From Mobula hypostoma (lineage: Eukaryota): a stretch of 64,000 nt of DNA. The stretch lies in NCBI RefSeq assembly GCF_963921235.1, contig NC_086107.1:46314001-46378000 (forward strand), read 5' to 3'. Both the position numbers and the translations under genes were made by a program. Below the pieces are notes generated by a model. It saw only the letters and a program-made list of their open reading frames with translations, was not told the origin of the DNA and did not search any database. The first letter of the stretch is position 1. Every line of letters starts with the position of its first letter. Of the stretch, positions 1 through 64,000 are shown one piece after another.

Positions 1-997
1 TGTTAAGGTCACAGTCACTAAAAAGATTCAGGAAGCAAGTTATTTAGTAGCAGAATTTATTGCCCAGAAAGGAAAAGGCACACAGCTGGTGAGAACCTCA
101 TCATGCCAGCACGTAAAATTACAGTGGGTAAAATGCTAGAACATGGTGCAGTATGAGAAATTGAAAAGGCTTCATTCTCAAACAATATGATAAGTTGACA
201 GATTGATGACATGTCACATGATACTGAAGAGGTTTTGTGCAATAAACTGAAAAGCAACAACTTTTCTATCCAGGTTGATATGTCAACAGATTTCACCAAT
301 AAATGTCATGTTGAAGCATTTGGAAGATTTGTAAATGATGGTGAAATTCAAGAAAACTTTCTGTTACAAAGAGCTGCCCGAAACAAGCAAAGGCCAAGAT
401 ATAGTTAATGTTTGGTCTTCATATCTGGAAACAAGAGGTCGGTCTGTCTTGGAGGCACGGTGTTGACATCTGTACTGATGGTGTCCCATCAATAGTTGGC
501 TTCATGAGAGGTTTTGTTTCTTTTGTAAAAAATCAAAATGCTGACATTGTCACAATACACTCCTTTATCCTTGCAAATACATTTTCGTGTTGAAAATAGC
601 ATTAATTAAAATCAATTTGCAAGCTTTATTTAAATTAAATCTACCGAGCCTACTTTTGGAAAAATTTAATCCCATTTTGTCTTAAGCCAGTTCTCTAACA
701 GAAATGTATTATGTTTGCCATACGAGTTTTTAAAATTTATGAGAGGGAAAGAAAGAGATTAATTTCAAGAAAGTTAAGCTAAGCTTAACTACCTGTTTTT
801 TTCAAGACAGATTGGCCAAAAATTCATTCTGTACTCAAAAGAGCATTGACAATTATTTTTGGATTATTATATCCACATCTTACTGATCAAGCTAATGTAT
901 TGTGAGCTGTAGATATAATAGTTTTTACTCAGGGGTTCCCTGAGACATGAAAATTATTTCAAGTATTCCTTCAGGTCAATAAGGTTGAGAAAGGCTG
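1..997 (+). mobile_element. Degenerate hAT (Charlie/Buster, ZBED5/FAM200-like) transposase remnant
   Basis: Frameshifted segments NNFSIQVDMSTDFTNKCHVEAFGRFV and DICTDGVPSIVG...IVTIH match the Charlie-type catalytic region; the 3' end GGTTGAGAAAGGCTG resembles Charlie termini. Confidence 0.8.
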
Positions 998-1212
998 CTA
1001 TATGGTGAATGAGTTTCGCATGTACTGCCCCTCCCCAGGCATTAGCAATCAACTATGGGTTGAAGATTGAATACAAGTCCTTACAAGTTGCTGGCAGATT
1101 GGGTGCTCAACACTATAAAAGTTTACCTTGCACACAGATTCTCAGAATTTTCAACTAAACATATTTGCATGTTTTTAAAGTATTATTCATTTTTTCTCAA
1201 CATGAAATGATA

Positions 1213-1890
1213 TTAGATTAGATTAGATATTAGATTATGAGGACACGCAGTCCTCTTTTATTGTCATTTAGTAATGCATGCATAAAGAAATGATACAATG
1301 TTTTTCCAGAATGATATCACGGAAACACATGACAAACCGACTTAAAAACTGACAAAAACCACATAATTATAACACATAGTTACAACAGTGCAAAGCAATA
1401 CTGTAATTTGATAAGAACAGACCATGGGCACGGTAAAAGTCTCAAAGTCCCTCGAAAGTCCCATCATCTCACGCAGACGGTGAACCTCCAGCGCCGTCAA
1501 CTTGCCGATGCAGCATACTGGAAGCATCCGACCACAGTCCGACTCCGAGTCCGTCTGAAAACTCCAAGCCTCCAACCAGCTCTCCGACACCGAGCACCGA
1601 GCACCATCTCTGCCGAGCACTTTGACCCCGGCCCCGGCAACAGGCAATAGGCAAAGCCAAGGATTTGAGGCCTTCGTCTCCGGAGATTCTCGATCACACA
1701 GTAGCAACGGCAGTGAAGCGGGCATTTCAGAAGTTACTCCAGGTGTTCCTCCATGCTTCTCACTCTGTCTCCATCAAATACGGATTGTGCACAGCCCCCT
1801 GGTTAACACATACGATATCCATTCGGAACGGCTGCGTGCGCTGCGTCGCACCGCCAGCTTCTCTTCCCTCCTTTCCCATTAAATAAATTC
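1213..1890 (-). repeat. Unclassified interspersed repeat with (GATTA)n tail and CpG-rich body
   Basis: Short tandem tail at about 1213-1240, then TTTATTGTCATT and a GC/CpG-rich stretch at 1470-1870; no recognisable protein. Confidence 0.4.
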
Positions 1891-1959
1891 TTTAACTCTT
1901 TTTAAAAATTGTTTGAACAATTATTTATAACTAAATTGAACAGATCAACAGTTCTGTGG

Positions 1960-4146
1960 GTGCAGCACTTATCCTGCGAGACAGAGCTTACGTTGCCAGT
2001 AACCAACAGGAACACAAGAAATGTAGCTACGATCTACGCAAAGTCATCAAGGCAGCAAAACGATAATACAGGGACAAGATCCAGACACAACTCTCCATCA
2101 ATAACACATGCAGCTTATGGTAAGGTCTGCACACCATCGCAGCCTTCAAAGCTAAACACAATGGCCCTGCCAACATCGCTGCCTCTCTCCCAGATGAGCT
2201 AAATCTTTTTTTACACTCAGTTCGATATGGTCAACACTGAGCCCCCGAGGAGAGCAGCCAAAGTGACCTGCATCTTAGTCATCTCTGAGGCTGATGTTGG
2301 TGTTTCCAACAAGTGGCTAGTCGCAAGGCTGCGGGACCGGACGACATCCCAGGGCCAGTACTCATGATGTGCGCGTCACAACTGGCAGGTGTGTTTACAG
2401 ACATTTTCAATCTCTCCCACTCCCAGTGTAGAGTGCCCTCCTGCTTCAAAACATCCAGTGTTGTCCCTGTATCATTGTCACTGTAAAGACCAAGGTAACA
2501 TGTCTGAACATGTTGGCGCCTGGCCAAGTGGTTAAGGTGTTGGTCTAGTGATCTGAAGGTCGCTAGTTCAAGCCTCAGCTGAGGCAGCGTGTTGGGTCCT
2601 TGAGCAAGGCACTTAACCACACATTGCACTGCGACGACACCGGTGCCAAGCTGTATGGGTCCTAGTGCCCTTCCCTTGGACAAAACCAGTGGCATGGAGA
2701 GGGGAGACTTGCAGCATGGGCAACTGCCGGTCTTCTATACAACCTAGCCCAGGCCTGCGCCCTGGAAACCTTCCAAGACGCAAATCCATGGTCTCACGAA
2801 ACTAACGGATGCCTATAACGTCTGAACCACTGGCGTCCTGTCACACTCACCTCAATAATAAGCAATTGCTTTGAGAGGCTGGTCAAGGATTATATCTGTA
2901 GCTTGCTACCACCCAAACTGGATGCTAGACAATTCGCCTACCGATACAACCGATGGACCGATGACACAATAGCCACAGCTCTTCACACCATCCTTACATT
3001 CCTGGAGAAGAGGGATGCTTATGTGAGGATGCTGTTCTTGGGACAATTCAGCACTCAGCACCATAATTCCCTCTCGGCTTGACAAGAAGAACCTCGGCCA
3101 TCACCCCAGCCTGTGTAGCTGGATCCTGGGCTTCCTGTCGGATTGCCGGCAATTTGTAAGAGTGGGCTCCTTCACCGCTGCCACTCTGTCCCTAAACACT
3201 GGTGCCCCTCAGGGCTGTGTCCTCAGCCCCCTCCTTTACTCTCTCTATACCCATGACTGTGTCGCCACCCACAGCTCCAATCTGCTAATTAAATTTGTTG
3301 ACAGCACTACATTGATTGCCCTTATCTTAAATAATATTGAGGCAGCCTACAGAGCAGAAGTCATCACCCTGACCCATGGTGGTGTCAAGGAAACAACTTC
3401 TCCCTCAATGTTGCAAAAACAAAGGACTTGGTTGTGGACTACAGGAGAAATGGAGACAGACCAGCTCTTATTGACATCAATGGATCTGGGGTTGAAAAGG
3501 TGAACAGCGTCAAGTTCCTTGGCATACGGATCACTGAGGATCTCACGTGGTCTGTACATACTGGCTGTGTGGTGAAAAAAAAGCACAGCAGCACCTCTTT
3601 CACCTCAGATAGTTGAAGCAGTTTGGGATGAGTTCCCAAATCCTAAAAACTTTCTACAGGGGCACGACTGAGAGCATCCTGACTGGCTGCATCACTGCCT
3701 AGTATGGGAACTGTACTTCCCTCAGTCAAAGGACTCTGCAGAGAGTGGTGCGGACAGCCCAGCACATCTGTAGTTGTGAACTTACCACTATTCAGGACAT
3801 TTACAGAGACAGGTGTGTAAAAAGGGCCCGAAGGATTATTGGGGACCTGAGTCACCCCAACCACAAACTGTTCCAGCTGTTACCATCTGGGAAATGGGAC
3901 CGCAGCGTAAAAGCCAGGATCAACAGGCTCCAGGATATCTTCTTCCACTAGGCCATCAGACCGATTAATTTGCGCTGATGCAATTTTATTTCTATGCTAT
4001 ATTGACTGTCCTGTTGTATATACTATTTATTACAATTACTATAAATTGCACAATCAGTCGAGATGTAATGTAAAGATTTTTACTCCTCATGTATGTGAAG
4101 GGTGTAAGAAATTAAGTCAGTTCAATTCATTTCAAATTCAATTCAG
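1960..4146 (+). mobile_element. Rex1/Babar-like LINE reverse transcriptase remnant, 5'-truncated and interrupted by a SINE
   Basis: RT motifs QFAYR and GAPQGCVLSPLLYSLYTHDCVA...LIKF.D; 3' tail of (CAATT)n. Confidence 0.8.
2511..2815 (+). mobile_element. tRNA-derived SINE with RTE-type 3' tail
   Basis: A-box-like TGGCCAAGTGG and B-box-like GTTCAAGCC; the tail at 2784-2813 matches the RTE 3' end at 28696-28725 (28/30); imperfect TSD TAAC(AT)GTCTGAAC. Confidence 0.8.
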
Positions 4147-4149
4147 ATT

Positions 4150-4650
4150 TCAATGTTGTCACACTGGCATTTGAGAGGGTCCAGAAGGGCGCTCATGAGA
4201 ATAATCTAGAAATGAAAGGGTTAACATGTATGGAGCATTTGATAGCTCTGGGCTGTACTCTGGAATTTAGAGGAATGAGGAGGGATCTCATTTAAACCTA
4301 ATGAATATTGAAAGATCTGGATAAAGTTAATGTGGAGAGGATGTTTCTTATGTTGGTGGAGTCTAGAACCAAAGGGTACAGCCTCAGAATTGTGGGATAC
4401 CCAGTTAGAACAAAGCTGAGGAAACATTTCTTTAGCCAGAGGTTAGTGAATCTTTGAAATTCATTAGCACAGACGGCAGTGCAGGCCAAGTCGTTGGGTA
4501 TATTTAAGGCAGACATTGATGGGTTCTTGATTAATCAGGGTGTCAAAGGTTATGGGAGAAGGCAGGACAATGGGGTTGAGAGGGATAGTAAATCAGCCAC
4601 GATGGAATGGCAGAGAAGACTTAGTGGGTTGAATGGCCTAATTCTGCTTC
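4150..4650 (+). mobile_element. CR1 LINE 3' fragment
   Basis: Resembles CR1 ORF2 C-terminus (LGLYSLEFR, ...FFSQRLVNL) followed by a CR1-like 3' UTR. Confidence 0.7.
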
Positions 4651-4664
4651 TATGTTACACAATA

Positions 4665-5300
4665 TAGCATGCTTTAAAGCATGGTGTTCTGACAATAACC
4701 TTTTCATCAATGTCAGTAAAACAAAAGAGCTGGTCACTGACTTCAGGATGGAGGGTGGTACACATGCTCCTGTTTACTTCGATGGTGCTGATGTTGAGAG
4801 CATGTCCTGGTCCAACCATGTAGATGCCATGGCCAAAGAAGCTCACAAAGGCCTCTACTTCCTTTGGAGACTGAAGAAAATTGGCTTGTCCCTGCTGACT
4901 AATTTTTATCAATGTTCAATAGGAGGCATCCTATCTGGATGCATCACAGCTTGATACGGCATCTGCTCTACCTATGAACGTGAAAAACTGCAGAGAGGTG
5001 TCAACGTAGCTTAATAATCAAGCAAATCTGCCTGCTCTCCTTGGACTCAATCTATACTTCTCACTGCCTCAGTATAGCAGCCAGCATTATCCTACCACCC
5101 CGGACAATCTCTCTTCTCCCCTTCCCATCTGGCAAAAGATACAAAAACCTAAGAACATGCAGCAGCAGGTTCAAGGACAACTTCTAGCCTGCTGTTAAAA
5201 ACTTATAAACAGTTTGATAGAAAAACAAAATGGACTGTTGACCTGTACAACCTCACTATGATCCTGCACATTATTATCAAACTTCACTGCACTATCTTTT
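4665..5300 (+). mobile_element. Rex/L2-like LINE 3' fragment
   Basis: WCSDNNLFINVSKTKELV.DFR and LYFLWRLKK motifs. Confidence 0.7.
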
Positions 5301-5789
5301 TAGCTCTTGCACTTTATTCTGCATTTCCATTTTGGAACGGCACACTTTCAAGGTCAGCTGTTAATACATAATCTGACTGTAGGAAGGACTATTGATCTTT
5401 GCTCCAATTGCAGATATAAAACAATTACATTACTTTCCAAATTGGCATTGCCTGGGTTAACAGAAAAACAGCTTGAGCAGTGTGAAGAGCCAAGGGGTGA
5501 TAATTTTTAAGAGTAACAAGTATTTGGCTTGCATTCATTCTGAATCAGAAGAAATTATAATGTGTAGAGTGTCATATCTTAATTGATCATGAGTCATAGA
5601 GATCTTCTGCTGCACTGAGCTGGACTTATTTAGTCATGTTATGGTCTCACTTTTGTGTTGTCAAAATGGTGGAGGCAACCTGCAAAACATGAAATTGTTG
5701 AACCAGCTTTTCAGAAATGCATTATCATATCTATTCTTGAAGTGTGTTGTCGATATTATATCCGATAAATCTTTCTTTTATTAATACAG

Positions 5790-5879
5790 GGCTGGAATCA
5801 AATGAAGCCATGGCAAATGTTGAAAAAGATGAAAAGGACAAAGAGAAGCTGAACAATGAAAGTGCAGAGGAAAGTGAAG
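5790..5879 (+). pseudogene. Exon copy with lost donor site (GLESNEAMANVEKDEKDKEKLNNESAEESE)
   Basis: Acceptor TTTCTTTTATTAATACAG; paralogous to 6896-6985, but the donor position reads ATAATA instead of GTAATA. Confidence 0.5.
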
Positions 5880-6895
5880 ATAATACGTTTATTGGGTTAC
5901 CCTGGGATTCATTGAAACCCTTGTGAAATTTTCTTGTTATCCAGGATCTGTAGGTTGCATGTTATTAACACTTCGGTAATTTAGGTGGATGATACCAGCA
6001 TCTTTCAATAACCATCACAACCAGGGGCAGGTTAGAATTTTCAATATTCTCTGCAGCTATTGTGGATCCATGTTAGCTATGACCATTATAGATCAGAAAT
6101 GTGAATCTAAGTAACAGGCAAGTATTTGAAAACACAAAAGTAATCAAACTGCTGAAAAAAAGCTGCAGCTTCTATTTTCCAGTTTCCTTCATTTTTGAAG
6201 CAGACTGGGAATTAAATGCAGATTTTTCAATTTGACCTGCAATCTCTACATCCGCAAAAAAACTCCTGCAGAAATGCCTGCATTATTCAATTATCTGCAT
6301 GAGTTAATGGAACAAAAGTTTAATTTTCCTACAGACTTTGAGGTTGCAAATTTACTCACAGCCCTGAACTTCATGGAGTTAGTGTCACCAGCAATACCTG
6401 ACAAAATCATGCCCTATTGCCCCAAATTCAAAAACCTGTGGACTTCTTGTTTTGGAATGCTATGTTTTCAAGTTCAGTTCCTGCTGCATGATGTGGCTGT
6501 ATGAATTTCTCTTGGTCCTTGCTACAAGTACAGATACAAAACAATTATATAATTTTTCCAATTTAGCATTGCCCAGGTTGACAGAAACATATTTTGCCCA
6601 GCCTGAGCAGCCTTAGGATGATAATTTTGAAGAGTAACCAACATTTGGCTTCCATGAATCTGATTTAGAAGAAAAGTTAATGTGCTGAGTGCCTTGTTTA
6701 ATACGATTTGAGTTACGGGAAATTTCTGCAGCACTGAGATGAGTTAATTAGTCAAGTTAATTTTCACTTCAGAGTTGTCAAAATTGTGGAGGTGAAACTA
6801 CCAAATCAACATTTCAGAATGTGTTACCGTATCTTTTCTTAAACTACGTTGTTGGGTATTTTATATCTGAGGGATCTTACATTTTGTCAATACAG

Positions 6896-6985
6896 GACCA
6901 GAATCAAATAAAACTGGAGCAAATGGTGAAAAAGATGAAATGGCCAAAGAGAGGCAGAGTTATGAACGTGCACAACAATGTCAAG
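6896..6985 (+). CDS. Putative phase 1-1 internal exon of an upstream gene (GPESNKTGANGEKDEMAKERQSYERAQQCQ)
   Basis: Acceptor TTTTGTCAATACAG, donor G|GTAATA, 90 nt, open frame, purine-rich and hydrophilic. Confidence 0.55.
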
Positions 6986-7598
6986 GTAATATATTTGTTG
7001 AATCACACTGTGATTTCTTGAAACCCTAATGAGATTTTATTGTCATCATGCACATGGTTAGCATCTAGTGAAAGATATATCTGTGTCTTCATTTTGCCAT
7101 CACAACAGGGTAATGTTGAAATATTTAAATTTCTCACTTGTAAGTCAGTGTCCAAGTCAGTTGATACTACTGTAGATCACGATTTGAAACCTGATTAAAA
7201 GGCAAGTAATTAAAGACACAAACAGAATGAAACTACGTGAAAGGTGCAGATATTTCTTTTTCGCAATTTCCAATCTTTGGATCAAGACAGATTGAGAATT
7301 AATTGTGCTTCAGGTAATGCGATCTGCAAGTTCTAAATCCACGAAATACTCCTGCAGATAAAGGCTGCATCATTCAGTGACTGGAGAGAGCGGATCTAAC
7401 ACAGTTGCAGCTTTACGCTCAACCCTGGGCATCATGAATGGAAACAGTTAGTGTCAGCAAAATCATTCTAAACTTCCTCAAATGAAAAGATCTGTGGGCT
7501 TTTATTTTGAAACTCCACACTTGCAGTTTCAGTCATCATTGCTTGATGTTTCGGTATTAAGAGCTATTGGTCTAGAACCTTGAATTAGATTCTGAGGA

Positions 7599-8721
7599 TG
7601 TCATAGTCCATGAAGTCCGCATTCCGGTTCATGGTCCGGTCCATGGACTCAGGACTCCGGGTCTTCCAGCTGTCCCTTGTTTGAGTTAATCATAGGCACC
7701 TGATTCCCAGCTTTGGGCTTGCAATATAAGTAGCCTTGGGATTGAGTGTGGGCTACTGGTTTGTCTTGTCAGTCCCCCTTGGAGCAACCTGCTGATGGAA
7801 GGCTAGTGAAACCATTTGTGATCTCTAGGCCTGATTGGAGGACCACTGCTTCATGGAGCCATGTTGCCACTTGTTGGAGTGGTCTTTGTGGTATGGATTT
7901 GGCTGTTTCCTGGGCCAGCTGAGTGGCTGTCAGCCACTCTGAGCTAGGTAGGGATCTGGCTGTTTCTGTAGCCAGCTGAGGTTGCTGGCTGAACTGAGAC
8001 TCGGAGCTTCCCCGGAGCAAAGATGGAACTGTCTGTTGCTCTTTGGTGTTTGTCTCTTCTTGTCCTTGCCTCTGTGGGGTAAGTCAGGCTGTTTTGCTGT
8101 TGCCCTGTGGGGGGGGGGGGGGGTCTTGTCTTGTCCTGTCCTGTCCTTGCCTCTGTTGGGTAAGTCTGGCTGTTCTGCTGTTACCTGATGGAGAGACCTG
8201 TCCCACCTTTGTGTGGAGATGAAGTTGAGTCCTGGCTTGTCTTAGGATAAGTCCTGGCTCTATGTTTATATTCTGTCCTGTCCTGTCTCATGTTAGTGTT
8301 GTGTTAAAGATGAGTCCTGGCTTGTTGAAGGATAAGTCCTGGCTCCATGTTGATGTTTGGTTCCCAGTCTGTCTCTATGCTCCAGGCCTCGAGGGTCCCG
8401 CAGATGCGCTCCAGGCTCAGGCCTCCAGATCCCAGCCATGTCCTGTCCTGAAGCCATGTCATGTCCTTGTCTGGTTCTGGGGTCTGAGCCTGAGGCAGGA
8501 CCCATGTTCTGGGTCCTTGACCAGTCTCAGGCTCGGAGTCCAAGCCTTGTCTCCTAGTCCATGGTTCCTAGTCCTGGTCCTGCCTTCCCTAGCCCAAGTC
8601 TGCATTCTTGTCCCTGCTCCTTGCCTGTATCCTGTCATGTCCCTACTCTAGTCAAGTCCTGTTCCTTGTACTTCAGTGTCTGTGTCTTGCATTTGGGTCT
8701 GTTCCTGCACCCCATGTGACA
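7599..8721 (+). mobile_element. Solo LTR (TG...CA) with 5-bp TSD
   Basis: Starts TGTCATAG, ends TGTGACA, and is flanked by GAGGA at 7594-7598 and 8722-8726; contains internal pyrimidine-rich short repeats. Confidence 0.8.
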
Positions 8722-9779
8722 GAGGAGTGTAAATTAAAGGACAAAGGTTTGATTGAATACATGTGATAAACTGAAATGTAGCATTGCAGCAAAATATAAT
8801 AAATAAACTCTCAATTTTGTCAGGTCTTTATTAAGTTTGGTGTCTGCATTCAAGTTCATGTTGCCATTCTGGTTCTGCTGAGTGTGAACTGTCACAAAGC
8901 CTAGTGACCACATCTAATGCCTGTCCTCCCATTGCTCAAACCACTGATATAACATACTGCATGCACAGGGTTGTCATTTGACACTTTTTGCTCATGGACA
9001 TTCAGGCTGTTGAGTCTATTCCTCCTCTTCTCATGGTCTTATAAACAAATTATTTTGAGAAACTTATCCAAAGACCTCTTGAAAAATGCAATTGGAACTA
9101 CTTCTATCAGATTCTCTTGCATCTTCCTTGTTTCAAAGGAAAACTACATGAGCTTCTCCAATCTACCTTCATAGCTAAAGTCCCTCAGCCTTGAAAAATC
9201 TTAGTAAATCATTTCTGCACCCTCCTTAAAAGATCAAACTGATAAATAAGACTTGTTGACATTCTTGTGGCTCAAGTTATCTGGATTTTGGAACTCTGAT
9301 TAATTGAAATCCCTCTCTGCAGTACACTTAGAACCTGAGGCAGTGCCTTTCTGTCTGAGTTTACCAGAGGTATCATGTGTAACAGATACAAGTAAATCCT
9401 GACCCGGATCTGGGCCGTACCCTCCAAACATCCAGATCTGCCTCTCAGTTTTTTTGCACTACCTTACTTTCCATTTTCTATTTTCTATTTATGATTTATA
9501 ATTTAAATATTTAATATTTACTATCGATTTGTACTCCAGGGAGTGTGAAGTGCAGAATTAAATATTGCTGTGATTGTACATTCTAGTATCAATTGCTTGG
9601 TGACAATAAAGTATAAAGTAAAGACATTGTATGTTTTCTTTTGTGTGACAACCAGAATTGGGCAGTATATTCTACCTGCTGCCGTAACTACATGTTACAA
9701 AGATCCATCATTTTATTTCTGCATTTTGTGCCTCAAATAGCCAGGATCACAGATGCCTTTAATGAATTTCTCAACTCTT

Positions 9780-11890
9780 GCCCTCAACGCTTTATAATTG
9801 ACATGGAGAAATTAGTTTGCCATCATATTCGATCTGTTATTGAGTGCACATCACTTCAAACTTTGAATCTTTTATATTGTATTTTCCCTTGCATTTTAAG
9901 ATTTCTACTGTTGGATAATGACAAGGAGGAATCTTTGGATTGTTGAAGTTAATCTCAGTAATTATAATTTCATGCAACATTTCCATACAATCCAGCCATT
10001 TCTTTTGAGTGAGAAGCTGCAAAGGATGGGTGTAGACAAATCCACTATCTCCTGGATTACTGACTACCTGACAGATAGACCCCTGTTTGTACAGCTAGGT
10101 AGTTCTCAGTCTGAGATGGTGATGAGGGGCACTGGAGCACCACAAGGGACTGTCATGTCTTTGTTTCTGTTCACATTGTACACCTCAGATTTTCAGTACC
10201 AATTTGAGTCTTGTCACTTGCAGAGGTTCATTAGTGACTCTGCGGTGGTTTGGTGTAACAGAGCTGGGCAGAAGTCAGAGTATAGAGGACTGGGGAACAA
10301 GTTTGTGGAGTGGTGCAGGAGGAATCACCTGCTCCTGAATGTAGCCGAAATCAGGTAGATGGTGTTTGATTTTTGAGGAAGAGGACTGTGACAAGTCCTG
10401 TATACTGTCATTGTCGTCGTGGTTATCCCTCAAGGTTGAGGATGACGATCTTTATTCTGTTGATCTACTTATGGGCTCTCAAGTGGCTTATGAGTCCAAT
10501 CTTGGCTTTGAAAGTTCTTCCCCATTCAGGACAGGTAGTTCCAGATGGCAGATCGGGCTTTAGTTGTTGCTGCCTCTTTCCATTTTCTTCTCTCCAAATT
10601 CTGCACATCTGTTGGCTTCGAAAGTTGCTGTTCCTTCTCAGATGGCTTGCCAGAATTTCCTGTCCTTGGCAGTGGTTTCTCAATTGTTGATGTCAATGTT
10701 ATATTTCTTCATGTTGGCTTTTAAGGTGTCTTTGAATCTCTTCTGTTGCCTGTCTCTTTTACGTTTGCCGCCTTTAAGCTGGGAGTAGAAGATTTGTTTC
10801 GGCAGACGTTCATCTCTCATCCGGACAACATGACCACTTCATCTTAGCTGGTTCTCGATGGAGGCTTCAATGCTTGTTGTTTTTGCTTCATTTGGCACAC
10901 TGATGTTGGTTCTTCTATCTTCCCAGCTGATAATTAAGATGTTTCGAAGACAGGGTTGATGGAACTTTTCAAGTGCCTTCAGATGTTGGTATGTTGTCCA
11001 AGTTTCTGATGCATACAGGAGCATTGGGATTACCACTGCTTTGTACACTAACATTTTGGTGTCTGTTCGGATGTCACGATCTTGAAAGACTCTTGTTCGG
11101 AGACGTCCAAAAGCTGTTCCAGTGCATTAAAGACGATGTTAGATCTCGTCATTAAGGTTGACATTGGAGGAGAGGTATACTGTACATTCTGGAAGAAGTT
11201 GTGGTGGAGGAATACAAATTCTTGGGTGTTCACCTCAACAACAGACTTGGCTGGAAAACCAACTCAAGGGCTGTTTACAAGAAGGGGATGAGCAGACTCT
11301 ATTTTCTAAGAAAGCTGAGATCCTCCAATGTGTGCAGCAGGATGTTGGAGATCTTTTACCAGTCTGTTGTAGCGAGTGCAGTCTTCTTGATGCTTTATAT
11401 TGGCGAAGCAGCATCGGTGCTGGTGATGCAAAAAGACTAAATAAACACATCACAAAGGCTGGATTCATCCTTGGCTACAAGCTGGACTCTTTTGAGTTTG
11501 TGGTGGAAAGGAGGTCGCTAAGCAAACTGTTATCTATTATGGACAACAGGCACATCCTCCTCCATGACCTACTGAATAAGCAGTGAAGCACCCTTTTGAA
11601 CAGGCTCATTCAGTTCTGCTGTCACAAAGATTATCACAGAAAATTGTTCCTACCAAATGCAATAAGCATATTCAACAGTTCACTTCAGTGAGATGGGAGC
11701 ACACATCATAGTACAAAAGTCTTTGTTTTATTATTTCATACATTATCATTGCACATATTGATACATTTTTGTGTATATTATTCTGTACTTTATTATTAAT
11801 ATTATATTTATTATTGTGTGTTTTTAGATGCTGCTGTAACAATTTCCCATTTGGGATCAATAAAGCAATTATTATAATATTATTAATTAT
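9780..11890 (+). mobile_element. Rex/Babar-like LINE fragments split by an RTE insertion
   Basis: GTGAPQGTV.S.FLFTLYTSDFQY, then YKFLGVHLNNRLGW and LYFLRKLRS resuming at about 11190. Confidence 0.75.
10425..11070 (-). mobile_element. RTE LINE 3' fragment
   Basis: VYKAVVIPMLLYASETWT...FHQ.CLRNIL.ISWEDR and C-terminal IGLISHLRAH. Confidence 0.8.
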
Positions 11891-13408
11891 TATTAACCTT
11901 AAAACAATTCAACCAGATTATTCTTGCATATCTAATCAATCAAGTTTCTAATTGGACTGAAATCAGGATATCTTTTACATCCTTTTGAATGATTGCTCAC
12001 TTTTTTACTGAAGTGGTTTGAGATACAGTATTTGACTGATTCTCAAGAGGAATTGTTTGACCATTCTCTTTTCTGCTGTCACATATTATTCCATAATTAT
12101 GCATTTTCTGTAGAGCAAAGAGTAGCCACTCTTTTAGTCCATGAATGAACCTTGAATGTATTCTGGTTTGTAAAACTAGTTTTAAAAAAAAAAAGTGGAA
12201 TGATTCAAAAAGATTTACTGTTCAACATTCACATTTGGGTCACCTGTTCTTTTGATGTGATTTCACACTTTTGGAGCATTGTGCAGAGCTGCAGTTTTTT
12301 AAACTTTAGTGTTGTATATTTAATCATAGATATTAATCTCTAGAGTTTGCTCTGTAATAACTGGAATAACTCAAGATGCATATGAATTAGAAAAAGGTTA
12401 AGACCATTCAATATTTCAAGTTTATTTCATGAAATAAGATCACATTTATAACATTAACTCTCCCATCTCATTTATCCAGGGTAATATTTTACCCTCGCCA
12501 ACAATCTAACAATGAGATCCAATGCAAGATCAAGACATATCAGTCTTTCACACTTCAAGTTGAATTTTATAACATTAGATAACATTAGATTCTTCCTATC
12601 TATAACAAACCACTTCAGGCTGCCATTCTTTTTCCTTTTCCTCTGAGTAGATAACTTGCTACAAGCCAAGGTACCTTATCTCACATGCGTTCACTCTGGC
12701 AGAGAAATTTCACTCCTATATTGCCACTACCTCAACTATTTCTCTCTCTCTCTCAGGTTTGATGATTGGTTACTGGTCTGAAACATTAACAATTCTTATT
12801 TTCACTGATACTGTCTCACCTACTTAGTTCATACAACATTTTACATTCTTCTGTTTTTATGTTGGCTTTCTTTTCCTCATTGTACTCATATACCTGGCCT
12901 GCTGGGCAGGACCCACCATCTTACCATTACAGCTCATTGTATCAACCAAAAAGTTTCCTGTACTGGAAACTACTGTTACTAAGCCATTTCAACTCCAACT
13001 ATCACAGACGTTCCCTTTCTTCCACATATCCCACCCCACCTACTGAAGGCTAACTTGCTTTTCTGTTTCTCAGTTCTGATGAAAGGTCACGGACCCAAAA
13101 CATTGAGAAGCACAGCCTAACCTGAGTTATTTCAGCATTTTTGATTTTGTTCCCAACATTCACTGGCCTCCGAGGGGAAAAAAGCCCTCACCTTTGTTAA
13201 ATAGGTAACCCATTTAACTTTATTAAATGGATTTCCTCTAATTCCATTTTAATGGATCATTAAATGATCAGAAAGCTCATGCTAGATAGATGAAAAAGCA
13301 CTAGAAGCAAAAACTGTTTATTTAAATTGAAGGACGCAATGACATATAATGATTTAAATAAATAAATAAATAAATTACCATTTTATAATTTCAATATTAC
13401 TTTTTCAG

Positions 13409-13437
13409 GCATAGACTTCACCTTTAAGGAGCAATGA
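13409..13437 (+). CDS. Possible terminal exon (GIDFTFKEQ*) of the upstream gene
   Basis: Acceptor ATTACTTTTTCAG, phase-1 frame ending in TGA, followed by AT-rich UTR-like sequence; no homology support. Confidence 0.25.
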
Positions 13438-15945
13438 AAAGACAGTTCATCAAACCTTTATCAAAATGTTTTTCAGTTCATGGTTTTAGATTTAAAGTAA
13501 ATAATGATTTAAATAATTCAATTCTGTATATGTTGAAATTGTATGCCTTTACATATGCTGGTTTTGTTTTTATTCTGAAAGATTTCAAACTTTTATTAAT
13601 CAGTGCAGAAAAAAAATTGCTTTGTCATTTCATGTCTTTATTAAAATTTGTTATGGCAGTAGGATCAGCAACACTGCCTTACAACTGCAGCAACTGGGCT
13701 TATTTTCTTAACTTTAGGTGTTACCTGTTGGAGTTTGCATATTTTCCATAAGACAAATGTGTGTTTTCACTCATGCTCCAATAGCCCCCCATGAGCCAAG
13801 AAGGTTTTAGTTGCTAATGTAAATTAAACATTGTGTTGGTGAGTAGCAGAATTGGCGGGAAGGGGATGCACGATGGAAATGCAATAAGGAAAATCGGATT
13901 AGAATAGACTTGATGGTTGGCAGAAGAGTTTATTTGCATATGGTATGATCCTTGGCCCTAATCATTTTTACTAACATTCATTTGTTCTATCAATTGCTGG
14001 AAATGGTCAAGCACATGAACTGAAAGTGTGTAGGTAATGCTTGTTTAAAGTTATCAAATTCAACAGACTGCATCACATCACAAACTAAATCTCATTAGAT
14101 TTCTAAAATGAATTCAAAATAAGCATTGGATGTTCATTTGAAATATAAGGTGATCATTGAACAGTTAAAGTAGACAAATGTGCACTTTAGGTGCATCCCT
14201 GCACTTCCTATGCTGCATTCCCCACTAATGGTTAATTATTGTTGCTGAAGGCCAATACACCATGCAGTATGCACAAGCTCGGTGTATGGGAAGTGTGTTC
14301 TAAGTGATGCCTGTCAATCATCCACAGCAATGTATGAACCAGCACTAATTAGATTTCCTTTATAAATCAGCCCGAGGTCCAAAACCACCATTTTCAAGAA
14401 TGGCTACTTTCCTTCAATCATTCAGTTCTTAGCCAAAAGGGACAATACTGATCATTACAGTACACCAACACCATGACCACTTTGCCCAAAAATGCATTTA
14501 TTATTTTTTCTTATTGCATTTTTTGTAAAATGTGCATGATTATGTTTTTTTATGAATGTTGCTTATTTGATGCTATGTGCCTGTGACGCCTGTGCAGTAC
14601 GTTTTGCATTACACCAGTGCATACATATACTCATCCATATGACAACCAGCTTGACTTTTACGTTGAGAAGTATGGTGTTTGTTCCCAACTCCTTTCAGCA
14701 TTCAAGTAATAAGTATCCAAGATGAGCCAAAATAGTATAATAAGCCAAATCATTGAACTGTCACAGAATGCTTCCAGGGGTAGCAAAAGAAAATCAAATT
14801 TTATCTGCAATGTACAATTGAGAGGAGCAGGAGTACTAGTCTTGGATGTACAAATGAAACTTCATGCCAAATACCTTTCAGCCCTATATCCCTTTTGACA
14901 GTTACCTTGCCATCACACTTTTGTCCTTTGAAATGTAATATCATGTAATAAATTGATACAAATTAATTATTTTCATCTTCTATTACTGTTTTCCACATAC
15001 CCTTTTCTCTGGTTGACTACATTCCCTCCTGTTGTCCAGCTCAGTCACTCTTGTGCTGCCGCAGGCTGCTCTGCCCTCTGCACTGTACTAACTGGTCTGT
15101 TTCTGCCTGCACATAACATGCAGACGTCCACAATCTTTACCCGAGCCTGAACAGTGGCATTGAAATTTGAGAGCTGTGAGATCCCATATACATTGGCAAA
15201 GTGATGACAGTTGAAGCAGCACGGGCTCAGGAAGATATGCTGAAGATATCGCTTTAAGACATGCTGAAAACCCAGAACATAAAATTGATAAGGAAAAAAA
15301 AAATGCACTTCCCTATAACATTGTTGGAATTACCTTCTTCGTCTTTCTCTTCTTGCTTTCATCTGAAGAAAATGCAGGTGAAAGGAATCTCAATTACTGG
15401 TACTAAATGTACAACACAGCAGTAGCTACACAGAATATTATGTATCAATAATTCAAGGCCTTAACTATCAGTGGAAGCATATTCAGAGAAGGAAATTTTG
15501 TCATTTTGCGAGAGGATTTGCAGATGAATTTCATTCCCTCTTTCTACTATGAGCAGATTTTACGGCTGAACAACTCGTACTCACATCTCACACTCACACT
15601 CATTCTGGGGATTGTTACGATTAAGCACCTGTCCTTTGCAGTTAGGTGCCACTGTGAATAGTGCCCAAGCAGTATTTGCAGACAAAGTGATGGTGATGTT
15701 TTGATAGCCACAAATAAAACATGACCACCAGATCCAACTGGTAACAGGTTTGCTCCAGTGATGGGCAAGTGACCACCACCATCAATAGACCAAGCCTCCT
15801 GACATATGGATGTGTCAAGATGTCAACTAGGTAGATCCTCTGTGGGCTCTCTGGCTACCTCTGCCTCTTTCAAGTCTGTGATTATCAAGCTGTTTCTGGT
15901 GTTGTTTTTGGTCTTTCCATATCTTCTGCTTCTACTAGTGTGATA

Positions 15946-16234
15946 GTAAAGGCATCTGTTAGTCTTAAAGTCTTCACTCTCTAGGGCGCAGGCCTGGGAA
16001 AGGTTGTATGGAAGACCAGCAGTTGCCCATGCTGCAAGTCTCCCCTCTCCATGACACCAATGTTGTCCAAGGGAAAGGCATTAGGACCCATACAGCTTGG
16101 CACCAGTGTCGTCGCAGAGCAATGTGTGATTAAGTGCTTTGCTCAAGGACACCACACGTTCCCTTGGCTGGGGCTCGAACTCACGACCTTCAGGTCGCTA
16201 GTCCAATACCTTAACCACTTGGCCACGTGCCCAC
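15946..16234 (-). mobile_element. tRNA-derived SINE, same family as 2511-2815
   Basis: Reverse-complement similarity to 2511-2815; 25-bp TSD at 15921-15945 and 16235-16259 with 1 mismatch. Confidence 0.85.
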
Positions 16235-16869
16235 ATCTTCTGCTTCTACTAGTATGATAACTATTGGGATACTCGCATTATGTTGAAGGCACAAGCCTCT
16301 AAAGTGCAAATGATATCTCCAGTGCAACCTTTCAGCACTTTAGCACAGGTTGCTGTGAAATGACTGCACTGTTGTGACGAACTAATTGTGAGCAAGGAGC
16401 ATATCATGATGTCAGGTTCCCTCAGTTGCTACTATACTCCTTCCCATTATCAGCCTGTGTATGGATCCAACATAGGAAACCCAAGAACCCCAAGTTAAAA
16501 AAGAGAAACCCCAGTCCAAAATATAATGTGTAACCCAAGTTCACCTATAGGAATCAAAGTCTATATTCTACCCTGTATATTTTCATTGGTGTTTTCTTTT
16601 CTGTACAGGCTCCAACACATCCCTTATATCTCAGCGACCTTTGCTACATAAGAGAGTCAATGGTGACTCTGACCAGTGTTAATTCTTATGAAACTATAGA
16701 CTGCCCTAGTTTCCTTTTCAGAACATAGATTTGACAAGGAATGACATATGTTGAAACAGCAGTTTCTGAGAAGTCAAGGTGACTCTGTAGGACTGGAATC
16801 CATTGAGGCAGGAACTGTTATCATTATGCAGCTGCTACCTTTATAATAGTTCTTAAGTTCTGCAAATGA

Positions 16870-18780
16870 ACTGCCGGCATCAAAGTCCAAAGTTCAAAGG
16901 AAATTTATTATCAAAGTGCATATATGTCATCATATACAACACTGAGATTCATTTACTTGTAGGTATTTACAATAAATAAAAGAAATAATAGAATTAATGA
17001 GAGGCTGACTCCAATAGGATGGACAACAACCAATGTGCAAAACACAACAAACTGTGCAAATAGGAGAAAAAAATGAAAAATAAACAAATATCGAGAAAAT
17101 GAATTGCAGAGCCCTTGAAAATGAATCCATTGGTTATGGAAACAGTTCAGTGATGGGACGAGTGAAATTGAGTTAAGTTATCTCCTCTGGTTCAAGAGCC
17201 TGAGGCAGAGGGGTAGTAACTGCTCCTGAACCTGACGGCGTGAGTCCTGAGGCTCCTGTAGCTTCTAGCTGACAGCAGTAGTGAGAAGAGAGCATAGCCA
17301 GGATGACAGGGGTCCTTGATGCTGGATGCTGCTTTCCTGTGACAGCACTCCATGTAGATGTGCTCAGTGGTGGAGAGGGCTTTACCTGTGATGAACTGGG
17401 TTGTATCCACTACGTTTTGAAAGCATTTCCATTCAAGGGCATTGGTGTTTCCATACCAGGCCATGATGCAACCAGAAGCTTCTCAAAGATTTGGATGACA
17501 TGCCGAATCCTACCAATTTGCATGTGAGATGACTTTGCGGAAATTGTATTAGGATGACCTGTATATTACTTGGTCGCCAGACCTGAATGCCATTAGCCTG
17601 GCCCTCAGCAGACTGCAGGTCCCATGGTTCATCCAGGGCTTTTTATTGAGGAAGACACTGAATTATTTTGTGGGGATGTGCAAATCTACGACTGCTTTTA
17701 TACAGTTGTTGATAATCATGTTGTATTCATCCAGGTCCTCTGAAGAGTCCCTGACACCACTCGGTTCACAGACTCAAAGCAATTCCATCGCTGCTCCTCT
17801 ACATCTGATGAGCACCTCTTTGTTGTCCTTGCTTCTGGAGCCTTGCTCTTTAGCCTCTGCCTGCATACAGGTAGGAGGAGGACAGACAAGTTATCAGATT
17901 TTCAGAAATGTACTATAGGCTTGGAATGGTAGGTATTCCTAATGATAGTATAGCAGTGGTCAACTGTGCTGGTACTCCTGGTGCTGCAAGTGATATGTTG
18001 ATGATAATTGGGCAGAGATATTTTCATACAAGCCTGATTCAAGTCCCTGACAATGATTTGAAAGGCGTCGGGGTAGACTGTTTCTTGTTTACTGCCTTTG
18101 TTGGTATGTAAGCAGTGATCAGGATCACAAATTACTCTTGGCGATTAGAATGATGGACACATAATCATTAGATGTTCAGGTCAGGGGAACAAGATCATGA
18201 CAAGAACACTACGTCCAAGCACCATAAGGAGTTTATCATGAAACATAGTTTCCCAGCTTTTGCCTTCTCTGGATCAGCAGTCTGGTCTATCCAGTGTATC
18301 AAGAAGCCCTTGGATCTTACTCTGCTGTGTTCAGAGTAAGCCAAGTTTCCATGAAACAGGAACATAGCAATTCCTCACTTCCCTCCAACAGAGCAATTTT
18401 TCCCTCAGTCTTGTTCTCCAGCCAATATTTCCTAACAGGATACTGGGTAGAGGAGGTTTCATGCCCTGGCCTTTTAGTCTGGCTTGGCATCCTCCTCTCC
18501 TTCCTTTTTGGCCATGGCAATGTATTTTCATTCACTTAAAGGCGCCACTAATCATGAAAATTGTGGGGTTCTTCTTCACTTCTTATTTAACTTGCTTCAT
18601 TGCATGATAACTACCAGTTTTGGACCCTCTAAGCTGATGCAGAGAACTGATAAAGGGTTGGCACAACTTACACTGTGACTGACCAAGCTTGCAGCAAGGA
18701 TATTAAGCAGCAACTGGAACTGGGACATCTGCCAAGTTGGGTGTCACTCCGAAAAAGACCAGACAGTGTCATCATGCAGT
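16870..18780 (-). mobile_element. Rex/Babar-like LINE fragments (3' end and endonuclease region)
   Basis: AWYGNTNA...KDPCHPGYALFSLL motifs and endonuclease-type CFMETWLT. Confidence 0.65.
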
Positions 18781-19149
18781 GGTCAAGGCAAAACTGGAGT
18801 CAGGCATTGGACACCATCTGCATGATATTTGAAAACTCCCCATAAGATTACTTATCCTGTGAAGAAATGAAACCTTGAATACAACTTTGAAAACACTACA
18901 TCAGTGGATGCGGTGTTTATTTAGACTTACAGATTGCTTTTGATAGGGTTCCAATCAAGTATGTGCAAAATATGGGGTTGGGGATAATTTACCAGCATTC
19001 TTACAGAAATGACTGTCAGATAGGAAATAAAGGGTAGCATATGCAAGTTCATTTCTAAGTTATAGGTGGTGACTAGTGGAAAACCACAGAAATCTGTGCT
19101 GAGACCTCAGCTATTTTGCATATACATTCGGTGACCTCTGCAGCTAATA

Positions 19150-19663
19150 AAGAGGCCATTGTGTGTATGCAAGTGATCTTCTGCTGTTGTAGTGCCATCT
19201 ATTTCAGGGCTCAATGTGGTGTGTGTTCTGAGGCACCATTCTGCACACCATCGTTGTAATGCATGGTTATTTGAGTTACTGTCCTCCTCTTGTTAGGTTG
19301 AACTAGTCTGGCCATTCTCCTAACACCTCCCTCATTAACAAGGTGCTTTCGCCCAGAGACTCGCTGGATGTTGTGTTTCTTTTTCGTCTTTCGCACCATT
19401 CTCTGTAAACTGATGTGCGTGAAAATTGGAGGACATCAGAGGTAGTCAGACCACTCTGGCGGACACCAACAATCATTCCGCAGTCAAAGTCACTTTGATC
19501 ACATTTCTTCTTCATTCTGATGTTTGGTCTGAACGGTAACTGAACCTCCTGACTATGTCTGCAGGCTTTTATCTTTTGAGTTACTGCCACATGATCGGCC
19601 GATTAGATATTTCTGCTAACAATGTATGTGTGTAGGTGTAGCTAATAAACTGGCCATTGAGTG
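19150..19663 (-). mobile_element. Tc1-like DNA transposon deletion derivative
   Basis: SDFDCGMIVGVRQSG and RRMARLVQ...VTQIT HTH-region remnants; TIR-like AATAAACTGGCCATTGAGTGTA. Confidence 0.75.
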
Positions 19664-19669
19664 TATATT

Positions 19670-20500
19670 TAAACTTTAGATAAGGGACTAAATGTAATAT
19701 CTCCAAATCTGCAAACAACTCAATGATGGATGTGACTGTGAGTTGTGAGGAGGATGCAGATAAGCTGGTGTGTGGAAGCTTCTTAGGTGGTGAAAACAAG
19801 GAAGACAGATTATCTTAACAATAGATTCAGGAGGAAGGTGAAGTCTGGGTAGTGTGGTTGGACAGGAGCATAAAATGCCCCTTGTGTATCCTTCTGCAAC
19901 AATTGATAAAAGTAAGTATGCAAGTGCAGCAGGCAGTTAAGCAAGCAAATACTATGTTGATCTGTATGGCAGCGGGGTTTGAGGTCAAGGATGTTTTACT
20001 GTAATTGAACGGTGGAATGGTGGGGCCACACCTTGAATAGTGGGTGCTGCTTTAGTCTTCTTACCTGAAGAAGAACGTTCTTGCTATAGAAGGATTTGGT
20101 TGAAGAATAATCAGACTGATTCCTCAGGTACCAGGACCAACGTGTGAAGACAGCTTGAGACAGCTGAGCTTATAACCACTAGTTTAGAATGAGCAGAGAA
20201 CTCATTCAAACTTACAAAATCCTGATAGGAATGAGAGTGTTCCTGATTACGAGGAAGGCCACAGTGAGAGCTTAGGGTGCAAAGTCATGGGGGTGCCATT
20301 TTGGACTGGTTTGAAACGATTTCTTCACCCAAAGGGATGTGAGCCCATGAAATTCTCAACTACAGAAGACAGTGGAGCACAATCCTCAAATGCATTTAAG
20401 AAGTATATTTGAATAACAAAGTCAAGGTATATGGGGAAAACAAAAAGCAGAGTACTGGAGTTGGATGATCAGCTGTGATTATGTTGAATAGTGAAACATG
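19670..20500 (+). mobile_element. Old CR1 LINE fragment
   Basis: Degraded CR1 ORF2 C-terminal similarity (VQQAVKQANTML, PHLE). Confidence 0.55.
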
Positions 20501-21518
20501 CTTAAAGGGCTAACTGGCCTTCTCTTATTGCCAATGCTTCCATGTTTCACTCTTGATATCAACTACATTTTATACTTGGTCTGGAGAAAATTGTTCCAAG
20601 TTCGAAGTAAATTTATTATCAAAGATCCTATACATCACCATATACCACTCTGAAATCCATTTCCTTGCAGGCAAAGAAATACAATATTATCAATGAAGAA
20701 CTACACACAAAGTCTGACAAACAACCAATGAGCAAAAGAAGACAAACTCTGCAAATACAAAGTAATAACAACAATATTGGTCAGCATCAGTTCTCCATGT
20801 TAGGGATGGCTGAAACTAAAACCTGGCTGTAGGTATAAAAGGCTATACCCTTTCACTTTAGAACTGGAGAGATGTTTACTGAATTGAATAATACAGGCGT
20901 TGCCTGGTGATTGCTAGGGCATGTCAGGAGCCAGCACTGGGCGTGGCAGTAAGTAAACTGCTGAATAGGTGGGTAGGTGCTGGGAAACTGAAAAAGACAC
21001 AACTAAAGTAGGCAACCAACACCACAGGCTGCAAATGCTGCAGGCATTTCTCAGGGGAGTTGTCCACTTAAAACTAAGACCACTCAAGCAGATAAGAGAA
21101 GAAAGACATTCAGGAAATGTTCATTAGAAGTAAACCCATTCAAAATGTGCATATATTATTGAGTAATGGAACTTATCTCAATTCTGAGAGTTTGTATGTT
21201 CTCCCCATGACTGTAAGGGTTTTCTCTGGGTGCTCCAGTTTCCTTCCACAGTCCAAAGGCATATCGATTGGTAGGTTAATTGGTTATTTTAAATTGGCCA
21301 TAATTATGCCAGGATTAAATTGGGGGATTGCTGGGCAATATGGCACAAGGGTCAGAAGGGCCTATTCCACACTGTATCTGGATAAACAATAAATAAATAT
21401 TGAAGCAAATAAAATATGAAGTAACAAGAAAGAAACTAACCTAAAGACCACAACAATGCTATACAAGAAAATAATGAAGATGTCACGCTTGCCCCCAGAG
21501 CATTGGTGAAAATAGAAA

Positions 21519-21850
21519 TACGAGGGGTGATTGATAAGTTTGTGGCCTAAGGTAGAAGGAGTCAATTTCAGAAAACCTAGCACATTTATTTTTCAACATA
21601 GTCCCCTCCTACATGTACACATTTAGTCCAGCAGTCGTGGACCATACAGATCCCTTCTTTGTAGAAGTTGGCATCTTGGACCTCCAGAAAGTGGTCCACA
21701 GCAGTGGTGATTGATAAGTTTGTGGCCTAAGGTAGAAGGAGATGAGTTATTAACTTCAAACTTTTTGCATAATCACTCAAAGAGTTGAACTGCACGTGCA
21801 TGTAACGAGAGCTGTATAATTCATCTCCTGACCCAACAGAAAGACCCTCC
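21519..21850 (+). mobile_element. Mariner-type non-autonomous element remnant
   Basis: Begins TACGAGGGGTGATTGATAAGTTTG (mariner-like TIR after TA), with an internal direct repeat of the TIR region near 21705. Confidence 0.55.
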
Positions 21851-23256
21851 ATACCAAAACAAAACATGTCATCAAAATTTGCAAAAATTGTTAATATTCT
21901 CAATAATATTATATTACCACAGTATCTAGGAAAACATGAGACATTTGAAGAACTACACACAATAACATACTGTTCAGCATTAACAGCAGTGCAGTGCAGT
22001 GACTCCAGAGTACAGACACTCATTAATAGAACCCCAAACTGAGTAATGAACTAAGAACACTAAAAATAGCAGAAGAAATTTAAAAAACAAAATTGAAATC
22101 TTAAGAGCAGAAATAACCTGCCTAATGGAGTATATAATGGATAACCCAAGCAAGAAAGTTTAGAGAAAAGCTAAGGAAATACTAAGGAAAATAAGATTCA
22201 TACAAGCAGTTCCCCTTTAAGAAAACAGATACGGGAATGGCACCCCGGTCAACCTAACAAAAACATTGTAGAATTTATAGATAAATGAAAATAAGTGCTA
22301 ATGCATACAACGCCAGACTAAATGGATACATGAAATATTCCAGATGAAGAAAATGAATTATCAGTTCAGGAACAATGAAAAAGGTTTATACAGGACATTG
22401 AAACTAAATTCATTGTGCCAGAATGTCACCAACCCTAGAGTATTACCAACAAACACAGCAATAATGAAATTTTGGTCTAACGTCTGAACAACCTGGGCAA
22501 CACACAATCCAGAAACAAGTTGGATTATGGAGGAAAAAGAAGACACTCACACTCAGATGTCCAAAACCTGAAGTTACAATGGATATGCTAAAAGCGGTTT
22601 TAAAAGATACCCACAACTGGGAAAGCACCAGCACTGCAAATATTCATAATTATTGGTATAAAAATACTTGCCTACATCTGTACCTATTAATACATATAAG
22701 CAATTTTCTTAAAAATCTTGAAAAAGTGCCAGAATTTTTGACAGAAGGTAAAACATATCTCTTATCTAAAGGAGAAATCACAAATGACCCATCAACACAT
22801 AGCCCTATTACTTGTTTACAAACTATATATAATACTGTAACACCATGCATCTTGCAATCAATCACCATTCACACAGATAACCACAAAATACTTACAGTAG
22901 AGCAGAAAGGATGCTGTAAGGGTGTGAAAGGATGTAAAGAACACCTGTTCATTACAAACACCCTTTCAGACTAATGCTTCTTGTGTGACACAGGTGCTCA
23001 AGTGAGTGTGCTGCCAGCTTCACCTATTGATTAGAAGACAATGAGTGATAAAACCTCGCTGGAGGCCGCCAACAGCAGCAGGATCCAGACTTACGGGACA
23101 TGATGTGTGACACTCTGCTTCAGCGGGCGATGTTATGCATGGGACTTCATCCTGGCTAAAGTGGCTAGACCTCTGCTTAGCGCAGATTTCCTGTGTGCAC
23201 AAAGACTGCTGGCTGATTTTAAGAACTGCTGACTTGTGGATCTCAAGGACCATGTA

Positions 23257-23540
23257 ACATATAACCATATAACAATTACAGCACGGAAACAGGCCATCTC
23301 GGCCCTTCTAGTCCTTGCCGAACTCTTACTCTCACCTAGTCCCACCGACCTGCTCTCAGCCCATAACCCTCCATTCCTTTCCCGTTTATATAGCTATCCA
23401 ATTTAACTTTAAATGACAACATCGAACCTGCCTCAACCACTTCTGCTGGAAGTTCGTTCCACACAGCCACCACTCTCTGAGTAAAGAAGTTCCCCCTCAT
23501 GTTACCCCTAAACTTTTGCCCTTTAACTCTCAACTCATGG
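23257..23540 (-). mobile_element. CR1 3' end inserted in the Gypsy element
   Basis: VKGQKFRGNMRGNFFTQRVVAVWNELP; nearly identical to 54890-55170. Confidence 0.85.
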
Positions 23541-25202
23541 ACTTTGGGTCGTTACTCTGCTCTCCCGGTAAGTTCCCCACAACGATTCTTCCAAGTGCAT
23601 GCACCACCAAATATGAGATCATTCAACTGCTAGCCGAATTCCTGAACCTCACCAGGCCCACATTCTCAGGTATAGTTACAAAACATGGGGTCAAGTACCA
23701 CATTTCCACAACTGCTCCATCGATCCATGCCCAGGTGTGTCAACTGGACTCGGAAAAGCTGACCAACATGAAGGCTGAGTTTGCCAATGTGGAAAGACTT
23801 GGGATTGTATGCAGTCTTCACCCCTCCACATAATCCTAAAGCCCGATGGTGGTTGCCGCCCATGTGGCAATTACCAACACCTTAATGAGGCCACCACCCC
23901 CAATCACCCCCGCTAGCCAGTCCCACTCATCCAAGACTTTTTGGCATGTTTATCCAGAAAATTATTTTTTTCTGAAGTTGAGTTAGTTAGGGGCTACCAT
24001 CAGGTGTTCGGAGGACATTCCCAAAATGGCTATGATAATCCTGTTTGGCCCCTTTGAGATTCTGCACATGCCATTTGAGCTGAAAAATGCAGCAGAAACT
24101 TTCCAATGGCTGATGGACTCTATTAAAAGACTTAGATTTTCCTTTTGTTTACTTGGATTACATACTTGTCGCCAGTGCATCTGAATCCGAACGCATAGCT
24201 CATCTCCGCATACTTTTAGAGTACTTAAGGCAACACAGGTTGATTATCAATCCTACTAAACGCCAGTCTGGGTTTTCAACCATTGGCTTTCTCAGCCATC
24301 GCATCTCCACAAAAGGTGTGAAACCCCTCCCATCCAAAGTCATTGCTATTATGGATTTCCCACCGTTCTGCACTGCTAAGAAACTACAAGAGTTCTTAGC
24401 CATGGTGAATTTCTATCACTGGTTTATTCCGCAACCTGCTGAACCTATGCGAGTCTTGTATAGTTCCCTTAACGGCAATACCCCTAATCACGTGGTTGAC
24501 TGGTCAGTGGACATGACCAGAGCATTTGATGATAGCAAACAAGCTCTTTCCAATGTGACCTGACCAGCACACCTGCTCTCCAATGCACCTATAGCCATTA
24601 CTATTGATGCTTCAGAGCATCCTGTGCATGAACAATTGGTCGGAGGCATGTGGCAGCCGCTCACCTTCTTCAGCCGGCAGCTCTGTCCCCCTGGAAGGAA
24701 GTACAGCAAGTTTGACCATAAGCGTTTCAGTCTCTACCTAGCTGTTCACTATTTTTGTATTTTACTAGAGGGTTTCCATTTCACAGCGTTCGTTGACCAC
24801 AAACACCTTGTGCATGTGTTGGCCAAAATATCAGACCTCCTTGCCTCCATATCGGAGTTCAAATCTAACCTACAACATATCAAGGGGAGAAATAATGCCG
24901 AGGCTGATTGCCTTTCACGGCCAGCGTTGAGGCCATACACACAGGGGTTGACTATGCCAGCATGGCAGCCAATCCAGTGGTCCAGACTTACTGAACAGCA
25001 GGCACGGGCCTGTGGTTGGCTGGCATTAAGTTCGGGGAAGTTGGGGATTCTGTCCTGTGCGATGTCTCAACCAGTTGCCCTTGCCCCATAGTGTCCACAA
25101 TTTGGAGATGTACTGTTTTTAACTCCATTCATAGCATCTTGCATCCAGGCTGGAAGGCCGCACAAAAACTGGTTGCACAAAAGTTAGTGTGGCATAGCCT
25201 TA

Positions 25203-25696
25203 AGGCTGATTTATACTACTGCGTCAAATCGACGCCGTAGGTACGGTGTAGCCGCAAACCCTACGTAGTGCCAACACGGATCCCTACGCCGTAGCCTGAC
25301 GCGCACCTCTCCCAAAATGTAACTACACGTCGATGCAACGCAGACCGCAACAACTGTGATTGGTCCGCTTGGTAGTATTGCATTTCCTCCTATGCTGCAA
25401 TAGCTTCCCATTGGCCGACTGAAGGGCAGGGAAGGAACTCAGGCTGACAGACCTCCAAAATTATGGAGAACACATTTCACTTTTACGAAAAAAGACGCTC
25501 GCTTTAAACTTGTTTACCCCGAGAAAGACTACCATGACCATGAAGCCTTGCACGGGCAGGTGTGTGTGCCTGCGCGATGTGCGCAAATTGCAGAGCAAGG
25601 CAGACACACCAACGCACAATTATAAATGCTCACAACAGCATAGCCCACTTGCGTAGGCTATGGCGTACGCTGGTACACACGAGTATAAATCAGCCT
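25203..25696. mobile_element. PIF/Harbinger-type MITE
   Basis: Perfect 15-bp TIR AGGCTGATTTATACT and TTA TSD (25200-25202, 25697-25699); removal restores the Gypsy frame VWHSLRKDVCDW. Confidence 0.9.
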
Positions 25697-28693
25697 TTAG
25701 AAAGGATGTGTGTGATTGGAGTGCAGCCTGCATTTAGTGCCAGTAGGCAAAAATTAGCCATTGTGGTCGAGCACCATTGGCACCAGCAGATCCCTGAGCG
25801 ATGGTTTGACCATGTCAGTGTGGACTTGTTTGGTCCTCTTCCCCCTTCTCATGGTGTCATGCACCTCCTTATCATGGTGGACAGTACCACCAGGTGGCCC
25901 AAGGTCATCCCTCTAGCATCGAGGGAGGCCACTGACATGGCTTGACCATTCATCAGCAGCTGGGTTGCTCAGTTTGGCACTCCATCTGATATTTCCCCTG
26001 ACCGTGGTCCCCAATTCACACCAACCTCTGGAGTGCAACGGCCTAGAACCTCGGTGTTAGGCTACATCACATCATGCTGTATCACCTGCAGTACAATGGC
26101 TGAGGTGAGCAGTTTCACTGCTTCTCTGACTGATCATGATCACCACCCCTGGGTCCTTCTGGGGCTCAGAAGGGCTCCAAAAGAGGACCTGCAGTCGTCC
26201 GTGGTTGACCTGGTATGTGGACAGCTATTATGAGTGCCAGATGATTTTATTCCTAATGCTATGTCTGTCTGGTCAGCCTCTCAACAGCTTTCTGCCCTTC
26301 TCTGTAAACTCAATTCCTTTGTACCTATTCCTACCTCCCATCATGACAGACAGTACTCTTGGATTCCTGTTGACCCACGTTCTGCCTCATTCATTTTCAT
26401 CGATCGTGATGCACACCAACATCCCTTTAGACCCCCTTATGATGGCCTGTTCTGCATTTTGGAACAGAGAGAAAAGACTTTAATCACAGATAGGACGGGT
26501 AAATCGGAATGTATTTCAGTAGATAGCCTTCAATTAGCCCACCAACATTTGAAGGATTCTGCTCCCATACTCCCAGCGTCACGACATGACCATGAGCGCG
26601 TCACCATACATCTGGACAAGCCAGAGGCACCTGCTGTTCCTCTACCCTTGGGACATCAGACCTGAGCCGGGCAGCTTGTCCAGGCTCCAGACAGGCTCAC
26701 AATGCCGGTTCTGGTGGATCCTGGGGGGCCTGTGTAGGGTAACATAATGGGTGGAAACGGACATAATTCAGAACCGTCTACATTGAATGGGGGTTCACTT
26801 TAAGAGGCTGCTCTGACCTGATGAGGTAATGACATAAAGTTTTTTACTGCAATTTGTGTTCTGTGCTTGGTTGAGAATAAAGTTGTTGTTACGGTTTTCC
26901 TTAAATGGAAAGCACCTCGACTGCTTTATTTACAAAAGCCTACACCTGGGTTTCCATGGGTTTGTTTCGCTTTAAACCCACTCCCTAAATTACTGAATCG
27001 GATGAAAGTAGGGTAGCAAATCAGAGACAACTTAATGAATTATACCTTGACACACCTTGTATACTGTACATAGACAATCTGAAATTATATGCTCCTTTAT
27101 CAGTAATTCAAAGAGCAGAACTAAAGATATCAACATGAACTTTATACTTAAACATAAAGAAAGGTGCAATAGAGCTAGTCAAATATAAAACAGAGCAGCA
27201 GGATATAGTACAACCAATGGATGAAAATGAAACATACAAGTATCTGGGATATCAACAAGTAAAGTAACTAAATCATATTGCAATAAAGGGGAAACTTTCA
27301 AAAGAATTTACATCAGGCTGAAGAAAATCTGCCAGACAGAGCTCAATAGAAAAAATATTACAAAGGCAATAAACACTTTCAATATACCCAGATTAACATA
27401 TTCCTTTGGCATAATATCTTGGTCCAAAACCGATCTGGAAAATTTACAAAGAAAAATAAGAACTGAAATGACAAACACAATGTACACTCGACCGCACTTG
27501 GATTAACACCATCTAGGACAGAAGGAGGAAGAGGAATAACAGGCATAAAACATTTACACAACAGTCAGGTAAAACTTCTCAGGATGTATTTTCATCAACA
27601 AAAATAGAATTCCACACTCCATGAGAACATGTGTAATTCTGATAAGAAGAACTAAACTTAAATGAAAGCACAACCCAGAAAAATGAAAAAGTTATCACTA
27701 TAGATGAGCATGACCTTTAATGGAAGACATCCTCACAATCTGAGCAGACTAGATGTCGACAATGAATTGTCAAACGCCTGGATCAGAGTTGGAGACCGCT
27801 TCCCAGAAACAGAGGGGTTCCTTGTAACAAAATAGGACCAGGTTGTTAACACACATAAAAATCAAAAATTTGTTAAAAACCCAACAAACTCAAGATGATA
27901 AGTGCAGAAAATGCCAAGAGAAACCAGAAACAACACAACACATTACAGGATCCTGTAGCAGTTTAACACAATCTGATTACTTACACAGGCACATCATTCA
28001 CCAAAATCTTGAGTTAAGATACAAACTCATAAAAGACACCATACCTTATTATAAATACAAGCCTGATCCAGTTTTATAGTCAGAGTTCTAAAATTACAGT
28101 ATATTACAAGCAACACACACAAAATGCTGGAGGAACTCAGAAGGCCAGGCAGCATCTATGGAAAAGAGTACAGTTGATGTTTTGGGCCAAGACTCTTTGG
28201 CAGGACCCTCCGGCATCTTGGATTTCCAGCATCTGCAGATTTTCTGTTGTTTGTGATTGGATATTACAAGCAATCCTTGATTACATAAAGGACAATCCAT
28301 AATAATTATCCGGAGATATATATATATATATATATTTTACAGGATAAACAAGCAAGAACAACTTACTTCCAAACTCACATAGCATACAGAAATCAATAAG
28401 TGAAAAACACCAGAAATATGCTGAATTAAAAGATGAAATTGAGAGACAATGGAACATGAACAGGGTACACATGGTCTCAGTTGTAACATCTACAAGTGGT
28501 ATCATCCAAATTCACTACAAAATAGCATTAAACAATTAGGCCTACACAGCAATATTTATGCAAATAGCTCGAAAGCCACAATACTAAACAGCACTAGAAC
28601 AGTCCGAAGGTTTTGAGCAATTGAGAAAGCAGTATGCTTGGCTCTGCCTATATCTGAAGTTTTACCAGCTGGAGCTCTGAAAAAAACATATTG

Positions 28694-29850
28694 GTGGCAT
28701 CCGTTAGTCTCGCGAGACCATGGATCTGCACCTGGAAAGTCTTGCTTCAGTCTGTGTTAGAGCAGCGTCTGTTGTGGCTGTAGAGGCCCACATGGGAGTG
28801 ACAGTTTCAGCTGCAGCGACTGCACTTGAAGGCACTGTCCTTCAGTGTTGTCTTGGTGCTGTTTTTTTGGCGAGTGCGCTTTTCTACAGCAGCAAGCATC
28901 AGCTTTTCTTCTCCTCTTTTTAGACCTCTGCGTAGTTCCAGCCTCCAGCAAGAGTGATGGCATGCAATGTTCTCCCACCTCTCAACGTTCATGTTCAATA
29001 ACTTCATGTCTCTCTTGTAGACATCTTTGAAACGAAGATGGGGCTGCCCTTGTGCTCTCTTGCCGGAGGCCAGTTCCCCGTACAGCAGGTCTTTCGGGAT
29101 CCTCCCATCTGACATGCGGTGTACGTGGCCCAGCCAGCGGAGACAGCGTTGTTGGAGCAGGGTGAAGAGGCTGTGTATCTGGGTGCAGACCAGGACCTCA
29201 TTGTTGGTGACTCAGTCAGTCCACTTGAGGTCTAGGATGCATCTCAGGCTGTGAAGGTGGAAGGTATTGAGATGCCGCTCTTGTCTGGAGTAGAGGCTCC
29301 AGGTCTCTCTGCCGTAAAGCAGTGTGCTGAGGACGCAGACCCTGTAGACTGCAACCTTGGTGTGCGTTGTCAGCTTTCTGTTCTCCCAGACTCTCTTTGT
29401 CAGGCTGGCAAATGTTGAGGCTGCTCGTCCGTTCCGCCTGTTGATCTCGGGTTCTAGGGAGAGACTGTCCGTGATGGTGGAGCCAAGGTATGTAAACTCG
29501 TGAACTACCTCCAGCTCGTAGTTGATGGTAATGGCAAGGGGATGCTCAACGCCTTGGCACAACACTTCAGGCTGATGGTCAAGCTGAAGTCCTAGCAGGC
29601 TCTTGAGAAGCTGTCCATGAGGCATTGCAGTTGCTCTTCAGAGTGTGTTGCCAGTGCCACGTCGTCTGCACACAACATGTCCCTGATGAGTACTTCATGA
29701 ACCTTGGTTTTCGCCTTCACCTAGGACAGACTGAACAGCCTCTCGTCCGATCTGGTGTGGAGGTAGACACCATCAGTTAATGTTCCAAAGGTGTGCTTCA
29801 GCATGACTGCGAAGCAGATGCCAAACAGGGTGGGGGCAAGCACACATAAT
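28694..29850 (-). mobile_element. RTE LINE 3' portion
   Basis: FTYLGSTIT, VYRVCVLSTLLYGRETW, LRWLGHVHRMSDGRIPKDLLYGEL. Confidence 0.85.
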
Positions 29851-29882
29851 AATAATAATATAATAATAATAATAATAATAAA
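29844..29882. repeat. (AAT)n microsatellite
   Basis: Direct inspection. Confidence 0.9.
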
Positions 29883-30764
29883 TGGGTATATAAGTAATAC
29901 TGTGGACATGAGTTGTAGAGTCCTTGAAAATGTGTCCATTGGTTGTGACATCAGTATAGTGTTGAGGTTATTCATGCTAGATCAGGAGCCTGATGGCTAA
30001 ATGGTAATAACCAGGTAGAGTGGGACCTGAGCTCTGTACCTCCTTCCCGATGGCAGCCACGAGAAGAGAACATAGTTTGGCTGGTGGAGGTCCTTGATAA
30101 TGGATACTGCTTTATCATGGCAGTGATCCTTCTAGATGTGCTCAGTGGTAGGCAGGGTTTTGCCTGTGACGGACTGGGCTGTATCTACTGATTTTTGTAT
30201 GCTTTTCTATAATTGGGCATTGGTGTTTCCATTCCAGGCCTTTATGCAACCAGCTAGGATACTCTTCACTGTACATCAATAAATGTTTGTTGAAGTTTTC
30301 GATGACATGCTGAATCTGAACAAATTTCCAAGAAACCAGAGGGACTGTCATGCCTTCCTTGCAATGTTACTTATGTGGTGGTCCAGAGCAGATCCTCTGA
30401 AATGGTATCAGCCAGAAATTTAAAGTTCTGACCTCTCTCCCTTTGATCTCCTAATGAGAATTGGAACATGGACGTCCAATTTCTTCCTCCTGTAGTTAAT
30501 AATCAACCCTTTGGTTTTGCTGCTGTTGAGAGAGAGGTTGTTGTGGCACTATAAAGCCAGATTTACAATCTCCTTCCTACATGCCAATTCATTACCACTT
30601 TTGATTTGGCAGTTGTGTGACCAGCAAAATTATATTGCTTAAATTGGTGAATGTCAGTGCATGTGATCATCAGCAAAAAAAGGGGCAATTGTCAATATTC
30701 AGTGTTGCCTGCCCTACCTGAACATGTTTTCTTTCAGTGTTAATAAGTCAAGTCAAGTCAAGTC

Positions 30765-30948
30765 AAGCAACACACATAAAAGTTGCTGGTGAACGCAGCA
30801 GGCCAGGCAGCATCTCTAGGAAGAGGTACAGTCGACGTTTTGGGCCGAGACCCTTCGTCAGGTCCTGGCCCGAAACGTCGGCTGTACCTCTTCCTAGAGA
30901 TGCTGCCTGGCCTGCTGCATTCACCAGCAACTTTTATGTGTGTTGCTT
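30765..30948. repeat. Near-perfect palindrome derived from a Penelope-like terminal sequence
   Basis: 82-bp arms (30765-30846 and 30867-30948) with 3 mismatches and a 20-nt loop. Confidence 0.9.
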
Positions 30949-31687
30949 GAAATTCCAGCATCTACAGATTTCCTCGTGTTCAAGTGAAGTCGTCACTTTT
31001 TATTGTCATTTTGACCATAACTGCTGGTACAGTTACACAGTAAAAACGACACAAAATTTTTCAGCACCATAGTGCTACATGAAACAATACAAAAACTACA
31101 CTGAACTACATAAAACAACACAAAAACTACACTAGACTACAGACCTACCCAGGACTGCATAAAGTGCACAAAACAGTGCAGGCATTACAATAAATAATAA
31201 ACAAAACAATATGCACAGTAGAGGGCAGTAGGTTGGTGTCAGTCCAGGCTCTGGGTATTGAGGAGTCTGATGGCTCGGGGGAAGAAACTGTTACATAGTC
31301 TGGTCATGAGAGCCCGAATGCTTCGGTGCCTTTTGCCAGATGGCAGGAGGGAGAAGACTTTGTATGAGGGGTGCATGGGGTCCTTCATAATGCTGTTTGC
31401 TTTGTGGATGCAGCGTGTGGTGTAAATAAATAATAAGTGATTCCATATCTACCAAACTGAGGCAAAGAAAGTTCAGCTGTTTTGAGGAATGTGGGCGTTC
31501 ATTCCAGAAATATCTCTAGACTGCGGTTTAAAGAATTGTTGTGTACAAATTTACAATCTGACAGAAATCAGTCAGGAAAACCTTACCATATTTGATGTCT
31601 CCACGAATAAAATATCTGTCAGTCTACAAAGACTTTACTGTTATATTGGTTCAGTTCATAGTCCACAAACTAAGGTGCAGAAATGAT

Positions 31688-31699
31688 GAAAGTGAAACT
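31688..31699 (+). promoter_or_regulatory. ISRE/IRF-binding element-like motif
   Basis: GAAAGTGAAACT matches GAAANNGAAACT and lies about 70 bp upstream of the leader ATG. Confidence 0.6.
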
Positions 31700-31767
31700 A
31701 ATAATCTTTTGAAACTGAAGATCTGCAAGAACCAGCAGCACAAGAAAAAAAATCTTCTGTTTTAATA

Positions 31768-31819
31768 ATGGGAATCTTAAGTCTGTCCGCCCTTGTGATG
31801 TCTTCCATTTTATATTCAG
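31768..31819 (+). CDS. ncr3lg1-like: B7-H6-like gene exon 1, signal peptide (MGILSLSALVMSSILYS-G)
   Basis: Strong Kozak ATAATGG, hydrophobic core, and donor CAG|GTAAGA in phase 1 matching the IgV exon. Confidence 0.8.
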
Positions 31820-33149
31820 GTAAGACACCAGAGGTTTGCATTCTCTTGGGTCAAAGTTAAAAACATTGTTAGCCTGGACAATCAAATGTGGATCATGAAT
31901 TGCTGTTTTCCTTTAGGAAGGTTTTCCTACGCACTTGTAAAACCTGCCTTTTGCCACAGCATGTGTCGATCTTAGTGATTTATCAAAACTTTAATGATTT
32001 CAGATATTATTAATTAAAAACTATTTTTAAAAAAGTTTCCAACAATTTTAAGGCAGCATTAAACTATAAGGTTTAAGGATATTCATTCTGAAAATCTCAT
32101 CAAAATATAGACATTACCTGCAAGAGAGGTAGTTTAAGCTTTCACAATCTCCTTCCTCTTCCTTATACCACACTTTGTATACAATTTCAGGGAAATATAT
32201 CTTGTACTATATCAACAAATCCATACTGTATTGTTGCCAAATTCACGATCTGTAAGCTGTACAGAAGAAAATTACACAAATGGTGGAATTTGATCTCTAT
32301 GCCAGTTGTGTTGCTTATAATTCCAGTCATTAGTTTGGTATTACCTAATTTACACTTTTCAGATACTTAAATGTATCCGTACAAGAACGTATGCACAAAA
32401 ATGAATGTATATTTTCTCTGTACATTTCCCTTTATTCCTTTAATAATTACTAAAGTATTGCTTAATAATGCATATTCATAAAAGTACCATTTAATGTGTA
32501 CTGCAATAATGTCACTATCTTTTCTTACCAATTTTTTAAACTCTATAGTACTTAAATGGTTGAGGATTAGACAATGATAAATATTTCTTGGTGTCTTGAG
32601 TAAGTAAACGATAGATAGAATTTCAGTGTGTAATCAAAGTGCATGCAACTGAAATGATCTTCATTGGTAAAAACCTGACTTTACCAAGAAACTGTTCCAA
32701 ATCAGTGGCAAGTTTTCTGGATGTACATTAGCCAACTTTCCTCTTCCTTTTCATGCTTTCAGATAAAAGATTATTCGTGGCCTTGTTCAAATTGCTCATC
32801 TTTTGCCTGACGTGTCTTACTCAGTGCTGCAATTGTCAATGTCAAAGTATCTGACTTCCTGAGTTACGACAGCAAATATTGTGACCTTGGAGCTTGTAGT
32901 TTACTAGCATGATGAGGTTTTGTACTAGAATGTGAGTGAAGGAATGTGGCATTCTGCAAGTTAACCATAAATTGGAGCTGTGGAATTTTCACCTGAGAGA
33001 AGTCCTCATCCTGATACAAGTGTCGTTTTAAATAAAAGATCAGGGTTATTGATGCTTGTAGGACAGTGTAAGTTTATTATTTCTAAATAGTATTGATAAA
33101 ACTCATTCCATTTCGGTTTCTTTAAGTTGATATGGCCAGTGGTACGCTG

Positions 33150-33744
33150 AGAGATTGATGGCTGGGTCCTCTGCTTTTTGTCGAATACACTTAGTTGTCA
33201 TTTTATTAGGTAGACCTGTACACCTGCTCACTAATGCAATCATGTGGCAGCAGCTCAATGCATAAAAGCATGCAGACATAGTCAAAGTGTTCAGTTGCTG
33301 TTCAGACCAAATATCAAAATGGGGAAGAAATGTGACCTAAGTGACTTTGGCAGTGGAGTAATTATTCATGCCAGATGGGGTGGTTTGAGTATCTCAGAAA
33401 CTGCTGATCTTCCCTGATTTTCTGGCACAGCAGTTTCTAAACTTTACAGAGAACGGTACGAAATCAAAAAAAAATCATCCAGTGAGTGGTATCTGTGTGG
33501 GTGGGAACTCCTTGATAATGAGCAAGGTCAGAGGAGAATGTCCAGACAGGTTCAAGCTGACAGGAAGGTGACAATAACTCAGATAATCACACATTACAAT
33601 AGTGTGTGCAGAAAGTTATCTCTGCATGCACAACACGTCAAGTCTTGAAGCGGATGGGCTATAGCAGCAGAAGACCATGAACATACACACCGTGGCCACT
33701 TTATTAGGTACAGGAGATACCTGGTCAAGTGGCCACTGAGTGTA
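33150..33744 (+). mobile_element. Tc1-like deletion derivative, same family as 19150-19663
   Basis: DLSDFGSGVII.ARWGGLSISETA remnant; terminal GTGGCCACTGAGTGTA. Confidence 0.75.
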
Positions 33745-34769
33745 TATTAATAATTTAGATGAGGAGGTAGGTGGCACGAGTAGTAAGTTTGTGGGCGACA
33801 CCAAAATCAATGTGGTAGACAGTCATGAAGCTTGTCTAAGATTACCTCAGGAACTTAACCAACCAGCAAAATGAGCAAAGGAAAGGCAGGTGGAACTTAA
33901 TTAGATAAAGTTTACACACATCTCTCAAGTGCCCTTGCTTGTCTTTCAAGTTTATTTATTTGTTTGTTTGTTTAAATCTTACATCCATCCCACAACGCGA
34001 GGGAGTAAAAATCTCTGCGTTGTTTGGAATTACAAAACATAACAAAGTGGTAGAATCAAGTACATTAAGGCAATTTAAGAAACTCTAAGGTAAGCACATG
34101 GATGACTGGAAAATGGAGAGCTATGTAGGAGGGAAGGGTTAGATTGATCTTAGAATAGTTTACAAGGTTGGTACAACATTGTAAGATGAAGGGCCTGTAC
34201 TGTGCTGTGGTGTTCTACAGTATGTTTCATGTTTTATGTTTGAAGTCTGAGGTAATGCATTTTGGAAAAGTATATCAGTGCAGTACATGAACAGTGAGTG
34301 ACAGGGACCTGGGGCTTATTGTGGAATAGAGAGGCCTAGAGGTACGAGTACATTTGTAGTTCCCCGAAAATGGTGACACAGGTATACTATATGACAAAAA
34401 AGGAATTGGGCATGCCTTACTTCAGCACATGGGGCATTGGGGGCATTGAGTACAAGAGTTCTGATGCCATGGTGCAGCTTTATAAAAAATTAATAGGGAA
34501 CTGAGGAGCAAGTTTTTCACATAGACCGTTGTGGGTATATGAGTCAAGCTGCTCGGGGGTACGATTACAATGTTCAAAAGACATTTGGACAGGCTCATGG
34601 ATAGGAAAGCCTTAGAGGGATGTGGACCAAATGCGGAAAAAAGGGACTAACTCAGGAGGACACCTTGTTCATCACGTGCAAGAGACTTTTTCCGTCTGAT
34701 GTATATCTCTATGGCCCTTTGACTCCACTGTTCTGAAAGGACAGTCCAACCAACCTATCCATAGAATAA

Positions 34770-36600
34770 TAATACCCTGAAAGAATCCAATCTCAAACAA
34801 GAAGAAATCTACAGATGCTGGAAATCTGAGCAACACACGCAAAATGCTGGAGGAACTCAGCAGGCCAGGCAGCATCTATGGAAAAAAGTACAATCAACGA
34901 TTTGGGCCGAAACCCTTCGGCAGGACTGGAGAAGAAAAGCTGAGGAGTGCATTTAAAACGTTAGGGAGGGGAGAGAGACACACAAGGTGATAGGTGAAAC
35001 CTGAAGGGGGAGGGATGAAGTAAAGAGCTGGGAAGTTGATTGGTGAAAGAGATACAGGGCTGAAGAAGGGGGAGTCTGATAGAACAGAACAGAAGGCCAT
35101 GGAAGAAAGAAGAGGAAGGAGGAGCACCACAAGGAGACAATGGGCGGGTGGGAGAGGAGATAAGGTGAGAGAGGGGAAAGGAGATGGGGAAAGGTGAAGG
35201 GGTGGCATTAATGGAAGTTCTAGAAATCAAAGTTCCTGCCATCAGGTTAGAGGTTACCCAAACAGAATATAGGGTGTTGTTCCTCCAACCTAAATGTGGC
35301 ATCATGACGACAGTGGAGGCGGCCATGGATGGACGTATCGGAATAGGAATGGGTCGTGGTATTAAAACGGTTGGCCACTGGGAGATCCCGCTTCTTCTGG
35401 CGGACGGACCGTAGGTGCTCGGTGAAACTCTCCCAATCTACGTCGGGTCTCACCGATATACAGGAGGCCACACTGGGAGCACCGTACACAGTATATAACC
35501 CCAACAGACTCACAGATGAAGTGTCGTCTCACCTGGAAGGACTGGTTGAGGCCCTGAATGGTAGTGAGGGAAGAGGTGTAGGGGCAGGCGTAGCACTTGT
35601 TCTGCTTGCAAGGATAAGTGCCAGGAGGTAGATCAGTAGAGAGGGATGAATGGGCAAAGGAGTCGCTTTGGGAATGACTCCTGTGGAAAGCAGAAAGTGG
35701 GGGGTGGAAAGTTGTTCTTGGTGATGGGATCCCATGGGAGATGGTGGAAGTTATGGGGTATTATGTTCTGGATGCGGAGACTGGTGGGGCGGTAGGTGAG
35801 GACAAAAGGAACCCTATCTCTGGTATAGTGGCAGCAGGAAGGTGTGACAGCAGATGTGCATGAAATGGAAGAGATGCGGTTGTGGGCAGCGTTGATGGTG
35901 GAGGAAGGGAAACCACTTTCTTTGAGGAAGGAGGACATCTCCTACATTCTGGAATGAAAAGCCTCATCCTGAGAGCAGATGTGGCAGAGACAGATGAAAT
36001 AAGAGAAGGGGATGGTGTTTTTTCAAGTAACAGGATGGGAGGAGGTATAGTCCAGGTAGTTGTGAGAGTCCGTGGGTTTTGTAATAGACATCAGTAGATA
36101 ATCTGTCTTCAGAGACAGAGACAGAGCGATTGAGAAAGAGGAGCGAGGTGTCAGAAGTGGGCGAGGTAAATTTCAGGGCAGGGTGGAAATTGGAGGCAAA
36201 ATGAATGAAGTCAACAAGTTCAGCATGGGTGCAGGAAACAGCACCAATGCCGTCATCAGTGTAGCGTAGGAAAAGTCCCTCCCCACTGATCTCCCTCCTG
36301 GCACTTATCCTTGCAAACAGAACAAGTGCTACACCTGCCCCTACACCTCGTCCCTCACTACCATTCAGGGGTCCAAACAGTCCTTCCAGGTGAGGCGACA
36401 CTTCACCTGTGAGTCTGTTGGGGTCATATACTGTGCCTGGTGCTCCTGGTGTGGCCTCATTTATATCGGTGAGATCCGATGTACATTGGGAGTCCGCTTC
36501 ACCGAGCACTTAGGCTCCATCCACCAGAAAAAGTGGCATCTCTCAGTGGCCACCCATATTAATTCCACTTCCCATTCCCATTCCGATATGTCCATGACAC
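34770..36600 (-). mobile_element. Penelope-like element (RT and GIY-YIG remnants) with an inverted segment at about 36283-36600
   Basis: LFLRYTDD.IGAVSCTHAELVDFIHFASNFHPALKFT (RT) on the - strand; FTCESVGVIYC.WCS.CGLIYIGE (GIY-YIG) on the + strand. Confidence 0.85.
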
Positions 36601-37087
36601 CTACAGTAGCATAAGGAAAGCAGCATATTTTTATTGTGATTCCTCCTACTACTCAGCCATGGTCCCTTTTTAATATCTGCTGATGCAGAACAGCAGAAGA
36701 CAGCAGAAAGAAAATCAGAGGGTGATTGGATTTCATTCACACTGGTCACAGGCCTCCATTCTGAAACACAGCCACCCACTAACATTCCCCCTGATGTAGG
36801 GCTTAGACCCAAGATGTTGACAATTCCTTTTCTACCACAGATACTGCTCGACCCTCTGAGTTCTTCCTGCAGATTGTTTGTTAGTCCCCATTAGTAACCT
36901 CTGCTTCCTTCCATCAAACCAATTTTGTAACCAGTTAGCTGCCTTGTCCTGAACCTTCGTAATTTCACTATCCAGACAAATCTACCATGTTTGAACAACA
37001 GATGGTTTAAGCATTCATCATGTATTCTTCCATCTATTTGTGATATTAAAGCTAATCAATGACTTACTACTTTAACTTATTTTAAAG

Positions 37088-37426
37088 GTGCTTTGGAATT
37101 GGAGATATTTTCCTCTCCACTGGAAGTTTCAGTAAATGAAGATGTTCTTCTAAAATGCATATACAGTAAACCAGAACATGATCTCAGCCATGTAGCTGTT
37201 CAATGGTCTTATAAATCTCAAACATCTCAGAAGGAACTGTATATATTTAATGGAGGGATTCATCAACCTAACAGAAGCGGTGCACAGATTTTTGAAGATG
37301 CATTACAGAATGGAAATGCTTCACTTTACCTCCCGAAAGTACAACTTAATGAAGAAGGAAATTATACCTGCACTGTTTATCTCACCCCAAATAAAGGTGA
37401 AAAGACTTCAAAGATGCTTGTTTCAG
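37088..37426 (+). CDS. ncr3lg1-like: B7-H6-like gene exon 2, IgV domain
   Basis: AG/GT-bounded, 339 nt, phase 1-1. Has canonical C, W and GNASLYLPKVQLNEEGNYTCTVYLTP.K, which closely resembles the human B7-H6 V-domain segment as recalled (GDASLRLP.IQLEEAGEYRCEV..TP.K). Confidence 0.9.
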
Positions 37427-38139
37427 GTAAGAAAAAGATCTTTCACTTTGCTCATTAATAACATTATTAGTCATGTTTATTTGCTGATGACTTTGCAACG
37501 TAAACAACCAGATCCCGTGTTGTCTGCTACCAGAAGTGTCTGTGAATAGGGAATGAGAGTTGCAATTACTGATATCAGTCAGATTCATTCTGCACAGGCA
37601 TCCCAAGGAAAGGGATTCTTGTCTGTCTTGCTCTTTTCTTCTTTCTCCTCTTCCTTCTTGTCCTTGCCTTGATCTTCTTGTTCTTCTCCCTCAACTGATT
37701 GTTATGTTGCATTTGATAAAGTTTGGCTCTAAAAAGTAACAATCTTATGTAGTGTGCAGTAGACCATTACTAATTTTGACACTCAATCATATCTTGTAGA
37801 ACAGTTCAAGTGATGGAGGTGTTAGTCCAGTCGGCCACTGCCCCACTCCATCATGCTTCACATGAAGCATATACGTTATATTTTTACGGTGATTGCATGT
37901 GCTTGGATTATGCGTCACAGCTATCTGGCCTTGGAGCCAGCCTATTACCTACTGTGGCAACTCAAGTAAAGATGGCTTTCTGCACTGACACAAAGTGAAG
38001 GCTTCATATCTGGTGCCTATACTAGAGGTCATGGGCCAGTTAGATCTGTTCAAATGTGAGCTTTGACTAATGAGTGGAATCCCAATTTTGTAACTTTAGA
38101 ATTGAATCACTTTTGCACACTAACACGCAACGATTGAGG

Positions 38140-38642
38140 AAGTTTGGTATGGGCCCACAGATCCTAAGAACTTTCTACAAGGGCACACTTGAGAGCATCC
38201 TGACTCTGCATCACTGCCTGGTATGGGAAGTGTACCTCTCTTAATCACAGGATTCTGCAGAGAGTGGTGTGGACAGCCCAGCACATCTGTAGTTGTAAAC
38301 TTGCCATAATTCAGGACATTTACAAAGACAGGTGTGAAAAAAGTGCCCGAAAGATCATTGGGACCCGAGTCACCCCAATCTATTCTAGCTGTTACTATCC
38401 AGGAAACGGTAGCGGAGCATAAAAGCCAGGACCAACAGGCTCCGAGACAGCTTCTTCCACCAGGCCGTCAGACTGATTAACTCACACTGACTTGAGTGTA
38501 TTTCTATGTTACATTGTCTGTTCTATTTATTATAAATTACTATGATTGCACATTGCACATTTAGACGGATATGTAACGTAAAGATTTTTACTCCTCATGT
38601 CTGTGAAGGATGTTAGAAATAAAGTCAATTCAATTCAATTCC
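38140..38642 (+). mobile_element. Rex/Babar-like LINE 3' fragment, same family as 3600-4146
   Basis: High similarity to 3640-4130; (CAATT)n tail. Confidence 0.8.
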
Positions 38643-39529
38643 ATTCAGTAATGTCAGGCCCTCTCTTTTCTGCATACTTAAGGTAGATCTAAGTCTGTAA
38701 ACTCCAGCATTTTCAATAAAGCATCAGAAAGCTTTCCCATAGTGAATGATTTCAATGCAGAATTCCTTGGGAAGTTGCAGTGTGTTAGAGCGTATACATA
38801 AATACATGGTCATTCTTTTTAATTAATGCCTTTCTCTATGAGAATTGCATTGTTGTATTTGGGGATTGGCCCCTCCAATCTTTGGACTGCTGAGGACTGC
38901 CTGTCCATGCAGTTAGGATATGTCACTCAGGGGCGTGAGCTCTCTCTTTACATATTCTTGTGTGACTGTATGTTTACTGCTATCTATATGTGCAACATGT
39001 GCCTTGTGCTGTGTATCACTTTTGGTATTGTGTTTTGTGCCTTGACCCCGGAGGAATACTGTTTCATTTTACTGTTTTCATGGGTATTCATGAAGAGTTA
39101 AATGATAATTAACTTGAACATGAGTGGTGATCCCAAGTGCAATGAGTGAGTGGCAATCAAGAGATTATGGCATTATGCATGTTAACAATGTTAAATCCAT
39201 AGATTTCAATGGCTGACACAATACAAGGAATTATCTGGAGTGGTTTTGTGGTGAAGTTTCAGCAAAGACTACTTTTTACCTCTAATCTCATGAAAAAGTT
39301 AACTCTATTGTTGGAATTCAACGTAGCAGACTTCTCCACTTGGGCTGTTTCTTACATGTAATTGTGAAAGTGGTAACAACACTTGACTATTACATATTCA
39401 GATACTCCATTTGGTTTGAGTGAGGTTGATCACATCAGTTATTCTGAGGTAACATAAACAGGAGGTAATGTCACTGATGAAGGGAAACTGGGATCTGACA
39501 TTGTTGCTATCATTATTACTAATATCAAT

Positions 39530-40890
39530 ATTCAGAATCAGAATCAAGTTTAATATCATCGGCATATGTCGTGAAATTTGTTAACTTTACTGCAGCAGTA
39601 CAATGAAATACATGATAAATAAATATAGAGAAAAAACAAGAATTACAGTAAGTATATATATTTATATAGTTAAGTTAAAAATAAATAGTGCAAAAAAACC
39701 GCAGAAATAAAAAAAAATAGTGAGGTAGTTTACACGGGTTCATTGTCCATTTAGAAATCGGATGGCAGAGGGGAAGAAGCTGTTCCTGAATCACTGAGTG
39801 CATGTCTTCAGGCTTCTGTATCTCCTTCCTGCTGGTAACAATGAAAAGAGGGCATACCTGGGTGGTGAGGGTCCTTAATGATGGACGCTGTGTTCCTAAG
39901 GCACCACTCTTTGAAGATGTCTTGGATACTGCGGAGGCTGGTACCCATGATGGAGATGACTAATTTTACAAGTTTCTGTAACTTACTTAGATCTTGTGCA
40001 GTAGCCCCCTCCCCCATACCAGACAGTCAGAATGCTCTCCACTGTACATTTGTGGAAGTTTGTATATTTTTTAGTTGACAAACCAAATCTCCTCAAACTC
40101 CAAATTAAATATAGCCACTGTCTTGCCTTCTTTATAGCTACAGCAATATTTTGCATCCAGGTTAGGTCCTCAAAGATATTGACACCCAAGAACTTGGGAC
40201 TGCTCACTCTCTCCACTTCTGATCCCTCTATGAGGATTGGTTTGTGCTCCCTCATCTTACCCTTTCTCAAGTCCACAATCAGTTCTTTGGTCGTGCGAAT
40301 GTTGAGTGCAAGTTTGATGCTGTGAGGCCACTCAACTAACTAGTGTATCTCACCCCCACGTCTGTTTGTCACCATCTGAAATTCTGCCAACAATGGTTGT
40401 ACCATCAGCAAAGTCATAGCTGGCATTTGAGCTGTGCCCAGCCACACAGTCATGGGTGTAACACAACCCTGTGGCACACCAGTGTTGATTGTCAACAAGG
40501 TAGATATGTTATTTCCAATCTACACAGATTATGGTCTTCTGGTTAGGAAGCTGAAGATCCAGTTGCAGAGGGAGGCACAGGGGCTTTGGCTCTGTAGCTT
40601 TCTGGTCAGGACTGTAGGAATGGTGATATCAAATGTTGAGATATAGTCAATAAACAGCATCCCAACATAGGTATTTGCATTGTCCAGGTGGTCCAAGGCC
40701 GCACAGAGAGCCATTGAGGTCGCATCAGCTGCAGACTTATTGTGGTGGTAGGCAAATTGCAATGGGTTCAGTTCCTTTTTGAGACAGATTTTGATTCTGA
40801 CCATGACCAACTTCTCCAAGCACTTCATCATCGTAGATGTGAGTGCTATTATTAACATTACCATTGCCATGAATGCTACTCTTACCACTT
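39530..40890 (-). mobile_element. Rex/Babar-like LINE fragments
   Basis: LNPLQFAY..., YVGMLFIDY.STF.TI and KFLGVNIFEDLTW motifs. Confidence 0.75.
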
Positions 40891-40959
40891 ACAGTCCTAG
40901 CCTCTTAACCTCAATATTAAGCAGCTGGGATGTTTTTAGTTATGTGAGATACAGCGTGG

Positions 40960-41220
40960 AATGAACGCTTCCAGCCCTTCGAGACGCACTGCTCAGCAAC
41001 CCCCGATTTAACCCTAGCCGAACCACAGGACAATTGAGAATAACCAATTAACCTACTAACCTGTACACCTTTTGACTGTGGGAGTAAACCAGAGCACCTG
41101 GAGGAAACCCACCTGGTCACGTGGGGAACATACAAACTCCTTACAGGCAGTGGTGGGAATTGAACCCATGTTGCATGTACTGTAAAGTGTTGTACTAACC
41201 ACTATGCTACTGAGCCGCCC
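40960..41220 (-). mobile_element. SINE fragment (tRNA-like head with conserved core)
   Basis: On the - strand, GGTTCAATTCCC B-box-like sequence, then GTTTGTATGTTCCCC...GGTGCTCTGGTTT core; similar to 21190-21400 on +. Confidence 0.6.
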
Positions 41221-41604
41221 CAAATGCCCAGCGTTTTGGCTGAGATTATACCAAATGACTCCCCACCCCCACTGTGGACTGAAAGATCACTATTCTCAAT
41301 GATCCTGATGTCCTTAAAGTTGGCAGAATGTTTAAGATTATGCATCAGTTCTCTGGGATTCCTTTAGACTTGAATTCCTATCTCGTACATTCTGCATCAA
41401 GACGTAGACACTCCACTGCATTTTTAACTGATAAATTACAAAAAAAAGTAAGAAATATGCAAATAAACAAAAAGAACAACAGCTTAAAGCTTGAATGCAT
41501 AGAATATAGTTTTCTGGTCCCTCATTGCTGATGTCAGTAAGCTCTAACAAGAGTATTTGGTAATATATATTAATCATGAACTTATTCTGTTCTCTCTTCC
41601 ACAG

Positions 41605-41889
41605 TCAAACCAAAAGTCAATGTATTTATGCAAAAAGAGCAGAACTTTGCAATATGTGAAGTAAAGGAATTTTATCCAAAGGAAATTACAGTCAGATGGT
41701 TAAAAGTACTAGATGAAAAAGTGGAAGATATTTCAAAAGATCAGTCTATTGATGATATTGTTATGGACCAAAGTGGGACATTTAGTCTTACCACTAAAGT
41801 AAGAGTAGAACCGATGGTGAGTAGTTCTGCCATATACATCTGTACAGTGAAGCACAAAGAGTTCCATGGAAATTTTACACTGACTAAAG
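41605..41889 (+). CDS. ncr3lg1-like: B7-H6-like gene exon 3, IgC1 domain
   Basis: Strong acceptor and G|GTAAG donor, 285 nt, phase 1-1; C1-set motifs CEVKEFYPKEITVRW, SGTFS and YICTVKH. Confidence 0.92.
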
Positions 41890-42383
41890 GTAAGATCCAA
41901 TTGGAAAAGTATGCAGAATATATTTCTAATATGTTGCCTCACAATATTCAAGCTTCCCTGATAATCCTCACATATGTACATTGACCGTGGAGCAAATATT
42001 ATTATCAGCTCAACCAGCAATCACACTGTTTATACAGAAGATGTGAAAATGGCTTATTTGAGATTGATTCTAATTTGCCTCTAATTTAACTATCCAAAGA
42101 GATAGAAAAAAATTTTAGTTAGCTGCTTCAGCCGATAAAAACATAGTACAGAAACAATTAGAATCAGCCCAAATACACATGTGACATTCATTCATAAAGA
42201 TGTCAATCTTCAGCTATTTCACATCTTGAAAATAAATATAATGCATGTGATTTGTACCACTAACTCATGCAGGGGATAAGTCAAACTGATAAGTTGAATA
42301 AGTTAGTAATACATTCTCATGAATATTGTAACTTACATAGTTTATTCATTTTTCAAGTTTTCAAAAACTTGTGCTTGTTTTAG

Positions 42384-42488
42384 CAGAACAAGAACGAAGT
42401 AAGCTGACTGGTGGAATTATCTTTGGCATTATCATGCTACTTTGTGTTCTGGGTTTTGGAATTTGTATCTGGAAGAAAAAATCTAAAG
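42384..42488 (+). CDS. ncr3lg1-like: B7-H6-like gene exon 4, transmembrane (AEQERSKLTGGIIFGIIMLLCVLGFGICIWKKKSK)
   Basis: TAGCAG acceptor, G|GTAAC donor, 105 nt, phase 1-1; about 23 hydrophobic residues followed by a basic stop-transfer cluster. Confidence 0.88.
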
Positions 42489-43499
42489 GTAACGCTTTTC
42501 TCGGTTTATAAACGTCGACTAGAGTATGAAAAATAAAATGGTTAATTATCTGTTGATAATTTATTAAAATCTTTTTGTTATCTGGAGCTTAACTCAAAGT
42601 TGAAATTATAATAATTTCTTAAAATTTAATCAGAATTAGAAGACTTTTTTCTCTCTTCTGCAGTATCATCCACTAGTCTTATTATGATTCTTACGGGTTA
42701 ACATTTTCATCACAGTTTTCAATTCAGTTTTGAATGAACTATTAACAGGTTACTGATGCCATCTTAGTGATTTAAACAAAAGACACCAGTATTCTGATAA
42801 TTAAACTCTAATTAAATTAGGTAAACCTATCTGAAATATTGGAATATATTCATTAATTGTGGACACATCATTTTGTATTTTAGATTCAAACACAATAATC
42901 AATAATTACTTTTACTTTGTTACTTCATAAGCAGTGCCTTGGGGTCAAGGATGACTTACTGCCCTCTGATTTTGTGCTTTCTGAGTTTTGTGGCGCGCCA
43001 TATTCTTTTGCACTCCAAAGAATAAAGATTGAACCGCTTCAACCATTTGTAATTTGAAACCCTTTCATTCCAGATATTCACATAGTCAATCTCTTCTGGG
43101 CTACCTCCAATGCTAGGAAGTCTTTTTTTAGTCTTCCAGGTGTAGCCTCACCAATTCTTTATATTCTGCAATAATAGTCTGTGTTTTTAAACTTCTTGGT
43201 AATAAAGACCGATATGCCACTTGCCTTTCTCACTTCTTGTTGCACCTGCCTGCTAACTTCATGCTGTTTGTGCACAGGAACACCAGGATCCCTCTATACT
43301 CCCCACTAACTTCATGCTGTTTGTGCTCAGGAACACCTGGATCCCTCGAAACTCCCCCCAGTTGTAAACCCTCTCCATTTAAATCAGAGCTTTCCTTTTA
43401 ATTCCTCATGCCAAAGTGCATGATTTCACAAGTGCCCGCATTAAACATCATTTCCCATGTTTTCACTCATTTACTTAACTTATCCGTCTCCTACAAACA

Positions 43500-44170
43500 T
43501 TGGCATCAGAGATACAAGAGATTCTGGAGATGCTGAAAATCCAGAGTAACACACACAAAATGCTGAAGGAACTCAGCAGGCCACACAGCATCCATGCAGA
43601 AGAATAAACAGCTGATATTTAGAACAAGAATGATTTATCAGGACTGGAAAGAGAGGGGAAAGAAGCTAGAATAAGTGGGGAAGAGAAGGAATAGAAGCTA
43701 GCAGGTGATAAATAAAAGATGCCAGGTGAGGAGTGAAGTTTAGTGGATTGGTGAAGTGTGAATCTGGGAGATGGTATGTGGAAAAGGTAAAGAAGAAAAG
43801 AAGGATAATGGATCACGGGAGAAGGAGGAGGACGGGCACCAGAGGGAGTTGAGGAGAAGAAATGGGATAAGCGAGGAGTCCGATTGGGGAATGGAAGCAA
43901 AGAGAAAGAGACGAGGAGAAATTAGTGGAGGTTAGGGAATTCAAGTTCATGTTGTCAGGTTGGAGACTCCTCGGATGGAATATGAGGTGTTGCTCCTCCA
44001 ACCTTAGACTGGCCTCATTGAGGCAGTAGAGGAGGCCATTAATCAACATGTTGAAATGGGAATGGGGAGTAGAACTAAAATGGTGGCCACCAGGAAAACC
44101 AGCCTGTTGTGGCAGTCAGAACGAACCTCCAATCTACATCAGCTCTCATTGATATAGAGGAGGCCACACT
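43500..44170 (-). mobile_element. Penelope-like 3' fragment
   Basis: RLEEQHLIF...LQP..MN; a related fragment sits at the equivalent position at 52790-53010. Confidence 0.7.
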
Positions 44171-44769
44171 GTGTTTCTCATCACAACATATCTACCTTCA
44201 TATGTCTACCTTCATATTAAAGACAAACTTGAATAACTCAGTGTTCCCTTCATTAAATTATCAGATGGTAGATATAAATAACACCCCACTATTTCACATT
44301 TCTCTGTTAAGCTTTGGATGAACATTTATTTTGTCTGGTTCTATTTTTTTAAAACAAGACACAGTACATTCAGCTAATATTGTGTAAATTTAATACTAAT
44401 TAAATAAAGTCAACATAATGTTGGAAAGTAATCAATAATGGTGATGAAAACATTTAATATTTTACTATGTAAATACGATTTTCAATACTTGCTTCCTGTT
44501 TACTACACTTGGATGGAGAAAACCTTCCCACTAAACAGTTATCAAATTTATTTTAGATCTGATAAAATACCATTTATAATCTAATTGCAAGCCTTTAGTC
44601 TGTTTTATGTATGAAATGCACATAAAAAGTTTTTGGATATCCTTTAAGTTGTTTACACCTATTTCAAGGGAATATCTCACCACTCAGCAAATGGGATCAA
44701 ACAGTTCAATATGCAAATAACCTCAGTTCAATTATCATCTTCTGTGTGTGAGTCTACATAATATTCACC

Positions 44770-46250
44770 CCTTCAATGTGCTATTTTATACACCCAGGAT
44801 ATTTCAAACTGGACACCAGACAGTTATCCATTGGGAAAAGCAACTGCAGCTTCTAAACTAACCAATCACAATGGAAGTGACTTTTGACAATCAGAATAAG
44901 GCCCACCCCCACAGGACACTCCATCCTTCGAAAGTTCCAAATGTGATGATCCAACCCTCAGACTAGTATGACTCTCACGGACTCCTAAGTTATATATAAA
45001 CCACAAGAGCACAATACTCAGTGCTGTAAACCCAATAGTCACTTCCAGTGTGCTATAGTAGTCCATCAGCCCTTCTGTGCCCCAAAAGTTCACCAGCCCC
45101 ACCCTGGAGTGTAATAGCCAATAAGCTGGACCCCACTTACTTTTATGCATGGACTCTGAGGTATGATCTACCAGGTGAGTGATGTTCACCAACCCATCAG
45201 GAAAGTAGGTGCTGCGTTCTTAACCAACAACAGGACAAGTGCCACCTTCCCTTGTGAACAGGTAATCCAAGGCCATCAAAATCAGTTCCTGGGACAGTCT
45301 GGTCATGCCATGCTGAGAAAGACTATCATTCAAAATATCCCTCCTTTGTCATAGCTTTCTTACTGACCAGCATGGGCAAAGTGCTCATCCAGGTAACTGG
45401 GGTGGCATATAAATGGCACCACATATCAATCACACCACCCTATCGCAACCACAGGTCGGTTTGGGATCCAGGAAGTGCCATTCAGCATCCAACCAGTGCT
45501 CAGCTTCACAACACCATTTGGCATAGACACAGCTGTCCAAGGATACTGTTCCTTCTCACACTTGCCATCCACCTTGCACCTTGTTCCTGTACTCAACATA
45601 CCAGCCACACCAACTGTCAGGTGGGGAAATCAGTAAGAGTCAGGATATTCTAATTATACAAATGGTACACAGGTATAGACCAGCCCAGCCCTAAAACACT
45701 CACTCCACCAAGGCTATTGAGGCTCAAGTCTCTTTAAGTCTGTTACCATACTCTGGGTCAGGGTTTGGCTGGAAGACTACTCCTTCCCAGTTCCCCCAAA
45801 ACAGAGTACAAAAACCCGAGAAACCAGATAATACCCTCACAGTCTTTTCCCTTTCAAAAGGATCAATATCAGTGTCTCCCCTTCCTTGATGATGTAAGGA
45901 GTCTTCATACAAATTTAGCAATCTGACTATTAATCCAGTGTGCAAATTTGAACACCATCCCCAGAAATGTACCACACGATCTCCCACCACAAATCACCAT
46001 CCAACACTTTGCCATTCTGTAATGCAGGGAGATACAAATGCACGTGCTCCTGATTAGCCACTGGTTATTTAGAAAATACAACAATAGTACTCCAAGAATT
46101 GGTCCCCAAGTGCTAAATTCCCTCTGAGATGTGGGCATCTCATATCCAGAATAAAGTTGCCCAAATTTCTACTAAATTTCAACTCAAATTTCATATGGCC
46201 ATTATGAAATGGGTCACCCTAAACCAATAATACGGAGAAACAAGTAACGA
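44770..46250 (-). mobile_element. Endogenous retrovirus env remnant (gamma-type TM subunit)
   Basis: The - strand reads LMALDYLFTREGGTCPVVG*ERSTYFPD...NITHLVDH (immunosuppressive-domain-like, with decayed CX6CC), then a hydrophobic anchor TIGFTALSIVLLWFIY. The 5' extent is uncertain. Confidence 0.75.
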
Positions 46251-46411
46251 AGTAACATATTAAGACACAGTAAACATGCAACAGATTTAGAAAAGAAGAA
46301 AGGAAGTAACTGACTAAATGGAATCAAGTAACAGAGTAACTGATTAAACACAAAGCACAAATCTGTCAGTACTTCCAGTTGAACTCTGTCTTCTTGTGTG
46401 TTTCCCCCTAG

Positions 46412-46846
46412 CTGTCAGTCTGTGGTTTTGTATTGCCATGTGTTCCTGTCGCCACTCCTGCTCTGGCCCCTGTGTTACAGAGTACTCCGTCTGTTTCTCA
46501 TTATTACCTGTATTACTGCCACCTGTGCCTCATTGTGCTCCACCTATCATCTGCCTCCCTGTTTATTGCTCTGTGTATTTCAGTCCTGTGGTTTCAGTTG
46601 TTTGTTGCCAGATAGTGCTAGTTAATTTTCCTGAGCCTTTCCAGCATTCGTATCTATACTCTGTCTGTCTGAATATCAACTCTGCCTATTTCCCTATTCT
46701 GCATTTTTTGGATTTCTCTGGATCTTTTGATCTCTGCCTAAACTTTGACGCTGACTTTGTTTGCACCTTGGGATTTGTTACACAGTTAATATCACTGTGT
46801 GTACAGTACTGGGTCTACCATTGGATCCCTGCTCCCGTGCCGTGAC
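46412..46846 (+). mobile_element. Probable solo LTR
   Basis: TGTCA...GTGACA ends and pyrimidine-rich body; no clear TSD. Confidence 0.5.
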
Positions 46847-46859
46847 AAAATCCCAGGCT

Positions 46860-49200
46860 GTACTCCTCTTCTTTAAAACTTCCCATGGAACTGCAAAAAC
46901 TTAAAACAGTTGATTTCTCATAGAGAAATAAGGAGGGTGAACAGTCAGAGGTCATGGTCCCTGTAGGTACCAATGACATGGGTAGGATGAGTGATGAGGT
47001 TCTGCATAGGGAATTAGGAGCTAAGCTAAAGGGCAGAATCTCGAGGACTGTGATCTCAGGATTTCTACCCATGCCATGCACTTCTGAGACTGGAATTAGG
47101 AATATTATATAACTTAATATGTGCTATGGAGTAGGTGTAGGAGGATGGACATAAGATCTTTGGATCATTGGCTACTTCCAGGGGAAGGTGCGACCTGTAC
47201 AGAAGGAATAGTTTGCATTTGAACAGGAGGGAGACTAATATCCTAGTGGGAAGGTTTGCTCATGCTGTGTGGTGGGGTTTAAGCTAGAAATGCAGGGCAA
47301 TGGAAATCAGAGCACCAGGACAGTCAGTGGAGAGGTTCTGGAGGCAAATGTTTGTAAGACCCCAGACAAAGTCAGCAATCAAAAGTTTGAGTATGGTGCG
47401 ACTAGTCTCCTGAGCACATATTTCAAACAAGAAATATCACAGGAGCTCAGAGCATGAATCATCACCTGGAATTATGACATTGCAGTCATTAGTGAGACTT
47501 GGTTGCAGGAGGGGCAGGACTGGCAAATCAGTATTCTGGGGTAGCATTGTTTTAGACGTGACAGAGTGGGAGGGATTAAAGGAGAAGTGGTGACATTACT
47601 AGTCAGGGAAGATGTCACAGCAGTGTCCCGTCAGGACAGACTGGAGTACTCGACTGGTGAGGTTTTATGAGCAGAACTGAGAAATAAAGCTATGATCAAG
47701 TTAATGGGGCTATATTACAGACAACCCAGCAGTCCTAGGGATTTAATGGACCAACTGTGTAAAGAGATCGCAGACTTTTGCAAGAAACAAGGTTGTTATA
47801 GTAGGTGACTTTAACTTTCCACATATTGACTGGGAAAGCCCTACCGTAAAAGGACTAGATGGGATAGTTTGTCAAATGTGTTCTGGGAAGTTTTCTTCAT
47901 CAGTATGTAGAAGTCCGAATAACAGAGCATACAAACTGGATCTGCTATTAGGGAATCAGACAAGTCAAGTCACAGAGGTTTGTGTAGGGTTTGCATCCAG
48001 TGACTACAATGCTATTATTGTCAAAGGAAATATGCAAAGAGACAGGCCTGGTCTGCAGGTTGATATTCTAAATTGGAGAAAGGCCAATTTTGATGGTATC
48101 AGAAATGATTCAGCAAGTGTGGATTGGGACAAGCTGTATTCTGGCAAAGGCGTATTTGGAAAGTGGCAGGCCTTCAAAAGCAAAATTTTGAGAGTGCAAA
48201 GCTTGTGCATGGCAGTCAGAATAAAAGGTAAAGATAGCAAGTGTAGGGAACGTTCGTTTTCAAGAGATATTGGTTAAGAGAAAAAGGTGCATAGCAGGTA
48301 TAGGCAAGTAGGAACAAATGAGGTGCTTAAGGGAGTACAAGAAATGCAAGGAAACACTTAAGAAAGAAATCAGGAAGGCTGAAAGAAGGCGTGAAGTTGC
48401 TCTAGCAGACAAAGTGACAGAGAATCCTAAGGGATTCTACAGATATGTTAAGAGCAAAGGGATTGCGAGGGACAAAATTGGTTCTCTGGAAGACTAGGAT
48501 AATAATCCAAGTGTGAAGCCAAAACAGATGGAGGAGATCTTAAATGCATTCTTTGCATCTATTTTTACTTTGGAGTTGGATGCAAAGTCTATAGATGTGA
48601 GGCAAAGCAGCATCAACTTCATGGACCCTGTACAGATTACTGAAGAGAAGGTGCTTGTTGTCATGAGGTAAATCAGAGTGGATAAATCCCCAACACTGAA
48701 GGTGTTCCCTTGGAACATAAGGGAGGTAAGTACAGAAATTGCTGGAGCCCTAGCAGAAATATTTAAAACATCCTTAGAGACAGGAAAGGTACCAGAGGAT
48801 TGGAGAATAGCCATATTGTTTCACTATTTAAAAAGGATCTAAACAGAAAACAGGAAATTATAGACCAGTGAGTCTGACATTAGTTGTGGGAAAATTAGCA
48901 AAAGGTATTCTTAGGGACTCGACATCTAAGTATTTGGGTAGTCATGGACTGATAAAGGACAGTCAGCATGGCTTCGTGAGTGGTAGGTCATGTCTAACCA
49001 ATCTTGTATAGATTTTCGAGGAAGTTATCAGGAAAATATAGGAAGGTAAGTCAGTGGACGTTGTCTCCATGGACTTCAACAAGGCATTTGACGAAGTCCG
49101 TCATGGGAGGCTAGTCAGGAAGGTTCAGTCACTCAGCATTCAGGATGAGGTAGTAAATGGGATGTGACATTGAGAAGCCAGAAAGTTGTAGTAGAGTGTT
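46860..49200 (+). mobile_element. CR1 LINE, ORF1 esterase to RT remnant
   Basis: VGTND (SGNH-type ORF1), YDIAVISETWL (APE endonuclease) and GFVSGRSCLTNLV (RT). Confidence 0.85.
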
Positions 49201-49696
49201 GCAGGACTTTGGCAGACCCTGCCAAAGGGTCTCTACCTGAAATATCGACGGTACTCTTTTCCATAGATGCTGCCTGGCCTGCTGAGTTCCTCCAGCATTT
49301 TGTGTGTATTGCTTGGATTTCCAGCATCTGCAGATTTTCTCTTGTTTGTGACTTTGTATATAAAATAATGTTTGAGCCTCCAACAATACATCTGGCCTAC
49401 CACTCGAATGACTTCTTATAAGACTCATCAAAACTGAAAAGGAATTGGAACAAAGTACAACCTCATATGGGCAATTTCATCCACCCACTGTAAGCCTAAC
49501 ATGATGGCAACCAATTCTGCTGTCTATACTGGTACTGACGAGTAAGTCATTACTTTACTACTACCTGTAATTCAGGCACAAAAATACACAGCAACATTCC
49601 CAGTTAAATTATGTTTTGGTCCATCTGTAAAAATGGATAACATTCCATAATTCTCCTGAATATATAGATGAACCAGCAGACACAATCTCTTGTGTC

Positions 49697-49790
49697 AGAT
49701 TGAAGAATATACTTTAAAGCTGGGTCACACTTCGCATGACCCCTTGTGGCAAGGATCTGGCAGCTGCAGCGTCTGCAGGCAGCTACATTG
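49697..49790 (+). pseudogene. Terminal-exon copy Y0 with its upstream acceptor region lost
   Basis: Homologous to 51021-51070, but the upstream sequence is unrelated and the TAG stop reads TTG. Confidence 0.6.
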
Positions 49791-49939
49791 TTGGATATAT
49801 ACATCGATCTCCTTTTGAACCGAAACGTGAAAAAACAACCTCACATTTTTTTAAGATATAAAGTTCACCAGTACTCTGATTTTTAGATAAACTTGAATAA
49901 CTCATACTGTGTTCCCTCCATTAATGATGAGGTCTTTGT

Positions 49940-50300
49940 AGGTCAGGGTTGACCATGGATGTTACATGCTAGCTGTCTAGATATGCAAGCCCGGGCAGTA
50001 CAATACGGAGAGCAAGCTGTTGTCCATGTAGCAAGTTCACCCTCTCCACACATCTGATGAACCCGAAGGAACTGCAAGGACTGATACAGTTTGGCACCAG
50101 CAGCATCGCAGGAGATGTCAGTCAGCATTGAACTCAATACAGGACTGCCTTAGGGACTCCAGCTCTGGTTTTGTCCCATGGGGTTTACTCGCAAAGCCTT
50201 CCTGTGAGCGGATATACTGCAGCTGCAAGACAGCAGAGGTTTGAGATCAGAGTTTTCCTTCTCCTCGATGACTTACCAACCACAGCTGATGAGCCCGGAT
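49940..50300 (-). mobile_element. RTE-related non-autonomous element, duplicated at 54100-54460
   Basis: Shares a domain of about 100 bp with the SINE body; present at the same position in both duplicated units. Confidence 0.6.
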
Positions 50301-51020
50301 TAAATTATTAATATAGATAGTAAATGTAATTTAGCACACCACTATTTCACAATTTTCTATTAAGGTTTCAAAAACCTATTTACTGTGTCGGGTTCTATCT
50401 TTTTTAAACAATGTCATTGTACATTCAGCTAATATTGCGTATATTTAATACAAATTAAATAATGTAAACATGATGTTGGAAAGCAATCATTAATGGGCAT
50501 GAAAACATTTAACATCTTACTATACAAATACAATTGTCAGCAGTTGCTTTCTGTTCACTGCACTTGGGTGGTGAAAACTTAGATCAAATAAAATACCATT
50601 TAATATCGAATTGAAAACATTTAGTGTACTGCATGTGTGAAATGCACATAAATAGTGTTTCAATATCCTTTAAGTTGTTCAAGTATCATGGAGATGTCTC
50701 ACTAGTCATGAAGTGGAATCAAATACTTCAAGATGCAAATAACTTCTGCTCAATTGTCATTTTCTGTGTGTAATTCAACACAATTTGACATCACTATGGT
50801 GTTGACAGTTCATTTATAATTGATAAATGTGGCAAATATGTACTATATAACTCATTTTTTTCATTTACAATAAAACAAACAGCAAGCCCTGCACTGAAGT
50901 GTAAACCACACATAGCATGATATGTCCTAACTGGGAAAGAATATTTTACTCTCTGATCAGGCCTGCCTCATTTCCCATTGCTACTGTTGAAGATGTTTCC
51001 TTCACCCTGATTCACTGCAG

Positions 51021-51070
51021 AGACTGAAGAGTCTATTTTGAAGCTGAGTCACGTTTCCCATGATCCCTAG
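51021..51070 (+). CDS. ncr3lg1-like: Candidate terminal exon Y1 (ETEESILKLSHVSHDP*)
   Basis: Acceptor TTTCCTTCACCCTGATTCACTGCAG, phase 1, TAG stop, AATAAA at 51180-51185. Confidence 0.55.
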
Positions 51071-51919
51071 TGGCAATGACCTGGCACCTGCAGCGTTTGC
51101 AGGCAGCCATCATTGGATATTTACAAAAATCTTCTTTTGAACCAAAATGTGCAAAAACTAATCTAAAAGTTTTTTTAGAAATAAATTTCGCCAGTACTCC
51201 GACTTTTAGCATTTCCGCTAATTGCGTAAATTCAGCACATATTTAGTGCAACAAAAATGCAGGAAATCCAATTTCTGGACAGAAATTATAGTTTGGTGTT
51301 AAAACAAAGAAGTTTTAAGTTCAGATATGGACAGAATTTGATATATTAAAAGAGACCATTGATTATTAACTTGGCTCTATATCAAGAAATAAAATTCTCT
51401 ATATGGATATACATTTTAAGTAATTATAAAAGCAAGATGTGGAAAGACTTAAAATGTTAAAATATTTAAAATTTAAAATATCCTCCCGAACCAGGGTAGA
51501 TAATCTCACTCATGCCAACTCTGAGTTGATTCCACAACCAATGGACACTTTCAAGGACGATGTAACTCACGATCTCAGTATTATTTATTTACTTATTTTT
51601 TTATTTACACAGTGCATCTTTTGTGAACATTGGTTGTTTGTCAGTTTTTGATTGTGTATACCTACTGTTTTTCTTCATTCAACTCTGAATGTCTGCAAGA
51701 AAACAATTCTCCAGGTAGTATATGATGACATATAGAGTATGAACTTTTATAGTAAATTTACTTTGAACATTTTGTAGTTATTTGCAACAAATACAGAATA
51801 GCTCAATGGGGAAAAGTCTGAAAATTCAAAACCTGCACTCTGAATTAAGTGTTCATACATTTTATACATCGTACAGAAAGCTTAGATGCATATATATAAT
51901 TAAATATCTTTTAAACTAG

Positions 51920-52012
51920 CATCTGTAGATACCAGTAAGTGTGAATCAATGGAAAGAGGAGATGAAACCTACCAACCGCTTTTGACCAGTCAGGATCTCA
52001 AACTTCCATTAG
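51920..52012 (+). CDS. ncr3lg1-like: Cytoplasmic exon Z1 (ASVDTSKCESMERGDETYQPLLTSQDLKLPL)
   Basis: TAG acceptor, AG|GTAAGT donor, 93 nt, phase 1-1, open frame, YxxL motif. Confidence 0.7.
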
Positions 52013-53858
52013 GTAAGTGATTGACGTGTCTGATTATATTAAAGGTAAAATGTCCATTTTTAATGTTGCACTCTGAACACACAAAATTAAATAAATATGT
52101 TAAACACAGTTTAGACGTTCCCAAACTTGAGAAAAAAGCTCCTTCAATGTCAAGGTAGTAATATATTTTGTATGCACTTTCTATACGTTGTATAGAAATA
52201 CTGAACTAGGGAACATGATTCTCAAAACAATTAGAGACTGGAGTGAGCACCAGGGATTTCAGGTCAGCTTCTCTTTTGGTTGATGAATGTTTAATCTACC
52301 TCCCTTCAAATGTCATCTCAATTAAAGACTGAAGTTTAATATTTTAGCTGGTAGCTACACTACTTTAGATCAAAAACAAGAATGTGAAACAAAATCACTC
52401 ACATACTGAGTGATTTCAAAGTCATTTAAACAGGTTTTAGCTGAATACTCACTATCATCAACAAACTCTGTTTAAGCATCCAAATTTTCGAAGTTTACTT
52501 CAAAAATATTTTTAAAAGTCTGGCCATTCTGATATCCTCTGTTTATTAAATGCAAACATCAGTGTAAATAGTGAAGCCTTTGATTCACATTTGATGAATC
52601 TAGAACTGATTTTGCTGTTCACAAATCCTCTTGCCATCTATTCATTATAAATTGTTCATCCGAAGAATCTCAAACAGTATGGTATCAATGTACTAATGAT
52701 GGTTCAACACATTCTGATCAATTGCACATCATAAAAACAAATTTATGTCATTTTCTTCACAGCATATGTCTTGGCTCAAAATATTGACTTTTTTTTTACC
52801 TCCATTTATGCTCCCTGGTTTGCTGAGTTCCTCCAGCATTTTGTGTGTGTGCTGAAGATTTATAGCATCTGCAGAATTTTGTGTTGAAACAGGAATGGCA
52901 AGAACAATTAAAATGGTGGGCACTGGGAAATCCTGCTCATTGTGGCGGTCATAATGAAGGTGACGATAAAGTGGTCCTACAATCTATATCGGGTCTCACC
53001 AATACAGAGGAGGCCATACTGTGATTCTTATCACAGTGTGCCTGATGTCTACATTCATATCACAGACAAAGTTGAGTAACTCACACTGCGTCTCCTCGAT
53101 TGAAATATTAATATAGATGGTATATATAAATACCATCCCACTATTTCACATTTCTCTATTAAGCTTTGAATGAACCATTTATTGGTTTCTGGTTCTATTT
53201 TTTTTTAAACACAGATACAATACATTCAGCTAATATTATGTAAATTTAATACAAATTAAATAAATTTACCACAATGCTGGAAAGTAATCATTATGGTGAT
53301 GAAAAACCTTAACATTTTACGACTAAAATACAATTATCGACCCTTGCTTCCTGTTCACTGCACTTGGGTGGTGAAAAATTTGCACTGAACAGTTACCTAA
53401 TAGTATTTTATATCTAATAAATATATAATTTAATATCCAATTGCAAGCCTTTAGTCTGTTTTATGTGTGAAATGCACATTAATAGGTTTTGGATGTCATT
53501 TAAATTGTTTACACCTGTTTCAAGGGGATATCTCACCAGTCAGCAAATGGGATCAAACAGTTCAACATGTAAATAACCTCAGCTCAATTGTCATTTTTTG
53601 TGTGTAATTCTACACAATTTGACATCACCAAGGTGTTGACTGCTCATTCTTAACCTATAGTTGAAAATGTTGGAAATATCATGTATAACTTTATCTTTTC
53701 ATTTACAATAAAACAAAGAGCAAGCCCTGCGCTCATGTATAAACTACACATAGCATAATGTGTCCAAACTGAGAAAGAATATTTTACTCTCTGATCAGGC
53801 CTTTCTCATTTCCCATTGCTGGTGCTGAATGTGTTTCCTTCACTCTGATTCACTGTAG

Positions 53859-53878
53859 AGAGTGAAGAGTCTACTTGA
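53859..53878 (+). CDS. ncr3lg1-like: Candidate terminal exon Y2 (ESEEST*)
   Basis: Acceptor TCACTGTAG and phase 1; first Y copy after Z1; a 1-nt deletion relative to Y1/Y3 creates an early TGA. Confidence 0.5.
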
Positions 53879-54888
53879 AGTCTGGCTCACACTTCCCATG
53901 ATTCCTAGTGGCAAGGATCTGGCAGCTGCAGCGTCTGCAGGCAGCCATTGTTGGATATGTACATAGATATCCTTTGAACTGAAACGTGAGAAAACAACCT
54001 AACATTTTTTTAAGAGATGAAGTTCACCAGTACTCTGACTTTTCGATAAACTTGAATAACTCATACTGTGTTCCCTCCATTTATGATGGGGTATCTGTTG
54101 GTCAGGGTTGACCATGGATGTTACATACTAGATATCTGGATGTGCAAGCCTGGGCAGTACAATACGTAGAGAAAGCTGTTGTCCACGTAGCAAGCTCACC
54201 CTCTCCACACATCTGATGAACCCGAAGGAACTGCAGAGACTGATACAGTCTGGCACCAGCAACGTCGCAGGAGATGTCAGTCAGCATTGAACTCAATATA
54301 GGACTGCCTTAGGGACTCCAGCTCTGGTTTTGTCCCATGGGGTTTACTCCCAAAGCATTCCTGTGAGCGGATATACTGTAGTTGCAAGACAGCAGAGGTT
54401 TGAGATCAGAGTTTTCCTTCTCCTCGATGAGTTACCAAAGACAGCTGATGAGCCCTGGTGAAGTTATTAATATAGATAGTAAATATAACTAGCACACCAG
54501 TATTTCACAATTTTCTATTAAGGTTTCAAAAATCAATTAATTGTGTCGGGTTCTATGGTTTTTGTTAAACAAACTCATTGTACATTCAGCTAATATTGTG
54601 TATATTTAGTACAAAAGTTTGTGTAAATTAAATAATGTTAACATGATGTTGGAAAGCAATCATTAATGGTCATGAAAACATTTAACATCTTACTATTCAA
54701 ATACAACAATCAGCACTTGCTTCGTGTTCAAGGACTTGGGTGATAAAAACATTTCCACTGAAGAGTTTTCAAGTATTATTTTAGATCTAATAAAATACCA
54801 ATTAATACCTAATTGAAAACCTTTAGTGTGCTTTACGTGTGAAATGCACATAAGTAGTGTTTTAATGTCCTTAAAGTTGTTCAAATTT

Positions 54889-57505
54889 AACCATATAACA
54901 ATTACAGCACGGAAACAGGCCATCTCGGCCCTTCTAGTCCATGCCAAACTCTTACTCACACTAGTCCCACCAACCTGCACTCAGCCCATAACCCTCCATT
55001 CCTTTCCTGTTCATATATCTATCCAATTTAACTTTAAAGGACAACATCGAACCTGCCTCAACCACTTCTGCTGGAAGCTCGTTCCACTCAGGTACCACTC
55101 TCTGAGTAAAAAAGTTCCCCCTCATGTTACCCCTAAACTTTTGCCCTTTAACTCTCAACTCATGTCCTCTTGTTTGAATCTTTCCCACTCTCAATGGAAA
55201 AAGCCTATCCACACCAACTCTATCTATCCCCCTCATAATTTTAAATATCTCTATCAAGTTCCCCCTCAACCTTCTACACTCCGAAGAATACAGAACCAAC
55301 TTGTTCAACCTTACACTGTAACTTCAGAGGTGAAACCCAGGTCACATTCTAGTAAATCTTCTCTGCACTCTCTCGAGTTTGTTGACATCTTTCCTATAAT
55401 TCGGTGACCATAATTGTACACAATACTCCAAATTTGGCCTTACCAATGCTTTGTACAATTTCAACATTACATCCCAACTCCTATACTCAATGCTCTGATT
55501 TATAAAGGCCAGCATACCAAAAGCTTTCTTCACCACCCTATCCACATGAGATTCCACCTTCAGGGAACTATGCACCATTATTCCTAGATCCCTCTGTTCT
55601 ACTGCATTCTTCAATGCCCTACCATTTACCATGTATGTCCTATTTTGATTAGTCCTACCAAAATGTAGCACTTCACATTTATCAGCATTAAACTCCATCT
55701 GCCATCTTTCAGCACACTCTTCTAACTGGCCTAAATCTCTCTGCAAGCTTTGAAAACCCACTTCATTATCCACAACTCCACCTATCATACGCATATTTAC
55801 AAATCCAAATTACCATCCCATCATCCAGATCATTAATATTTATGACAAACAACATTGGACCCAGTAAGATCCCTGAGGCAACACCACTAGTCACCGGCCT
55901 CCAATCTGACAAACAGTTATCCACCACTACTCTCTGGCATCTCCCATCCAGCCACCGCTGAATCCATTTTACTACTTCAATATTAATACCTAATGATTGA
56001 ACCTTCCTAACTAACTTTCCATGTGGAACCTTGTCAAAGGCCATATTGAAGTCCATATAGACAACATCCACTGCTTTATCCACGTCAACTTTCCTAGTAA
56101 CCTCTTCAAAAAATTCAATAAGATCTGTCAGACATGACTTTCCACGCACAAATCCATGTTGACTGTTCCTATTCAGATCCTGTCTATCCAGATAATTATA
56201 TTTACTATCTCTAAGAATACTTTCCATCAATTTACCCACCACTGACGTCAAACTCACAGGCTGATAATTGCTAGGTTTTATCTTAGAACCCTTTTTAAAC
56301 AATGGAACAACATGAGTAATATGCCAATCTTCCGGCACCATCCCCGTTTCTAATGACATTTGAAATATTTCTGTCAGAGCCCCTGCTATTTCTACACTAA
56401 CTTCCCTCAAGGTCCTAGAGAATATCCTGTCAGGACCCGGAGACTTATCCACTTTTATATTCCTTAAAAGCGCCAGTACTTCCTCTTCTTTAATCATCAT
56501 AGTTTCCATAACTACCCTACTTGTTTCCCTTACCTTACACAATTCAATATCTTTCTCCTTAGTGAATAGTGAAGAAAAGAAATTGTTCAAAATCTCCCCC
56601 ATCTCTTTTGGCTCCACACATAGCCGTCCACTCTGATTCTCTAAGGGACCAATTTTATCCCTCACTATCCTTTTGCTATTAATATAACTGTAGAAACCCT
56701 TTGGATTTATTTTCACCTTACTTGCCAAAGCAGCATAGAACATAGAAAAGCTACAGCACAATACAGGCCCTTCGGCCCACAAAGCTGTGCCGAACATGTC
56801 CTTACATTAGAAATTACCTAGGGTCACCCATAGCCCTCTATTTTTCTGAGCTCCATGTACCTGGCCAGGAGTCTCTTAAAAGATCCTATTGTATCCGCCT
56901 CCATCACTGTTGCCAGCAACCCATTCCACGCTCACACCATTCATATCTTCTTTTAGCTTTTCTAATTTCTTTCTTAAGATTCTTTTTACATTCTTTATAT
57001 TCCTCGAGCATCTCATTTACTCCATGCTGCCTATATTTATTGTAGATCTCCCTCTTTTTCCGAACCAAGTTTCCAATATCCCTTCAAAACTATGGCTCTC
57101 TCAAACTTTTAACATTTCCTTTCAACCTAACAGGAACATAAAGATTCTGTACCCTCAAAACTTAAATGACCTCCATTTCTCTATTACATCCTTCCCATAA
57201 AACAAATTGTCCCAATCCACTCCTTCTAAATCCTTTCGCATCTCCTCAAAGTTAGCCTTTCTCCAATCAAAAATCTCAACCCTGGGTCCAGTCCTATCCT
57301 TCTCCATAATTATATTGAAACCAATAACATTGTGATCACTGGACCCGAAGTACTCCCCAACACATACCTCCATCACCTGACCTATCTCATTCCCTAACAA
57401 GAGAACCAACACTGCCCCTTCTCTAGTTGGTACCTCTATGTATTGCTGCAAAATCTATCTTGCACACATTTTACAAACTCCAAACCATCCAGCCCTTTTA
57501 CAGTA
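54889..57505 (-). mobile_element. CR1 LINE (endonuclease-RT-3' end) with a nested CR1-tail fragment at about 56727-56890
   Basis: ORFs 57155-57451, 55766-56797 (QHGFVRGKSCLT, YMDFNMAFDKVPH) and 55342-55794; interrupts a duplicated intron segment that resumes at about 57506. Confidence 0.92.
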
Positions 57506-57837
57506 TGGTGATGTCTCACTAGTCATGAAATGGGATCAAATAATTCACGATGCAAATAACTTCAGCTCAATTGTCATTTTCTGTGTGTAATTCGACACAA
57601 TTTGACATCACTATGGTGTTGACAGTTCATTTTTAATTGATAAATGTTGCAAATATGTACTATATAACATATTTTTTTCATTTACAATAAAACAAACAGC
57701 AAGCCCTGCACTCAAGTGTAAACCAGACATAACATGATATGTCCTAACTGGGAAAGAATATTTTACTCTCCGATCAGGCCTGCCTCATTTCCCATTGCTG
57801 ATGTTGAAGATGTTTCCTTCACTCTGATTCACTGCAG

Positions 57838-57887
57838 AGATTGAAGAGTCTACTTTGAAGCTGAGTCACGTTTCCCATGATCCCTAG
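57838..57887 (+). CDS. ncr3lg1-like: Candidate terminal exon Y3 (EIEESTLKLSHVSHDP*)
   Basis: Intact acceptor, phase 1, TAG stop, AATAAA at 57996-58001. Confidence 0.45.
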
Positions 57888-58407
57888 TGGCAATGACCTG
57901 GCACCTGCAGCGTTTGCAGGCAGCCATCATCGGATATTTACATAAATCTCCTCTTGAACCAAAATGTGCAAAAACTTATCTAGATGTTTTTTAGAAATAA
58001 ATGTTGCCAGTACTCTGACTTTTAGCATTTCCGCTAACTGGGTAAATGCAGCACGTATTTGGCGTAACAAAAATGCAGGAAATATAAGTTCGACAGAAAT
58101 TATAGTTTGATATTAAAACAAAGAAGTTTTGTTCAGATATGGACAGAATTTGATATATTAAAAGAGAGCATTTAGTATTAACTTGGCTCTATATCAAGAA
58201 ATAAAATTCTCTATGTTGATATACATTTTAAGTAATTATTAAAGCAAAATGTGGAAAGACTAAAAATGTTAAAATATTTAAAATTTTAAATATCATCCTG
58301 AACCAGGGTAGATAATCTCACTCATGCCAACTCTGAGTTGATTCCACAACCGAAGGACACTTTCAAGGACTATGTAACTCACGATCTCAGTATTATTTAT
58401 TAACTTA

Positions 58408-59241
58408 GGTGACGGGGTCCTGAAATACCCCAATGAATTGTGCATCCAAAAGAGAGACAGAGAGAGTTGTGGAACACAAGACACCTTGTTAAAAAGAGAG
58501 AGAAAAAGAGAGAGAGAGAGAGAGAGAGAGGCGAAGACTGCTCACAGTTTGTTTATACCTTCTACAAGGACAGGACACTGGCAGTTTCCAAGTTCTTACA
58601 GAGAGAGAAGGGAGGAGCTTGTTGATGGACAGCTAGAATTCAGCACGGTGAGATAAATAGAAGGTCAGCTGTTACACCTACAGACACATGGTTTTGGACA
58701 CTGAATGAGCTTTGTTGTGCCAACAGAAAAAGTGGGTTTTGGAGGATCGATCAGGCGGATTGATCAGTGGCTCTCACAGTGTGAAAAGGGAGTGACTGGT
58801 GGGGAGTTATTTGTGTGACCAACCTTTGCCTGGGTTGATAATTCCACCACAGAAGAACGGTCCCCTCTGTTGTAGTCACAGTCGGTGACTTCTAAAGGAT
58901 TTTGGAGGACAACGGGAAGATCAGTGGCGTCAGCTCACCTGAAGACTCAAATCACTCCCTCTCTCCCTCTCTCAATCACTACTCAACTCAATACCACGAA
59001 CTGAACTGAACTTTACCCATCATTGTAAGACTATCAATTTACCCCTAGACTTGAAGAAGCTTTAGTTTCATAGATTTCCACACTTATATACATATATTCA
59101 TTGAAAACCCGTTTGACTTATCTGCATTTATATTACTGTATTGTGTAGTTACTAATAAATACCATTAGTTAATAGCAATACTGGACTCCAAAGTGTTTTC
59201 CATTTCTGCTGGTTCTTTAACCTGTCACGGGGTACGTGACA
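58408..59241 (+). mobile_element. Solo LTR with 4-bp TSD (Gypsy-like)
   Basis: (G)GTGACGGGG...GTACGTGACA flanked by CTTA at 58404-58407 and 59242-59245; the empty site is seen near 51590. Confidence 0.85.
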
Positions 59242-59513
59242 CTTATATTTTTTTTACACAGTGCTTCTTTTTTGCACATTGGTTGTTTGTCAGTTTTTGA
59301 TTGTGTATACCTACTGTTTTTCTTCATTCTACTACGAATTTTAGAGTAAATTTACTTTAAACATTTTGTAGTTGTTTGCAACAAATACAGAATAGCTCAA
59401 TGGGGAAAAGTGTGAAAATTCAAAACTTGCACTCTGAATTAAGTGTTCATACATTTTATATATTGTGTAGAAAGGTTAGATTCATATGTATAATTAAATA
59501 TATTTTAAACTCG

Positions 59514-59606
59514 CATCTGTAGATACCAGTCAGTGTGAATCAATAGAAAGAGGAGATCAAATCTGCCAACCGCTCTTGACCAGTCAGGATCTCAAACTTC
59601 CAACAG
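59514..59606 (+). pseudogene. Cytoplasmic exon copy Z2 (acceptor TAG to TCG, Tyr to Cys)
   Basis: 93-nt paralogue of Z1 with open frame and intact donor, but mutated acceptor. Confidence 0.7.
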
Positions 59607-60356
59607 GTAAGTGATTGACATGTCTGATTATGTTAAAGGAAAAAAATCCATTTTTAATATTGCACTCTAAACACACAAAATTATATAAATATGTTAAACA
59701 CAGATTCGACATTCCCAAACTTGAGAAAAATCTCCTCTAATGTCAAGGTGGTAATATATTTTGTATGCACTTTCTATACGTTGTATAGAAATACTGAACT
59801 GGGGAACATGATTCTCAAAACAATTAGAGACTGGGGTGAGCACCAGGGATTTCAGGTCAGTTTCTCTTTTGGTTGATGAATGTTTAATCCACCTCCCTTC
59901 AAATGTCATCTCAATTAAAGACTGAAGTTTAATATTTCAGCTGGTAGCTACACTACTTGAGATCAACAACAAGAATGTGAAACAAAGTCACTCGCATACC
60001 GAGTGATTTCATAGTCATTTAAACATGTTTTAGCTGAACACTCACAATCATCAACAAACTCCGTTTAGGGATCCAAATTTTCCAAGTTTACATCAAAAAT
60101 CTTTTTAAAATTCTGGCCATTCTGATATCCTCTGTTTATTAAATGGAAACATCAGTGTAAATAGTGAAGCCTTTGATTCACATTTGATGAATTGACAATT
60201 TTACAATAAGACAAAGAGCAAGCCCTGTACTCAGGTATAAACTTCACACAGCATGATGTGTCCGAACTGAGAAAGAATATTTTGCTCTCTAATTAGGCCT
60301 GTCTCGTTTCCCATTGCTGGTGGTGAAGGTGTTTCCTTCACTCTGATTCACTGCAG

Positions 60357-60376
60357 AGAATGAAGAGTCTACTTAA
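60357..60376 (+). CDS. Candidate terminal exon Y4 (ENEEST*)
   Basis: Intact acceptor TCACTGCAG, phase 1, TAA stop. Confidence 0.35.
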
Positions 60377-60788
60377 AGGCTGGGTCACACTTCCCGTGAT
60401 CTCTAGTTGCAGCATCTGCAGGCAGTCATCATTAGATATTTACCTAAATCTCCCTTTGAACCAAAATGTGAAAAAACTAACCTGACAATTTTTTTGGAGT
60501 TAAATTTCACCAGTGCCCTGATTTTTTAGCATTTCCACTAATTGCATAAAGTTAGCACATAGTTTCTGTACCATAAATAGCAGAAGTCTAATTTCTGGAG
60601 AGAAATTATAGTTTGGTGTTAAAGTAAAATATGTCTTAACTTCAGGTATGGGCAGAATTTCATATATTAAAAGAGAGCATTTAAAAAGAACTTGAACTTG
60701 ACTGTGTATCAGGAAAAAAATAATCTCTCTGTGTGGACATGTTAAGTAATTTTCAAAGCATGTGAAGGCTTAAAATTTTAAAAACACT

Positions 60789-61686
60789 TGTTATGTACCC
60801 CTGGGTTCCTTTTTGCTGGGAACTGTCACTTTAAGGCACAAAAAAGAACTGAGACTAACTTTTGAATTTCTGCTCAGAGAGAGAGGGGCAAGAGTCTGCC
60901 TTTTAGCTCACGTTTACTCTTTTACAAGGACACTGACTACTGTTGTCAGCTTTTTGGTTGCCATGGAAAAAGAGAAAGTTTTTCAACACAGACAACTTGT
61001 TAAAAAGAGAGAGAAAGAAAGAGAGAGCGAGGTGAAGACTGCTCATAGTTTGTTTATACTTTCTGCAAGGACACTGGCAGCTTCCAAGTTCTTACAGAGA
61101 GAGAAGGGAGGAGCTGCTTGATGGACAGCTAGTATTCAGCACGGTGAGATAAACAGAAGTCAGGTGTTAGACCTACAGACACATGGTTTTGGACACTGAA
61201 TGAGCTTTGTTGTGCCCACAGCAAGGTGGGTTTTGGAGGATCGATCAGCCGGATCAATCAGTGGCTTTCACAGTGTGAAAAGGGGTGACCGGTGGGGAGT
61301 TATTCGTGTTGCAACCCTCGCCTGGGTTGACAATTTCACCACAGAAGAATGGTCCCCTTTGTTGAGGTCACAGTTGGTGACTTCTAAAGGATTTCGGAGG
61401 ACAACGGGAAGATCGACAGCTTCAGCTCACCTGAAGTCTCAAATCTCTCCCTCTCTCTCACTCTCAATCACTATTCAACTCAATACCACGAACTGAACCG
61501 AACTTCACTCATCATCGTAAGAATATCTATTTACCCCTAGACTTGAAGAAGCTTGGGTTTTCGTATATTTCCACACTTACTTATGCATAATCATTGCTAA
61601 CCTGTTTGATATATCTGCATTTATATTACTGTATTGCATAGTTACTAATAAATACCATTAGTTAATAGCAATATTGGACTCCAAAG
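60789..61686 (+). mobile_element. LTR of the same family as 58408-59241, 3'-truncated by a Penelope-like insertion
   Basis: Starts TGTTATGTACCCC; 61000-61686 is highly similar to 58490-59190. Confidence 0.8.
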
Positions 61687-62710
61687 TAACACTCACAACA
61701 CGCTGGAGGAACTCAGCAGGTCAGGCAGCATCTGTGGAAACGATCAGTCAACGTTTCGGGCCGGAACCCTTTGTCAGGACTGAAGAGGGAAGGGGAAGAG
61801 GCCCTATAAAGAAGGTGGGGGGAGGGTGGGAAGGAGAAGGCTTGTAGGTTCCAGGTGAAAAACCAGCAAGGGGAAAGATAAACAGGTGGGGGAGGGGAAG
61901 CAGGGAGGTGATAGGCAGGAAAGGTGAAGAAGGGATAGGGGAAAACAATGGGTAGCAGAAGGAGACAGAACCATGAGGGAGGTGATAGGCAGTTGGGGGA
62001 GGGGGTAGAGTGAAATAGGGATAGGGGAAGGGAGGGGGAGGGAATTACCCAACGTTGGAGAATTCTATGTTCATACCAAGGGGCTGGAGACTACCTAGAC
62101 AGTATATGATGTGTTGCTCCTCCAACCTGAGTTTAGCCATCCCGAATGGGAATGGGAAGTGAAATTGAAGTGGGTGGCAACAGGAAGATCCTGTTTGTTG
62201 TGGCGGACGGAGCGGAGGTGCTCGACGAAGCGGTCCCCCAATCTGCATCGGGTTTCACCGATGTAGAGGAGCCCGCACCGGGAGCACCGGTTGCAATAGA
62301 TGACCCCAACAGACTCACAAGTGAAGTGTTGCCTCACCTGAAAGGACTGTTTGGGTCCCTGAATGGTGGTAAGAGAGGAGGTGTAGGGACAGGTGTAACA
62401 CTTACGCTTACAGGGATAAGTGTTGGGTGGGAGATCCGGGGGGAGGGAAGTGTCGATCAGGGAGTCACGGAGGGACCGATTCGTGGTTTCCTTTTTGCCG
62501 TCATCAACGATGCCCTCACCCCATCCTCCCGCCACCACAACAGGGACAGAGTTCCCCTTGTCCTCACCTACCACCCCACCAGCCTCTGGATCCAGCACAT
62601 TATCCTCCGCAATTTCCACCACCTTCAACAGGACCCCACCACTAAGCACATCTTTCCCTCGCCATCCCTCTCGCTTTCCGTAGGGTTTGGTCCCTCTGTG
62701 ACTCCCTGAT
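61686..62710 (-). mobile_element. Penelope-like element 3' region (GIY-YIG) with an inverted 5' segment
   Basis: FQVRQHFTCESVGVIYCNRCSRCGLLYIGETRCRLGDRFVEHLRSV on the - strand; 62475-62710 is in the opposite orientation. Confidence 0.9.
61745..61782 (-). ncRNA. Minimal type I hammerhead ribozyme remnant in a Penelope-like terminal region
   Basis: The - strand reads CAGTC CTGACAA A GGG TTCCGG CCC GAAA CG TT GACTG: stems I and II pair, stem III is palindromic ACGT, and there is one core change (G8A). Confidence 0.7.
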
Positions 62711-63004
62711 CCTACTCTGAATATTTGCAAGAAACTGAATCTCAAGGTTGTATATGATGACATATATAGCATGTACTTTGATTACGAATTTACATTGAAA
62801 ATTTTATATTTATTGGCACCAGTGACATATACGTTATATGGTTACGGAGGAACTCAATGGGGAAAACGTGCAAATTCATAAATTGAACTCTGAATTAAAC
62901 GTTCATACAGTCATATTTTACATATATTGTGTAGAAAGCTTAAATTCATATATATAAAATTACTTAATATGTATTATTGTGTAATTATATAACTTTTAAG
63001 CTGG

Positions 63005-63085
63005 CACCTATAGATACCAGTTAGTGCGAACCAATGAAAAGAGGAGCTCAAACCTGCCAACCACTTACTCACAGACTACATGTCA
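63005..63085 (+). pseudogene. Cytoplasmic exon copy Z3 (no acceptor, in-frame TAG, donor region deleted)
   Basis: Paralogue of Z1, with flanks homologous over about 62740-63760. Confidence 0.7.
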
Positions 63086-64000
63086 GTGATTGACATGTCT
63101 GATTATATTAAAGGCAAAATGTCCATTTTTAATGGTGCACTCTGAACACACAATATTATGTAAAGCTGTTAAACACAGTTTAGATATGTTCTCAGAATTA
63201 AAGAAAAAGCACATATACTGTAATGTCAATGTAGTTCTATATGTTGCACACACTTAACATACATTGTACAGAAATACTGAACTGGGGGATATGATTTTCA
63301 AAACTTTCCATGACTAGATTCAACACCAGGGAATCAGGTCAGTTTCTCTTCTGGTTGATGAGTGTTCAATTCACTTCCCTTCAAATGTCACCTCTACTAA
63401 AGGCTTAAGTTTAATATTTCAGCTGGAAGCTACATTTCTTTACATCAAAAACAAGAATGGAAAGCAAAATCACTTGCATAATGGGTGATTTCATAGATAG
63501 CCTTTGTCCAGGTTTTAGCTAAGTGGTCACAATCGTCCTTTCAAAGATCCAAATTTGCAAAGTTTAATTCGTAATTCTTAAAAAAATGATTCTGGCTATT
63601 CTGATATCCCCTACTTATTAAAATATAAAGATAAGTGTAAATGGTAAAGCCTTTGATTCACATTTGATGAATCTAGAACTGATAATGCTGTTAACGAATC
63701 CTCTTACCATCCATTCATTATAAATCTGAGGAGCGTCAAATAGTGTGGTATCAATGTACGAAGAGGCAACGTAAGAAAACAATCTCAGTTTGTTCACATA
63801 CATTTAGTTTGGGTTAAGTTAGACAACAGCAGACGAGAACTTAATGTATAGCTCTCAAAGTTATAATCAATTTATTTTGTAAATTGTGTTTAAGGATGAA
63901 TGCACAGGAAAGAAATGAGATGAGAAATACATACCAAATTATGGAGAAACTCAGCAAGTCAGGCAGTGTCTATATAGAAAAATTAACAGTCAATGCTTCA

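Follow-up and report, generated by a model that had tools for sequence, protein, structure and literature searches.

A B7-H6-like gene of Mobula hypostoma with tandem copies of a cytoplasmic-tail exon

The window analysed here (the whole stretch of 64,000 nucleotides from contig NC_086107.1) holds part of a gene already present in the NCBI annotation of Mobula hypostoma, where its isoforms are named 'tapasin-related protein-like' (X1-X10) and 'IWS1 homolog' (X11). The annotated gene range is 66,585 bp, of which ~34 kb lies past the window end. A 391-residue public protein with long-tailed relatives is 100% identical across the V exon; this protein and its ten sister isoforms are all NCBI models from M. 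hypostoma, that is, predictions. Inside the window, tblastn placed the annotated isoforms only on the leader, V, C1 and transmembrane (TM) exons and on two cytoplasmic exons, termed Z1 and Z2 (Table 1), and exons past position 64000 are known from the annotated proteins only. The encoded product is a type I membrane protein with a leader, an IgV domain, an IgC1 domain and a TM segment.

Table 1. Features of the locus in window coordinates (+ strand unless marked).
Feature	Position	Strand	Remarks
Leader exon, coding part (MGILSLSALVMSSILYS plus 1 nt)	31768..31819	+	Donor gtaaga, phase 1; tblastn of annotated protein
IgV exon	37088..37426	+	Phase 1-1; Pfam V-set 2.8e-13; PDB matches CD276, B7-H6
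IgC1 exon	41605..41889	+	Phase 1-1; Pfam C1-set 1.2e-11
Connecting-peptide, transmembrane and KKKSK exon	42384..42488	+	tagCAG tandem acceptor (42384/42387)
Intron DNA homologous to that 5' of the Y copies	44049..44762	+	Self-BLAST
Y0	49697..49783	+	Without acceptor AG and without stop; not an exon
Y1, exon-like intron segment	51021..51070	+	cag/AG, 16 codons, TAG; AATAAA at 51180
Z1, real first cytoplasmic exon (ASVDTSKCESMERGDETYQPLLTSQDLKLPL)	51920..52012	+	93 nt, phase 1-1; 100% match to all annotated isoforms
Y2	53859..53878	+	Acceptor tag/AG; TGA after 6 codons; no nearby AATAAA
LINE-type retrotransposon fragment between the Y2 and Y3 units	54964..57454	-	RVT_1 2.1e-15, ORF 55769-56806
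Y3, copy closest to Y1 (93.7%)	57838..57887	+	16 codons; AATAAA at 57996
Z2 as used, second cytoplasmic exon (DTSQCESIERGDQICQPLLTSQDLKLPT)	59523..59606	+	84 nt, phase 1-1, internal AG
Y4, decayed	60357..60376	+	TAA after 6 codons; 17-nt deletion; no nearby AATAAA
Z3, dead Z copy	63005..63081	+	Acceptor GG; in-frame stop; deletions

The core of the protein has the architecture of B7-H6/NCR3LG1, with a signal peptide, an IgV domain, a C1-set Ig domain and a single transmembrane helix, the last encoded as a 23-residue hydrophobic stretch followed by KKKSK. An earlier note on this DNA had described a single leader-V-C1-TM set with phase 1 junctions and a B7-H6-like ectodomain, and both descriptions hold: tblastn found no second V, C1 or TM exon in the window and, when the whole ectodomain was compared with solved structures, chains of human B7-H6 ranked best (E 2.4e-23 across residues 14-207), ahead of CD276 (1.5e-15, V only) and TAPBPR (7e-13). 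CD276 ranked first when the V domain alone was the query, whereas B7-H6 ranked first over V plus C1, and the C1 domain therefore decides the ranking. As a whole, the ectodomain is nearer to B7-H6 than to other members of the B7 family. Some variation among annotated isoforms falls within this core. X11 leaves out the IgC1 exon, and X2 is without one Ala because the TM exon has a tandem acceptor.

Behind the TM exon lies an array of five Y segments and three Z copies in the order Y0, Y1, Z1, Y2, Y3, Z2, Y4, Z3. The earlier note had reported this order, phase 1 at all junctions, intact acceptors at Y1-Y4 (cag or tag), AATAAA about 110 nt past the stops of Y1 and Y3 (109 and 108 nt) and a duplication confined to tail sequence behind a single ectodomain, and each of these observations was reproduced. 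The repeats are far above chance, with self-BLAST returning blocks of 500-1000 nt at 74-93% identity. Between the homologous intron stretch at 44049-44762 and Y0 lie ~4.7 kb of transposon debris (44869-49476). An endonuclease-reverse transcriptase fragment lies within this debris at 47747-48274.

The pattern of identities suggests how the array may have arisen. The duplicated block would consist of the first cytoplasmic exon, Z, together with the intron upstream of it, copied in tandem in nested steps. An older step would have given rise to Y4-Z3, about 81% identical to the other copies, and a newer step would have copied a unit of ~7-8 kb [Y0 unit plus Y1-Z1] into [Y2 unit plus Y3-Z2], which are 89-94% identical. 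As Z is symmetrical (phase 1-1), an extra copy could be included with the reading frame intact. Conservation of the exon copies does not exceed that of their flanks: Z1 and Z2 share 91.4% identity in the exon versus 92.7-93.0% in the flanks, and Y1 and Y3 share 93.7% in the Y segment versus 94.7% in the flank.

Z1 and Z2 are used in series. All 11 annotated isoforms read TM-Z1-Z2(DTSQ...)-acidic exons, the last of these outside the window. In RNA contigs, a joint at 52009>51926 ('goes back 84'; depth 949) runs from the 3' end of a Z exon back to where the internal acceptor of a Z exon lies. The contigs were placed at 88% likeness, and the second Z of this joint could in principle be that of a paralogue. 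Contigs from the same run (X1) carry at least two Z2-diagnostic letters (51964 C and 51971 G, depth 595), and depth over the Z1 bin is ~910. The ancestral start of Z2 is at 59514; its homologous acceptor at 59512-59513 now reads CG, not AG, and splicing therefore uses an internal AG 9 nt further in. Z3 also retains the internal AG, followed by DTS and a stop, as well as a GT donor, and is reduced to 77 nt, a length not divisible by three. Z1 (93 nt) and Z2 (84 nt), both phase 1-1, thus form a serial, modular tail of mini-exons. Paralogues and other rays have homologous first cytoplasmic exons, and in one of the paralogues, P0167, two Z exons likewise follow each other, of which the second begins with DTSQ. 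According to the annotation and the RNA contigs, the mRNA of the Mobula gene passes from TM to Z1, on to Z2 through its internal AG, and then to acidic exons of 26 residues each and one of two C-termini, all of these past the window end.

The YQPL motif of Z1 was considered as a key motif and dropped, as its tyrosine is replaced by Cys in most paralogues and in Z2; the di-leucine is retained. Across rays and sharks, conservation of Z is limited to an acidic stretch and the di-leucine behind it; these may therefore act as the sorting or endocytosis signal, rather than the tyrosine.

The Y copies showed no comparable sign of use. Y1 and Y3 would translate to E[TI]EES[IT]LKLSHVSHDP followed by a stop, and this peptide was not found in 195 family proteins, either by motif search or by short-peptide BLAST. 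Searches of the Y regions by tblastn, with 13 relatives and with the last 330 residues of 14 distant ones as queries, returned nothing significant. Two candidate sources were set aside: matches of the 'YTLKL' type, which are last strands of Ig domains with E above 1, and a faint likeness to the 'DAVLK' ending of the family. None of the 11 annotated isoforms uses a Y copy. In RNA run X1, depth was 22 in the Y1 bin and 5.5 in the Y2 bin, compared with 7-20 in intron bins and ~910 in the Z1 bin. Contigs over the 3' part of Y1 bear Y3 letters (depth 16-24) and contigs placed after Z1 bear post-Z2 letters, in both cases as unspliced, low-depth coverage. This RNA evidence is mainly from one run with tissue not stated, and its assembled contigs drop rare variants and thus show presence, not absence.

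Taken together, we consider the region from 44 to 64 kb to be a long intron region behind the TM exon of a B7-H6-like gene, in which Z1 and Z2 are spliced serially and from which the tail continues beyond the window (probability about 0.8). The Y 'exons' are then most likely plain intron carried along with Z, as we infer from the lack of positive evidence for their use. The earlier note had instead proposed that the Y copies are interchangeable last exons, yielding products such as TM-Y1, TM-Z1-Y2 and TM-Z1-Y3. These products found no support, as the gene runs ~34 kb past the array and RNA over Y1 and Y2 is at intron background; both in the annotation and in the one informative run, the Y copies do not appear as alternative last exons of mature mRNA.

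A narrower version of that proposal is that Y1, Y3 or both serve as true last exons in particular tissues or states by way of intronic polyadenylation, giving a short-tailed TM-Y1 protein of 276 residues that has neither the acidic tail nor the exon with the di-leucine and tyrosine. The two segments look the part, with cag/AG acceptors, a good pyrimidine tract, equal 16-codon ORFs and AATAAA 108-109 nt past the stop; such isoforms are often missed in gene annotation, and the use of Y1 and Y3 was judged from just one informative RNA run. Scored by a rough pyrimidine count, the acceptors of Y (0.75) look no weaker than that of Z1, and sequence alone does not explain their skipping. However, this set of features is cheap in the region. 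Between 42.6 and 64 kb there are 229 acceptor-like AGs with a median distance of 14 codons to the stop, and at 114 of them the phase-1 stop has a poly(A) hexamer no more than 300 nt away, such that the combination of AG, short ORF and AATAAA turns up by chance roughly every 190 nt. Moreover, RNA depth over Y1 and Y3 amounts to ~1-2% of that over Z1, the annotated isoforms pass over both segments, and no relative of 268-852 residues from any species has a Y-type ending; a search in any species for short-tailed relatives of ~276 residues found none. The ORF is also not kept among the copies (Y2 and Y4 stop early and Y0 reads through), and the Y segment is conserved no better than its flank. We therefore regard terminal use of Y1 or Y3 as improbable. 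Slightly less probable still is that the duplicated intron block gave rise to rare terminal exons that switch the gene between a full long-tailed ligand and a 276-residue form with almost no tail. True switches of this kind exist: CEACAM1 carries alternative long and short tails with different signalling motifs on one ectodomain, and both are demonstrated mRNAs. This is the type of switch that the earlier note had in mind, whereas its proposed short Mobula forms are without RNA or annotation support.

The decayed copies, Z3 and the Y segments, might instead act as decoy or poison exons that adjust, through premature termination or nonsense-mediated decay, how much full-length mRNA is made. Z3 keeps its internal AG and GT donor with a stop after three codons, and the Y acceptors are intact, but the decayed copies are indistinguishable from neutral decay, and we consider such a role very unlikely. 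An assembly or haplotype artefact, with a true gene bearing one Y and one Z, can practically be dismissed. Assembly errors are common at tandem repeats of a few kb, but the copies are 6-25% divergent, far beyond alleles, and differ in indels and transposon insertions. RNA contigs also hold letters specific to the Y3, post-Z2 and Z1 copies, and the serial Z-Z form recurs in RNA and in a paralogue. The array thus represents ordinary tail growth by exon duplication, and its copies are not exchangeable tail ends.

The broader idea that phase-1 modules generate tail variety did stand, as the gene has 11 annotated isoforms, but the mechanism differs from that proposed. The real variety comes from skipped acidic exons, by which isoforms differ in whole units of 26 residues, and from two annotated C-termini (VTQAKPDEPEM and DAVLK), all of them outside the window.

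Human B7-H6 is a ligand of NKp30 whose tail forms one long stretch carrying ITIM-like, SH2-binding and SH3-binding motifs. Human B7-H6 (NCR3LG1; PDB 3PV6, 4ZSO, 6YJP) and the Mobula protein share a type I layout of one IgV and one IgC1 domain. The Mobula tail, in contrast, is assembled from numerous small exons in phase 1 (93, 84 and 78 nt) and contains acidic repeats, and no similarity between the two tails was seen. A parallel in exon layout is offered by chicken BG genes of the butyrophilin/B7 superfamily, in which an Ig ectodomain is combined with a long tail of many tiny in-frame exons; their number differs from gene to gene, and they undergo alternative splicing or read-through (PMC4046983). 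The 21-nt BG exons code for heptad coiled-coil repeats and sit behind a V-only ectodomain, whereas those of Mobula, at 78-93 nt, code for repeats that are acidic, rich in proline and probably disordered, and follow V plus C1.

Because the gene is already publicly annotated and tail growth by duplicated symmetrical exons is a familiar process, the array is of little importance alone. It does provide a dated snapshot of that process, in which Z2 is already in mRNA through a replacement acceptor, Z3 is dead and the co-carried intron mimics terminal exons. It also serves as a caution that an acceptor, a short ORF and AATAAA in AT-rich introns are no evidence of an exon.

The leader-V-C1-TM core is shared by paralogues in the Mobula cluster (LOC134353701, 'dextranase-like', and LOC134354206) and by orthologues in Hemitrygon, Rhinoraja, sharks and Callorhinchus, with 85-93% identity in rays. 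These paralogues and orthologues likewise have a Z-type first cytoplasmic exon (acidic plus di-leucine), acidic repeat exons and many isoforms; the Y-Z block duplication was seen in this gene only. Most relatives also carry one to seven Ig-like domains of ~140 residues in the tail, unlike any of the 11 isoforms of this gene, and Pfam matched no family on the tails. Long modular tails were found in relatives from chimaeras to amphibians. This wider family of B7-H6-like ligands, with very long, repeat-rich tails that often include Ig-like domains, merits experiments. Among the relatives recovered with the V exon is a frog protein to which NCBI gives the name NCR3LG1.

Z1 and Z2, two of the three tandem copies of the first cytoplasmic-tail exon (Z1-Z3) behind the B7-H6-like ectodomain, are used in series. 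A V-exon search covering 1.8 billion representative proteins returned a 391-residue protein with 100% identity, together with many relatives of 500-1500 residues that carry the V domain at the N terminus. The identical protein is NCBI 'protein IWS1 homolog isoform X11' of Mobula hypostoma, and its ten sister isoforms bear the name 'tapasin-related protein-like X1-X10'. All 11 share one tail start, KKKSK followed by Z1 and then DTSQCESIERGDQICQPLLTSQDLKLPT, which is Z2 entered through its internal AG. After Z2 come EETQANPDEHE... and a series of 26-residue acidic units (AQPKPDEDKGEQQEPPNQDSEENKVD), and the isoforms differ in whole 26-residue units, in the C terminus (VTQAKPDEPEM or DAVLK), in one Ala and, in X11, in a skipped C1 exon. 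The gene range spans 66,585 bp on the chromosome and ends, counting from the leader, about 34 kb past the window; tblastn placed only the leader, V, C1, transmembrane (TM), Z1 and Z2 exons inside the window and all later exons outside it.

Exons and exon-like copies in the window, and the tail domain of relatives (P0179, P0003 and P0008 are fetched relatives of the gene; Y0-Y4 are tandem copies of an exon-like segment)
Feature	Coordinates	Strand	State
Leader exon	31768-31819	+	phase-1 join
IgV exon	37088-37426	+	phase-1 joins; Pfam V-set 2.8e-13
IgC1 exon	41605-41889	+	phase-1 joins; Pfam C1-set 1.2e-11
Transmembrane exon	42384-42488	+	phase-1 join
Y0	49697	+	without acceptor AG; homologous place without stop
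Y1	51021-51070	+	cag/AG; ETEESILKLSHVSHDP then stop; AATAAA at 51180
Z1	51920-52012	+	intact; codes for ASVDTSKCESMERGDETYQPLLTSQDLKLPL
Y2	53859-53878	+	tag/AG; TGA after six codons; without AATAAA
Y3	57838-57887	+	resembles Y1; AATAAA at 57996
Z2	59514-59606	+	homologous acceptor is CG; intact AG lies 9 nt inside, giving exon start 59523; Tyr to Cys
Y4	60357-60376	+	TAA after six codons; deletion of 17 nt
Z3	63005-63081	+	77 nt; acceptor GG; DTS then in-frame stop; deletions
~140-residue tail domain	P0179:304-448; P0003:374-518; P0008, seven copies; others		outside window

The window is gap-free, transposon-rich animal DNA, and tblastn with each exon found no second V, C1 or TM copy in it. 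With V alone as query, CD276 was the top solved relative; with V plus C1, human B7-H6 matched across both domains (2.4e-23) compared with CD276 over V only (1.5e-15). Human B7-H6 is thus clearly the best solved relative of the two domains together, which makes 'B7-H6-like ectodomain', the label used in the earlier note, a fair one. At the TM exon the acceptor is a tandem tagCAG (42382-42389); splicing to its second AG drops one Ala, in line with annotated isoform X2. In isoform X11, the entire C1 exon (41605-41889) is skipped to give a V-TM protein, and the frame is kept because both junctions are phase 1.

RNA from the same species contains the Z-Z junction. Run X1 (a label separate from isoform X1) and three sister runs were aligned to 49600-54900 at 88% likeness, a threshold at which contigs of the Y3 and Z2 copies would land on this interval too. 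One joint goes back 84 nt, leaving at 52009 and resuming at 51926, with 3 letters ambiguous (equivalent to 52012 to 51929), at a depth of 949; this means that the end of a Z exon is joined directly to a Z exon starting at the internal acceptor. A Z piece of depth 595 has C at 51964 and G at 51971, the Z2 letters (Glu to Gln and Tyr to Cys), which are two Z2-specific letters among the differences listed. A paralogue also carries two Z exons, so this joint, although strong evidence, does not point uniquely to the gene in the window.

The earlier note had proposed one ectodomain with interchangeable tails, chosen through alternative last exons that included the Y copies. The modular part of this idea holds, and such in-frame tail exons are already present in public annotation; interchangeable tails, by contrast, are unsupported. 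The Y peptide appears in 0 of 11 annotated isoforms and had no match in family proteins of any species, and a short Y-type tail was absent from relatives of 268-852 residues. In run X1, every word sampled from the C1 exon was present, compared with 4 of 14 words of Y1 and its 3′ flank. Depth by bin was 910 for Z1, 22 for Y1, 5.5 for Y2, 19 for Y0 and 7-20 for unique intron, placing Y1 and Y2 at intron level, with RNA contigs read as evidence of presence rather than of absence. Low-depth contigs on the 3′ part of Y1 have Y3 letters at 4 of 4 diagnostic sites, and a contig past Z1 has post-Z2 letters at 7 of 7; such contigs reflect unspliced RNA from the younger copy at the depth of intron and do not mark an exon.

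Nor do the Y copies themselves provide positive evidence of an exon. Their reading frame is not preserved between copies, and their conservation is no higher than that of the flank (Y1-Y3 identity 93.7%, compared with 94.7% upstream). A 21.4-kb stretch downstream of the TM exon contains 229 acceptor-like AGs, with a median of 14 codons to a phase-1 stop and, at 114 of the 229, AATAAA or ATTAAA within 300 nt. The features of Y1 are of the kind that AT-rich intron yields by chance. Because the Y acceptors are no weaker than that of Z1 by a crude pyrimidine count, we retain intronic polyadenylation at one of Y1 and Y3, rare or confined to certain tissues, as an alternative, albeit an improbable one.

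Repeat finding, self-BLAST and alignments, from which the state of each copy was taken, bear out the array, and the copy order, phases, acceptors and AATAAA distances described previously were all correct. Block duplication is evident. Identity is 88.8% for Y0-Y2 and ~82% for the remaining Y pairs; Z3 is ~81% identical to Z1 or Z2. Read from these pairwise identities, an older duplication would have given rise to Y4-Z3, and a younger one would have copied a ~7-8-kb unit (the Y0 unit plus Y1-Z1) into the Y2 unit plus Y3-Z2, with transposon insertions at 44869-49476 and 54964-57454 probably following the duplications. The second insertion contains RVT_1 (match at 55769-56806, minus strand). An assembly or haplotype artefact is ruled out by copies that are 6-25% divergent and carry copy-specific insertions. 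Retrotransposon reverse-transcriptase/endonuclease fragments occur on both strands at 44869-49476, 54964-57454, 61716-62781 and in much of 1-31000. Thousands of mismatched RNA contigs are drawn to 49954-50307, 51724-51900, 52786-52962 and 54202-54555, marking these segments as dispersed expressed repeats; the highest-depth bins in run X1 are dispersed repeats.

Also evident are the substitute acceptor of Z2, the loss of Z3 as a working exon and, further downstream, a variety of in-frame cassettes. A duplicate Z is probably tolerated in mRNA because the exon is symmetrical (phase 1-1, 93 or 84 nt). Between Z1 and Z2 there are seven replacement changes against one that is silent, and exon identity (91.4%) does not exceed that of the flanking intron (92.7-93.0%), suggesting that Z2 has drifted since the duplication. 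In the first cytoplasmic exon, all that is conserved across rays and sharks is a set of acidic residues with a di-leucine (PLL or SLL) after them, and the tyrosine occurs only in Z1 and Hemitrygon; on this pattern of conservation, we favour the view that Z works mainly through a putative di-leucine sorting signal, with YQPL incidental. The internal acceptor (ctgtag/ATACC; 59512-59523) is also where the second Z exon (DTSQ...) starts in the paralogue P0167 (LOC134354206), so exons of this type may ordinarily possess this second acceptor, rather than Z2 having been rescued by a one-off event. In Z3 (63014-63081) the internal AG survives, as does a GT donor, but the reading frame stops right after DTS and the length is not divisible by three; were this copy ever spliced in, it would function as a poison exon.

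The wider family spans Callorhinchus, sharks, rays, coelacanth, lungfish and amphibians, with proteins of 600-1500 residues and many isoforms. Most relatives have 1-7 tandem copies of a conserved ~140-residue domain C-terminal to the transmembrane helix; the domain is absent from 11 of 11 isoforms of the gene in the window. This domain had no Pfam match, is predicted by AlphaFold2 to be an all-beta Ig-like sandwich (pLDDT 91.4; TM 0.5-0.57 against V-type domains, for example sodium-channel beta subunits) and, by topology, should be cytoplasmic. The mini-exon tails of chicken BG genes, with 13-36 exons of 21 nt and alternative splicing or read-through (PMC4046983), offer a parallel to the family's tail. 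The names 'IWS1 homolog' and 'tapasin-related' stem from the C1 domain and from low-complexity acidic stretches and are no guide to function. One amphibian member carries the NCBI name NCR3LG1. Public annotation calls members of this single family tapasin-related, IWS1 homolog, dextranase-like, retinitis pigmentosa 1-like 1, myb-like protein X, midasin-like and hemicentin-1-like; these labels are misleading, being drawn from acidic low-complexity repeats or from single Ig domains.
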